Position numbers and translations under genes: made by a program
Shown: positions 1-64,000 of the stretch, one piece after another
How positions within the stretch are numbered: the stretch's first letter is position 1
Layout: each line of letters opens with the position of its first letter
Notes under the pieces: model-generated
What the model was told of the DNA's origin: nothing
The model's database searches: none
The model's input: only the letters and a program-made list of their open reading frames with translations
Origin: Blasia pusilla
Lineage: Eukaryota
DNA: 64,000 nt
Direction of reading: 5' to 3'
NCBI GenBank assembly: GCA_050084515.1
Contig: CM114271.1
Coordinates: forward strand, 15,624,001 to 15,688,000

Positions 1-1705
1 CTTATTTTACAAAGAGAGAATTAGTGCGTGAGAGAGCTTCATGGGGGACCTCGCACGTCACTCGCTGGTTTTGCAGGTTGGGGATTGTATCCTCTGTTCA
101 GCGGTTCATGGGAGTGCTCACTGGAGCAAGAGCCGCTTACTTATGATGTTTCCTTTGCCAATTTTTCGTGTGAAAGAGTGGCGCGCGGAAGCGCTGCACA
201 ATTTTTGATAGGGATTGAGTATGGGGGCGAGTTGCCCCATGCCGATGCTCTCCGAAGCACCATGTAGCTTGCTTATTTGTATTTTCACAGGTTTTACATT
301 TTTGTTGGAAGATATCAGCGCCGAAGCGGTGTCAAATTTTTTGTAGGAGAAAGAGACATTCGGCTTTATGAGAGTCCCTGTCAATTTTTACTGGAATGTC
401 TGATTCAAAATATTTTTTAACGCTGTCGTGAAGCTGTGCACATTGTGCAATTTGAAGTTGCGAGCAAAAATTTATGGTCAATCTTGCAAAACTGCCATTG
501 CTAGGAAAATTTTAGGGTTAAATTGTTGAAACCCTAAACCAGCCGCCACGACGGCGGCGGCCGTCACCGTCAATGGTCCGCCATCGATGGTCAACCATCA
601 CCATTTATGGTTAATCGGCACCATCAACGGTCAACCGTCCACCGTCCACCGTCCATTGTGTGCCGCCGCCACCGCCTAGCGCTGCTTAGAGCCGCGTTCG
701 TCCGTTGTCCACCCTTTGGTTGCCATTGCCGCCATTACGGAGTGGAGGATCTTCCACAATGACCGTTGATTCTCTGATTGTGTCGCCACCACATACTTTT
801 TTTTGGCCGCCACCGTCATTGTAGTTTCGTCATCAACCAGTGATGGCACATGACCTCAGGTTATGGTGTTTGAGTTTTCATTTCATGCTACCATGTTGTG
901 ATTGGTATCCGCTTGACGATGATCGAGTATCGTGTCGTGACGCCCGTAGCCGCAACGCGCCGCCGATTGCCGCGCCATGCCGCTCATGCCGCACTGCACC
1001 ATCTCGATTGCGGAACTGCTCCTTGACTAAGGAACATAGCGTGTGAATTTTTGATTGAGGAGGGTATGCCGCCGAGTGCCACATCCCATTCCCGAGTGTC
1101 GTGCCATTTGTAGCTGTTCCGTGCCGCTAGTGCCATACCGGACGGCTAGACCTGCACCGCACATCGAGGAGGTTTGAGCATCGTCGGTACGAGAGGAGTA
1201 CGACTTGCTGATTGGAGGAGTTTTCTTCACGAACGGGTTGGGGTCGAGATTTGCAGTTTCTGAGGAGCGACATCGACATTATTGTCAAGTTACCCATTTA
1301 GATTTCTTACCCTTCACATGTGAGGGATTTCTGGATATTTGGTTTCATGTTGATGCTCGGAGCATCGATGATGTATGTAGGGGACATAGACCTGTGTGGG
1401 ATGTCCAGAGTTGAGGATGGTTTGTCGATGGGATGATGTTGATTTGCCGCACCACGCTGGTTGTTGCGGCATAGGACACGTCTCAGTGAGAGAGTGTAGA
1501 TTGAGTGCCGCCTGTTTAGTTTAAGTGATTGAGGGATTACTCGCGAGATTGAGTGATTATGTGAGAGGGACACGAGGGCCATCACGGCGTCCTTTCAAGA
1601 TTTTGAGAGGCAAGGTAGTGGATCTGAGAATAGCTCTGGAGGGTTACCCGGAGTGGTGCGAGGTCTCGAGGATCTCCACGTGAGAGACCACCTCGATCTC
1701 CTTCT

Positions 1706-2900
1706 ATGTCGTCTTCAAACGAGGGGGAGCATATAGAGGAGTGTGTTATTGATCCACCGTATACATTGAGTGGTCCTACCAGTAGGGCATACGAGATGGA
1801 CGACCGGGGTAGAGGACCGCATAGGTTTTCGGGTGTTGTATGCACTATAGAGCTACACGACTTCATTGCGGAGTTTAGGAGTTGGTGTGACTCACAACGA
1901 GCTAGGAACTCAAGAGAGTTCAACTCGTTCACAGCATGGAACGGTATGTTCCAGCATTTAGAGGGGGCGCCCATGGAAGATTACCATGAGTTCTCCCACA
2001 GATATGCCCACGAGATTGAGGCATGGCCACTCTACTATGACCCACACTTTGTGTCATGGACGGAGCCATTCCTAGATGAGGAGGAGGAGTCAGGAGAGGC
2101 TACTTCCTCTTCCACTAGTGATATTTTAGGAGGGATCACTCGCACTGGAGCAGTTGCGCCATATGGTCGGGTTCGTCCCAGGTTCAACCCCGTGGTTGAG
2201 TTCTTTGCTGAGTTGAGGGCGAGTTACTAGGGGGTACGAACAAAGAAGTTGCGGAGCATCCACGACTTCCAAAGACGCCCGGGTGAGAGTTTGCATGAGG
2301 GTTACACTCGCTTGCACCGATTGATCAACGTCACTCAGGGGGTGATAGAGGCTCAGGCTATCTAGTCATGGTACGCGATGCTGGACCGGACCCTGCGGAC
2401 ACGAGTGCGAGAGGGGTGCTTCTTATGAACACCTCCCCTACGTTAAAAGATATTTTTAGGATCGTCGAGAACATTAAGCGCAACGTAAACATGGCGGAGG
2501 AGAGCGTAGTCATCATGGGTTCTGGGCGAGAGCAATCACGATTGTTTGCACCACCTGTGCAGCAACGTGGACTCTGAGATAGGTTGACTGTGGCACCATG
2601 AGCTCACAGAGGATATCGAGAGGCCGTGCCAAAGAGACGTGCGCCTTCATATGTGGCTCAGCAGCAGCCGCCTACAATTACTTTGTTGGTCATGTGGTGG
2701 AGCCCATCATCAGCGTGATTGCACTCGTCAGGATCATGGACGTGTGCCTCAGCATGGAGGAGGAGATGATGCTGCACCATGAGGTTATTAGTGTGACTAT
2801 TGTCAGAGGTATGGTCATACACGCTCGAGATGTTTCAGTTTACATCCTGAGTTACATCCGGACCGAGGGCCAGAGAGGGCATCAGAGCAAGTAGCTGGTC
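1706..2900 (+). pseudogene. gag: retrotransposon gag with two CCHC zinc knuckles
   Basis: ORF 1706-2230 reads through a stop into gag-like FQRRPGESLHEGYTRL; knuckles CWSCGGAHHQRDC (2684-2722) and CDYCQRYGHTRSRC (2792-2833). Confidence 0.8.
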
Positions 2901-3615
2901 TAGGTGGGCCTAGACATCGTGCACCATGTGGTCCCGTTGGGGGACGAGGAGCTAGAGCTGCCCGTGGAGGAGGTAGAGTCCTACCACCTAGACGCATCGA
3001 GGGAGACGCCGGGTGTGAGGCTAGGATGGCTGCCTAGATACATCAGCTACAGGAGCAGATTGTTGCTATGGCATTGCGATTACCCGATGTTGGATCCATG
3101 GCATCTACATCGTATGGAGCAGCCAGAGATATGGAGGATCCTGGTTGGATGTGCAGGGTTGCCCAGATGGAGGCCGACGTAGTTGTGATGCATGGAACAG
3201 CCACAAAGTTGGATCCAAAACGAGGGAAAGCTAGGAAATAGACTAGGCTTCCTCAGACTTTCACGTTGTCCGAGGCGATGAGGACCCCATCGATGGGTCC
3301 TGATGAGAGTTCGTGGAGAGTTGGTGTGCAAGCACGGAGGGCGATGGGAGAAGCGAGTGCGACGACTCCTATTTCTGATGCTCAGGAGGGGCATGTGTCG
3401 AGCACGTTGTTGGGGGCGACCACCGTTGTGTACTGCGCTCCTTTATTTTCTGCTTCCGATGTTATGACGCTGGGAGGTACGCCCGCCGAGGTTTTTTGGC
3501 TGGCCGCTACGCTATGTGAGCGTCGAGTTGGAGTTTATGCATCACGTTCAAAGGTAATTGCAGAGGAGGTGATGGACCGTCCACGTCATATTCATGGCAG
3601 ATTGCTATTGTTGGG

Positions 3616-4047
3616 ATGGCGGAGATGCCCGCTAGACCCGCAATAGAGCGTGCCATGGCTTCTCCAGGTGTTGTGTTGCTAGATAACCTAGGAGAGGTCT
3701 TCCAGTTGGTGAGTCTTGGAGGTAGAGCTTTTAGTCCGCAACGCGTCTTGTTGGATTCAGGAGCGCAACCCCTGATGTTGGGGAAAGCGTCATTCAGAGG
3801 AGTGGGCTTGACGAGAGCCGATGTGAAGCGTTGTCCATTCCGGATATAGACATCCTTGGGTGGAGCAAGTACCACACAGTATATCACCCGATAGGAGGTT
3901 GTGGTGAGGATTCACCCGGGACATACTACAAATGAGTCTGTGGTGCAAGCCAAGGCGATAGTGACTAATGCAGAGTCCTATGACATCTTGGTTGGTGGAG
4001 TAGTGTTATACCCAATGGGGTTTTCCCTAGATTACTGGGAGGAGTGA
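3616..4047 (+). pseudogene. retroviral-type aspartic protease
   Basis: RVLLDSGAQPLMLG active-site motif and downstream SYDILVGG motif. Confidence 0.85.
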
Positions 4048-4411
4048 GTGTCCTACAGACCAGGATGGCACTCAGGTGATGGGCGCCTTAGCTTATTACC
4101 CGTTTGACTCATAGGTGCAGTGATCCATAGCTAGGAGAGATGGCGACCTTAGCAACATTTAGCAATGCCATCACTTGGCCTAGTGATGTGATTGAGGGAC
4201 ATGTCCATGCAAAGGATACTCCCATTCCTAACATTTCTATGGAGAGGAGTGTCATAGTAGCCGCATCAATCCGTAGAGGAGAGGTGTTGCTTTGGGGCTT
4301 GACTGAGGAACTTTGACGCTTAGCCATTGAGCATGACAAACCGCGTGGAGCGAGACGCTTATACTAGAGTGTGACGGGTCAGAGGAACCCTAGGTAGGCA
4401 GGAGTGCTTCT

Positions 4412-4820
4412 ATGCCCCCTTTGGACAGCACCCGGATTGTGTGGTGCATCTTAGAGGAGGGTATTCGGTTGTTGGATCTCTTTGGAGGGATCAATACTAG
4501 GTTAGCTCTTGTTTTGCATGTTGGAGTGTGCGTGGAGCAATACCTATATGTGGAGATTGATGATGTTGCGAGGCACACTTCACTTCACCATGTGGTACTG
4601 TTATGCCTCCGTTTTCCTGACTTGTTGTGTGCATCCGCCATTCAGGGTTACCAAAGTTCCCTACCAAGGGATATTTCATTGTTGGGGGCGCAAGACTTGG
4701 AGTGGGTAGGGACCATAGACTTGGTCATTGCTGGTTGGCTGTATTAGAGCCAATCGAGTGTTGGACGAGGTAGCAGGTTAGCTGACACTCGGTCTTGGTT
4801 ATTTTGGGAGATGATGGGAT
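4412..4820 (+). pseudogene. C5-cytosine DNA methyltransferase domain (DNMT3-like, N-terminal half) inside pol
   Basis: Motif I RLLDLFGGI, motif II YVEID, motif III-like RDISLL, motif IV IDLVIAGW[LY*] (decayed GWPCQ), then GSRLADTRS and frameshifted GLFWEM (motif V-like); motifs VI-X not seen. Confidence 0.85.
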
Positions 4821-5019
4821 CGGGAGAGACATCCTTGGACTTCTTGGGATGTTTTGTAGGTACGCCAAGAGATGATAGCCACAACATCGAGCGTGGTTCC
4901 GAGTACTTCATGTGGAGATGAAAGTTCTATTTTCCGAGACCGGGTTGCACCATAGCAACCACCGACATCCGCTCCGGAGAGTCCTACCGTAGTCACGATG
5001 GAGATTTGGGAGCCAGATA

Positions 5020-6430
5020 TGGGCCCTAAGTTGAAAGGAGGAGAGCGGCGTCAGATACACCAATTCCTTAGGAGTAATAGGAGTTGTTTTGCATTTAGTT
5101 TGCATGATTTGGGTAGCTGAAGGGTCCAGAGATCCGCATTGAGTTGTCGAGTGACACACCAATCTTTCGACGATCCTGCAGGTATAGTGATATGGAGAGG
5201 GCTCTGATTCAAAGTAGGAGCTAGGTTGGAGTAGGACTAGTGGAGATGTCGCATGGAGAGTATGCATCTGCCACTGTCATGCCTGCCAAGAAGGATGTGC
5301 ATGGCAACTCGACGGATAGGCGAATGTGTGGAGATTATCGACCTATCAATCGGCAGACGAAGTTCGATAGGTATGCCATGCCCACCCCTAAGGAGATCTT
5401 TGATGTGATTGGGCATGCAAAGGTCTTCAGTTCATTGATTGCGAGCCGGATACCATCAGCTGCCTATCAGATTAGAGGACATGCAAGAGACATCATTTTG
5501 GGGCATCGATCCTCACGGGAAGGATTGTTTGTACCAGTGGCGGTTCTCACCATTTGGCTTAAAGAGCGCCCCGGCTGAGTTTCAGAGGGTTATGGATAGG
5601 ATCTTGGCAGGTCTGGATTTTGCTAGGTGTTATATTGATGACATCGTAGTCTTTAGCGCCATGGTTGAGGAGCATGAGAGACATCTAGAGGAGATGTTTC
5701 GACGACTGCAATTACATGGGCTCAAGCTACATCCAAGTAAGTGCAAGTTCTCCTATGACCAGATTGAGTATTTGGGTCACACAATATACCTTGGGGACCT
5801 TGGTGTGCAATAAACGACGGTAGAGGCTATTTCACGCATTCTACGCCCTACATATATGAATCGAGTTTGTGCATTCATGGGATTGGCGAACTTCTATCAA
5901 CGGTACACCAAGGGTTTCAATTCGATTGCGAAGTCGCTAACCTTGATGACCAAGGTAGATCAGGAGTGGCACTGGGGGATGAGCAAGAGAGAGCATTTCA
6001 GATGCTCAAGGATAGATTGACGTCCGTGCCCATATTGAGGAGACCGATCAGGGAGCGTCCTTTCCAATTGCATACCGATTGGAGCATGTTGGAGCGATGC
6101 TCACCCAGCATGATGATGATGGAAGAGAGTTCGTGGTGGCTTATGCTAGTCGCTCAAACAACGCCACAGAGGCAAAGTATAGCTCGTATGAGAGTGAGTG
6201 CTTGGCTCCAGTGTGGGCTGTCGCACATTTCAAATGTTATCTATTCAAAAATCCCTTTACCATCATTATTGATCATCAGCCACTTAAGTGGTTGATGGAG
6301 TCCGACAAGCTTACAAGGAAGCTTGCAAGGTGGGCTCTTTTATTGTGGGGGTATGACTTCCAGGTGGTGCATAGATCTGGGACGCTCAACCAAGATGCAT
6401 ATGGTTTAAGCCGTAACCCATGCCCGAGTC
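5020..6430 (+). pseudogene. pol: reverse transcriptase + RNase H
   Basis: RRMCGDYRPIN, GYHQL, PFGLKSAPAEFQR, YIDDIVVFS, KCKF..EYLGH; RNase H FQLHTDWS, VAYASR, YSSYESEC, DHQPLKWL. Confidence 0.95.
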
Positions 6431-6779
6431 AGCGAGATGCGACTGGAGCTCGTTGGCATGGTGAGAGTGATGAGGAGTTGGTGCCAAGATGGCATGCGTT
6501 AGCCTATTTGGGCTTGTTGGCTGTGGAGAGCCAGATTGCTGAGACTTTGATGGCGAGGTCTGATGGAGAGTCCTTAGATCCAAAGGCCGGTGAGGAGAGG
6601 ACGGGTGGCCGAGACATTCATGACGATGGAGTGGTCTTGGAGAACCTGTGTACTGGCAGCATCGCGAGCACAGTGGGTGCTAGAGAGCGGGATTGGATTC
6701 TACAACGAGCCAGACGGTTCCGGTGGAAGAGCACACATGTGTTACGAGTGTGGAAGGATGGTAGAGTGCATGTAGTGTC

Positions 6780-7880
6780 TCATCCTTTGTAGAGAGCACG
6801 TTTGGTGCGTCATGCCCATGAGGAGTTGGGTCATTTTGGAGTGAAGCGGACGTACAGCTTGCTCTAGATTCAGTATTGGTGGCGAGGCATGCAGATTGAT
6901 GTTCAATAGTTTGTTGCCAGATGCATGGTGTGTGATTGAGTCCAAGCATCGTTCAATGCTCCTACTCCATAGTTGCATCCACTTCCGATCATAGGTTAAG
7001 ATTATAGATGGATTTTGGATTTTGTAGGATCTTTGCCTTAGACGGAGCGCCATAGTCATTATGTGTAGTGATCGTCGAGCACTTCTCGAAGTGGATAGAG
7101 TTGGTTGCATTTCTTGACAAAGCGAGTGAGGGAGTAGCATATGCCTTCCTAGATTGAGTGATGAGTCATTATGGCGCACTTGCTGAGGTGTTGAAAGACC
7201 ACGGTACAGAGTTCCGTGGGGAGTTTCAAGCCTTCTGTGATGAGGCACTAATTGACCACCACACTACTTTGCGACATCATCCTGAGGTGGATGGACTAGC
7301 GGAACGGGTTGTATAGACGGTGAAGAGAGGACTACGCAAGTATGGCTTGCAGAGAGGTCACCTAGGAAATTGGGACCTTCAGTTGCCGTGGTTGGAGATG
7401 GGATACAGATTTTGTAGGGAGGCATCCTTAGCGTCTTTCTCACCGTACTTTTTGCTTTATGACCGAGAGCCAGCCAGATTTACCTATGGCCATTCGTCGA
7501 GATACTGATGAGGTGTTGAACCTTGATGACCCTGATGCATGGATGTGAGCATGTTCTCAGAGGGCTGAGTTTTTTCGGAGAGTGATGCCCATGGCGTTTG
7601 AGAACTTGGCGATTGCGCAACATCGGGATACGTTGAGGTATGCAACTATTCGGGGTGGTAGTTATCAACCTACTATCCGGAGATTTCATCAAGGAGACTA
7701 TGTTTACTTACAAAAAATGGTACCCACGACGTTGGATGTGACTGTAGGGCGTACCATCTTGAGAGTGCGTGAGGGTTTGCCATCTGGTGTTTTCTTATTG
7801 GAGGGACGCGATGGTATGATTTGGAAGGACCATGTGCGTAATTGTGCGCCATGTCATCTTCCAAACATTGACCTTATAGT
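6780..7880 (+). pseudogene. integrase
   Basis: HAHEELGHFG...YWWRGM...CMVC zinc finger, DFVG, D.GTEFRGEF, GLAER, SPYFLLY segments; multiple stops. Confidence 0.9.
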
Positions 7881-7911
7881 TGATCTGAGCTTAGCAATAG
7901 TTTTTGCAGGC

Positions 7912-8058
7912 TTGCGATGTGTGTTGTGTGGTTCCGCCTGTGGTGCAACCACTATGCTAGTCTATGATGGGTGTTTGAGATGATGGCATATGGCATGTTT
8001 GACGCCACCTCTCACTAGGATTCCTCAGGGATGATGGATGTGTCCCAGATGTACATAG
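7912..8058 (+). pseudogene. PHD finger at C-terminus of pol
   Basis: CVLC...MLVYDGCLR*WHMACLTPPLTRIPQG*WMCPRC matches the C4HC3 PHD pattern with two in-frame stops and one Cys>Tyr. Confidence 0.88.
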
Positions 8059-8272
8059 AGTATAAATTATTTATATAAATAATTATATATATATATATAC
8101 TTCTACATTTTGGCTTGTATCTCTGATATGGATGACAAGAAGGCGACTAACAATGGGGCCACATTAGCACCCGGACTTCTTACTCTTAGCGTCCGAGAGA
8201 TGTATGTCATGGTAGGTAGGGATAGATGACTATCTAGAGTTAGAGGGACCTAACCACCAGCTAAGGGGGTGA

Positions 8273-8399
8273 TTGGAGATATTTTGGTACTTCTTGTCTC
8301 GTTGTTTGGATGCCATGAGTTAGCATGGGATCGTGTGTGTTTATGTGTGTGTTCGGTGACAACAACGTATGTTGTGTAGCGATGTGTATGCACACAACA
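8273..8399 (+). repeat. truncated LTR copy (3' ~127 bp) directly after PPT
   Basis: GAGATATTTTGGTACTTCTTGTCTC...CACACAACA matches 8921-9044 and 23291-23416; preceded by AGCTAAGGGGGTGA PPT. Confidence 0.8.
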
Positions 8400-8401
8400 A
8401 C

Positions 8402-9044
8402 TGTCACGTCTTTTAGGATAGATCGGTGAGATCTAGTTGAGCGCCCTCATGAGTAGTGGAGGACAGGCTCAATAGGTCGAGATGATCTGCTGAGGCTCCG
8501 GGAAACTTGAGAGAGCAGGTTTTCCCTTCGTTTCGGCTCAATTGGAGCCATATTGAGGAACTTAGAATTTTAGGTAAGTACCATTTTGCGTATATGATCA
8601 ACTTTGTATTTTTGGTAAGTGGACCTTGACCTCCTACATCAGGTCAAGAGCCAAGGAGGTGACTTGGGAGCATAGGTTACCATGGAGAGAGTTTGGGAGA
8701 GGGGAGGGATATACCTCAAGGAGAGAGAGCTTGAGAGCTCATTCTCTCTTTGTTGAACCTCTTGGCATGAGGTGGCGGAGCTATGGTCTTGCTTGCCTTC
8801 TGTGTGTAACCCAAGCCTCTCATTAGGATAGTGGGTTTGGTTTGACATTGAGAGAGAGATGTGAGAGTGCACATATGTGAGAACTATGGTGTTGTTAGAG
8901 AGATTGGATCTTATTTTATTTGAGATATTTTGGTACTTCTTGTCTCCTTGTTTGGATGCCATGAGTTAGCATGGGATTGTGCGTGTTTATGTGTGTGTTC
9001 GGTGACAGGATATATATTGTGTAGCAATGTTTATGCGCACGACA
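8402..9044 (+). repeat. LTR (~643 bp) of the DNMT/PHD Gypsy element
   Basis: TGTC...GACA termini; homologous copy at 22885-23416. Confidence 0.8.
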
Positions 9045-10094
9045 ATGTCAAAAACCTTGACCTAAAGCCGTAACACATCCCAAGCCCACTCAGAAGAGCC
9101 ATGAATTCTGAACCACCGCACCCCACCATCGTCAATCAGCAATTTGCAAGCTATAAGATTGATATGTGTGGCTTAATGCAAAGCAGTGGGACAAAGCAAA
9201 AACAAACAGCTTGACCAGCAGTATTTGACCGATTAGAAATCCCGAGACAAGCCAGTTAGAAACTACCTCAAACTTCCTCATAGGAAGCATTATTTCAAGT
9301 ATGGCTCAAGTATAGAAAGCTTGAAGGAAAAACCAAGGAAGAAGGCGGACGCTCTAGTCTCCACAAAATATAGAGATATTGTCCAACAGAAAACCAAGAA
9401 TCAAGTGGATGAGTCTTAGGCCTAAAAAACCACAGCACTAGTGGGTGGGACCAAGCACAAGTTGGGCACTAAAAGAACTCCATGATCCCACGGTCCTCTA
9501 AGCGGAGAGGAGGGTCGAGCAATCATTTGACTAGATTGGGGCGTCCGAGTAGAGAGGTCAGATCTCCTCATTGGAAGGATTAGCTCAAGATTCCACACTC
9601 ACGCATATGTGGTTGTACCGGCGTCGAATAGAGGAGCTCTAGCATGCATGTACTCGTAGCGAGCGGCATCAGAGAGAAGAACGTCGACCAGCAGAGCGTC
9701 GTGTAGGACGACATAGGATTGCATCCAACAATATGACTCGTAAGGAGACAGGAGCGCAATGCAAAGTAGTGTAGAGCTTGAGCATGATTGAGCATAGCGA
9801 GGCCATAGAGTGCGCCGCTTGAGCGTGATCAAGCAAAAATTTGAAGTGGTGAGTGAAAGCAAAGAGGAGACTGAAGCGCTACCGGATTGCAAATAGGTGA
9901 AAGAGGGGAAAGAGGTAGGGAGACAAAAGGGGAAGGGGGTCAGAGACACCAAGGGCATGCCGCAGAGTCTCCGCGGTTTGCTATTCATCCAATAGCGAGT
10001 TATAACTGGTCGTTGGATGTAGATCTAATAGATATTAGTGGCGGCAGCAGTTAGAGAGAGTGTTAGGTTAGAGATAGGTTCGCGCTACCAAACC

Positions 10095-10377
10095 AATGGT
10101 TTCATGGAAATGGACAAGTCTGTCTATGGGACGGACATGCCCAGCTTGCACCTAAGCCTGCCTGGAGCTCGCACCCATTTGAGCTTAAGCCTAAGCCTCT
10201 AAGCCTGGGCTTGAGGGTTCCTGCGGGCCCCGGGTGCGGGCTATGTGTGGGCCGATTAATCTATGCCCGCCTCCCAAAATCCTAGCCCGCACCCATTCCC
10301 TCGTCCTCAGCTTTCCCGGGGTACCAAAAAATGGTGACGGGGGATCCTTTGGGCATGTCCATTTCTCTGCAACCACG
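10095..10377. mobile_element. degenerate hAT-family MITE
   Basis: Degenerate TIR-like ends (AATGGTTTCAT / CTGCAACCACG), GGACA..TGTCC subterminal motifs, GC-rich interior; no TSD found. Confidence 0.45.
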
Positions 10378-10788
10378 GTTCATGCAGCCACTCTTGTCTC
10401 TAAGATCATACTCTAAATATAAAAGATGACCTTGTGCTACTTTGGACGCCTTTGCACTCTCTACGTAATGTCTTGAATTATGTCCTACAAAGTCCACAAG
10501 TTTCTTTCTCTCCTCATCTCATCCCCAACCAATCTCAATGCAATTTGTAGATGTTCACAATACGCCAATATATGGACATGATAAGATGGATGTCACTCGT
10601 ATTATGGTAATTTTTTGATCTTGAGCCAATCCTTTTATCCTACACTAACTATTTGTGTAAGATAGTTCAAGTCCATTTCTTGATTCAATACATATCTCCA
10701 TAATGCCTTGCAGGCTTTGACAACTCCTAAACTACCATATATTAAGAGTAGGCTCATCCAATTTTCATGTTGGATTATCCTATATAAT

Positions 10789-11773
10789 GAGGGTTGCACA
10801 CGGACAAAGTTTGTGTCCGTGCATATGTCCATGTTTGTGGACTTATGTCCGTCCTATCAAGGGACGAGTCCGTGCGGGCCCAGGTATCCATGGCCTCCAC
10901 TTGGGCCGCCAAAGCCCGATGCGTAGCCCCTGGCTGACCAAGCGTAGACCCATTGGGTGGCCCGCTAGGGCCTGTTGTCGGCCCGCAATCAAGCCCACAG
11001 GGTGGGCTTGGCTCACATGGCGGACTGAGGGCCCGCAAGGGACCCTCGCAGAGCCCGCGCATGGCCCACATGGCAAGTTGGGGTCCGCAGGGGGCCCTCG
11101 CAGAGGGCCGGCTCCACACGAGCCTGGTTGTGGACGAATCACAGGACCTGCGTGCTTGGCCCTCATTGGGAGGGCTCATTCCGGTGTGGAACCGCCCCTC
11201 TACGGGCCCCCTACTAACCCCACCTTGCCATGTGGACCTTGGGTGGGCTCTGCGAGGATCCCTTGCGGGTCCCCAACCCGCCCAATGAGGTCCAAGCCCG
11301 CCCTACACGCTTGGTGCAGGGCGACCGCGGGCCATGGAAGCTAGCCGGCGGCGCAATGGGTGCATGCTCGGTTAGCCTAGGTTTACACGGTGGGTTGTGG
11401 GCAGGCTCTAAGCAGGCTGTAGCCTCCATTGTGGGCCCGGTGCCATGGTTGCACAAAAATGGACAAGTTCTTCCTTAGGAAGGACAAGTTTGGACATATC
11501 CAAGAGGTGGGATCCACACTTTTAGACCATGATGGAAGGCAAGGCAAGGATGAGAGGAGCAATGATGGAGGAGGGAGTGGAGGTGTAGGGAGGAAGAAAT
11601 GGGGGAGTATGGAACACTAAGGCAAGTAAGGGGAATGAGAAAGAAGGGAAAGGTGGGGCCCATATGGACAAGTCCTTCCATAGGAAGGATATAAGTCCAC
11701 AAACATGGACTTTGTCCACATGCAACCTTGTGGGGCGCGCATGCCTAGACTTGTCCATTTTCGTGCAACCTTG
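10789..11773. mobile_element. hAT-family MITE (985 bp) containing a second nested MITE-like unit at 11444-11730
   Basis: GAGGGTTGCAC...GTGCAACCTTG; 8-bp TSD TATATAAT/CATATAAT; inner ends CATGGTTGCAC (11444) and ATGCAACCTTG (11730) without TSD. Confidence 0.85.
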
Positions 11774-11870
11774 CATATAATCATGCTTGGTCTTTCAAAA
11801 TGCTTGTCATAAAACTCATTCAATGCCTTCAACTCATCCATCCTATCAACTAAAGCCAATTATGGTCTAT

Positions 11871-13345
11871 TGTAATGTACAACTCTAGGAAAAAGATACT
11901 CTTTCTATCGCAAAGTATAAAGTTCCTTCCCAAGAGACCATTGTTTCTTGAGTAAAGAGAGGTTTTATAAAGAATATCAAGAATAAACTCCTTCTTCACT
12001 AAAATGCTTCAATACCTTCAACCACACTTTCCTACAAGTGCAAAAGAATAAAAGGTTTTCTCTTTCCTCTTGGAAAAGACTCTTCTCAAGTGCATACGAA
12101 GACTCTTGTGAATCTGCAATAACAAAGCTCCACAAAGATCTCAAAGAGACCTCAATAATGTTGGCTCACCCTACTTTCAGAACTAAATCTATCATGGCAA
12201 GTTACTCACTGTCTAACAGCTTTCCTACACTTCTTCGTGATTATCTTCTGGAATTCTGAAACTACAAGACTCAACTCTCATCTATACTGCAGCCCAATAA
12301 GATCCACATTCAATTCTGCACATCGAAAAGAATGAGAAAAAACTCTTCTCTTCTACATCAAATAGTGGAAAGAACTAGAAAAGTATTACAAGCTTCAAAA
12401 AGTAAAAGACTCTTCAACTTGGATCATCCCTCAAAAAAATTTCCTACCCACTCGCCAAGACTGCTGTTAAACTCAAGATACATGGAACAGTATTGAGGAA
12501 TTCAAGACACAAGGGAATGATCCCTCCTACTAATTTGCTCTTTAAATAGTCTTTTACAATCCCTGATTTCTCTTCCTATTCTAATCTAGATTTATAACTA
12601 CTAATCCTAACCTACTCTATTCAGATTCTCCAACCTTCCATATATCTTCATAAGATGGTTGGTTGCCTTGGCGTTTCATTTCCACTCCCTCTTAATCGCT
12701 GTGCCGTTCCATTTCCGGCTTCCAAAACTGCCACGACGGTTCAGTCTTTACAGTCTTCGCGCTCTTCACAGTCTTTCTCTTCGTGCGACGACTCTTACCC
12801 TTTTGCCGCCGCGAAGAGTCCTCCTTTCTACTTTCTTTCACTCTGTTGCCTTCAAACAATTTCCTATCTTTCTATCCCTATTCTTAATATACTTTTCCGC
12901 TTTCTAAAGACTCTTTGACTTCTTCTGATTCTTCCTCTTCCTTCTTAGAGTTCTTAGTCTTTGCTCTTGGGTTTTTGCTCTTCTTTCCTTATACCTAGTC
13001 TTTGCACAAAGACTATCTTCATTTTTCTTTACAAAGAAGTTTTCTCTCAGTCTTCGTTGACAGTCTTTTACTGCCGTTCTTACTACGGTCTTTTCTTACG
13101 AAGCACCCGCGCTTCTTCTTCTAACTTCTTTTCCAATATTTTACACAATTCTCACTCTTCTCAGACAATCCTTAATCTTCTAACATCTCTTGTCCTCTCA
13201 TCAGAGTTCTGTTGGTCACTCTTCACACAATTTTGGTAAAGTAAGGCTCTTTACTTCTGGTATTGAGTCTTTAGTCCTCGCTCAAGGAAGACTTCTGTTA
13301 AAAAAATGCTCTTTCTGTCAAAATTTAAAAAACATGGGCATTACA
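11871..13345. mobile_element. solo LTR (1475 bp)
   Basis: Termini TGTAATG...CATTACA with exact 5-bp TSD TCTAT on both sides (11866-70, 13346-50). Confidence 0.88.
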
Positions 13346-16300
13346 TCTATCATCATGAGTCATCACCTAACATAATTGCTCTAGATCCAAGAGAACTCAT
13401 CAATATCCAATCTCAAGCATGTTTCTCTTTAAACTCTATCATAATCTCGTCTCAGTAACTTTGATGGTAAGAGGTTTGTCCAAATTGTTCCTTGTAGTCA
13501 AGGATGATGTGCATGCGATCCAACACTTGTCAATTCTATAAATATTGGTCCAAACTAAGACCTCACATGATGCAAACTCATCATGATTCAAGTATGAATG
13601 TTACCCAAAAATGGCACATTATCTACAATGTACGAAAGAAAATATGTTTGAATCTTCTAGAAGTACCATAATACCCACAACATCTCATAAAATATGCTTG
13701 ACCTTGGATCTTGCAAATAAATCCCTCTACCAACCGATAAATGACCCTAATATGGTCATCAAGAAATCATCTGATGATTAATGCTAAGTTTGGGTCCGTG
13801 TCCGGATCCTCTGCCTCCAACAATGATATGTATGTAGTAAATAGGCAATGTATGTTGGTACCTATGCATTTTCCTTATCAGAATCAACTTAAGATATCAT
13901 TGGATCAACATCTCACATGGCTTAATTAGACTAATTCTAATATATCATCCCATGCTTCTCGATGTAGAGATATTGATAAACCTATATTATGGCCTACAAC
14001 ACTAGAATCAATATATCATCTCTCTTCAAAGAGATCCAATACTGTCTTGAATATCTAATTCTATAGTGCACACGCTAGCAAGGACCTAGGAAGTGAGTCA
14101 TGATTGTGTTTCTAAGGAGGAAAGACCTTGGTGTGATACACCAAAGTCGAAACCTAGACTAGCTAGTCAAAAGACCTGGAAGGGCGATGGAACTCGCCGC
14201 ATGACTAATATTAGAGGAGATGTACACATGTCTTGTGATTAACCTTAGGTGAGAAATTAAAGAAGCATAGCCAGTATTAGCCCCTTGTGGCGACAAAAAG
14301 ACAAGAAAGGTTTGAAACCTTGGAGCTGAGTCAAGGGCAAGAAGCAAGGAACAGGTGAACGGTAAAGATGGGTGAGACCAAGGTTGCACGTGGACTTGTT
14401 TGTGTCCACGGACATATGTCCGTCCCAAGGACGAACATATCCATGCGGGCCCGGGTGCAGGCTCCATGAGCCCACCTTGCCCGTGGCCCCGCACCTGGGC
14501 TTGCGCGTACCGAGCATTCCACCCTTGCTCGGCCAATGCACATGACGCCCCTCTCTTGTCTTGGAGTACTCGAGCTGAGAACTTTTGGAGTGGGTGAGCA
14601 AATCTAGCAATTTGACACGAAAGATTTGATTCCAAAGCAAAGCTTTATTCCCATGATAAGCATAGCTTGAGATGCTTTACATATTTCTTGATCTGCCTAC
14701 TCTACTTTGCATTAGAGCATTAATATTGATTATCACATCCTTTCTTTATTTCCCCCATTAAGGGAGGGAAAAACTTTACAGTCACATTTGGATGTGGTGT
14801 AGAGTTGATTGGCATCCCAGGGATTCCTAAGGAAGTCCCTTGAGACAATGAGCAAGCATCTTGCACGTTGGGTCCTGGCATATTCAAACGTTTCTTCATA
14901 GAGCCAGCTTCCAATGTGTGTGCTCTTTTGTTGTTGGGCGTCCAAGGGCGATACTTAGGAGTTCCTCTTTCCAAGCCTTCCACTGGCTTTGGAATGTATT
15001 CGCTATCTGATAGTCCAGGCTCCCTCGGAGCTGGGAGAGAATCCTTTATGGCATTCTCAAAGCCTGGGCATGATCTGGGGTGAGCTTTGTCCCCCAAGGA
15101 GGGCTTACACCTAAATGCAACTTCTTCCATTTACTCAGTCGGATGCAATCCTCCTGAGATATGGGAGACCACTTCGGACTCTTGAGCACTTGGGGATCAG
15201 GACTCTTTACACCATAATGCTTAATTTTTCGAAGTATCTTTGGCAACACTCTTTACTTTCCCCTGTGTCGATTTCTTCCTTGTTATTCTCGTTGCCATGG
15301 TACTTCCAAACCTTCAATGTGTGTGTTGGCTGAATGAATGTTTGTAGAGTGGAGTTCTCTAAGGAGCAATAGAGAGGAGCTTCAAGAGCATAACCTTGGG
15401 AGCTAAGCTTCGGGAGATGAGCTCCGAGAGCTGAGCTTTGGGAGCTGAACCGGAGACAACTTGAACTACTTCAGTAGCCGAACTGCAACTTGGAGGCCTT
15501 GAGATCCCAAACTGCAACAGGCCGCTGCTTAGAATGCTGACTACAATGGGGACTTTAGTTGTGTGAAAAACTTGCATGCACATAGCAATATGTAGAATGT
15601 GTTAGAGTAAAGCATGATAGTGCCTAGGACATGAAGCTTAATCGAAAGAGCAAAGTTGGATCTTACCTAGACTACTCTTATTAGTGATCCGATGCGGATA
15701 TGTGCACACAAAGATGATAAACGTGTTAATGTCAACACTGTCAAATAAAGCTACACATTAACTCTGAATGGTGAAATGGTTGTGTGCATTGAGCTTTGTC
15801 TGGTTGGAGCTTTTAAAATTGGAAAACATTTAAATACAATGGCGGGGAGCCTCGTAACAACCTTTCGAGGAGCCTTCAAGGGATCGGATGTCTCTTCATG
15901 ATCGTAACATCTTCGAGTACAGAATTTGAAATATACGGCTCTAAAAAAACCCGTTATAATCGGATGATCGAATTGAAACCCTAAAACATCCCCAGGGGAA
16001 CCAAAAGGTGGCAACTATAACTCCTGAATGCGTGAACAGCCTCGAGTGGATGAAAAGACCACGTGTCATACTCTGGAGTGGAGTGTTTGCAAAATGAGGA
16101 TGCACTCTCCCTTAATTTTAAAGATAAGGTGTATTTGTAGCGGCTGTAACTATTACTTCTATTGTGGGAAGTTGCACATCACTCTTAGAGGATACATGTT
16201 TCCTTCAAAGGCAGTACTAATCTAAATTATCAATTTTTTAAAATGGAATTCTATAAAGTTCACAGTAATTATTTAGCGTTGTTAACATCTTTTCAATTTA

Positions 16301-17289
16301 GATGGATGTGTATATTTGTATCTCTAAGAAAATAAGAAAAAATATTATAAACATGTAATTTAGGAAAAATAAAAGTGTTTTTTATTAAAAAGAAAAAAAA
16401 ACATCGAAAGATGATAAATAAAGTTGTTTATGTTCATGCCAAGAAGAGAAGAAAAGGAAGAAAATGCAAACTAAAATTCAATCGTTTTCAAAAATCCAAT
16501 ATAGTAAACTACTTTGGTAACAGCCTAAAACATATATGGTGTGAAAACAAGTTGGTAAGGTGTGAAATGTTAACAAGGTGAGTGACTCCCAATCACACAA
16601 GCATGGCAAATAAGTGTCAATGCATGCGCTTGTTGTGATAAAGTTGAGAAGTATTGTTGAAAATCAAGAGAGAATTGTCACAAGAAAAGAGGAGTTGATT
16701 CTCGAGGGAGTAAAGTGCACATATTTTTTCAAGAAAGAGTCAAAATATATATAGAAGTGTCCAAAACTTTCACTGCAAAAAGAATAAATCTACCAATTGT
16801 AGAACTTGACTCTTTGATTTGTATTGTTGTATCGCATGTGGAACATTTAGTATGTGCAATCCAAATACAAATACACCAAGTCAAAACATGTTGGGTTAGC
16901 AACCATCATATATCATCCAATAAACAAAAGCTACCTAGCTTCGGGTCATAATAAGATTTAACTCTCCGAGGAGAGGTTGCTCATGTAATAGAAGGTAGGA
17001 TATGTAACTATTCTTAGCCAATAATATATCTTACAATATAAGCCATTAAAACTATTGCCTCTCTGACACATTATGGATCATCGATCGTTCTGCATTGTAT
17101 GCAGAACGGAGAATATGCATATTCTTTACATAAATGGATTCTCCCTATACATAATCCAACACACCTAAAGAGAAGGAAAAGGAAATGAAAGACATAATCG
17201 CACAACTTTCAGGAATAAACTCCATGTAAAACTAAATTGAAAAATTTGAGGATTTGTAGTAAGCCATGCCCTCGTGTGTATATCCACAC

Positions 17290-17737
17290 CAAGATTGCAC
17301 AGAAATAGACGCATTCACTCATGGGATGGACATGTTTGGACATGTCTAGTAGGTCCCTCGCCTAGCTTTTTTTTGGGTATCCTAATCATCCATGTGGGCT
17401 TGCAATGTGGAAATGAGAGCGGATAGAGATCAAAGGAGTGTGTAGGTTACGAGACCAGCCCCTTCACAAAGGCGTGTAGTATGCTTGCAGAGCTTGCATA
17501 AGACCCACATTCTGCAAGCCTATCGTGGGCCCTTTGCGGGTCAGTGTGGGCATGCGAGGGCTTGATGCGGGCTACAAAATGGATGGCAAGAACATGGAAC
17601 AAGTTTTTGGATTGGGTATGGGTTGGTCAAGCCCGGGTCTACATTGCAAGCCATGGGAACCCGGGCCCACACGGACATGTCCGTCCCTAAAACTGACATG
17701 AGGCCACGAACATGAACTTTTTTTGTGTACAACCTTG
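17290..17737. mobile_element. hAT MITE (448 bp) nested in the 6.2-kb element
   Basis: CAAGATTGCAC...GTACAACCTTG; TSD ATCCACAC/ATCCACAT. Confidence 0.85.
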
Positions 17738-18226
17738 ATCCACATATGAAAATAGACAAGTTGGATGAGTGTGAGAGGATGCCTTAGAGAGGATGTCAAA
17801 AGAGTTGATTTGCTGCAACTTCTCGAAGATAAGCTCTTGAAGTCAATCAAATTCTTTTGTCATAAATTGATTGAAAAGGGATAGAATTGCTTGTGTAGCA
17901 AGTGGGAGAGGAGCTTGAGTAGATCTCAATTCTTGTTGGAAAATAGATCTCCCTCCTTTACATGGGCCACATTATCCGTAGGTCTGCTTGCAGTTGAAAT
18001 TGGAGAAACCTTAAAGTCATCATCAATGCAACCAAAGCCAAAATCCCCCAAAGAGTTCTTGATGTAGTTGTGATTGTAGAGGAAAGCCCAATACCTCCAA
18101 AAGAATTATATAAGATACATCTTGCATATTTCATGACCATCTATATAGCTTGTCATGAAGTCATTACACCATCATGATCCTCAAATGTATTATAAGATCA
18201 AGTGGTTTGGAGCTTGTTTGCCCCAT

Positions 18227-18612
18227 CATTAGTCATCCATAAGCAATGCATGTCGCTCTTGATAAATAATAATCATTTAGCACACACTATATACATTTGG
18301 GACAAAAAAAGGAACCATATTTGAAAAGGAAGGGGGGGGGGGAGGGGGGAGGGAGGGGTGCGAGGGCTTGCCCTTGTGGTACGGTACACACACTGGTTTC
18401 CGACCTATTTAGCATTAGTCATCCATAAGCAATGCATGTCGCTCTTGATAAATAATGACCATTTTGCACACTATATACATTTGGGACAAAAAAAGGAGCC
18501 ACATTTGAGGGGAGGGGGCGAGGGCACACTACTTAGCCCCCTTCCCTCCCCAATAGGGATGCAAGGGTTGGCCCTTGTGATACGGTACACATTGGTTTCA
18601 TGCCTATTTAGC
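18227..18612. repeat. tandem duplication, 2 x ~190 bp
   Basis: CATTAGTCATCCATAAGCAATGCATGTCGCTCTTGATAAATAAT begins at 18227 and 18413. Confidence 0.85.
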
Positions 18613-20668
18613 TGAAGCCTTGCTAGGGTTCATTGATCATTTAGCGCATGCGGCTTTGGGCTTGAGAGGGAGTCTTGGAGAGCTCGCGATGTACAATGTG
18701 TGCAGATTTCAATAAAGAGACTTGAGAGTATTTGACTATGGATGTAGCTTCCGTATGGGAAGTGAACCATATATATCTAGTGTGATTCATATGAGTGATT
18801 GTCCAATTTCTTCCAACAATTGGTATCATGGCGTATGTTAGGAAATTTTGCGATGGCAATAAAGATTTCCCAATGTTCCTTCAAGATCCGTTGGAGCTCT
18901 CTGGCTTTGGTCTTGACTACTAACACACGCAGACACTAACACCCACCCAAAAATATTTCGATAATTTGCAACAATGTTACTATCTCAATAATATATATAT
19001 CAACCAATAAACTGTATGAAAATACACCAAATATTGTTTGTGAATGCTCCAATAAAAAAACTTGGAACACTCACTATGAGTAAGAAAGATCAGTATGCTA
19101 GCCTAGATAACCGAGATATCTTCAATTATCAGGATTACCCAATGGTGAAACATATTCTCACTTATCAAGTTCAACTATCTATGGAGAAAAAAAACTTCCA
19201 CAAAAGAGAGTGACACATGAAGGGAGGAATGAAATTGTGAGGGTATAAAAGAAATGAGCAAGTTTATATAGGGAGGATGAAAGGGAGGCAATGAACCTTT
19301 CCAACTCCCCATATCATCTACCCCCACTTAGAGTTTGTTATTAAACTATCTCTATTAATCACCATCTAGAATAAATAAATAAAAATTCCTCCTATCACAT
19401 TCTTTTTTCACATATCTTAAATTGTTACCTACTTTTATTCCCAACTAACCTACTTTTTAATTTAACCACCCTATGAAAATTCAATTTTAACACTCTCCTT
19501 CCTCTCTCCATCAATACTATCCCTCTTTCTCTAATTATTCTGATTTCTAACTAACTTATTCTGATTTCTAACTAATTTATTCTCTACTTCAACCATCCTA
19601 TTCCAACCCCTTAAACCTTCAAACATCTTTCCCCGGCACGAATCGCATTTAACAACCATTACAACCGTGCCATTCATCCTTTCAAACCGCCAATAGCCTA
19701 CCTTTTTCGCCACTTGCCCGACTAGCCAGCGTAGTGCCCGTTGGGCGTATCCTGGACCCGCACCCAGCTTTCCTATCCTGCGTTGAGCCCACACATTGCG
19801 CGCCCCCTGCCCGCGTGGCCAGCACTAAGCTTGACCCTGCACGCCCCCTATGCGCTCTCGGACGTCCCCCAGCATGCCTGGCCTGCGCCCAACCCAACCC
19901 GCCGCCTGGCCCGCGCAGGGCTTGCTCCTAGCCCGCATTGGACCCGCCAAGCCCGCGTTCGGCCCGCCCCTAGCCACGCTAGATCCGCCCCATGCCCGTC
20001 CCGAGCCCGCTTGGCCTGGCTCGCGCTGAGCTTGCCCCCAACCCGCTTGGCCCGTGGACGGCCCGCACTGAGCCCACCTACCCCGCCCACAGTCCGCCCA
20101 TTGTCCACCTCTCCCGCGCTTGACCCATCCCTTGCCCATCCCTTGCCCACCCCCTGCCCACCTGGCCCACGCTGAGCCCGCGCTCGGCCCGCCCCTTGCT
20201 TGTCTGGCATGTTAGCGTGCCTTTAGCCCACCTTTGGCCCGCAAGCTCGCTATGCGCCCGCGCTAGGCTTGCCTGCAAGCTCGCGCGGATGCTTGCATGC
20301 AGCTCGCACGCAGCCTCCAAGCCCGCCTGCCCACTCAGATCCCGCCATTAGCCTGCACGATAGCCCGCGTCAGGCTCGCCATTATCCCGCATTGCGTCGA
20401 TTTCCCGCGTGTGGCCCGCGCCCTGGCCTACATCCAGCATGGAAGCCCGCACTTGTTCCCACGGGTGAAGCCCACGCCGTCGACCCAAGTGCCAAAAAAA
20501 CCCTGGCTCGCGACCAATTTTGCATGTCCGTTTCCGTGCAACCTTGGGTGAGACACCATGAGACTAGCCATGAAACACAAAGGGCGGCAAGTTAACCATG
20601 AGACACCAAATAAGAACTCAAGATGGGCACTAGCTATGAGATACATGAAACGTGGGTCCAAGCTCCAA

Positions 20669-20915
20669 GAGAGTTGAGAGTTGCATAATCTGCATAAATA
20701 AGCCTCCACTAATCCATCTTGATAGATAACTAGTCAAACACTCATCTACAGGTCGAGAACCACATTAAGGTTGAGGGCCTAAGGGGAGGAAATAGGAAAC
20801 ACTGATCTTGGAGAGTTGAGAGTTGCATAATCTGCATAAATAAGCCTCCACTAATCCATCTTGATAGATAACTAGTCAAACACTTAGGTTGAGGGCCTAA
20901 GGGGGGGAAATAGGG
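20669..20915. repeat. local direct duplication (~75-bp exact core)
   Basis: GAGAGTTGAGAGTTGCATAATCTGCATAAATAAGCC...GTCAAACACT at 20669 and 20812, each followed by AGGTTGAGGGCCTAAGGGG. Confidence 0.85.
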
Positions 20916-21830
20916 AAGGTGTGACTCCCTTGGAGAACCCTAGAAGTACCTATAGGAGGGGAGACACTCTCCCTCCTTATGTGCTTAATTCCTAGAACTG
21001 CACACTCTTGTACAATTTTAACACTCATACATATACCCTATGATGTTAAATATACAAGTATCATCAGTATGGTGAGAAACACCCAACATGGCCAATCTAT
21101 GTGGAACCCGGTGTGGGATTATCATCTTTGAGAATGTTCTCATCATAGTCTTTACCCTCCAATAACTACCAATTAACACTATTGATGAATGCTACTACTA
21201 TGGTCACAATATCTCCTTGTGGGGACCATCACTACACGAGACTAATCAAATAGGTTGTTGGCGTATCCGACCATCACTAGATCTCCACCATGGTCAATAG
21301 GAAATTTTTTTGGCCAAAAATGAAAGATGAACTAAAGAGATAAAACAATGAATCATCTGAAGACTCAATGAGTCAAAGCATTGAACAATTTGTACTTATT
21401 CATGACTCAGCAAGTCATATATGAGTCAACCAAGCTTAACACTTACAAAAGTTGAGTCATACAATCACTCCATGAGTCATATACTTTATCACTTTGAGTC
21501 ATCTAATGAGATCACAAAAAAGTGACATGGCGTTCCATATCATTGATGATGTGTCATATTTTCTCCACGTCACATGTACGGTCCAAACCAAACATCATTC
21601 AATCATGCATGAGTAAGAAAAAAAAATGACTCAAGTCAACTTAGTCATTGTAATATATGACTTGTCTTTTAAGATTGGTGGAGTCACTAGTCATTTTCTC
21701 GAGGTCATTTTCAGTCATACTTCGTACAATCTGATTCTAGAAAGTCATTCTTTCTAGTCATAAAAGTGATGTTTTCTTCTAGTATCATTGCGATATGTAT
21801 TGAAGCACTCTTTGTGAGGACACATGTGGT

Positions 21831-22535
21831 CAAGGTTGCACACAAACAAAGTCTGTGTCGGTGGACTTATGTCCGTTCTATGGACGGACATGTCCGTGGG
21901 GGCCCGGGTACCAAGGGCCCGCACCCGATCCCGCATCCAGGCTCACAGCCCGGCTTGAGGCAGGCTCGAAGCCCGCCTTGGGCTGCAAAAATTTGGTATG
22001 TTGGACCCAAAATTTGGTATGCTGGACCCAAAATTGGTTTGCCGGACCGAATTTTGCGGGCCTTGAGCCCGTATGTGGGCTTGGTGCGGCCCAGGGTGCG
22101 GGCTTTGAGCCCCCAAAATTTTGGTCGGCCGGACGGAAAGATGGTCTATCGGACCAAAATTTTCGGGCCCTTAGCCCTCACCCCAAGCCTGCATGTGCCC
22201 GCTTGGAGCCCGCACTTGCCCATTAAGAGCCCACGCCCAGTTAGCTCCGCGCCTACCTGCCCTAGCCCCTGCCCAAGAAACCCTAAGCTCGCGCGAGACC
22301 GCACTTGCCGATTGAAGGCCGCACTTGCCCACCCAGAACCCGCGCCCAATCAGCCTGGGGCCTACACCTGCCCACGCTTGCCCGCTTTAAGCCCAAGCCT
22401 ATCCGACCTGCGGAACAGGCAACGGGTGCGGGCTGTGTCAGTCGGAATCTAGGTGGAGGGCTCTGAGGCGGGCTTGGGTGCAGGTTGGGCATGTCTGAGG
22501 ACATGTCTAGAGTTTTTGGTTTCCGTGCAACCTTG
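21831..22535. mobile_element. hAT MITE (705 bp)
   Basis: Perfect TIRs CAAGGTTGCAC/GTGCAACCTTG; exact TSD CATGTGGT. Confidence 0.92.
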
Positions 22536-22689
22536 CATGTGGTAAGAGCAACCACAATCCATAATCCATGCATCACAAGAAATATCTTTTCCGGAAGTGA
22601 TAGTCAATACATAATCATGCATTTGACTCTACTACGCCAACTTGTTCAGAGGTTTGAGCTTTCTCTCTTTGTATATTAATGGTGGGTCC

Positions 22690-22880
22690 TTTCTTTGGCC
22701 CTCGGTATAATCTTTCTTCATATGGCCTACCTTTCTACAAGTCCAACATTTACCTTTCACATGACTACTCTTAGATTGAGATCTCAACCAATATCTGCCT
22801 CTGCATATTTTATTCCTATCAATTGGCCTACCTCGAACGACAAGAGCTTCTACATTTTTCTCCTCATTGCTTGACATGGG
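22690..22880 (-). pseudogene. Ty1/Copia gag fragment (zinc knuckle)
   Basis: EALVVRGR...RSQSKS..KCWTCRKVGHMKKDY, typical copia gag C-terminus. Confidence 0.65.
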
Positions 22881-22884
22881 TAAC

Positions 22885-23416
22885 CTTAGAGAGCAGGTTT
22901 CCCCTTTGTTTCGGCTCATTTGGAGTCATTTTGAGGAACTTACTATTCAAGGTAGGTTTCCATTTGGAGCATAGTTGAATTTCCACTTTGGGAAGTGGCC
23001 CTTGACCTGCTATAGTAGGTCAAGAGCCAAGGAGGTGACCTTCAAGCATAGGTTACTGAGGAGAGAGTTTGGGAGAGGGAAGGGGGTATACCTCCAAGAG
23101 AGAGAGCTTGAGAGTTCATTCTCTCTTTGTTGAACCTCTTGGCATGAGGCGGCGAAGCTATAGTCTTGCTTTCCTTGTGTGTGTAACCCAAGCCTCTCAT
23201 AAGGAGAGTGGGTTTGGTTTGACATGAGAGAGAGTGTGCACACCATGGAGAGATTAGTGTGAGATGTGATGAGAGATCTACTTGTTTTATTGGAGATATT
23301 TTGGTACTTCTCGTATCGTTGTCTGGATGCCATGAGTTAGCATGGGATCCTGCGTATTTATGTGTGTGTTTGGTGAAAGCAATGTATGTTGTGTAGCAAT
23401 GTGTATGCGTACAACA
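22885..23416 (+). repeat. 5'-truncated LTR, same family as 8402-9044
   Basis: Colinear similarity to 8507-9044 (GAGAGCAGGTTT...TTCGGCTCA; AGGTCAAGAGCCAAGGAGGTGAC; ...ACAACA end). Confidence 0.88.
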
Positions 23417-23439
23417 GAATCATGATATCCATCATGCCA

Positions 23440-25931
23440 AATCATGTGTGAAAGTCCATCCTAGCGTGCAACGGGATCTCCAAAATAGGGTACTGATGGG
23501 AAATGGACAATGGAGGGAAGCGAGACCCTCGAGTGAAGTTGAGGAGACCACGCCATTACAAATAGGTTCTCAACACATAGGAAATAGTGTTCATGTTGTG
23601 TCAAGTGTTGATGGGGTTGCAAACACCGTGTGACACTCTCGAGGAATGCAGAGGAGTTGTTGGGCCGATGCAAGGAAGTAGTAGTTATGGGAAGAAGCAA
23701 GCTAATCTGAGGGATTCTTTCAGCATGCACGAATAGAAGTTGCAAATGACATGTGGGCAAAGTCTTTCTATGAATGTGGAATACCATACGGCAAGATGCT
23801 TTCAAAGAAGCAATTTTGGCAACAAAAAAGATGAAGGGTTACTCAGGTCCTAGTTACAATTTGTTGCGCACCACCCTACTTGAGAAACATATGGGGAAGG
23901 TGAAGGAAAAGGTGGATATTATATTGGATAATTTTTGTTTGGGGGCCACGATCATCACGGATTTTTGAACCAATATAAGGAGTGAGTCTTTAGTGAACAT
24001 CATAGTCCCGTGTCCACAAGGTGAGGTCATTATTGAGTCGATAGACATCAAGGGGGAATCCCAAATGGCTCAATGGTTGGAAGGTCACATAGAGAGGACT
24101 ATCATGCACATCGGTCCAAAGAATGTGTTGTTGCTTGTGACAAGACAATGCTAGCAATGAGCGAGCATTCTTTGGGGTGGATGCGTATCACATTCTCTTG
24201 ATCTAGTATGCGAAGAATGGGGAAAATGGCCATGGGTGGACAAGATATTTTCACAAGCTTGTGAGATGGTAGTATTTGTGAAGACTAGAACTTGGGTGAT
24301 GGCCAAATTCATGGAAACCAATCCTGTGAAGAGAAGATTGTTGCTTCTTGCAAACACATGTTTTGCTACAAACTTTATCAAGTTGGGACGTGTCTTAGAA
24401 TTGAGGGAGGTGTTCCATGTCATGGTTACCACAAATGCTTTTAGGGAATATTTCAATGGGAGGGATGCAAGGCAAAGGGAGAAGGCATGAGAAATTGAGA
24501 CTATTGTGGCCAATCATGATTTTTCAATACAAGGTGAGGACTTGTTTGCTGTGGATTTGCCTACTATTATTCTTTTGAGAGAATGTGATGGTCATAAAGC
24601 AATGATGGGACATATTTATCACCATATATTTGAGATAATGGAAGATACGTTCTTTTCCAATAACCCCATGGCCAGGCGTGGGTGGAAGGCATCGCGGTTT
24701 TTTTGTGACAATCTCTAGAGCTACGGAAATGGTTAATGTTCTTTTTAGGTGATGGGCATTTATCCACAACAAGTTACATGCAATAGGGTACATTCTTGCC
24801 CCTTACAACTTTCTTGATAGTGTGCAAGACGTCTTGAAATGGTGAGTGCATGAGAGATTTCAAACAATATCTGAAACTCTATACAAAGGGGGTGCATGGC
24901 CTCAATGTCACGGAGGAAATTCCTTTTGTAGGTACTTGTTTGCAAGAGTTGGGCAATATTGTGAACCATAAAGAAGTATTTGTGGATGAGTTTGATAAGG
25001 AAGTCGTCGATTCACTTAGTTCCTTTGATTGGTGGCGCATGCACGGTCAAGATGCACCAACATTGCGATATGTGGCTAAGTCTGTATTAGCACAAATGGT
25101 TTCTTCCTCTTCAGCGGAGAGAAATTGGAGTAGTTATGGTTTTATCCACAATAAGCATACGAATGAATTGACCAATGAGCGTGCCAAGGATTTGGTGTAC
25201 ATCTACACAAACTCAAGGTTTGGAGACAAGGGTGTTTCTAAAAAATCAAGACAAGGACTCTTGTACGAGCAATAATTTTTTGAAAGGGATGGACAAGAAC
25301 AAGCTAGAAGGGTTGTAGAAGATAGTAGTAAGTCTAGCTTACATGCACAAAACCGTGATAGTGATCGTGAAGATAACCTCGACTTGCAAGATGAGGACCT
25401 AGAGGATTTGGATGTGCTATCTGGAAATTATGGCATGGTTGGCAGCGAAGGGAGTCAAGATATCGGAAACACTCAAAATGTTGATTCCAACAGGCCGGAA
25501 GAGATGGAGATGATGATGTAATGGAACATTGGATTCGAGAGCACGCTGAAGAGCAACAACGGAGGATTTCAAGAGAAATGAATCTACTCATCACTTCACC
25601 TAACACAACCTACGACCCTTAGATTGTCGCACAAGTAGGAATTCAAAATTATTCCACAGAGTCTTGTGAACCTATGCAAGATTCTCCTCCACAATCTTTG
25701 AGCGCTGAAACGGTGGACTTAGTTGATGAGCCTAATGATAATGAGGTTCTCATACATGTTGTTCCAAACTCTCAACCCATCAATCATGGCATGGATAGTT
25801 CATACATCTCCTCCGATGATGAAACAAATATCGTAGGAAATCGTCGTCGATCCACCCGACTTCGAACTCTTGAGCCGCCAAATTACCGCCTACATCTTAA
25901 TCCACCGGACCCAACCTTAGACCTAGACTAG
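23440..25931 (+). pseudogene. hAT transposase (DUF659-type plus hAT C-terminal dimerisation domain), outer copy
   Basis: YSGPSYNLLRTTLL, GATIITD, TCFATNF, DWWRMHGQDAPTLR..SSSSAERNWSSYGFIHNK..NELTNERAKDLVYIYTNSR; acidic C-terminal tail; stops/frameshifts; 5' boundary approximate. Confidence 0.92.
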
Positions 25932-26099
25932 TAGAGTAATTTGTGACTTTAGCAAAACATAGTAGTAAATAGTCGTATCAAAACCTATTTTCCACATACT
26001 ATTTTATGAATTTCGTTTTCAAAGAATCCCTTTTTGTAACATTTTTGCTAATAAAGCAATGTTTTCTACTTTGATGGTGAAGTTGGAAAGTATGAATTT

Positions 26100-29000
26100 G
26101 TGGAGTGAATTTATTTTTAGGTTTTGGTCACGACTCCATTTTATGTGAAACTTTGCAAGGGAGCTACATACACCTAGGGGATCATGTCTACCAAGTTTCA
26201 ACTCAAGATGACATACTTGAACAAGATGAAAAATGAAAAGACCCCATTTTCATTGGAGGTTTAAGGACGCGAGTCAAAAAATGGGATAATAAAATTTTTA
26301 GATTTTTGTCACAGCTCTATTTTTTATGAAATTTTGCAAGGGATCTACATGCACCCAGGGAATCATTTCTCCCAAGTTTCAAATCAAGATGACATAATTG
26401 AACAAGATAAAAAATGAAAATACCCCATTTTCATTGGAGCTTTAAGGACGCGAGTCAAAAAATGGGATAATAAAATTTCTAGATTTTTTTCACAACTCTA
26501 TTTTTTATGAAATTTGCAAGGGAGCTACATGCACCCAGGGAATCATGTCTCCCAAGTTTCAAATCAAGCTGACATACTTGGAGAAGATGAAAAATGAAAA
26601 GACCCCATTTTCATTGGATGTTTAAGGGCGCAAGTCAAAAAATGATATGATAAATTTTGAGGTTTTGGTCACAACCCCATTGGACTTGAAACTTTGCAAG
26701 GAATCAACATACATTCAAGGGATCATTTCAACAAAGTTTCAACTCAAGATGACATACTTGAACAAGATGAAAAATCAAAAGAACCCATTTTGAATTCGAG
26801 GTTTAACGACGCCGGTCAAAAAATGTGTTAATAAATTTTGAGGTTTTGGTCACAACTCCGTTGGAATTGAAACTTTTCAAGGGAGTTACATACACCATGG
26901 GGATCATCTCTACCAAGTTTCAAATGAAGAGGACATACTTGGAGACGATGAAAAAATGAAAAGACCCCATTCTCATTGGAGGTTTAAGGGCGCGAGTCAA
27001 AAAATGAGTTTATAACTTTTGAGGTTTTGGTCACAACTCCATTGGACTTGAAACTTTGCAAGGAATCTATATACACCCAGGGGATCATTTTAACAAAGTT
27101 TCAACTCAAGATAACATACTTGAACAAGATGAAAAATCAAAAGAACCCATTTTGAATTCGAGGTTTAACGGCGCCGGTCAAAAAATGTGTTAATAAATTT
27201 TGAGGTTTTGGTCACAACTCCATTGGAATTGAAAATTTTTAAGGGAGCTAAAAACACCATGGGGATCATTTCTACCAAGTTTCAAATGAAGAGGACATAC
27301 TTGGAGACGATGAAAAAATAAAAAGATCCCATTCTCATTGGAGGTTTAAGGGCGCGCATCAAAAAATGAGTAAATAACTTTTGAGGTTTTGGTCACAACT
27401 CCATTGGACTTGACAGAGACAATGGAAAAAAAGAAAAGACCCCATTCTCATTGGAGGTGTAACGGCGCGGATCAAAAAATGAGTTAATTAATTTTGAGGT
27501 TTTTTTCATAACTCTATTGGACTTGAAACTTTTCTAGGAATCTACATACACACTCAGGATCATACCCAGTCAAAAAATCAGTTGATGATGAGATACTTCG
27601 ACAAGAAGAAAAATTAAAAGACTCCATTTTAATTGGAGGTTTAGGAGCGCGGATCAAAAAATGAGTTAGTAACTTTTGAGGTTGTGGTAAGAACTCTATT
27701 GGACTTGAAACTTTTATAGGAATCTACATACACACTCAAGATCATGGCCACCAAGTTTCAATTGATGATGATATACTTCGACAAGGAGAAAAATTAAAAG
27801 ACTCCATTTTAATTGGAGGTTTAGGAGCGCGGATCAAAAATTGAGTTAATAACTTTTGAGGTTTTGGTCACAACTCCATTGGACTTGAAAAATTTTTAAG
27901 GAGCTAAATACAACCTGGGGATCATGTGTACCAAGTTTTAATTGAATATGAGATACTTGGACAATATGAAAAATCAAAAGACTCAATTTTAATTGGAGGT
28001 TTAAGAGCGCATGTCAAAAAATCAGTTAATGGTCACAACTCCATTGGACTTTAAACTTTGCAAGGGAGCTACATACACCCTAGGGATCCTGTCTACCAAG
28101 CAAGGTTGCACATGGAAAAATTTCGTGTCCTCGGACATGTCCATGTCTGCGGACTTATGTCCGTGCGTGCCTGGGTACCCTAGCCCGCATCAAGCCCGCA
28201 CTTGAGCCCTCCCGCAGCCCACACCCATTGCGTGGACCACATCTTGGCCTAGGGCGGGCCTTGAGCCCGCGCTTGCCCACTTGGAACCCTCACCTACCCA
28301 TGCCCTGCCCGCGTATGCCCGCGTCTGCCCGCTTGGTGCCTGCATATGCCCGTCTAGAGCCCGCGCCCAATGAGCCTTGAGCACGCACTTGCCCGCTCTG
28401 AGTAGGCGCCTGCCTGCTCTAAGCCCGCACCTGCCCGCCCTAGCCCATGCCTGCCCGCCTCAAGCCCGCACCTACCCGCTCGGAGCTCGCACCCGCCCGC
28501 GCCTGCCCGCCTGGGGCCCGCGCCCAATCAACTAGGAGCCCGCACCTGCCCGCCTTAGCCCGTGCCCAATCAACCTTGAGCCCGCACTTGCCCGCCCTAG
28601 CCCCGCGCCCAATCAATTGAGAGCCCACACTTGCCCGCCTCGAGCCCACACCTGCTTGCCCGGAGCCTGCACTTGCCTGCCTGGAGCCCGCCCTGCGGGC
28701 CATGCAACGGGTACGGGCTCCGTGAGCCGACATCTACGGGGCAGGCTCGGGGCGGGCCTGTGTGCGGTGCGGAAATGTCCGAAGACATGTCCGTTTCCAT
28801 GCAACATTGCTACCAAGTGGTAACTCAAGATGACATACTTGAACAAGATGAAAAATTAAAAGACCCCATTGTCACTGGAGGTTTAAGGGTGCGGATCAAA
28901 AAATGAGTTAATAATTTTTAAGGTTGTGCTCACAACTCCATTGGACTTGAAACTTTGCAAGAAATCTACATATACTTTGGGGATCATGTCTACAACTTAA

Positions 29001-30150
29001 GATGACATACTTGAACAAGATGAAAAACGAAAAGACCCCATTTTGAATCGGAGGTTTAAGGGCGCAGGTCAAAAAATGAGTTAATAACTTTTGACGTTTT
29101 GGTCACAACTCCATTGGACTTTAAAAATTTCAAGGAATCTACATACACCCTGAAGATCATTTCTACCAAGTTTCAATTCAAGATGAATTACTTGGGTAAG
29201 ATGAAAAATAAAAAGGACTCCATTATCATTGGAAGTTTAACGGCGCGGGTCAAAAAATGAGTTAATTAATTTTGATGTTTTGGTCACAACTCCATTGGAA
29301 TTTAAACTTTATTATGAATCTAAATACACAATAGGGATCATGTCCACCAAGTTTAAATTGATGATGAGATACTTTGACAAGAAGGAAAATCAAAAGACTC
29401 CATTTTAATTGGAAGTTTAAGAGAGCGGGTCAAAAAAATGAGTTAATAAATTTTGAGGTTTTGGTGACAACTCCATTGGACTTGAAACTTTGTAATGGAT
29501 CTAAAGTTACCCAGGGGATCATGTATACCAAGTTTCAATTCAAGATGACAAACTTGAACAAGATGAAAAATCAAAAGTCTCCATTCTCCTTGGAGGTTTA
29601 AGGGCATAGGTCAAAAAATGAGTTAATTGATTTTGAGGTTTTAATCACAACTCCATTCAACTTGAAACTTTTCTAGGAATCTACATACACCCTAGGAATC
29701 ATTTCTACCAAGTTTCAACTCAAGATGACATACTTGAACAAGATGAAAAATGAAAGGACTCCATTGTCATTGGAGGTTTAAGAGCGCCGGTCAAAAAATG
29801 AGTGAATAAATTTTGAGGTTTTGGTCACAACTCCGTTTTATGTGAATTTGCAAGGGAGCTACATGCACCTAGGGGATCTTGTCTACCAAGTTTCAATTGA
29901 AGATGACTTACTTTGACAAGATGAAAAATGAAAGGACTCCATTTTCATTGGAGTCCTTTCATTTTTCATCTTGTTCAAGTAGGTCAAAAAATGACATATT
30001 AATTTTTTAGGTTTTGGTCACAACTCCATTGGACTTGAAACTTTGCAAGGAAGCTAAATTCAACCTGGGGATCATGTATACATACTTGGACAAGATGAAA
30101 ATTAAAGGACTCCATTTTCATCGGAGGTTTAACGGCGTCAGTCAAAAGTT
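26100..30150 (+). repeat. tandem array of ~180-181-bp units (~18 copies), interrupted by a MITE
   Basis: AAGATGAAAAAT.AAAAGACCCCATTTT recurs at ~180-bp spacing (26223, 26404, 26584, 26764, ...). Confidence 0.93.
28101..28809. mobile_element. hAT MITE (709 bp) inserted in the tandem array
   Basis: CAAGGTTGCAC...ATGCAACATTG; exact TSD CTACCAAG; dense GCCCGC motifs. Confidence 0.92.
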
Positions 30151-30339
30151 CACGAGTAGCTTCTTAGCTAGGGCTAACACTCTTAATAGAATGATTTTTC
30201 TAAAATAATTTATGAAATCTCCTTATCAGTAGAAGAAAAAAAACGTCATAAAATATGTAAACTCTTTTTTTAAATAATAAACACAACAATTCAATTTATA
30301 TCATACAAACATTTCAATCGTTGTACCTTCCACCTTACC

Positions 30340-31496
30340 CAGGGACTTGTGAGATAGTAACATGGCCTTTTGAAGACAATATGGATGCCAATAACAGGCT
30401 TTATATGTGCCTGTCAGGTAGCAATCCTCAACGGCAATAGAGTTGAAGCATATCATACATTTGGGCCAATTGTTTGGCGTAAGGGCCCCTCCTTCAACTA
30501 ATGCGATTGCCTTCATCCAATCAGGCAGATCTTGATCTTGTCTGCTTGGATTGAGAGGTGTTAGGGCCAACATCAAAGAAGCATAGTTGGCAGCATTTGG
30601 ATCCATAACATTGTCCCATGTTGCGCATAGGGCAAGAGGTCACAACTGCTTGATAGGTTGAAATAAAATCATATCCATCCCCTTTACAAGATGACCCTTA
30701 AGTAGAGTTGTCTCAAGGGTGATTTCTCCCACGTTACCCCTTGCTCTGCATGGCAGCAATTCATCCATCTCTTGCTCACGTCTTGCCATGATGGATTCAT
30801 ATGCCTTCCTCCACTGTTTGGTGTGTCAGCCATGATAGCTCTTTGTCTTTGATGGAGTTCATCTCTGGAAATCGATTCATTCACAATCCTCTCCATCTCC
30901 CTCTTAAGTCTCCCATGCTCTTTTGACAACTTTTGATGCTTCCCCGTCAAAATGTTGAATTCCACTTGCAAATCAAAAGTACGTTGGGATTTTTTATCAA
31001 ACTCTCCAACTATGATAGACGAGACATAACCTCGTTATTGTTGGGAGCACTCTCCCGGAGTCTCCCCACAAGAGCCCGCATTGTAGTCATGGCCTACATT
31101 GTAGTCATTCCTACTATTTTTTCTATCCTCAAGATATTACACTGCTTCCACCCCCATCATAACTCGCCCTTCATCTTTGCCTCTAGGGTTTCTTAACGAT
31201 CCACCTTGTAGGTATTGGCTTGGTAACAATCCTGTTGATGAAGGTTCTACTCTTGGTTTTTTGTTTGAGGCAATGGGGTGCAATCCTCTTCAACTCTACG
31301 CCTCTTGTCACTTCTTCGAGACGTGTCCTCCACATCACCATAATGGACCTCCATGTCCTTCATTAACTCCGCCACTTTGAGCTTGACAAGTACCTTGCTC
31401 ACTAACTTCCTCTTCTTCGAAATGAGACTCTCGTAGTCCGGAAGGCCATTGAACAATGCCCAATCCTTTTGACACTCTTTCTCCTCCACTTTCCTT
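30340..31496 (-). pseudogene. coiled-coil/RING cargo gene, outer copy, 3' part (truncated within RING)
   Basis: VEEKECQKDW..MKDMEVHYGDV; EFNILTGKHQKLSKEH; NNWPKCMICFN..CYWHPYCLQKAMLLS; colinear with 33657-34890. Confidence 0.8.
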
Positions 31497-31838
31497 CAAG
31501 GTTGCACGCGGACAAAGTCCGTGTCCGCGGAGATATGTCCGTCCCAAGGACAGACGTGTCCATGCGGGCCCAAGTGCGGGCTCCATGAGCTTGCGTTGCC
31601 CGCGGCTTAGCACATCAGGGATGTGGAGATGATAAAGGAACCTTGTCTAAACACGCCCATATCTACCTATTCCCTTTGAGAGCCCAACCCTAAACTTCCA
31701 TCATTCACGAGCTGGTATATTTCAAGCCATTTTTTTAGCATCTCACGTCGTTCTCTTTTCGGTATTTTCTTATCTCAACCTGCATATTTCTTTCCCTTGT
31801 ATTTTTTAAGATATTATTATCTTCTTCATCCGAGGGAA

Positions 31839-33210
31839 ATGTCTAGTGGGGCAAAGTCATCGAGAGCGGGAGAGAACCAAAATGAATCCAACATTGGTGC
31901 CAAGAGGCAAGGAGCAACTCTGAGGAATGATTTCAACATGGCCGTAAGAGAGGCATGGTTAGACTGGTTTTTCCAGCTTTCTTTAGAAAGAGAAGATCCT
32001 GCATTTCAAGGGGTATGGATGGTTTACATGACTACATCTTGGAATTGCAGAGATTGTCCAATAGAGTGGCAAAGGTATTTGACTAAGAAGTGGATGCCGC
32101 GGAGGCTGATAGGTTGATTGAATTTTGTGCCCAACAAGGTGTTAACCTAGAGAGAGCGAATATCAATCTCAAGATATATAAGGATAAGAAGCAGAATGTT
32201 GCAAAGTTGGCTCTCATAGAAAGATTTTGTATAGAAGTGCTTAACGTCTTTTCAAGGGATGTAGTACTTCTCTAGGGTTGACATTGACCGTTCCATGTGC
32301 AATAACTTTGATTTCCGCTAAGAATGTAGTAACAGGACATGACCCGAACAATATTTTGGGAACCGATTTACATGGAATTGTGGACCATTGTAAAATAAAT
32401 GGAACCCGTGGCATTAGGGAAGAAATGTACTATTGCATGAAGGTGTATAAGGAATCATCTCTATCAGGATCTAGAAAATTGATGATACGAGAGGAGTTAT
32501 TTGCAAGTATTTTACATCGCGATGTTGTGCGCATGGTAGGAAGGTTGATCAAGGATCCACCACGTGCCATTTTTCCATATTGGAATGGTGGACATCTCAA
32601 AAATTGGTTGCGAGCATGCCATAACTTGAAGAACGGCGCGGGTAATCTAGAAGGGTTGGAAAATATGAGATGTCTCGCAATAGCATCAAATGTCCTCCAA
32701 CTTGTGGTTGTTGTTCTTGGTACCATGAAGACTGTCTATAAGCGTCGGGTTTTTCATACCAACCTCCATGCTAGAAAGATGTTCATCCATTTTGGATCCA
32801 ACTCTAGCCCTTACATCGGCGTTGGAGATTGGGGGAATGCCATGTGGAATGATGAAGTCTTAGAGTCTCCTCATAGATGATGGCAGTATGAACAAAAAAA
32901 TTATGTTGGGCATATAGCACCGGAGTTGATAGCAGGGCTTCTAAATCTCCCTTTTAGCAAGGCCACTGAAATCTATGCCCTAGGATGATTGTGAAGAATT
33001 TGAACTATGTGACATACAACCTCTCTGTCAGGAATGCCCAAGCGAACGTGAGATTTACTTATTTGGGAAGGATTTAAAAGTGGACATTAGCTCCAAATCC
33101 CTTTGATCGCAAAAGCTTAGAGTTACTTATTGCATATATCAAAGAAATGCAAAAGTATTAGGTGTAGACGATGTAGATTCAGGATTAAGGCCAATAACAG
33201 TGGTAGTATG
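31839..33210 (+). pseudogene. atypical protein kinase with ~150-aa N-terminal domain, inner copy
   Basis: ILGTDLHGIV (G-loop), YCMKVYK, PYWNGGHL, FHTNLHARKMFIH, VGDWG, HIAPEL, ATEIYALG; frameshifts/stops; no introns evident. Confidence 0.82.
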
Positions 33211-33405
33211 ATTGTAAACTCGTTTGAGGATTGGATATTTTTCATGAGAAATGAAAAACTTGGTTCAAAAAGATGAATGTGTTACTATGAAATTTTGTAA
33301 ATGATGAATCTTTATTGATGTGCGAATGTATCGTGTGCCCTTGTATCACTATTATTGGAATCATTTCTAAATCACCTTTCTTTTTGTATTTCGATAAAAG
33401 ACAAG

Positions 33406-35640
33406 ATGGAGTTGCCACCTCATGAAGACTGTAGCCCTCACGACAATCAAGACAACAGAAGAGGGGAAGAACCCCTTGATACACTGACACCAGAGATCCC
33501 TCCGAAGATGAACAAGAAGACGATCTCGCAATTTGTCATGGAAGATGAATTAAAGGCGCACTTGGATAACGCCATTGACCCACAAGTTTTGAAAGGAGAG
33601 TTCAAGAAGTCGTGGCTGAAGTGGCCGCAGCGTGCAATTGGAGAATTTGCAAGGAAAGTGGAAGAGAATGATTGGACAAAGGATTGGGATTTATTCGATG
33701 GCGTCCAAAAGTAAGAAGACCTCCCCAAGAGGAAGTTAGTGAGCAAGGTATTTGTTCAGCTCAAAGTCGCAGAGGTTGATGAAGGATATGGAGGTCCAGT
33801 ATGGCGATGTGGATGAGGGATCTTTGAGAAGAGATAAGAGACCAAGAGAAGAAGACAGTAGAACCCCACAACAATACTTTAAACGAGCAAGAGTGGAAGC
33901 TTCATCACCACGAGCGTCGTCACGCCATTATCAGCAAGGCGGATTGTCAAGGAGCCTTAGAGCCATACTATCTTCCTTGGATGGTGAAAGAAGAAATCTT
34001 CGTGCTGAAGAATATATACAAGATGAGATTGGAGATGAAGGGCGAGTATAGATGGGGGCACAGGATAGACAAGATGGTTTGAATGACCTCTATGTAGATC
34101 GTAGTACGAGCTTTGATGAGCCCGGGGAGAGTTCTGATCGCCCTATACATTGTGATGCTCATCCCCAAACCTTTTGTGGGGAGAGCGCTCCACATAATAG
34201 CAAGGTAATCTCTCGTCTATCACAGTTGGAGAGTTTAATAATAAATTCCCAACACAATTTTGATTTGGCCGCGGAATTCAACGTTTTGAAGGGAAAGTAT
34301 GAACAACTATCTCAAGAGCACATCAGATTGAAGAAAGAGGTGGAGAGGCTTTTGAATGAATCTATTGCCAAAGATGACCTCCAAAGAAGGCAAAGAGCTA
34401 TAATGGTTGACCACACAAAGCAGTGGAGGAGAATATATGAGAACATCATGGCAAGACGACAACAAGAGATGGATGAATTGTTGCGATAGAGAGGAAGAGG
34501 TAACGTGGAAGAACTCACCCCGGAGACAACCCTACTTGAGGGTCGTCTCGTGAAGGAGGTTGATATGATCTTATTTCAACCTCTCAAGCAGTTGTGGCCT
34601 CTTGCTCTATGCACAGCATGGGACAATGTCATAGATCCAAACGTTGCAAACTAAACCTCTATCATGTTGGCACCCACGCCTCTTAATCCGAACACACAAG
34701 TGCAAGATCTTCCGGATTGGATGAAGGCAATTGTAGTATGTGAAGTAGGGGCCCTCACGCCAAACAATTGGCCTAAATGCATGATATGTTTCAATCACAT
34801 TGTTGCAGAAGGTTGCTACGTGACAAGCACATGTAAAGCTTGTTATTGGCATCCATATTGTCTTCAAAAGGCCATGTTACTATCTTACAAGTGTCCAACT
34901 TGTAGACAAGCTTGGTGAGGAAGACTCTATCACCTTTTCGGCACATCTTTCCGCACTCTTGATAGCAATTCACCACCCACTTATCGCAAAGTAACCCAAG
35001 AGCAAGAAATTTCACTTTTAGTTTGGGACATCGTAGCCCCCAATCGAACTATAACCCCGAAGTGAACATAGACAGGGTGGTTCAAGCAGAAATCCCTCGC
35101 AAGCAGAGGATTGATCGAGCAATGCAAGCATGGTTGGTCTGCTTTGTTGATATGTACGATGGAGGAGAGCTCATCCACAGAATAGCCAATGAACTCCAAA
35201 ATCGAAAGGCGGAAAACTTCTTCTTTGCTCAAGGGTTGAGTTCACAAGAAGTTCGAGACGCCCTCAACACAACTCGAAAACTTGTGCTAAACCATCATCA
35301 AAATCCATTAATGGATGAGCTTGTTTTGAGGAGACTCGAATTGATCTTGCGACCTTTCTTATGGCAAGATATTCCTCAAAAAACTGAAGGCGGATATCCT
35401 CGAACATACTATTACCCTCGTCAAATGCAAGAGGAACTCTTTGGATTCTTCGAGAGAGAGTGGCAGATGTTTCCGACACAGCCAACACAAGAAATTGATG
35501 ATGGTGAAGCTGATATTGAGTTGGAAAGGACTATTCCCCGTTGAAGTGGGACGCACGTGAATAGAGCTAGGGGAAGAGAAGGAAGAAATGGTGAGACGTC
35601 GGCACCGGTGTTACATATATCGGATGATGAATCAGATTAG
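33406..35640 (+). pseudogene. coiled-coil/RING-finger cargo gene, inner copy (35023-35544 may be its C-terminus or a third gene)
   Basis: MELPPHED.. start; helical EFNVLKGKYEQLSQEHIRLKKEVERLL; RING-like CMIC..TCKACYWHPYC..KCPTC (34778-34903); fragmented ORFs colinear with the outer copy. Confidence 0.75.
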
Positions 35641-36459
35641 AGAGAATGAGTTGATATTTATATCTTTGTAGTGTACATAAGTATTAGGTTCCTCTCAATC
35701 CAGATATTTTTTGGGGTACTCCTCATTTGTTGTAAAATATTTCAAAAAACTTCAAAATATTTCACTCAAGAAACTTGTGAATATGAGCCGATCACAAATG
35801 CTGTCCATGAAGTGAGTTCATGAAATGGATGAAATTTTTCTCTTGAGTTATAAATCCTTGGATAAGGAGGAAGATACCATAATTGAATGATTTGTTTGAT
35901 ATAGATTTGATTTGTTTTATTACTAACTCCTAAAAAATTACTAACTCATCAAAATAAGCGATTTTCTCTTATTTACTGAAAGATGGGGATTGGAAAAGGG
36001 ATGAATTTTGTTTCTGAAAGTAATGAAGGAAAATATCTGTTTGAATTGAATTGTAAGGGAAAATAATGTATGAATTTTTTTTAGTGACCAATATTGCATG
36101 GGGTAGAATTTGAAAGGGACTTGGATGGAATAGAAAACCAAATTTACTTATTAATTCATTTTTTATTTAATACTATAATAGATGAATATAAATAATACTA
36201 AATTTGTATAGATTTGAAAATTTAGATAAACAAATTCAGAGGTGCCTTGATTCATATGTAATGGCAAGGGAAATTGAATTTTAATGGAGAATGAATGGAT
36301 TTGGTTTGAATTTTATGGAAGAATGAATTTACTTTAGGGAGTAGGGTATCACTTACATTTGATTGCAAGAATGAAACGTAAGAACCTTTCTAACATTCTA
36401 TAGAATAGTGCAGATATTCCCCAAGTAATATCTATCACTTTGGCAAAATCTCATCCCAA

Positions 36460-39400
36460 ATTAAGTTTAAAATGACCTTTTGGACCCGAAGCAGATAACC
36501 TTGAATGAAAAAAAAATGTCTTTAACCTGACATCTTGTCCAACGTTTCCATCTTGAGCTAAAATTTAACCCACGTGGTCTCCAAGGTGAATCTAGAGCTC
36601 TTGCCAAGTTTAAAGCAAAATGGAGTTGGGACCACAAGCTCAAAATTTGGCAAGTTCTTTTTGGACCCGAACCATCAGACCTTCTGTCAAAATAGGGTTT
36701 TTTCATTTTTCATCTTGTCCAAATTTTTCATCTTGAAATTTTTTCCCACATAGTGACCAAGGTGTATCTAGCAATCTTGCCAATTTACATGCAAAATAGA
36801 GTTGGGACCATGAGCTCAAAATTTGGCAAGTCCTTTTTGGACCCCAACCATCAGACCTTCTATCAAAATAGGGTTTTTCATTTCTCATCTTGTCCAAAGT
36901 TGTCATCTTGAGCTGAAATTTGGTCCACATGGTCCTCACGGTGCATATTACACTCTCGCCAAGTTTCAATCAAAATAGAGTTTTGAGTAAAAGCTAAAAA
37001 ATTACTAACTCCTTTTGGACCCGAACCATTAGACCTTCTACCAAAATAAGGTTTTTTCATTTTTCATCTTGTCCAATTTTGTTATCTTGAGTTAAAATTT
37101 GACCAACATGGTCCCCAAGATGCATCTAGAACTCTTGCCAAGTTTCAGGAAAAATGGAGTTGTGAGCAAAAGCTCAAAAATTACTAACTCATTTTTGGAC
37201 TCGAACCATCAGACCTTCTACCAAAATAAGGTTTTTTCATTTTTCATCTTGTCCAAAATTTTCATCTTGAGCTGAAATTTGGCTCACATGTCCCAAGATG
37301 ACCATAGCACTCTCGCCAAGTTTCAAGAAAAATGAAGGTGTGAGCAAAAGCTAAAAAAAAATCTAACTCCTTTTTGGACCCAAACCATCCGACCTTCCAT
37401 CAAAATAAGGTTTTTCATTTTTCATCTTGTCCAAAATTTTCATCTTGGGCTTAAATCTGGCCCACATAGTCCCAAAGCTGACCCTAGGACTCTTGCCAAG
37501 ATTCAAGCAAAATGAAGTTGTGAGCAAAAGCTAAAAAATTCTTACTCCTTTTTGGACCCGAACCATGAGACCTTCTATCAAAATGAGATTTTTTCATTTT
37601 TCATCTTATCCAACCATGTTATCTTGAGCTGAAATTTGGCCCACATGGTCCCCAGGGTGACCCTAGCTTTCTTGCCAAGTTTCACACTAAATAAAGTGGT
37701 GAGCAAGAGTTCAAAAATTACTAACTACTTTTTGGATCCGAACTATCAAACCTTCTACCAAAATAAGGTTTTTTTCATTTTTCATCTTGTCCAACCTTGT
37801 CATCTTGAGCTAAAATTTGGCGAACATGATCTTCAAGATGCATATAGCACTCTTGTCAAGTTTTATGAAAAATGGAGTTTTGAGAAAATGCTCACAAATT
37901 ATTAACTCCTTTCTGGATCCGAACAATCAAACCTTCTATGAAAAAATGGTTTTTTCATTTTTCATCTTGTCCAACTTTGTTATCTTGAGCTGAAATTGGG
38001 CCCACGTGGTCCTTAGGGTGCATGTTACACTCTTGCCAAGTTTCAGTCAAATGGAGTTGTGAGAAAAAACTAAAAAATTTATAACTCCTTTTTGGACCCG
38101 AACCATCAGACCTTCTATCAAAATAAGGTTTTTTCATTTTTCATCTTGTCCAACTTTTTCATCTTGAAATGAAATTTGGCCAGCATGGTCCCCAAGGTGC
38201 ATCTAGCACTCTTGCCAGGTTTTAGGCAAAATGAAGTGAGCAAAAGCTAAAAAAATTCTAACTCCTTTCTTGACCCAAACCATCAGACCTTCTATCCAAA
38301 TAAGATTTTTTCATTTTCCATCATGTCCAACTTTGTCATATTGAGCTGAAATCTGGCCCAAATGGTCCCTAAGGTGACCCTAGATTTCTTCCCTAGTTTT
38401 AGGCAAAATGAAGTGGTGAGGAACAGCTCAAAAATTTCTAACTACTTTTTGGATCCGAATTATCAAACCTTCTACCAAAATATGGTTTTTCCATTTTTCA
38501 TCTTGTCCCAATTTGTCATCTTGAGGTGCATTTTGGCCAACATGGTCCCCAAAAGTGCATCTTGCACTCTTGCGAAGTTTCAGGCAAAATGGATTTTTGA
38601 GCAAAAGCTCAAAACTTACTAATTCATTTTTGTATTTGAACCATAAGACCTTCTACCAAAATAAGGTTTTTTCATTTTCATCTTGTCCAACTTTGTCATG
38701 TTGAGCTGAAATTTGGCCCACATGGTCCCCAAGAGGACCCTTGCTTTCTTGCCAAGTTTCACACAAAATTAATTTATGAGCCAAAGCTAAAAAAATTCTA
38801 ACTCCTTTTTGGACCCGAATCATCAGACCTTCTATCAAAATAAGGTTTTTTCATTTTTCATCTTGTCCAACTTTGTCATCTTGCGGTCCATTTTGGCCAA
38901 CATGGTCCCCAAGGTGTATCTAGCACTCTTGCTAAGTTTTAGACAAAATGAAGTTGTGAGCAAAAGCTTAAAAATTACTAACTCCTTTTTAGACCCGAAT
39001 TACTAGACATTCTATCAAAATAAGGTTTTTTCCATTTTTCATCTTGTCCAACTTTTTCATCTTGAGCTGAAATTTTTCCAACATGGTCCCTATGGTGACT
39101 CTAGAATGCTTGCCAAGTTTTAGGAAAAATGGAGTTGTGAGCAAAAGCTAAAAAATTACTAACTCCTTTTTGGACCCGAATTATTAAACCTTCTATCAAA
39201 ATAAGGTTTTTCCATTTTTCATCTTGTCTAACTTTTTCATCTTGAGCTGCAATTTGGCCCAAATGGTCCCCAAGGTGACCCTAGCTTTCTTGCGAAGTCT
39301 CAAGAAAAATGAAGTTGTGAGCAAAAGTTCAAAAAATTCTAACTACTTTTTGGACCCAAACCATCATACCTTCTATCAAAATAAGATTTTTTCAATTTTC

Positions 39401-39660
39401 ACCTTTTCTAAATTTCCCATCTTGAGCTAAAAAATTTTCTACATGGTTTCTAAGGTGTCTGTTTCACTCTTGCCTAGTTTGAACCAAAATGGAGTTGTGA
39501 GGAAAACCTCAAAAATATGTAATTACCTTTTGGCCCTGAACCACTAAACCTTCAATGGAAAGAAAGTTTTTTCATTTTTCATTATGTCCAACTTTCCTAA
39601 CTTGTGTTTGTAGCACTCTTGAAAATTTTTGAGCAAAATGGAGTTGTGACCACGAGCTCA
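36460..39660 (-). repeat. tandem array of ~180-bp units (~18 copies), inverted homolog of 26100-30150
   Basis: TTTTTCATTTTTCATCTTGTCCAA recurs every ~180 bp; reverse complement of the array-1 core TTGAACAAGATGAAAAATGAAAA. Confidence 0.93.
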
Positions 39661-39827
39661 AAAATCACACTTACCAATTTCATCTTCAATGTAAAAATAA
39701 ATGCATTATTAGCGAGAAGTATATAAAAAGGAATGTCATAAAAATGACATTCTTACAATAGTCAACACAAAATAAGTTTGCTACAACTATCTATTAATCC
39801 ATCTCACTAAATTTTGTAATTACTCTT

Positions 39828-41365
39828 CTAGTCTAGTCTGTGGTTGGGTCCACTGGATTAAGATGTAAGCGGTAATTTGGCGGCTCAATAGTTCAAAGTC
39901 GGGTGGATCGGCGACGAGTTCCTATTGCAAATATTTCATCATCGAAGGAAATGTATGAACTATCTATGCCATGATTGATGGGTTGAGAGTTTGGAACCAT
40001 AGGTATAAGAACAGCATTATCATTAGGCTCATCAACGAAGTCCACCGTTTCAGCGCTCAAATATTATGGAGGAGTATCCCGGTTCACTAGACTTGGTGGA
40101 ATAATTGTGAACTCCTACTGGTGCAACAATGTGAGGGTCGTAGGTCGTGTTAGGAGAAGTGCTGGGGAGATTGGCGGCTTCGCTTGAAGTCCTCCGTTGT
40201 TGCTCTTCTTTGTGCTCTCAAATCCAATCTTCCATTTCAACATCAACATCATCTTCGTCTCTTCCAAGCCCCTCAAAATCAAAATTTTCAGAGTTGCCGA
40301 TATGAGTATCCCCTCTCCCTTTGATGCCATGAATTCCACATCTACCTCCTCTAGGTCCTTATCTTGCAAGTCAAGGTTATCTTCATGATTACCATCACGG
40401 TTTCTTGCATGCAAGCTAGATTCACTACCATCTTCTACTACCCTTCTAACTTGTTCTTGTCCATCCCTTTTGAAAAATATTGCTCGTACAAGAGCGCTTG
40501 TCTTGATTTCTGAGAAACACCCTTGCCTCCAAACCTTGAGTTTGTGTAGATGTAAACCAAATCCCTGCCACGCTCGTTGGTCAATTTATTCTTGTGCTTG
40601 TTGTGGATGAAACCATAACTACTCCAATTTGTCTCCGCTAAAGAAGATGAAATCACTTGTAGTAATATGGACTTAGCCACAGAGCGCAATGTTGGTGCAC
40701 CTTGACCGTGCATGCTCCACCAATCAGAGGGACTAAGTGAATCAACAACTTCCCTACCAAATTCATCCACAAATATTTCGTGATGGTTCACAATGTTGCC
40801 CAACTCTTTCAAGCAAGTTGCCACATAAGAATAAGCCTTAGTGACATTGAGGCCATACACCCACGTTGCATAAAGTTTCAGATATTGTTTGAAATCTCTC
40901 ATGCGCTCAGCATTTGAAGTGACGTCTTGAACATTATCAAGAAGATTGTAAGGGGCGAGAATGTAGCCTATTGCATGTATCATGTTGTGGATAAGTGCCC
41001 ACTACCTAGAAATAACAACGACCATCTCTATAGCTCTAGACATTGTGATAAAATAACCGAGATGCCTTCCGCCCACACCGGGCCATGGAGTTACAGGAAA
41101 AGAACGACTCTCTTGCATTATCTCAAAAATACGGCGATAAATACTCCGAGTCATTGCTTTATGACCATCACACTCTCTCAACAAAATAATAGTTGGTTTA
41201 GCCGCAACAAACAACTCCTCATCCTCCATCCAAAAATCGTGATTGGCCACAGTAGTCTCAATCTCTCGTGCTTTCTCCCTTTGCCTCGCATCCCTACCAT
41301 TAAAATACTCGCTAAAAGCATAGATGGCAACCATGGCATGGAACGCCTCCCTCAATTCTAAGATG
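39828..41365 (-). pseudogene. hAT transposase, inner copy, 5'-deleted
   Basis: ILELREAFHAMV..EYFNGRDARQREKA; DWWSMHGQGAPTLR..SSLAETNWSSYGFIHNKHKNKLTNER; colinear with 24390-25931. Confidence 0.92.
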
Positions 41366-41564
41366 CGTGAGATGGTAGTATTTGTGAAGACTAGAAACAC
41401 CAAATATTTTCCGTGAATGCTCCAATAACAAAACTTGGAATACTCACTATGGACAAGAAAGATCAATATGCTAACTTAGATAACCAAAATACCTTTAGTA
41501 TCTAGGTTATCTAGTGGCAAAACATATTCTCACTTATCAAGTTCACCTATCTATGGAGAAAAAG

Positions 41565-41569
<5 letters not shown>

Positions 41570-41607
<38 letters not shown>
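41570..41607. repeat. (GA)n microsatellite
   Basis: ~19 GA units. Confidence 0.95.
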
Positions 41608-41610
<3 letters not shown>

Positions 41611-43237
41611 AGGGAGGAATGAGATTGTGTTGTATACCAAAAAAATGAGCAAGTTTATATGGGGGAGGATGAAAGGAAGAGAATGAACCCTTCTAACTCC
41701 CCAAATCATCTACATCCACTTATAATTGATTACTAAACCATCTCCATTAATTTTCTTTAATAAACCTATTTTTATTCTCCTATTAGATTTCTTCTTGACC
41801 TAGTTTAAATTTCCAACATACCTATTTTGCAATACAACCACCCTATTCAAATCTATTTTAATATTCCTTTCTCCACCATTAGGATCCCAAATTCATCAAT
41901 TACTCTCATTTCTAACTAACTTATATTCTCCTACAACAACCCTATTCCAACCTCTCAAATAGTCAATCACCCAAACCATAATAGTGACACAATTTATTTA
42001 ATACCTCACTAAAATCACATGGCCCGCCCACAACCCATGGCCCGCACGGTCCGCAAGGAGCCAGTGCGCTGGCTCTGCACGGGCTGCGAGCCTGCAATGC
42101 ATGCCATTTGCGGGCTCCAAGGTCTGCAGGCAGGCCTACGGGCCCTCACCCAAGCCCGCACGCGGGCTCCAAGTCATGCACAAAGCCCGCAATACGGACC
42201 TTAGAGTCTACACGCAGGCTCTACGCGGGCTCCAAGGCCCGCAACAAGCCCGCGCTAGCGGGCTTGGTGGCCCGCATGCGAGCTTGGAGGCCCGCGACAT
42301 AGCCGGAAAGCGGGCTTCAGGGCCAGCAACTAGTCTGCACGCAGTCTCGGAGGCCCTCATGCAAGCCCGCGCCAGGCTCCTCGGCTCGCAATCAACCTGC
42401 ACCCTAGCCCGCAAGCAGCCCGCACGCAGGTACGATGGGCCCATGACCTAGCTTGAAGGCAGGTTCCAAGGCCTACAACAAGCCTGTGCGCAGCCTCTGC
42501 AGCTCGCATGCGAGCCCATGCCCTAGCCCGCAAGTAAGCTGGGCTTCACGGTCCGCATCCTAGCACGCAAGGAGCCCGCACCGTAGCTCGCTTGCAGGCT
42601 TGAAGGTCTGCAAGCAGCCCATAATCAGCCTAGACGCGGGCTTCAGGGCCCCCAAGCGAGCTACGACGCGGGCTCCTTGGAGACGGGCTCCAAGGCCCGC
42701 AATGAGCCTGCGCACGGGCTCAAGGGCCGGCGACCTAGCTCGTAATCAGCCGGGACGCAGGGTTTAGGGTCCGCACCCTAGTCCGCATGCTGGATCCAAG
42801 GCCTGCAACGAGCCCGCCACCTAGTCTGCAGGCGTGCTCCAAGGCCCGCACCCTAGCCCACGCGCGGGTTCCAAGGCTTGTGACCTAGCCCGCGTGTGGG
42901 CTCAACGGCCCGCAAGCAGCCGAAACGCGGGCTTGGCGGCCGGCAAGCAACTTGGACGCGGGCTTCAGGGCCCGCACCCTAGCCTGTATTCGGGCTCCGA
43001 GGCCCGCATTGTAGGCCCTGGAGCCCGCACGTCATGCTCGCTTGCAGCCCGCCTTGCTTTTGAGGCCCACACCCTTCATCGGAGCCCGCATCGGTGGCCT
43101 GCAAGTGGAGCCCGAGCGATCAATCTGAGCGCCACAAATACCTGTGCTCGCGTAGGGTGGTGTATGTCCGTGGTCATGTCCAGACATGTCTGTCCCATGG
43201 AAGGACTTGTCCGTTATCGTGCAACCTTGATTTTCTT

Positions 43238-43467
43238 GCAAATTCTCCAATTGCACGCTTCAACCACTTGATGCGCCATTTCTTCAACTCTAGGGAAAGG
43301 ATCTGTGGGTCAAGGGCGCTATCCAAGTGCGCCTTCAATTCATCCTCTATGACGAATTCTCTGACCATCTTCTTAGTCACCTTTGCACACGTGGGCAGTT
43401 GTTCTTCCCCTCTTCCATCACCCTCTTCGTCGTGAGGACTATCGCCTTCATGAGGTGGCAGTGCCAT
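43238..43467 (-). pseudogene. coiled-coil/RING cargo gene, outer copy, 5' part
   Basis: MALPPHEGDSPHD...EDELKAHLDSALDPQ..AIGEFARK, homologous to 33406-33656. Confidence 0.85.
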
Positions 43468-43705
43468 CTTATCTTTTACCAAAATCCAAAACAAAATAGT
43501 GGTTTAGAAAATATTCCAATAATAGTGACATGATGAAATTTGGATACATCCATGGATCAACCAAAAATAATCATTCACAAACATTCCGAGTCACAAAATT
43601 GACCTCTTTCAATGAAGTATTTATTTTCTCATGAAAACACTTACAATTGGACAACGGATTTACATTCACATCATCGTAGTAACTAGCCGCAATGCTGAAT
43701 CTACA

Positions 43706-45053
43706 TCATCTATACCTAATATTTTGGCATTTGCTCATATATGCAATAAGATACTCTAAGCTTTTGAAATCAGAGGGATTCAGAGTTGATGCCCACTTTC
43801 TAATCCTTTCCAAGTAAGTAAATCTCACATTCGCGTGGGCATCCCCAATAGTGAGGTTGTATGTCACATAATTCAAAATTTTCACAATCATCCCTAGGGC
43901 ATAGAATTCAGTGGCTATGCTAAAAGGGAGATTCTTAGGCCCTGCTGAAAACTCCGGTGCTATGTGCCAACATGATTTCTTTGTTCATACTGCCACCATC
44001 TATGAGGTGACGCTAAGCACTCATCCTCCCATATAGCATTTCCCCAATCTCCAACCGTGATGTATGGGGTAGAGTTAGCTCCAACATGAATGAAAATGTT
44101 TCGCGCATGACAATCGGTGTGAAAAACCCCACTCTTATGGAAAGTCTCCATGGTACCAAGAAGGGCAACCACTACTTGGACAATATTAGACACCATCGCA
44201 ATACATATGATATTTTCCAACTCTCCTATATAAGTCCTGCCATTCTCATGGTATAGCATGCTCGCAACCAATTTTCAAGGTGCCCACCATTCCAATATGG
44301 ATAGATGCAACGTGGCGGATCCTCCATCAACCTTCCTACCATGCGAACAAAACCTCGATGTAAAATAGTTGCAAACATCTCCTCGCCCATCATCAATTTT
44401 CTTGAATATAATCAAGTTGATTCCTTAAACACCTTAAGGCAATAGTAAATATCTTCACTAAAGGCAAAAGTTTGGTTTATTTTACATCTGTAGATAGTTC
44501 CGTGTAAACCTGATCCCACAATATCCTCTTGATTATTTCCTACCATAAAGTTCTTGTAAAAAATCCATGTAATCCCACATGGAACTATCAATGTATGACC
44601 CACGGTAGTACTACGTCCCTTGAAAAGACGTTCAGCATTTCTTAACTCAACACTAAACCTTTCAATGAGCGTGGTCTTTGCAGCATTCAACTTCTCATTC
44701 TTGAATGCCTTGAGATTGATATACACTCTCTCGAGGTTAACACCTTGTTGGCCACAAAATTAACTTAACCTATCGGCCTCTTTGACATCCATTTCCCATT
44801 GAAATGTCTTTGCAACTCTCCTAGCTAATCTTAGCAATTCCAAGGTGTAGTAATGGAAACCATCCATACCCCTCAAAATATATGATCGTCTCTTCTCTAA
44901 CGTAAGCTAGAAAAGTCAATCTAACCATGCCCCTCTTATAGCCATGTTGAATTCATTCCTGGAATTCACTCTTGGCCTCTTGGCACTAACAAGTCTATCA
45001 TTGGTCTCATTTTGGTTATCTCTTGCTCTTGAAGACCCAACTCCACTAGACAT
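43706..45053 (-). pseudogene. atypical protein kinase, outer copy
   Basis: MSSGVGSSRA start; IVGSGLHGTIY, YCLKVFK, FHTDCHARNIFIH, VGDWGNA, APE, YALG; colinear with 31839-33210. Confidence 0.85.
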
Positions 45054-48000
45054 TTTGCTCGGATGAAGAGGATGATAAAATCTCCTTAGAAAAAAAAACC
45101 AACAAAAAGATAGTATGCGTTGAGATAAGGAATTACCAAAAAATAAAATGGTATGAGATACTAAGACAATGGCTCGAATAATGCTCACGCGCGTGAATGA
45201 AGGAATAAGGTTTTGGCTTAGGTAGGTCACTCAAAAGGAATGTATGCTTGTTAAGATAAGTTTCATTGACTACCTCCACATCCCAAATGTGCTCATAGAA
45301 TAAATGAACAAATCTATAACTTGATTTTGTGAATCAAAAATCTCAAAATCACCAAACAAGTTTAGTGACATAAGAGATTTCCACACTCACAACCTCTCAC
45401 CTAATGTGGAATCAATTGGGGTTTGTTTAGGACACAACCAGGAGCGCAAATATCCAAGTGTATCACAAACAAAACCCAAAAACCCCCAAAAGGCCCGCAA
45501 CGGATTTCTCCAAAATTCCTAGAACCCTTGAAAGCCCTTAGCTATCAAGAAACCAATGAAATTTGGAGCCTAATCTAAGAAACACTCAAAGAAACGATAC
45601 AAAATGAGATAAATCAAGGAAATGAGGGATAATTGGGGTTGATTAGCCCCAATCCCCCTCCTTATGAGCATTTTTGGGCCCACTTGTGGGCCCAAAACTT
45701 ATGGGTTTATCCCAAATGAGGAATGGGAGGAGGAAGGAGGGTAGATAGGAGGTTCGAAATTTTCCTAGACAACCCTACTGTGCCACATGGCGGCCCAAGA
45801 TTTGGGAGAAGCGGGCCACACGCATGCTAAGCGGGCTTTTAAAAAATAGACACGTGGCATCACCCGATTAGCTAGATTTGACATGGGCTATTGCACGGGA
45901 AAAGGCTCGGATGGAGTGGGTGACGGCTCAGAGGCCATGGGCGACGGTTCAGACGGCGTGGGCTACGGCGCAGGCATGTGGGCTTGAGGCCCGTGCGCGA
46001 GGGGGGAGGGAGGGGGTGGGCGGGTGGGCGGGCGGGCTCCTTTGCAGGCCAGGGGGGTGGGCGGGCGGGCGGGCGGGATCCTTTGCAGGCCAGGGGGGTG
46101 GGCGGGCGGGCTCGCGTGCAGGCCGGGGGGGGGTCACCGCAACAAATCAGAGGGCGCAACGCAGGCCCAACTTGTCCGGGACACCAGCCCGCAGACCAAG
46201 CATAAATTGTAAACGCTGCCTAACAAAACAAATGGAAACCGCTGCCCAAACCCGCCTCTCGAGAGTGCAATTTTTGCCGACAGCAAGGTGCAAACATAAA
46301 AAGACAGGGACATCAAGGTGCGGGCGTTAAAAAGAGAGGTGATCGCTGCCAGTTTAAAAAGGGCAGCCGCAACCCTTTCAATGGTAATAGCCACGGGACT
46401 ATCACAAACAATAGAGTGCCTGGAGCAGCTCCTTGACCCGAATTGAAACCATGCCCACCCGAATTGATGCGTCATTCTAAAGCCTACCCACCCAAGAGAC
46501 ACGATCAAAATTCAAGAATCCAAGAGTAAAAAATAGAAAGGGAAATTGGCTGCAAGGGGCAAAGAAGGGATCCGAGCTGCCAAGTAGAAGGAAAAGCGCT
46601 GCACTTGAATAGATCTCAGAGAAAAATTCTTGCAAAATCCTAACAAGATAGACCAGCACCGCGGGGTAGAGCATCTGTGCGTGGGTGCGACTGAGAGAAA
46701 CAGCGTGGGGTAGAGCAGCAGACCCCAAATGCGAAGAACATTCAAAAGTTACAATCGTCCTCGATTAGCAGCGCATGAGGGGAAGGAATGAGCGCGTAAG
46801 CAAACGAAGGCAGCGCGTGGGTAGGAGTGCGTGGGGATCGACAGCCCGTGGGTAGGAGCGCGTGGGTTAAGGCCCTCGAAAGCACAAAATGAAAGGGGAG
46901 AGAGTTCGGGAGGGGAGTCGTTTAGGGAGGGCTCAGACAGAGAATGGATACGAAGCCGTTTGGGGGCAAGGAGAACCATCGGTCCCCGATCGCCGGAGGC
47001 GAGGCCCATTGATCAGGGATCGATGGCCCTCAGGGAGGTGGAGGCACCTTACTATGGCGGCGGAGTTTGGGAGCCCTAAGGTGGCGGTCCCCGAAGGCAG
47101 GGAGAGTCGTCAATTCTCAATCAACGGCTATAAGGCGGCGGAGGTGAGGGATCCCTAATCGACGATCCTCAGGTGGCGGAGGCGAGGGACGACGGTCCCC
47201 AGGTGGCGGATCCAAACTTTGGGTGGCGGTGGGGTAGCGATAGGTTCGGAGTGTTGGATTCTCAACATCCACTTCTCTTAGCACCATTAATCTGATCGGC
47301 CCCCTTATATGAGGAGAAGCCTAGATTGATGGTTCCAACTCAGACGTCGAAGGTGTCATAGTAATATGACGTAGGTGGTTTCAGGAGTAGCGTTACTAGG
47401 ATTATCTAACCCTATATTGCATCAGGGTGCGGGGCACCCTGATGCGTAGCGGAGGTCGGGAGGTGCAGCCCCTGGTATGCCAAGACGACGCGGGGGTCCA
47501 AGGGCGCAGCCCCCAACAAAAATTTTCTATTAATAGAAATGAAGAAAAATAGGTAAAAACCCTAGTTTCCCGAGTAGTGAAATAGTCGGGAGCCACAGCG
47601 ATAGCGTATTCTCGTATGTGGAGTTATCTCCATGTTCAGGTTCCATCGAAGCTCTTCTATGAGCGCACGGACGAACTAGGCCACAATGACGCCTTCTATT
47701 ATACTTTTTTCGGATAACCTAATAACTTTGATCGTGTGTTCTAACCTTATTTTTGGACTGACCTCCCATTCCATCAAGTCTTAAGGATTTGCGTGACTTC
47801 CAAAAATTGATGCGTATGAATGCGCAAAGAAAAAGGTGTGCCCTTTGTAAGGAGATTTTAGCACAACAAAAAAACATGGAAGTCGAACTTCTGCCTGAAA
47901 CATCTCCAACCTAAGTTGACAACGATAATTTAGTATTGTCACAACTTCTAATATTATTCTCTAAATCCTCCATTGTCACACCTTCTCATATTACTTTATT

Positions 48001-48359
48001 TTTTCTTACATTATTGTGTTATTCTACACTTCCCATTCCATTGAATCCTATCTATATACGTTATTTTCGAAAGATTTTAAGTAATGAAGCCCAAAAATGG
48101 AAACGTGCCATTCGCGTGGAAAGAATGGAAGTTCTCAAAGAAAAAAAGAGGACCTACTATCGTGAGTATAAGAAAAGAAGGAAAGCCTTCATGGTCAAGT
48201 TGAGCCTCTTTTGGTACTTGACACTCTTTCAACTACTCCAAATATGGAGATTTTGACTATCCGAAGTAAAATCATATGTATCTATCTTACTTTTTATATC
48301 CTCTCAACTTTGTTCACTGGTCATTTATAGCCCATTGTTTATAATATGTTGATTTTTTT

Positions 48360-53640
<5,281 letters not shown>

Positions 53641-55414
53641 GAAGTTTCATCCATGAAACATTGAAAGTGATAAGAAACATAAAATAAGAAGAATAATTAC
53701 ATATAAAATGCATAATTATAATAACTGTGTATGAAAGGTATAAAAAATACTTGGATGAAATAAATACTTTTAATATTTTACCATTTGATGCACTACCATC
53801 TCACCGTTTATTACCAACTTTATAAAAATACAAAAAAATTGTTAATACTCAAGAGCAATGCACAAAACACCTTAACAAATATTTGAAATAGTATACATCA
53901 TTAATTCTTACATCCAAAATTATTAAAAATTATTTAGACATCTTCGTATTTCCCGTGAGCACCTTCCTGATTTCAGAGAATATACTTATTCCCCTTCTCC
54001 ATAAGTGAAAAGTGTGATATGTAATTTTTTTGGGTTGGTTTAGGTTTCGTAGAGTTTTGGAAATCCGCTCTAGCTTGACTTTTCCTTTCCCTCTATTCAT
54101 TTTTATCCCATCCCATTCATTGTGGTTATAACTTTGGCCATTTACTCCATCATCTCGTACGTTGCGGGTTAATTTTATTCTTCCCAATTCCATTTCATTT
54201 CTCTACATTGTCTTGCTCTTGTTAATTTTGGTGTTTAGAACACTAACCAACTTCGTTTCGAAATTGTTCAGATTTAGGTTTACTCTTGATTCTTACTAAT
54301 TATTTTTCCTCTCATGTACTTCCATGTAGATCTTTTTTCCTTCAATTTACTTTGCCTTAATCATTTTCATAATTTTACGTCATGTATAAATACATCATGG
54401 ACAAATCCTTCACTCCTCTCCCTCCCAATTTCCCTTATTCTCCTTAGTGTGTTCTTCATATTTCTTTCTTGTGTATGCATGTACTCCCATCCTTGGCTGG
54501 TCTCTGTCCACCTTCTAATTGCATCAACCCAACCCTCCTTGTCTAGCCCCAACTTTCCCTCAGTTTCTATTTTCAGCCCTCACTCCCAGTGTTTTAAACT
54601 TTTGCCACTCGCTTGTTGACCAACACCATGCAGTGATGCATGCCCAAGGGTCACTCTGTAAATAACCCTACCAAATTTACATTACGAAGTACCTTCCAGG
54701 TAACCATGGAAGGTACGTTTCTCCCCATGAGTCAAACTCGACCCTGAAACAACCACCATGAGATTCTCATGGAAATCAAAATTTCAAATGCTAGTCATGC
54801 ATACCTTCAAGTCCCGGGAAATATAAAACTTAGAAACCAAAGGCACGTCTCCCCATGAGTTGAGGTAAAACACAAAAACGAACCTGGATTTCTCATGGAA
54901 ATTGGATTTTCCAACAGAAATCATGCATGACTTCAGATCCTGAGGAATATAAAACATGGAAACCAAGTCCCACTTTCAATCCACTTTCTCCCCATGAGAC
55001 ATCGCACTGTGAACAAGGTAGAACTACAATCTAAAAGAAAGCAAGTCCAGGGAGTTTAGATAGTCACAATTGACATGGTACTCAACAAACTACTTGCCAA
55101 TCACGTTCCTGAATCTTCCTGATCAGAATTCTTCTGCTCTTGAATAATATTCCCCACCATTTTTCATTACCTGGCTTGATCCATTCCAAAAATACGTTTC
55201 ACAATGATTGCACAGGTACCATAACTTGAGGTGGAATATACTCTTTAAGAAACTACAAGGAGTTGAAATATAGACATGTACCTTTAGATGACATCGGAAA
55301 TCCAACCTCCCTCCTACCTTCAAAACACTTGAGAAATTGGAAAATTCAATTTCATGTCACTCTATGGCATGGGATGTCCCACCAAATGTATCCCTATCAA
55401 CATTGACTAATTTC

Positions 55415-62973
<7,559 letters not shown>

Positions 62974-64000
62974 ACTGCCGGGCCCGTTAACTCCACAATC
63001 AAGCAAATATCACAAGCCTGATCGAAAGGGGCTGCGATGAAAGAGGAAATAAATCTTGGAATTGAAATCTCGATGCCTATGCCAACATCTGCAAACGCAC
63101 ACGAGAAACTGACAGGTGGTGAGGGAACCCACAGCGCCTTATGATATGATGTTTGGGCCGCCTGCTCTTTCTTCGCTACTCGCTACGTCTTTGTACTAGG
63201 CTTACCGCTTCCGGAAGGAACGTGGCATACGTTGCGGCCTAAAATTTTATTTTATTTTATTTTAACGGCATTTGAGGGGTTTTCTTCCCTCCATCTGACC
63301 TATCCACTTGTCCCTGTCATAATTAATCCCCTCAAAGGGCCGCAAACTGGTTTTCATTGTAGTTGACCTGCCACGTGCTCGTTTTCTCACGAGCATGATT
63401 TCTGACCGTTCATTGGTACCCTCCCATGATGCCACGTCCACGTTTTGTCACGGTTCAAAGCACCCTGTATCGCGATTTCTACGGAGGAGAAAAAAATCAT
63501 ATAAAAAAATTAGATGGTTTGAAGAAAAAGAAACCCCTTCGCTAGGCGTTAAGGCGACTCGTCGTATACGTCAGTAAGCATTTCCTTAAGACTTCCTCTC
63601 AAGCACACGGAATTAAATCATAAGTTCCACTCGTGGAATTCGGTTAGGACACCTTGTTATTTGGAACAATCTATCTACGCTTGTGTTTTTTAGATGGAAA
63701 TATCTGTTTAGGGTTTTGTTTATCATGATTGCATATGAGGATCGTGCCATGGACGGATCCCAGATAAATGGAAAGCTTCCCAGGCATTTATGGGGCCATG
63801 GCCACCTTCCATTCATCTCAACTCAACATATGACCAATTCTTCTCCGGCTTTGCCAAGACAAGAATTGCTCCTATGATAACAATTAATCATGTTTTACAC
63901 AAATTTAAATCTTTTTCGTGTTGTTCGTAGAATAGGAAACATTTTTTTTCTTAGATGTCATATGTCAAACATATAAGTGTTTGCAAATCAAAAACATACT

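What the first reader, a model, noticed from the sequence alone, without database searches (positions are those of the whole stretch)
4412..4820. Cytosine DNA methyltransferase domain embedded in a Gypsy pol between protease and RT
Seen: C5-MTase motifs I (LDLFGGI), II (E), IV (DLVIAGW-[PCQ decayed to LY*]) and V-like (LADTRS/GLFWE) on the pol strand between PR and RT. Known: DNMT-carrying retrotransposons were reported in dinoflagellates (Symbiodinium) and the charophyte Klebsormidium (de Mendoza et al. 2018). I am not aware of them being well described in land plants. Inference: the ancestral element could methylate its own cDNA or insertion site. In this copy the C-terminal motifs (ENV, RxR) appear deleted.
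Basis: partly seen in the sequence, partly recalled or inferred. Interest (0 to 1): 0.88.

Follow-up and report, generated by a model that had tools for sequence, protein, structure and literature searches.

The report
Dead DNMT3 domain in Gypsy retrotransposon
A decayed jumping gene in this window carries the front half of a DNA-methylating enzyme inside its own replication gene; it is a broken copy of an abundant, transcribed family whose closest named relatives are in liverworts.

Summary
Window 4418-4816 (+) is the N-terminal half of a C5 cytosine methyltransferase domain (motifs I, II, IV, V). It lies between protease and reverse transcriptase of a decayed Ty3/Gypsy pol ordered PR-DNMT-RT-RNaseH-INT-PHD. 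Pfam finds nothing in this copy. An all-against-all HMMER search finds 374 relatives. Of 20 scanned, 16 pass Pfam's PF00145 cut-off, several inside Gypsy polyproteins with the same order. Intact relatives keep PCQ, ENV, HRPR, ERERAMGF and LGQA/GNA. They match DNMT3A/B/C best by sequence (3.6e-11) and by fold.

In this copy the catalytic Pro-Cys-Gln reads Leu-Tyr-stop, and about 232 residues (motifs VI-X) are missing after 4816. Reads of the same coded species show a high-copy, sense-transcribed family, and most copies differ left of 4818. A second fragment lies at 13405-13938 (-).

The domain falls in a 100/99-supported clade with Marchantia and Calypogeia sequences. I found no paper describing such elements in land plants.

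Verdict: a new member of the known Gypsy-DNMT3 kind. This copy is dead, and enzyme activity of the family is untested.

The parts
1727..2887 (+). gag-like region of the element, with a CX2CX4HX4C zinc knuckle at 2792-2833
   Evidence: tblastn P0163 residues 34-479, 21% identity, E 7e-10. Zinc-knuckle pattern read from the translation. Pfam itself gave no hit.
3592..4122 (+). aspartic protease, LLDSGAQ at 3748-3768
   Evidence: tblastn P0162 59-235 at 54.8% identity, and P0163 728-894 at 41.7%. P0163 carries Asp_protease_2 at 774-859. No Pfam hit on the window copy itself.
4418..4816 (+). N-terminal half of a DNMT3-type C5 cytosine methyltransferase domain. Motif I 4472-4492, motif II 4541-4564, motif IV 4727-4747 (Leu-Tyr-stop in place of Pro-Cys-Gln at 4739-4747), motif V 4796-4816.
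4817..4818 (+). deletion junction: about 232 residues (~0.7 kb) holding motifs VI, VIII, the target-recognition region, IX and X are absent, and the frame changes
   Evidence: All tblastn alignments end at 4816. The HPW landmark resumes at 4830-4847 in another frame. The L006 ORF has 236 aa between the two landmarks. 1542 DNA reads carry unlike sequence just left of 4818.
4819..5107 (+). linker between the DNMT domain and RT
5108..6005 (+). reverse transcriptase (YIDD at 5631-5642), with frame changes near 5438 and 5978-6005
   Evidence: RVT_1 E 1.6e-23; tblastn with P0161
6016..6492 (+). RNase H
   Evidence: RT_RNaseH E 7.1e-28
6613..7475 (+). integrase: zinc-binding domain and catalytic core
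   Evidence: Integrase_H2C2 E 6.2e-16; rve E 2e-5, below Pfam's cut-off; tblastn
7918..8052 (+). PHD finger at the C-terminal end of pol (two stops inside)
   Evidence: PF00628 E 8.4e-8; pattern coordinates; colinear with P0038, which has a PHD at 1490-1534
13405..13938 (-). second, isolated and more decayed DNMT fragment of the same family, covering motifs IV to VIII: Pro-Tyr-stop at 13755-13741, IFYEML, IVDNVP, SHAHHP
   Evidence: tblastn E 1e-21 to 1e-24 at 35-37% identity, up to 47.7% on shorter alignments. Motif coordinates. No Pfam hit. No other pol pieces beside it.

Best explanation
Window ~1700-8050 (+) is an old, dead copy of a Ty3/Gypsy LTR retrotransposon. Its pol has the order protease - DNMT3-type cytosine methyltransferase - RT - RNase H - integrase - PHD finger.

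Shown:
- The DNMT domain is an integral part of this element lineage.
- In this copy it is non-functional three times over: the catalytic Pro-Cys-Gln reads Leu-Tyr-stop; about 0.7 kb with motifs VI-X is deleted out of frame at 4816/4818; and the rest of pol has several frame changes and stops.
- The copy carries the C-to-T / G-to-A decay typical of methylated plant repeats.

Inferred for intact family members: the domain is translated as part of Pol and acts as a de novo C5 DNA methyltransferase with a DNMT3-like fold. The most likely target is the element's own new DNA or its insertion neighbourhood, possibly guided by the PHD finger reading histone H3 tails. That would give new copies a host-like methylated state. 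I put about 0.4 on an active DNA methyltransferase with such a self-directed role. The 0.9 below is for what the sequence is.
For: Homology: 374 relatives at E<=1e-3, best 2.2e-37. 16 of 20 scanned relatives pass Pfam's gathering score for PF00145, as do 3 of 3 further ones: the L006 ORF, Marchantia P0213 and Calypogeia P0246.

Architecture: the window is colinear with P0161, which reads zf-CCHC, DNMT, RVT_1, RNase H, integrase. Among 68 relatives of >=900 aa, 29 have DNMT after PR or before RT.

DNMT3 type:
- The motifs run in canonical order I-IV-VI-VIII-IX-X in intact relatives.
- P0162 hits DNMT3A at 3.6e-11, DNMT3C at 3.8e-10, DNMT3B at 6e-8, tobacco DRM at 1.2e-6 and M.HaeIII at 4.5e-5. 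No DNMT1 or CMT appears among the 50 hits at E<=1.
- The AlphaFold model of the natural L006 ORF has pLDDT 78.6 and pTM 0.78. All 35 Foldseek rows shown (ranks 1-50) are DNMT3A/3B/3C chains, best E 8.1e-19, with target TM-scores of 0.75-0.84 against isolated catalytic domains.

Family feature in the same coded species:
- 77,048 of 12.43 million DNA reads (0.62%) lie on 3400-8100.
- Depth is 685-1439 over the DNMT bins against 1403-3185 in the flanks.
- 1542 reads are unlike the window just left of 4818.
- RNA reads are 10-50 times more frequent in one orientation and also cover the DNMT bins.

Decay: at places where reads differ, the window has A or T where the family has G or C at 312 of 591 places. 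CpG o/e is 0.42 and CWG o/e 0.74 in the domain.

Constraint in a related family: pairwise dN/dS has a median of 0.57 for DNMT (33 loci, 493 pairs) and 0.40 for RT-RNase H (15 loci, 88 pairs).
Against: - Neither window fragment gets a Pfam hit, and the first fragment has no significant PDB hit. Identification therefore rests on transitive homology.
- No LTR pair was found in the window, so the element's ends are undefined.
- Read depth over the DNMT part is only about 35-60% of the flanks. Part of the family may lack the domain, or it may simply be more diverged.
I cannot say that this species still has an intact DNMT copy.
- In the related metagenome family only 2 of 37 full-length DNMT stretches are free of stops with all five motifs.
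- A dN/dS of 0.57 is only moderate constraint and is weaker than for RT-RNase H.
- Enzyme activity of the streptophyte Gypsy-DNMT3 was not detected in yeast; the authors call the result inconclusive (PMC5890265 section 10).
Confidence: 0.9

Rival explanations
1. One-off capture: this single copy picked up a fragment of a host DNMT3 or DRM gene, and the rest of the family lacks it.
For: Read depth over the DNMT bins is lower than in the flanks. The copy is rearranged at several places (loose ends at 3614, 6092, 7068, 7820 and 7865).
Against: The same domain sits at the same place in polyproteins of other hosts. Depth over the domain is still 685-1439, about half that of the rest of the element (1403-3185), which is not single-copy. 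A second independent fragment lies at 13405-13938. The motif order is not rearranged as it is in DRM.
Confidence: 0.02
2. Chance or another Rossmann-fold methyltransferase (N6-adenine, N4-cytosine or RNA), not a C5 DNA methyltransferase.
For: No PF00145 hit on the window copy. The PDB hit is not significant.
Against: Relatives at E down to 2e-37 carry PF00145 above the cut-off and have the PCQ, ENV and RxR motifs. By sequence and by fold they match DNMT3A/B/C first.
Confidence: 0.01
3. The family's DNMT domain is retained but is not a DNA methyltransferase in vivo: a DNA-binding or protein-binding pseudo-enzyme, or an enzyme acting on the RNA/DNA hybrid or on RNA.
For: KnitGypsy-Dnmt3 gave no methylation in yeast.
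Against: The catalytic residues (PCQ, ENV, HRPR, GN/GQ) are kept in relatives from distant hosts: 19 invariant columns in 23 sequences, among them the C and Q of PCQ and the E of ENV. A pseudo-enzyme would be expected to lose them.
Confidence: 0.15
4. The element reached this host by horizontal transfer from an alga or another plant, so its presence says little about land-plant biology.
For: The DNMT module sits at two different places in pol and also in a Copia-type polyprotein, so it moves between elements. The host identity is hidden.
Against: The domain falls in one 100/99-supported clade with all four named liverwort rows, apart from the Closterium and chlorophyte rows. The family is high-copy and old in the host: most reads are 85-95% alike.
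Confidence: 0.1

Closest known systems
KnitGypsy-Dnmt3 of the charophyte Klebsormidium nitens (de Mendoza et al. 2018, PMC5890265; passages and section 10 read)
   Same: An unrearranged DNMT3-type domain inside the Pol ORF of a Gypsy-type element in a streptophyte, with the key catalytic residues kept in intact copies.
   Different: - No K. nitens sequence was available here, so common descent is untested.
- The paper describes DIRS-like repeats and few copies. A relative of the window's element (L006) has ordinary direct LTRs that are 94% alike, and the window's family makes up 0.62% of sampled reads.
- The window's element ends in a PHD finger; the word PHD does not occur in the paper's main text.
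- The nearest named relatives here are liverworts, which the paper does not mention.
Unpublished-looking database relatives: Marchantia polymorpha AXG93_868s1290 (P0213), Calypogeia fissa unnamed products (P0246, P0300, P0005) and Closterium sp. NIES-53/54 polyproteins (P0183, P0189, P0190)
   Same: The liverwort rows share the window's clade and are 55-57% identical over 118-137 residues to this decayed copy. Closterium has the same PR-DNMT-RT-RH-INT order.
   Different: They keep PCQ and ENV; the window copy does not. Closterium lies in a separate clade.
Chlorophyte Gypsy elements with DNMT between RNase H and integrase (Cymbomonas tetramitiformis, Haematococcus lacustris), and the DAM+DNMT 'EpiLTRs' of bioRxiv 10.64898/2026.05.21.726589 (passages read)
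   Same: The DNMT domain is homologous to the window's at E<=1e-8. A PHD finger sits at the end of pol.
   Different: The DNMT lies at another place in pol: 31 of 68 long relatives have it after RNase H or before INT. It falls in a different clade. The preprint places its EpiLTR DNMTs beside DNMT4, not DNMT3, and I did not test that.
Host de novo methyltransferases DNMT3A/3B/3C (animals) and plant DRM2
   Same: Fold and motif order as in DNMT3. DNMT3's ADD domain and this element's PHD finger are both PHD-type zinc fingers; that the ADD is one is recalled knowledge, not from a call.
   Different: No PWWP or ADD domain. The domain is embedded in a retrotransposon polyprotein. It is not circularly permuted as DRM is. 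Sequence identity to DNMT3 is only 20-23%.

Membership tests
C5 cytosine DNA methyltransferase (Pfam PF00145) | Profile HMM match above the curated cut-off | tested here: not met
   Window copies: no hit. Relatives: 16 of 20 and 3 of 3 above the cut-off. Membership of the window copy is by descent, as a pseudogene.
C5 cytosine DNA methyltransferase (Pfam PF00145) | Motif I, FxGxG SAM-binding loop | tested here: met
   LDLFGGI at 4472-4492, aligned with LFGGI/LFDGI of relatives and DNMT3A.
C5 cytosine DNA methyltransferase (Pfam PF00145) | Motif IV, catalytic Pro-Cys | tested here: not met
   Leu-Tyr-stop at 4739-4747; Pro-Tyr-stop in the second fragment. Present in relatives: C and Q are invariant in 23 sequences.
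C5 cytosine DNA methyltransferase (Pfam PF00145) | Motifs VI (ENV), VIII (RxR), IX and X | tested here: not met
   Deleted after 4816 in the first fragment. The second fragment keeps decayed VI (DNV) and VIII only. All are present in intact relatives.
DNMT3 subfamily | Closest to DNMT3 rather than DNMT1, CMT, DRM or bacterial enzymes, with unrearranged motif order | tested here: met
   Tested on intact relatives, not on the window copy. Sequence: DNMT3A 3.6e-11, tobacco DRM 1.2e-6, M.HaeIII 4.5e-5, M.HhaI 0.012. Fold: all rows shown are DNMT3A/B/C. No tree with host DNMT3, DRM or DNMT4 sequences could be built.
Ty3/Gypsy LTR retrotransposon | pol order PR-RT-RNase H-INT with Gypsy-type RT/RNase H | tested here: met
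   RVT_1, RT_RNaseH and Integrase_H2C2 match above Pfam's cut-off; rve matches at E 2e-5 but scores 25.2 bits against a cut-off of 32.6. The window is colinear with P0161.
Ty3/Gypsy LTR retrotransposon | Flanking long terminal repeats | tested here: not met
   None found for this copy; the 5' end may be lost or lie outside the window. The relative L006 has 300-nt direct repeats that are 94% alike, 8747 nt apart.
Gypsy-DNMT3 retrotransposons of streptophytes (KnitGypsy-Dnmt3) | Common descent with the K. nitens elements | not testable with these tools
Gypsy-DNMT3 retrotransposons of streptophytes (KnitGypsy-Dnmt3) | De novo DNA methylation activity | not testable with these tools
   Inconclusive in the only published assay.

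The most novel reading that the evidence does not exclude
A DNMT3-encoding Gypsy lineage (PR-DNMT-RT-RH-INT-PHD) is not an algal curiosity. It is an abundant, currently transcribed component of land-plant (liverwort-clade) genomes. Its methyltransferase and PHD finger would work together as a self-contained writer-reader module that sets the methylation state of new insertions. Part of the de novo methylation in these plants would then be supplied by the transposons themselves.
Probability: 0.25. Interest if true: 0.8.

Novelty: new member of a known kind. Interest (0 to 1): 0.5.

Why it matters
Retrotransposons that carry the very enzyme hosts use to silence them are known from dinoflagellates and one charophyte alga, and the charophyte enzyme's activity is still unproven.

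Here the same kind of element turns up as a high-copy, sense-transcribed family in a genome whose element clusters with liverwort sequences. Intact relatives sit unremarked in public Marchantia and Calypogeia protein sets.

That makes the question directly testable in a tractable land-plant model. Do these elements methylate DNA? In which sequence context? Does this help them hide, limit themselves or reshape the host methylome?

The specific locus in this window is only a dead copy. Its value is as a pointer to the family.

Tried and rejected
- **Pfam** on the window's two DNMT fragments: no PF00145 hit.
- **PDB phmmer** with the window fragment: only non-significant DNMT3B/3C hits, E 0.5-1, below an antibody chain.
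- **Whole genome:** none is held, so there is no copy inventory, no LTR dating and no test for DNMT-less sister elements.
- **LTR search** in the window: nothing pairs 1-1700 with anything downstream.
- **Word-indexed search** for longer proteins with the decayed fragment: only 2 hits. It had to be repeated with intact relatives and a profile.
- **Rfam** on the whole window: 0 matches.
- **Earlier notes of this scan:** none for this genome or this sequence.
- **Sequencing-run search:** no indexed holder is on record as RNA, which is not evidence either way. RNA runs of the same species label were laid instead.
- **Host identity:** names are coded. Only the broad lineage was inferred, from the tree.
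- **Rejected readings:** host-gene capture, chance resemblance and DRM-type rearrangement (see the rivals).

Full report
**1. What is in the sequence**

The + frame opening at 4394 reads, in order:
- LDLFGGI at 4472-4492;
- YLYVEIDD at 4541-4564;
- IAGW followed by Leu-Tyr-stop at 4727-4747;
- after the stop...RLADTRSWLFWEMM, ending at 4816.

Downstream on the same strand, Pfam finds RVT_1 (E 1.6e-23) and RT_RNaseH (E 7.1e-28). It also finds Integrase_H2C2 (E 6.2e-16), an integrase core (E 2e-5, below Pfam's cut-off) and a PHD finger (E 8.4e-8). Upstream there is a protease with LLDSGAQ at 3748-3768 and a gag-like region with a zinc knuckle at 2792-2833.

**2. Is it more than chance?**

Direct profile searches on this copy fail:
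- Pfam gives no PF00145 hit on 0 of 3 translations, even at E<=10.
- A PDB sequence search gives DNMT3B only at E 0.54.

It is overridden by three results.
- A search of the stop-masked 175-residue stretch against 1.84 billion representative proteins gives 374 hits at E<=1e-3, 79 at <=1e-10 and 2 at <=1e-30.
- Of 20 hits scanned with Pfam, 16 pass the curated cut-off for PF00145. One falls just under it (P0031, 21.1 bits against 22) and three have no hit.
- ESM Atlas neighbours are 30 of 30 PF00145 clusters.

**3. It is part of the element, not an insertion into it**

Several relatives are polyproteins.
- P0161 (2138 aa) reads zf-CCHC, DNMT (777-953), RVT_1, RNase H, integrase.
- The window is colinear with it by tblastn: PR 3667-4062, DNMT 4427-4816, RT from 5108, on through integrase to 7821.

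Among 68 relatives of at least 900 residues:
- 29 have the DNMT after PR or before RT. One of them, P0191, has the window's full order PR-DNMT-RT-RH-INT-PHD.
- 31 have it between RNase H and integrase.
- 8 show DNMT only.

Named hosts of full polyproteins are Closterium sp. NIES-53/54 (the window's order), and Cymbomonas tetramitiformis and Haematococcus lacustris (the other order).

**4. What kind of methyltransferase**

Intact relatives carry, in canonical order:
- LFGGI
- AGWPCQG
- GLxDPRSxLFWE
- ENVP
- GSRAHRPRLWW
- ADERERAMGF
- LGQAMDLN (GNA in P0161)

The domain is therefore not permuted as in plant DRM.

P0162 matches solved structures in this order: DNMT3A 3.6e-11, DNMT3C 3.8e-10, DNMT3B 6e-8, tobacco DRM 1.2e-6, M.HaeIII 4.5e-5, Arabidopsis DRM2 0.004, M.HhaI 0.012. 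No DNMT1 or chromomethylase is among the 50 hits at E<=1.

An AlphaFold model of a natural open 449-residue ORF from the related locus L006 has pLDDT 78.6 and pTM 0.78. In Foldseek it finds DNMT3A/3B/3C catalytic domains in every one of the 35 rows shown. The best E is 8.1e-19, and target TM-scores are 0.75-0.84 against isolated catalytic domains, with about 330 aligned columns.

I could not build a tree with host DNMT3, DRM, DNMT4 or the Klebsormidium elements.

**5. How this copy is broken**

- Where relatives have Pro-Cys-Gln, the window has Leu-Tyr-stop (4739-4747).
- All tblastn alignments with relatives stop at 4816.
- In a different frame the window resumes at 4830 with an HPW landmark that lies just past the end of the DNMT domain in relatives.
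- The L006 ORF has 236 residues between these two landmarks, where the window has about four. About 232 residues (~0.7 kb) with motifs VI, VIII, the target-recognition region, IX and X are therefore gone.
- The rest of pol changes frame at least five times and holds stops.

**6. Evidence from reads of the same (coded) species**

I laid one DNA run and three RNA runs on 3400-8100, counting reads at least 85% alike.

DNA:
- 77,048 of 12,434,590 records (0.62%) lie on the stretch.
- Only 481 are 99% alike or better, and 50,270 are under 90% alike. This copy is an old member of a large family.
- Summed depth is 1403-3185 in the PR, RT, RNase H and integrase bins. It is 784, 685 and 1439 in the three DNMT bins. 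The domain is thus present in many copies, though at 35-60% of the flanks. That gap could mean greater divergence or a DNMT-less subset.
- The best-supported loose end in the DNA run is at 4818. There, 1542 reads fit to the right and carry unlike sequence to the left, against a local depth of about 1930.
- Most copies therefore do not share the window's junction, which fits a deletion private to this copy or to a minority.

RNA:
- 3670-3720 records per run (about 0.03%) lie on the stretch.
- The orientation bias is 10-50 fold. In ordinary stranded libraries this means sense transcripts; that step is an inference.
- RNA reads also cover the DNMT bins, and the loose end at 4818 is listed for two of the three RNA runs (57 and 65 reads).

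The printed rows did not reach 4739-4747. I cannot say whether other copies of this species keep the catalytic codons.

Decay signature:
- At the 591 places where reads differ from the window in the DNA run, the window has A where reads have G at 157 places and T where reads have C at 155. The reverse changes number 64 and 64.
- This is the C-to-T / G-to-A decay expected of a methylated repeat.
- It fits a CpG o/e of 0.42 and a CWG o/e of 0.74 in the domain.

**7. Relatives and lineage**

A profile of close hits finds 412 proteins at E<=1e-5. Among the 120 listed are Marchantia polymorpha AXG93_868s1290 (P0213) and three Calypogeia fissa products. They are 55-57% identical to the decayed window stretch over 118-137 residues and pass PF00145.

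I built a tree of the N-terminal half of the domain from 52 rows. Of 52 proteins chosen, one was dropped as too short and one gave no match. The window and the L006 ORF were added. The window falls in a clade of 14 rows with 100/99 support. That clade holds all four named liverwort rows and only unnamed rows besides. The Closterium rows and the chlorophyte rows lie elsewhere. This is the only evidence I have that the host is a land plant, because its name is coded.

A scan of metagenome contigs gave 114 confirmed matches out of 138, of which 80 were kept.
- The window's 5000-8010 is about 70% identical in DNA and colinear with many of them.
- L006 has ordinary direct LTRs: 300 nt, 94% alike, 8747 nt apart.
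- Of the 80 loci, 37 cover the DNMT domain in one alignment. Only 2 of those 37 are free of stops with all five motifs.
- Pairwise dN/dS has a median of 0.57 for the DNMT domain (33 loci, 493 pairs, IQR 0.49-0.65). For RT-RNase H it is 0.40 (15 loci, 88 pairs).
- This shows some constraint, diluted by neutral decay after insertion, and weaker than on RT.

**8. How it most likely works**

Shown: the domain is a built-in module of a Gypsy lineage, it is of DNMT3 type, and it is dead in this copy.

Inferred for intact members:
- It is translated within Pol.
- It acts as a de novo C5 methyltransferase on the element's own new DNA or its insertion neighbourhood.
- The PHD finger possibly guides it by reading histone tails.

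I put about 0.4 on this. The main alternative is a retained but non-catalytic or non-DNA role (about 0.15). The only published assay of the streptophyte Gypsy-DNMT3 gave no methylation in yeast, and its authors call the result inconclusive (PMC5890265 section 10, read whole).

**9. Comparison with what is known, and novelty**

DNMT-bearing retrotransposons are described for Symbiodinium (LINE and DIRS) and for Klebsormidium nitens (KnitGypsy-Dnmt3) in PMC5890265 (passages and section 10 read). Later papers repeat 'streptophytes' with that citation: PMC12344493 (passages) and bioRxiv 10.64898/2026.05.21.726589 (passages). The preprint also adds DAM+DNMT elements in Cymbomonas and Euglena.

Eight full-text searches found no paper describing such elements in a land plant. 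Three further papers held nothing on the point in the passages I read: PMC11982613, PMC9033089 and PMC6453930. Supplements were closed and may list some.

This is a new member of a known kind. It extends Gypsy-DNMT3 to a liverwort-type clade, in a host where the family is abundant and transcribed. The locus itself is a pseudogene.

**10. What was left out**

Natural intact copies can serve for the assay.

Noticed in passing
window 13405-13938 (-): A second, isolated and AT-rich DNMT fragment of the same family covering motifs IV-VIII (Pro-Tyr-stop, IFYEML, IVDNVP, SHAHHP). No other pol pieces lie beside it. It supplies the motifs that the first copy lacks.
   Followed up: yes
window 7918-8052 (+): A PHD finger (PF00628, E 8.4e-8) ends the pol, where chromoviruses have a chromodomain. 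PHD also closes the pol of 25 of 68 long relatives.
   Followed up: partly
relatives P0038, P0057, P0206, P0207 and others: The same DNMT family sits at two different places in Gypsy pol: 29 long relatives have it after PR or before RT, and 31 have it after RNase H or before INT. It also sits in a Copia-type polyprotein (P0052, RVT_2). The module has therefore moved between elements.
   Followed up: partly
relative P0056: A 1417-aa protein combines this DNMT with a Dam adenine-methyltransferase domain (PF05869), like the 'EpiLTRs' of bioRxiv 10.64898/2026.05.21.726589.
   Followed up: no
window 3400-8100: Besides 4818, strong loose ends at 3614, 6092, 7068, 7820 and 7865 mark further private rearrangements of this copy. 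Several frame changes of pol coincide with places where many reads of other copies differ by 1-7 letters.
   Followed up: partly
window 8500-9044 and 22878-23416: A 550-nt repeat, 82.6% alike, lies just downstream of the element and again 14 kb away. It may be an LTR remnant and a solo LTR.
   Followed up: no
window 24838-25275 (+), 40438-41001 (-), 52731-53165 (+), 32245-32880 (+): Other mobile-element debris: two hAT dimerisation-domain ORFs and a PIF1-like helicase ORF (Helitron-like). There is also a protein-kinase-like ORF (PK_Tyr_Ser-Thr, E 6.8e-7).
   Followed up: partly
window 10827-11710 and whole window: Inverted-repeat pairs lie at 11012-11097/11204-11289 and 10827-10881/11656-11710, with a recurring ATGGACAAGTC-type motif. 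Over the whole window CpG o/e is 0.60 and CWG o/e 0.66, which fits CG plus CHG methylation.
   Followed up: no
relative P0205: A 1974-aa Gypsy polyprotein with this DNMT is labelled as coming from a 'Minisyncoccia bacterium' MAG. It is probably eukaryotic DNA binned into a bacterial genome.
   Followed up: no

What the first reader, a model, noticed from the sequence alone, without database searches (positions are those of the whole stretch)
31497..43229. Large hAT DNA transposon with a multigene cargo: atypical kinase + coiled-coil/RING gene + 180-bp array + convergent transposase
Seen: perfect 11-bp TIRs and a near-exact 8-bp TSD enclose, in order, TIR > kinase > coiled-coil/RING gene > ~18x180-bp array < hAT transposase < TIR. 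The same gene order and orientation recur in a second, clearly diverged copy (23440-45295). Known: autonomous hATs usually encode only a transposase, and Pack-type elements usually carry variable host-gene fragments. Inference: a conserved kinase plus putative E3-ligase pair maintained with a transposase looks like a dedicated accessory system, e.g. anti-silencing (compare VANC of VANDAL Mutators, which targets element-internal repeats), host manipulation or toxin-antidote. I do not recognise a described family with this architecture. Both copies here are pseudogenised.
Basis: partly seen in the sequence, partly recalled or inferred. Interest (0 to 1): 0.9.

Follow-up and report, generated by a model that had tools for sequence, protein, structure and literature searches.

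The report
hAT transposon carrying kinase and RING genes
This is a decayed copy of a high-copy cut-and-paste (hAT) transposon that carries its own protein kinase gene and a RING-finger gene beside the transposase, and the kinase-transposase pairing also turns up in a very distant element, so the extra genes look like the transposon's own tools and not stolen host fragments.

Summary
The element at 31497-43229 is real. It has perfect 12-bp TIRs and an 8-bp TSD, now 6/8, which a paralogous "empty site" confirms. Five further members of the family lie in the window: three with TSDs matching 8 of 8, one 7 of 8, and one without a clear TSD. Its order is TIR > kinase gene > coiled-coil/RING-like gene > an extra 192-aa ORF > 17 x 180-bp array < hAT transposase < TIR.

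- This copy keeps only the C-terminal half of the transposase.
- The second copy encloses the first, is inverted, has no recognisable ends, and lacks the RING 3' end and the extra ORF. It does keep the DUF659 transposase core.

New evidence:
- WGS reads put the cargo region at roughly 90-160x against about 0.24x for a single copy, so hundreds of copies with even depth. Many different flanks abut position 31497.
- dN/dS between the two subfamilies is 0.44 (kinase), 0.36 (RING gene) and 0.38 (transposase). Off-frame controls give 0.66-1.05.
- Strand-biased RNA reads cover the kinase gene.
- A metagenome contig (L002) carries a distant kinase relative convergent with a related hAT transposase.

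The function is inferred only. I found no published description.

The parts
31489..31496 (.). Left copy of the 8-bp target-site duplication (CTTTCCTT)
   Evidence: Confirmed by the paralogous empty site.
31497..31508 (+). Left 12-bp terminal inverted repeat, CAAGGTTGCACG
   Evidence: 46+183 WGS reads have loose ends with no consensus just before 31496/31497.
31509..31610 (+). Left subterminal region with repeated GTCCG/GGAC motifs. It is shared with other family members (14379-14487 at 82%, 21831-21905 at 80%).
31839..33250 (+). Gene 1: an N-terminal region of about 135 aa plus a divergent protein kinase domain (motifs YWNGG, HT[D/N]xHAR[N/K], GDWG, APE). It is intronless and a pseudogene here, with in-frame stops at 32084, 32242 and 32878 and several frameshifts. 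The 3' end is approximate.
   Evidence: Pfam PF07714; relatives; frames and stops; dN/dS 0.44; RNA reads.
33406..34918 (+). Gene 2: a basic/acidic N-terminal part with NLS-like KRPR..KRAR, a coiled-coil region, and a C-terminal RING-like finger (C-x2-C-x14-C-x2-C-x2-H-x2-C-x10-C-x2-C). It is a pseudogene here, with stops at 33712, 34049, 34487 and 34652 and a 1-bp insertion at 33774.
   Evidence: The stop at 34652 reads TAT in 111 of 111 WGS reads.
34966..35544 (+). ORF3: an open 192-aa frame with no recognisable family. It is absent from the outer copy but covered at the full family depth.
36475..39608 (.). Tandem array of about 17 units of 180 bp, non-coding (stops in all six frames)
40438..41475 (-). 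C-terminal remnant of a hAT transposase (PF05699 dimerisation domain). The DUF659 core is missing. An acidic tail continues out of frame to about 40115.
41397..41924 (.). Non-coding internal segment shared with the 6.2-kb family member (19024-19559, 73%). It includes (AG)n at 41569-41607.
42030..43217 (.). GC-rich right subterminal repeats (GCCCGCA-type)
43218..43229 (-). Right 12-bp TIR
43230..43237 (.). Right copy of the TSD (ATTTTCTT)
23440..25520 (+). Outer (older, inverted) copy: a nearly full-length hAT transposase pseudogene with the DUF659 core and the hAT dimerisation domain
   Evidence: Pfam PF04937 5.4e-20 and PF05699 1.7e-11.
26113..30103 (.). Outer copy's 180/181-bp array, split by a 709-bp family member at 28101-28809 (TSD CTACCAAG, 8/8)
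30345..31496 (-). Outer copy: the coiled-coil/RING gene downstream of the insertion point. The finger is truncated after its sixth ligand.
43230..45295 (-). Outer copy: the kinase gene (start MSSG.. near 45010) and the first part of gene 2. No terminus lies beyond 45295.
14379..20546 (.). 6168-bp non-coding member of the same family, with exact TIRs and TSD GGTGAGAC 8/8. It holds a 448-bp member at 17290-17737 (TSD 7/8).
21831..22535 (.). 705-bp MITE-like member, TSD CATGTGGT 8/8

Best explanation
This is a decayed, transposase-deleted copy of a high-copy hAT family. The full form encodes a DUF659-type transposase on one strand. On the other strand, convergent with it, lie a complete intronless protein kinase gene, a nuclear-looking coiled-coil protein ending in a RING-like finger, and a further ORF. 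A non-coding 180-bp array lies between the two sets of genes.

Shown:
- The genes move as one unit inside the TIRs.
- They are amplified together.
- They evolved under purifying selection as strong as that on the transposase while the two subfamilies diverged.
- The kinase-transposase pairing is much older than this family.

Inferred:
- The kinase, and in this lineage the RING protein, are trans-acting accessory factors that raise the element's own success. My preferred mechanism is that they phosphorylate and ubiquitinate nuclear host proteins, such as silencing or chromatin factors or the repair machinery at excision and integration sites. Regulation of the transposase itself is a second possibility.
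- The array may be a binding platform, or merely an internal satellite.
For: - Family and mobility. The 12-bp TIR motif is enriched: 14 sites against 3.95 expected. Five further candidate members lie in the window. Three have TSDs matching 8/8 and one 7/8. The fifth, 11444-11773 (or 11444-11730), has no clear TSD: 1 of 8 or 4 of 8, depending on which right end is taken. The TSD of this copy is confirmed by an empty site.
- Transposase. DUF659 at 72 bits plus Dimer_Tnp_hAT in the outer copy.
- Co-amplification. Of 4741 WGS reads laid at 80% likeness or more, only 10 were 99% alike or more. That gives about 0.24x for a single copy. Family depth was 83-163x in every bin from 31627 to 35635, covering the kinase, RING gene and ORF3.
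- Selection. Pooled dN/dS in frame was 0.44 (95% bootstrap 0.32-0.60) for the kinase, 0.36 (0.27-0.47) for gene 2 and 0.38 (0.24-0.61) for the transposase. The same codons read off-frame gave 0.66-1.05 (per segment).
- No internal TIRs or LTRs lie in the cargo part.
- Private damage. The stop at 34652 is Tyr in 111/111 reads. The 1-bp indels at 32984 and 33774 are absent from 82/112 and 71/99 reads.
- Transcription. 73-104 RNA reads per run. The strand bias flips between the two inverted copies, and reads concentrate on the kinase gene.
- Deep conservation. The kinase belongs to a rare clade: 24 proteins at E<=1e-3 among 1.84 billion. The clade shares YWNGG / HNDLHxRN / GDWG. On L002 a member lies convergent with a hAT transposase that matches the window's at E 2e-25.
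Against: - Both copies in the window are dead, and no intact copy was seen directly. The table of read differences was truncated: 1517 rows were not shown.
- The inner copy lacks the transposase core. I could not measure whether the abundant subfamily as a whole does, so part of the amplification may be of non-autonomous copies in which the cargo need not work.
- The last part of the kinase domain (32881-33318) shows no constraint in the window's frame, w 0.92. The window copy is frameshifted there, however.
- The RING gene has no detectable relative, is below Pfam's cut-off, and gets almost no RNA reads, depth 0-1.
- Deep conservation rests on one informative contig out of 3 loci returned. 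L001 is too short, and L003 is an unrelated kinase.
- L002's middle ORF is not similar to gene 2 or ORF3.
- The strandedness of the RNA libraries is assumed, not stated.
- No functional evidence of any kind.
Confidence: 0.65

Rival explanations
1. Passenger capture (Pack-type). An ancestral hAT once picked up a host kinase gene and a host RING gene. The chimeric element then amplified, and the cargo does nothing for the element.
For: - Gene capture by DNA transposons, including hAT, is known. Examples are the hAT-mediated amplification of a housekeeping gene in fungi (PMC6710886, seen only as a listing and the start of the abstract) and the review PMC13317346 (listing).
- The inner copy is non-autonomous.
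- The RING gene has no relatives.
- The outer copy has lost the RING end and ORF3.
Against: - The cargo consists of whole intronless genes of full length: about 470 aa for gene 1, against 443-473 aa for complete relatives.
- It is the same in two subfamilies about 25% apart.
- It is constrained as strongly as the transposase.
- The kinase is paired with a hAT transposase in a far more distant element.
Confidence: 0.15
2. Only the kinase is a true accessory gene. The RING gene, ORF3 and the 180-bp array are lineage-specific additions without a role for the element.
For: - L002 has the kinase and transposase but no RING finger and no array.
- RNA reads are concentrated on the kinase gene.
- The RING match is sub-threshold.
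Against: - Gene 2 has the lowest dN/dS of the three genes, 0.36, with the RING segment at 0.22.
- The array keeps an exact 180-bp unit and its position in both subfamilies.
- ORF3 is still open after roughly 10% decay and sits at full family depth.
Confidence: 0.2
3. Chance mosaic. The kinase/RING block belongs to a different, unrelated element or host locus that was merely trapped between two hAT ends.
For: The region is a dense nest of transposons: an LTR-retrotransposon RNase H at 6016-6792 and a PIF1/Helitron-like helicase at 52731-53165, plus several nested hAT members.
Against: - No internal TIRs, LTRs or TSDs lie within 31497-36500.
- The order is identical in the second copy.
- Read depth is even from the TIR through the cargo.
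- The same pairing occurs on L002.
Confidence: 0.03

Closest known systems
Autonomous plant hAT elements with DUF659-type transposases (Ac/Tam3/Tip100-like elements in the wide sense; names recalled, not from a call)
   Same: 8-bp TSD, short TIRs, subterminal short repeats, a transposase with a DUF659 core and a hAT C-terminal dimerisation domain, and many short MITE-like derivatives.
   Different: To my knowledge those elements encode only the transposase. This family carries two or three further genes and a 3-kb internal array, giving an element of about 12-13 kb.
VANDAL (Mutator-like) elements with the anti-silencing protein VANC (PMC5735166 and PMC10398659; abstract openings seen)
   Same: A DNA transposon that keeps a non-transposase gene acting for the element. 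In VANDALs the factor binds non-coding regions of its own element, which parallels a possible role for the 180-bp array.
   Different: A different superfamily. The accessory proteins here are enzymes (a kinase and a putative E3), not a DNA-binding VANC. No binding, demethylation or anti-silencing was tested.
Pack-type / transduplicating DNA transposons and hAT-mediated gene amplification (PMC13317346 review; PMC6710886; listings)
   Same: Non-transposase coding sequence inside TIRs, amplified to many copies.
   Different: The cargo here is whole genes, identical in content between diverged subfamilies, under purifying selection, and linked to the transposase across deep divergence.
Kinase-plus-RING/U-box host proteins (plant KEG, U-box kinases) and coiled-coil + C-terminal RING ligases (BRE1/HUB, RNF8); all recalled, not from a call
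   Same: The combination of phosphorylation and ubiquitination activities, and the layout of a coiled coil followed by a C-terminal RING.
   Different: - Here there are two separate genes.
- There is no detectable sequence relationship beyond the generic domains.
- The best solved RING matches are RNF4 (E 1.1e-3) and Arkadia (0.014).
- The kinase profile matches generic ePKs (GCN2, Trk, Kit, FGFR2, RIPK1) equally well.

Membership tests
hAT superfamily of DNA transposons | 8-bp target-site duplication | tested here: met
   TSDs match 8/8 at 14379-20546, 21831-22535 and 28101-28809, 7/8 at 17290-17737, and 6/8 at 31497-43229. The last is confirmed by a paralogous empty site.
hAT superfamily of DNA transposons | Short terminal inverted repeats shared by family members | tested here: met
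   12-bp CAAGGTTGCACG. 6 exact and 14 near matches, against 3.95 expected.
hAT superfamily of DNA transposons | Transposase with a hAT C-terminal dimerisation domain (PF05699) | tested here: met
   9.8e-9 / 2.9e-8 in the inner copy and 1.7e-11 in the outer copy, all above the cut-off of 21.4 bits.
hAT superfamily of DNA transposons | RNase-H-like catalytic core (here the DUF659 region, PF04937) | tested here: met
   Outer copy 5.4e-20, 72.1 bits against a cut-off of 34.7. It is absent from the inner copy. Catalytic residues could not be judged in the pseudogene.
hAT superfamily of DNA transposons | N-terminal BED-type zinc finger | tested here: inconclusive
   No Pfam hit on 23136-23759. The 5' end of the outer transposase is not delimited.
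Pack-type / transduplicating elements | Cargo is host-gene fragments, variable between copies and unconstrained | tested here: not met
   - Full-length genes.
- The same content in two subfamilies.
- dN/dS 0.36-0.44.
- Kinase-transposase synteny on L002.
Pack-type / transduplicating elements | An identifiable host parent gene | not testable with these tools
   No genome is held for this window.
Eukaryotic protein kinases (ePK) | Kinase domain above Pfam's gathering score | tested here: met
   PF07714 at 29.3 and 33.0 bits, against a cut-off of 23.1. The family profile hits 2099 solved kinases.
Eukaryotic protein kinases (ePK) | Catalytic residues (VAIK Lys, HxD Asp, catalytic-loop Asn, DFG Asp, APE) | tested here: inconclusive
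   - The outer copy has HTD...N and GDWG.
- The inner copy has HTN...K, GDWG and APE.
- Relatives keep H-N-D-L-H-x-x-N and D-W/F-G.
- The usual catalytic-loop Lys is His.
- Activity is untested.
RING-type E3 ubiquitin ligases | RING finger recognised by a curated profile | tested here: inconclusive
   PF13639 at 24.6 / 21.7 bits, below the cut-off of 27.3. RNF4 RING E 1.1e-3.
RING-type E3 ubiquitin ligases | Eight cross-brace zinc ligands | tested here: met
   The inner copy has C-x2-C-x14-C-x2-C-x2-H-x2-C-x10-C-x2-C, read. The fourth ligand is displaced (Cys instead of the usual His). The outer copy has lost the last pair.
RING-type E3 ubiquitin ligases | E2-dependent ubiquitin transfer | not testable with these tools
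   Needs biochemistry.
VANC-type anti-silencing systems | Accessory protein binds repeated motifs of its own element and removes silencing marks | not testable with these tools
   An array is present, but no binding or methylation data exist. The superfamily is different (hAT, not Mutator).

The most novel reading that the evidence does not exclude
An old and so far undescribed lineage of hAT transposons, spread over distant eukaryotes, encodes its own signalling enzyme: a divergent protein kinase of the YWNGG/HNDLHxRN/GDWG clade. In this large-genome host it also encodes an E3-ligase-like RING protein and an internal 180-bp array. The element uses them to rewire host nuclear proteins (silencing, chromatin or repair) for its own spread. 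This would be a transposon counter-defence or host-manipulation module built from enzymes and not from DNA-binding factors.
Probability: 0.4. Interest if true: 0.85.

Novelty: new variant of a known kind. Interest (0 to 1): 0.72.

Why it matters
To my knowledge, cut-and-paste transposons of the hAT type are usually described as one-gene elements. A hAT lineage that keeps a kinase under selection, and pairs it with its transposase across deep divergence, would add a new class of transposon-encoded accessory function: post-translational modification of host or element proteins. This family adds a RING-like protein as well.

It would give a concrete system for asking how DNA transposons reach hundreds of copies in very large genomes despite silencing. 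The kinase clade is also rare and unannotated. Of the 10 relatives looked up, 1 carries a name. This finding gives that clade a first genomic context.

Tried and rejected
- Whole-genome search: no genome is held.
- Earlier findings of this scan, by place, sequence and words: nothing relevant.
- Kinase ORF against longer proteins: none.
- Coiled-coil/RING region against proteins of similar length: none.
- Profile of the kinase clade: 11 proteins, all carrying kinase Pfams only. None is fused to a RING or hAT domain.
- Viral contigs: none.
- L001 is too short to show neighbours, and L003 is an ordinary unrelated kinase.
- L002's 223-aa middle ORF: no Pfam family and no similarity to the window.
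- ORF3: no Pfam family at E 0.001. The Atlas search gave no hit at 0.9 or above. The single-sequence AlphaFold model had mean pLDDT 39 and was unusable, so no fold search was made.
- Rfam over 11000-47000: no match.
- Two array units folded as DNA: z -1.42, no notable structure.
- Array as a coding repeat: rejected, stops in all six frames of both consensus units.
- Termini of the outer copy: not found.
- No RNA holder was listed among the indexed runs.
- Literature: six full-text searches and term look-ups in three papers found no hAT element with a kinase or RING gene. The review PMC13317346 and the atlas PMC13547354 contain none of 'hAT', 'kinase' or 'RING'. Repbase, Dfam and subscription journals are not in this library, and supplements were not seen, so a prior database entry cannot be excluded.
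- I did not lay reads on the array or the transposase side. The copy number of those parts is therefore unmeasured.

Full report
**What is there**

The window is eukaryotic, and no genome is held for it. It is a nest of transposons. An LTR-retrotransposon RNase H lies at 6016-6792 and a PIF1-type helicase at 52731-53165.

At 31497-43229 lies an 11,733-bp element. Its ends are the perfect 12-bp inverted repeat CAAGGTTGCACG / CGTGCAACCTTG. The motif is enriched in the window: 14 sites at up to 2 mismatches against 3.95 expected, with 0 of 100 shuffles reaching 14, and 6 exact matches.

The motif also pairs up into five further candidate members of the same family:
- 14379-20546 (6168 bp, TSD GGTGAGAC, 8/8)
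- 21831-22535 (705 bp, CATGTGGT, 8/8)
- 28101-28809 (709 bp, CTACCAAG, 8/8)
- 17290-17737 (448 bp, 7/8)
- about 11444-11773, which has no clear TSD (1 of 8, or 4 of 8 if the right end is taken at 11730)

Eight-base duplications, short TIRs and many MITE-like derivatives are the hAT signature.

The large element's own TSD is CTTTCCTT / ATTTTCTT, 6 of 8. It is nevertheless real. The element sits inside an older copy of the same family. The homologous, uninterrupted site in the element's own sequence reads ...GCAAGGAAAGTGG..., with the octamer present once. In the older copy the octamer stands on both sides of the insertion, with two later substitutions (overlapping alignments at 33651-33657).

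**Anatomy**

On the plus strand:
- *Gene 1* (about 31839-33250). It starts MSSG..., has an N-terminal region of about 135 aa, and then a protein kinase domain. PF07714 scores 29.3 and 33.0 bits against a cut-off of 23.1.
- *Gene 2* (33406-34918). It has a charged N-terminal part with NLS-like basic clusters (my reading of the sequence). A coiled-coil stretch follows, supported only by weak HALZ and Rab5-bind hits. A C-terminal cross-brace finger with eight ligands ends it. The finger scores below Pfam's RING cut-off, at 24.6 and 21.7 bits against 27.3. It aligns weakly with the RNF4 and Arkadia RINGs, E 1.1e-3 and 0.014.
- *ORF3* (34966-35544). It is a 192-aa frame that is still open, with no family. 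The single-sequence model was unusable, pLDDT 39.

Next comes the array at 36475-39608: period 180, 17.1 copies. It has stops in all six frames.

On the minus strand lies the C-terminal part of a hAT transposase, about 345 aa at 41475-40438, with PF05699. Beyond it are a non-coding segment shared with the 6.2-kb member, 1.2 kb of GC-rich subterminal repeats, and the right TIR.

No internal TIRs or LTRs divide the cargo part. No Rfam family matches.

**The second copy**

However, it is inverted relative to the inner one, and the inner one is nested inside its gene 2.

Its internal order is the same. Nucleotide identity to the inner copy is 73-82% over the cargo and 81-88% over the transposase.

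The two copies are damaged in complementary ways:
- The outer copy keeps the transposase core. DUF659 scores 5.4e-20 at 72 bits, and Dimer_Tnp_hAT scores 1.7e-11.
- The outer copy lacks the end of the RING finger and everything corresponding to 34892-36475, including ORF3. No termini could be found for it.
- The inner copy lacks the transposase 5' half. Homology begins at about 41370 / 24390.

A full element would therefore be about 13 kb: TIR, kinase, RING gene, ORF3, array, full transposase, TIR. Both copies are riddled with stops and frameshifts.

**Is the cargo part of the transposon?**

Four lines of evidence say yes.

*1. Copy number.* I laid about 1.97 Gb of raw WGS reads of the same (coded) species on 30150-36470 at 80% likeness or more. 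This gave 4741 reads, of which only 10 were 99% alike or more.
- I take those 10 as the locus itself. That is about 0.24x per single copy, or a genome of very roughly 8 Gb. This is my estimate and has a wide error.
- Family depth, summing both read directions, was 83-163x in every bin from 31627 to 35635. It fell to 40-76x over 35636-36470.
- The part belonging to the outer subfamily (30150-31415) had 10-39x.
- The kinase, gene 2 and ORF3 are therefore present in some hundreds of copies, at even depth.
- 46 + 183 reads break off exactly at 31496/31497 into flanks with no consensus (agreement 0.35-0.37). That is what many different insertion sites look like.
- Caveat: 2585 of the 4741 reads were only partly on the stretch, so many copies are diverged or fragmentary.

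*2. Selection.* I used Nei-Gojobori dN/dS between the two copies, pooled over the pieces that can be read in frame.

| Gene | Codons | dN/dS in frame (95% bootstrap) | Same codons, off-frame |
|---|---|---|---|
| Kinase (gene 1) | 298 | 0.44 (0.32-0.60) | 0.66, 0.96 |
| Gene 2 | 422 | 0.36 (0.27-0.47) | 0.82, 1.05 |
| Transposase C-half | 224 | 0.38 (0.24-0.61) | 0.89, 0.69 |

The RING segment alone gives 0.22. Both copies have since decayed neutrally, so the constraint in the active lineages must have been stronger. One stretch goes the other way: the end of the kinase domain (32881-33318) gives 0.92 in the window's frame. That stretch is frameshifted in this copy.

*3. The damage is private.*
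- The stop at 34652 is TAT in 111 of 111 reads.
- 82 of 112 reads carry a base that this copy lacks after 32984.
- 71 of 99 reads lack the base at 33774.
- Only the 40 best-supported of 1557 differences were shown, so I cannot say that an intact copy exists.

*4. RNA.*
- Three RNA-seq runs gave 73, 90 and 104 reads, mostly under 90% alike.
- They lie mainly on the kinase gene (depth 2-9). Few lie on ORF3 (1-2.5), and hardly any lie on gene 2 (0-1).
- The strand bias flips between the two inverted copies. Transcription therefore has a fixed direction relative to the element. It is the sense direction if these are the usual dUTP libraries, which the records do not state.

**The kinase is an old partner of the transposase**

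A full HMMER pass over 1.84 billion proteins found only 24 relatives at E<=1e-3. The best were 1.3e-12 at 29-30% identity.

These relatives share YWNGG after the hinge, H-N-D-L-H-x-R-N-(I/V)-(L/F)-(L/I)-H-F in the catalytic loop, and G-D-W-G in place of DFG. Complete members are 443-473 aa, with an N-terminal helical part. That matches gene 1.

Of 10 clusters looked up, one has a name: a hypothetical protein of the liverwort Riccia fluitans. The other nine come from unnamed assemblies.

A profile of the clade matches solved kinases only generically: GCN2, Trk, Kit, FGFR2 and RIPK1.

A scan of metagenome contigs with a profile of the closer relatives returned three loci.
- L001 is too short to show neighbours.
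- L003 is an ordinary kinase.
- L002 is informative. It is 3341 bp and carries a clade member with YWNGG, HNDLHGRN and IDWG on the plus strand. A 223-aa ORF of no known family follows. Convergent on the minus strand is 375 aa of a hAT transposase, open to the contig end.
- That transposase has PF05699 at 8.7e-9. It matches the window's transposase at 24% identity, E 2e-25.
- Both L002 genes find their counterparts in the window by tblastn, at 3e-22 and 2e-11.

This is one informative locus out of three returned. For so rare a kinase clade, though, the same convergent pairing with a related transposase is hard to put down to chance.

**How it probably works**

Shown:
- This is a hAT family whose mobile unit includes a kinase gene, a RING-like gene and a further ORF.
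- The genes are amplified together.
- They are constrained like the transposase.
- At least the kinase is transcribed.
- The kinase has been linked to the transposase for a long time.

Inferred:
- The proteins act in trans for the element.
- The clade keeps the catalytic Asp, Asn and the DxG Asp, so an active kinase is likely.
- Gene 2 looks nuclear and ends in a RING-like finger, so ubiquitination of nuclear targets is a reasonable guess.
- I favour manipulation of host nuclear proteins, either silencing/chromatin factors or the repair machinery at excision and insertion sites. Regulation of the transposase is a second option.
- The array keeps an exact 180-bp unit and its position in both subfamilies. 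The two consensus units are 78% identical, and units within an array are about 80% identical. It may be a binding platform, as in VANDAL elements, or just an internal satellite. Nothing here tells the two apart.

**Known or new**

Six full-text searches and look-ups in three papers found no hAT element with a kinase or RING gene.

The nearest concepts are:
- VANC of VANDAL Mutator elements, an accessory factor of a different superfamily that is not an enzyme.
- Pack-type capture, whose defining features of fragmentary, variable and unconstrained cargo were tested here and not met.

Repbase and Dfam entries, subscription journals and supplements were not available, so a prior database record cannot be ruled out.

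**Verdict**

The function is open.

Noticed in passing
window 14379-20546: A 6168-bp member of the same TIR family with a perfect 8-bp TSD and no recognisable coding capacity. It shares the left end (82%) and a 530-bp right internal segment (19024-19559, 73%) with the large element. It also hosts a 448-bp member at 17290-17737.
   Followed up: partly
window 11444-11773 and about 10792-10885, 10098-10139: Further short stretches resembling the family's ends. 11444-11773 looks like a MITE of about 330 bp without a clear TSD (1/8 or 4/8).
   Followed up: partly
window 5768-6792: Reverse-transcriptase RNase H domains (PF17917, 7.1e-28): a fragment of an LTR retrotransposon.
   Followed up: no
window 52731-53165: PIF1-like helicase fragment (PF05970, 5.5e-14), possibly a Helitron remnant.
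   Followed up: no
window 45872-46900: GC-rich tandem repeats (GGGCGGGC-type, periods 37-41) just beyond the outer copy. They are reminiscent of the family's GC-rich right subterminal repeats, but no TIR was found there.
   Followed up: partly
L002 1303-1974: An intact 223-aa ORF (starting with Met) lies between the kinase and the convergent hAT transposase on the metagenome contig. It has no Pfam family and no similarity to the window's gene 2 or ORF3. It could be that element's counterpart of an accessory gene.
   Followed up: partly
window 30150-36470 (reads of X11): The inner-type subfamily is several times more abundant than the outer-type (about 85-160x against 10-39x). Most reads are 80-95% alike, so the family expanded some time ago and is now mostly decayed.
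   Followed up: partly
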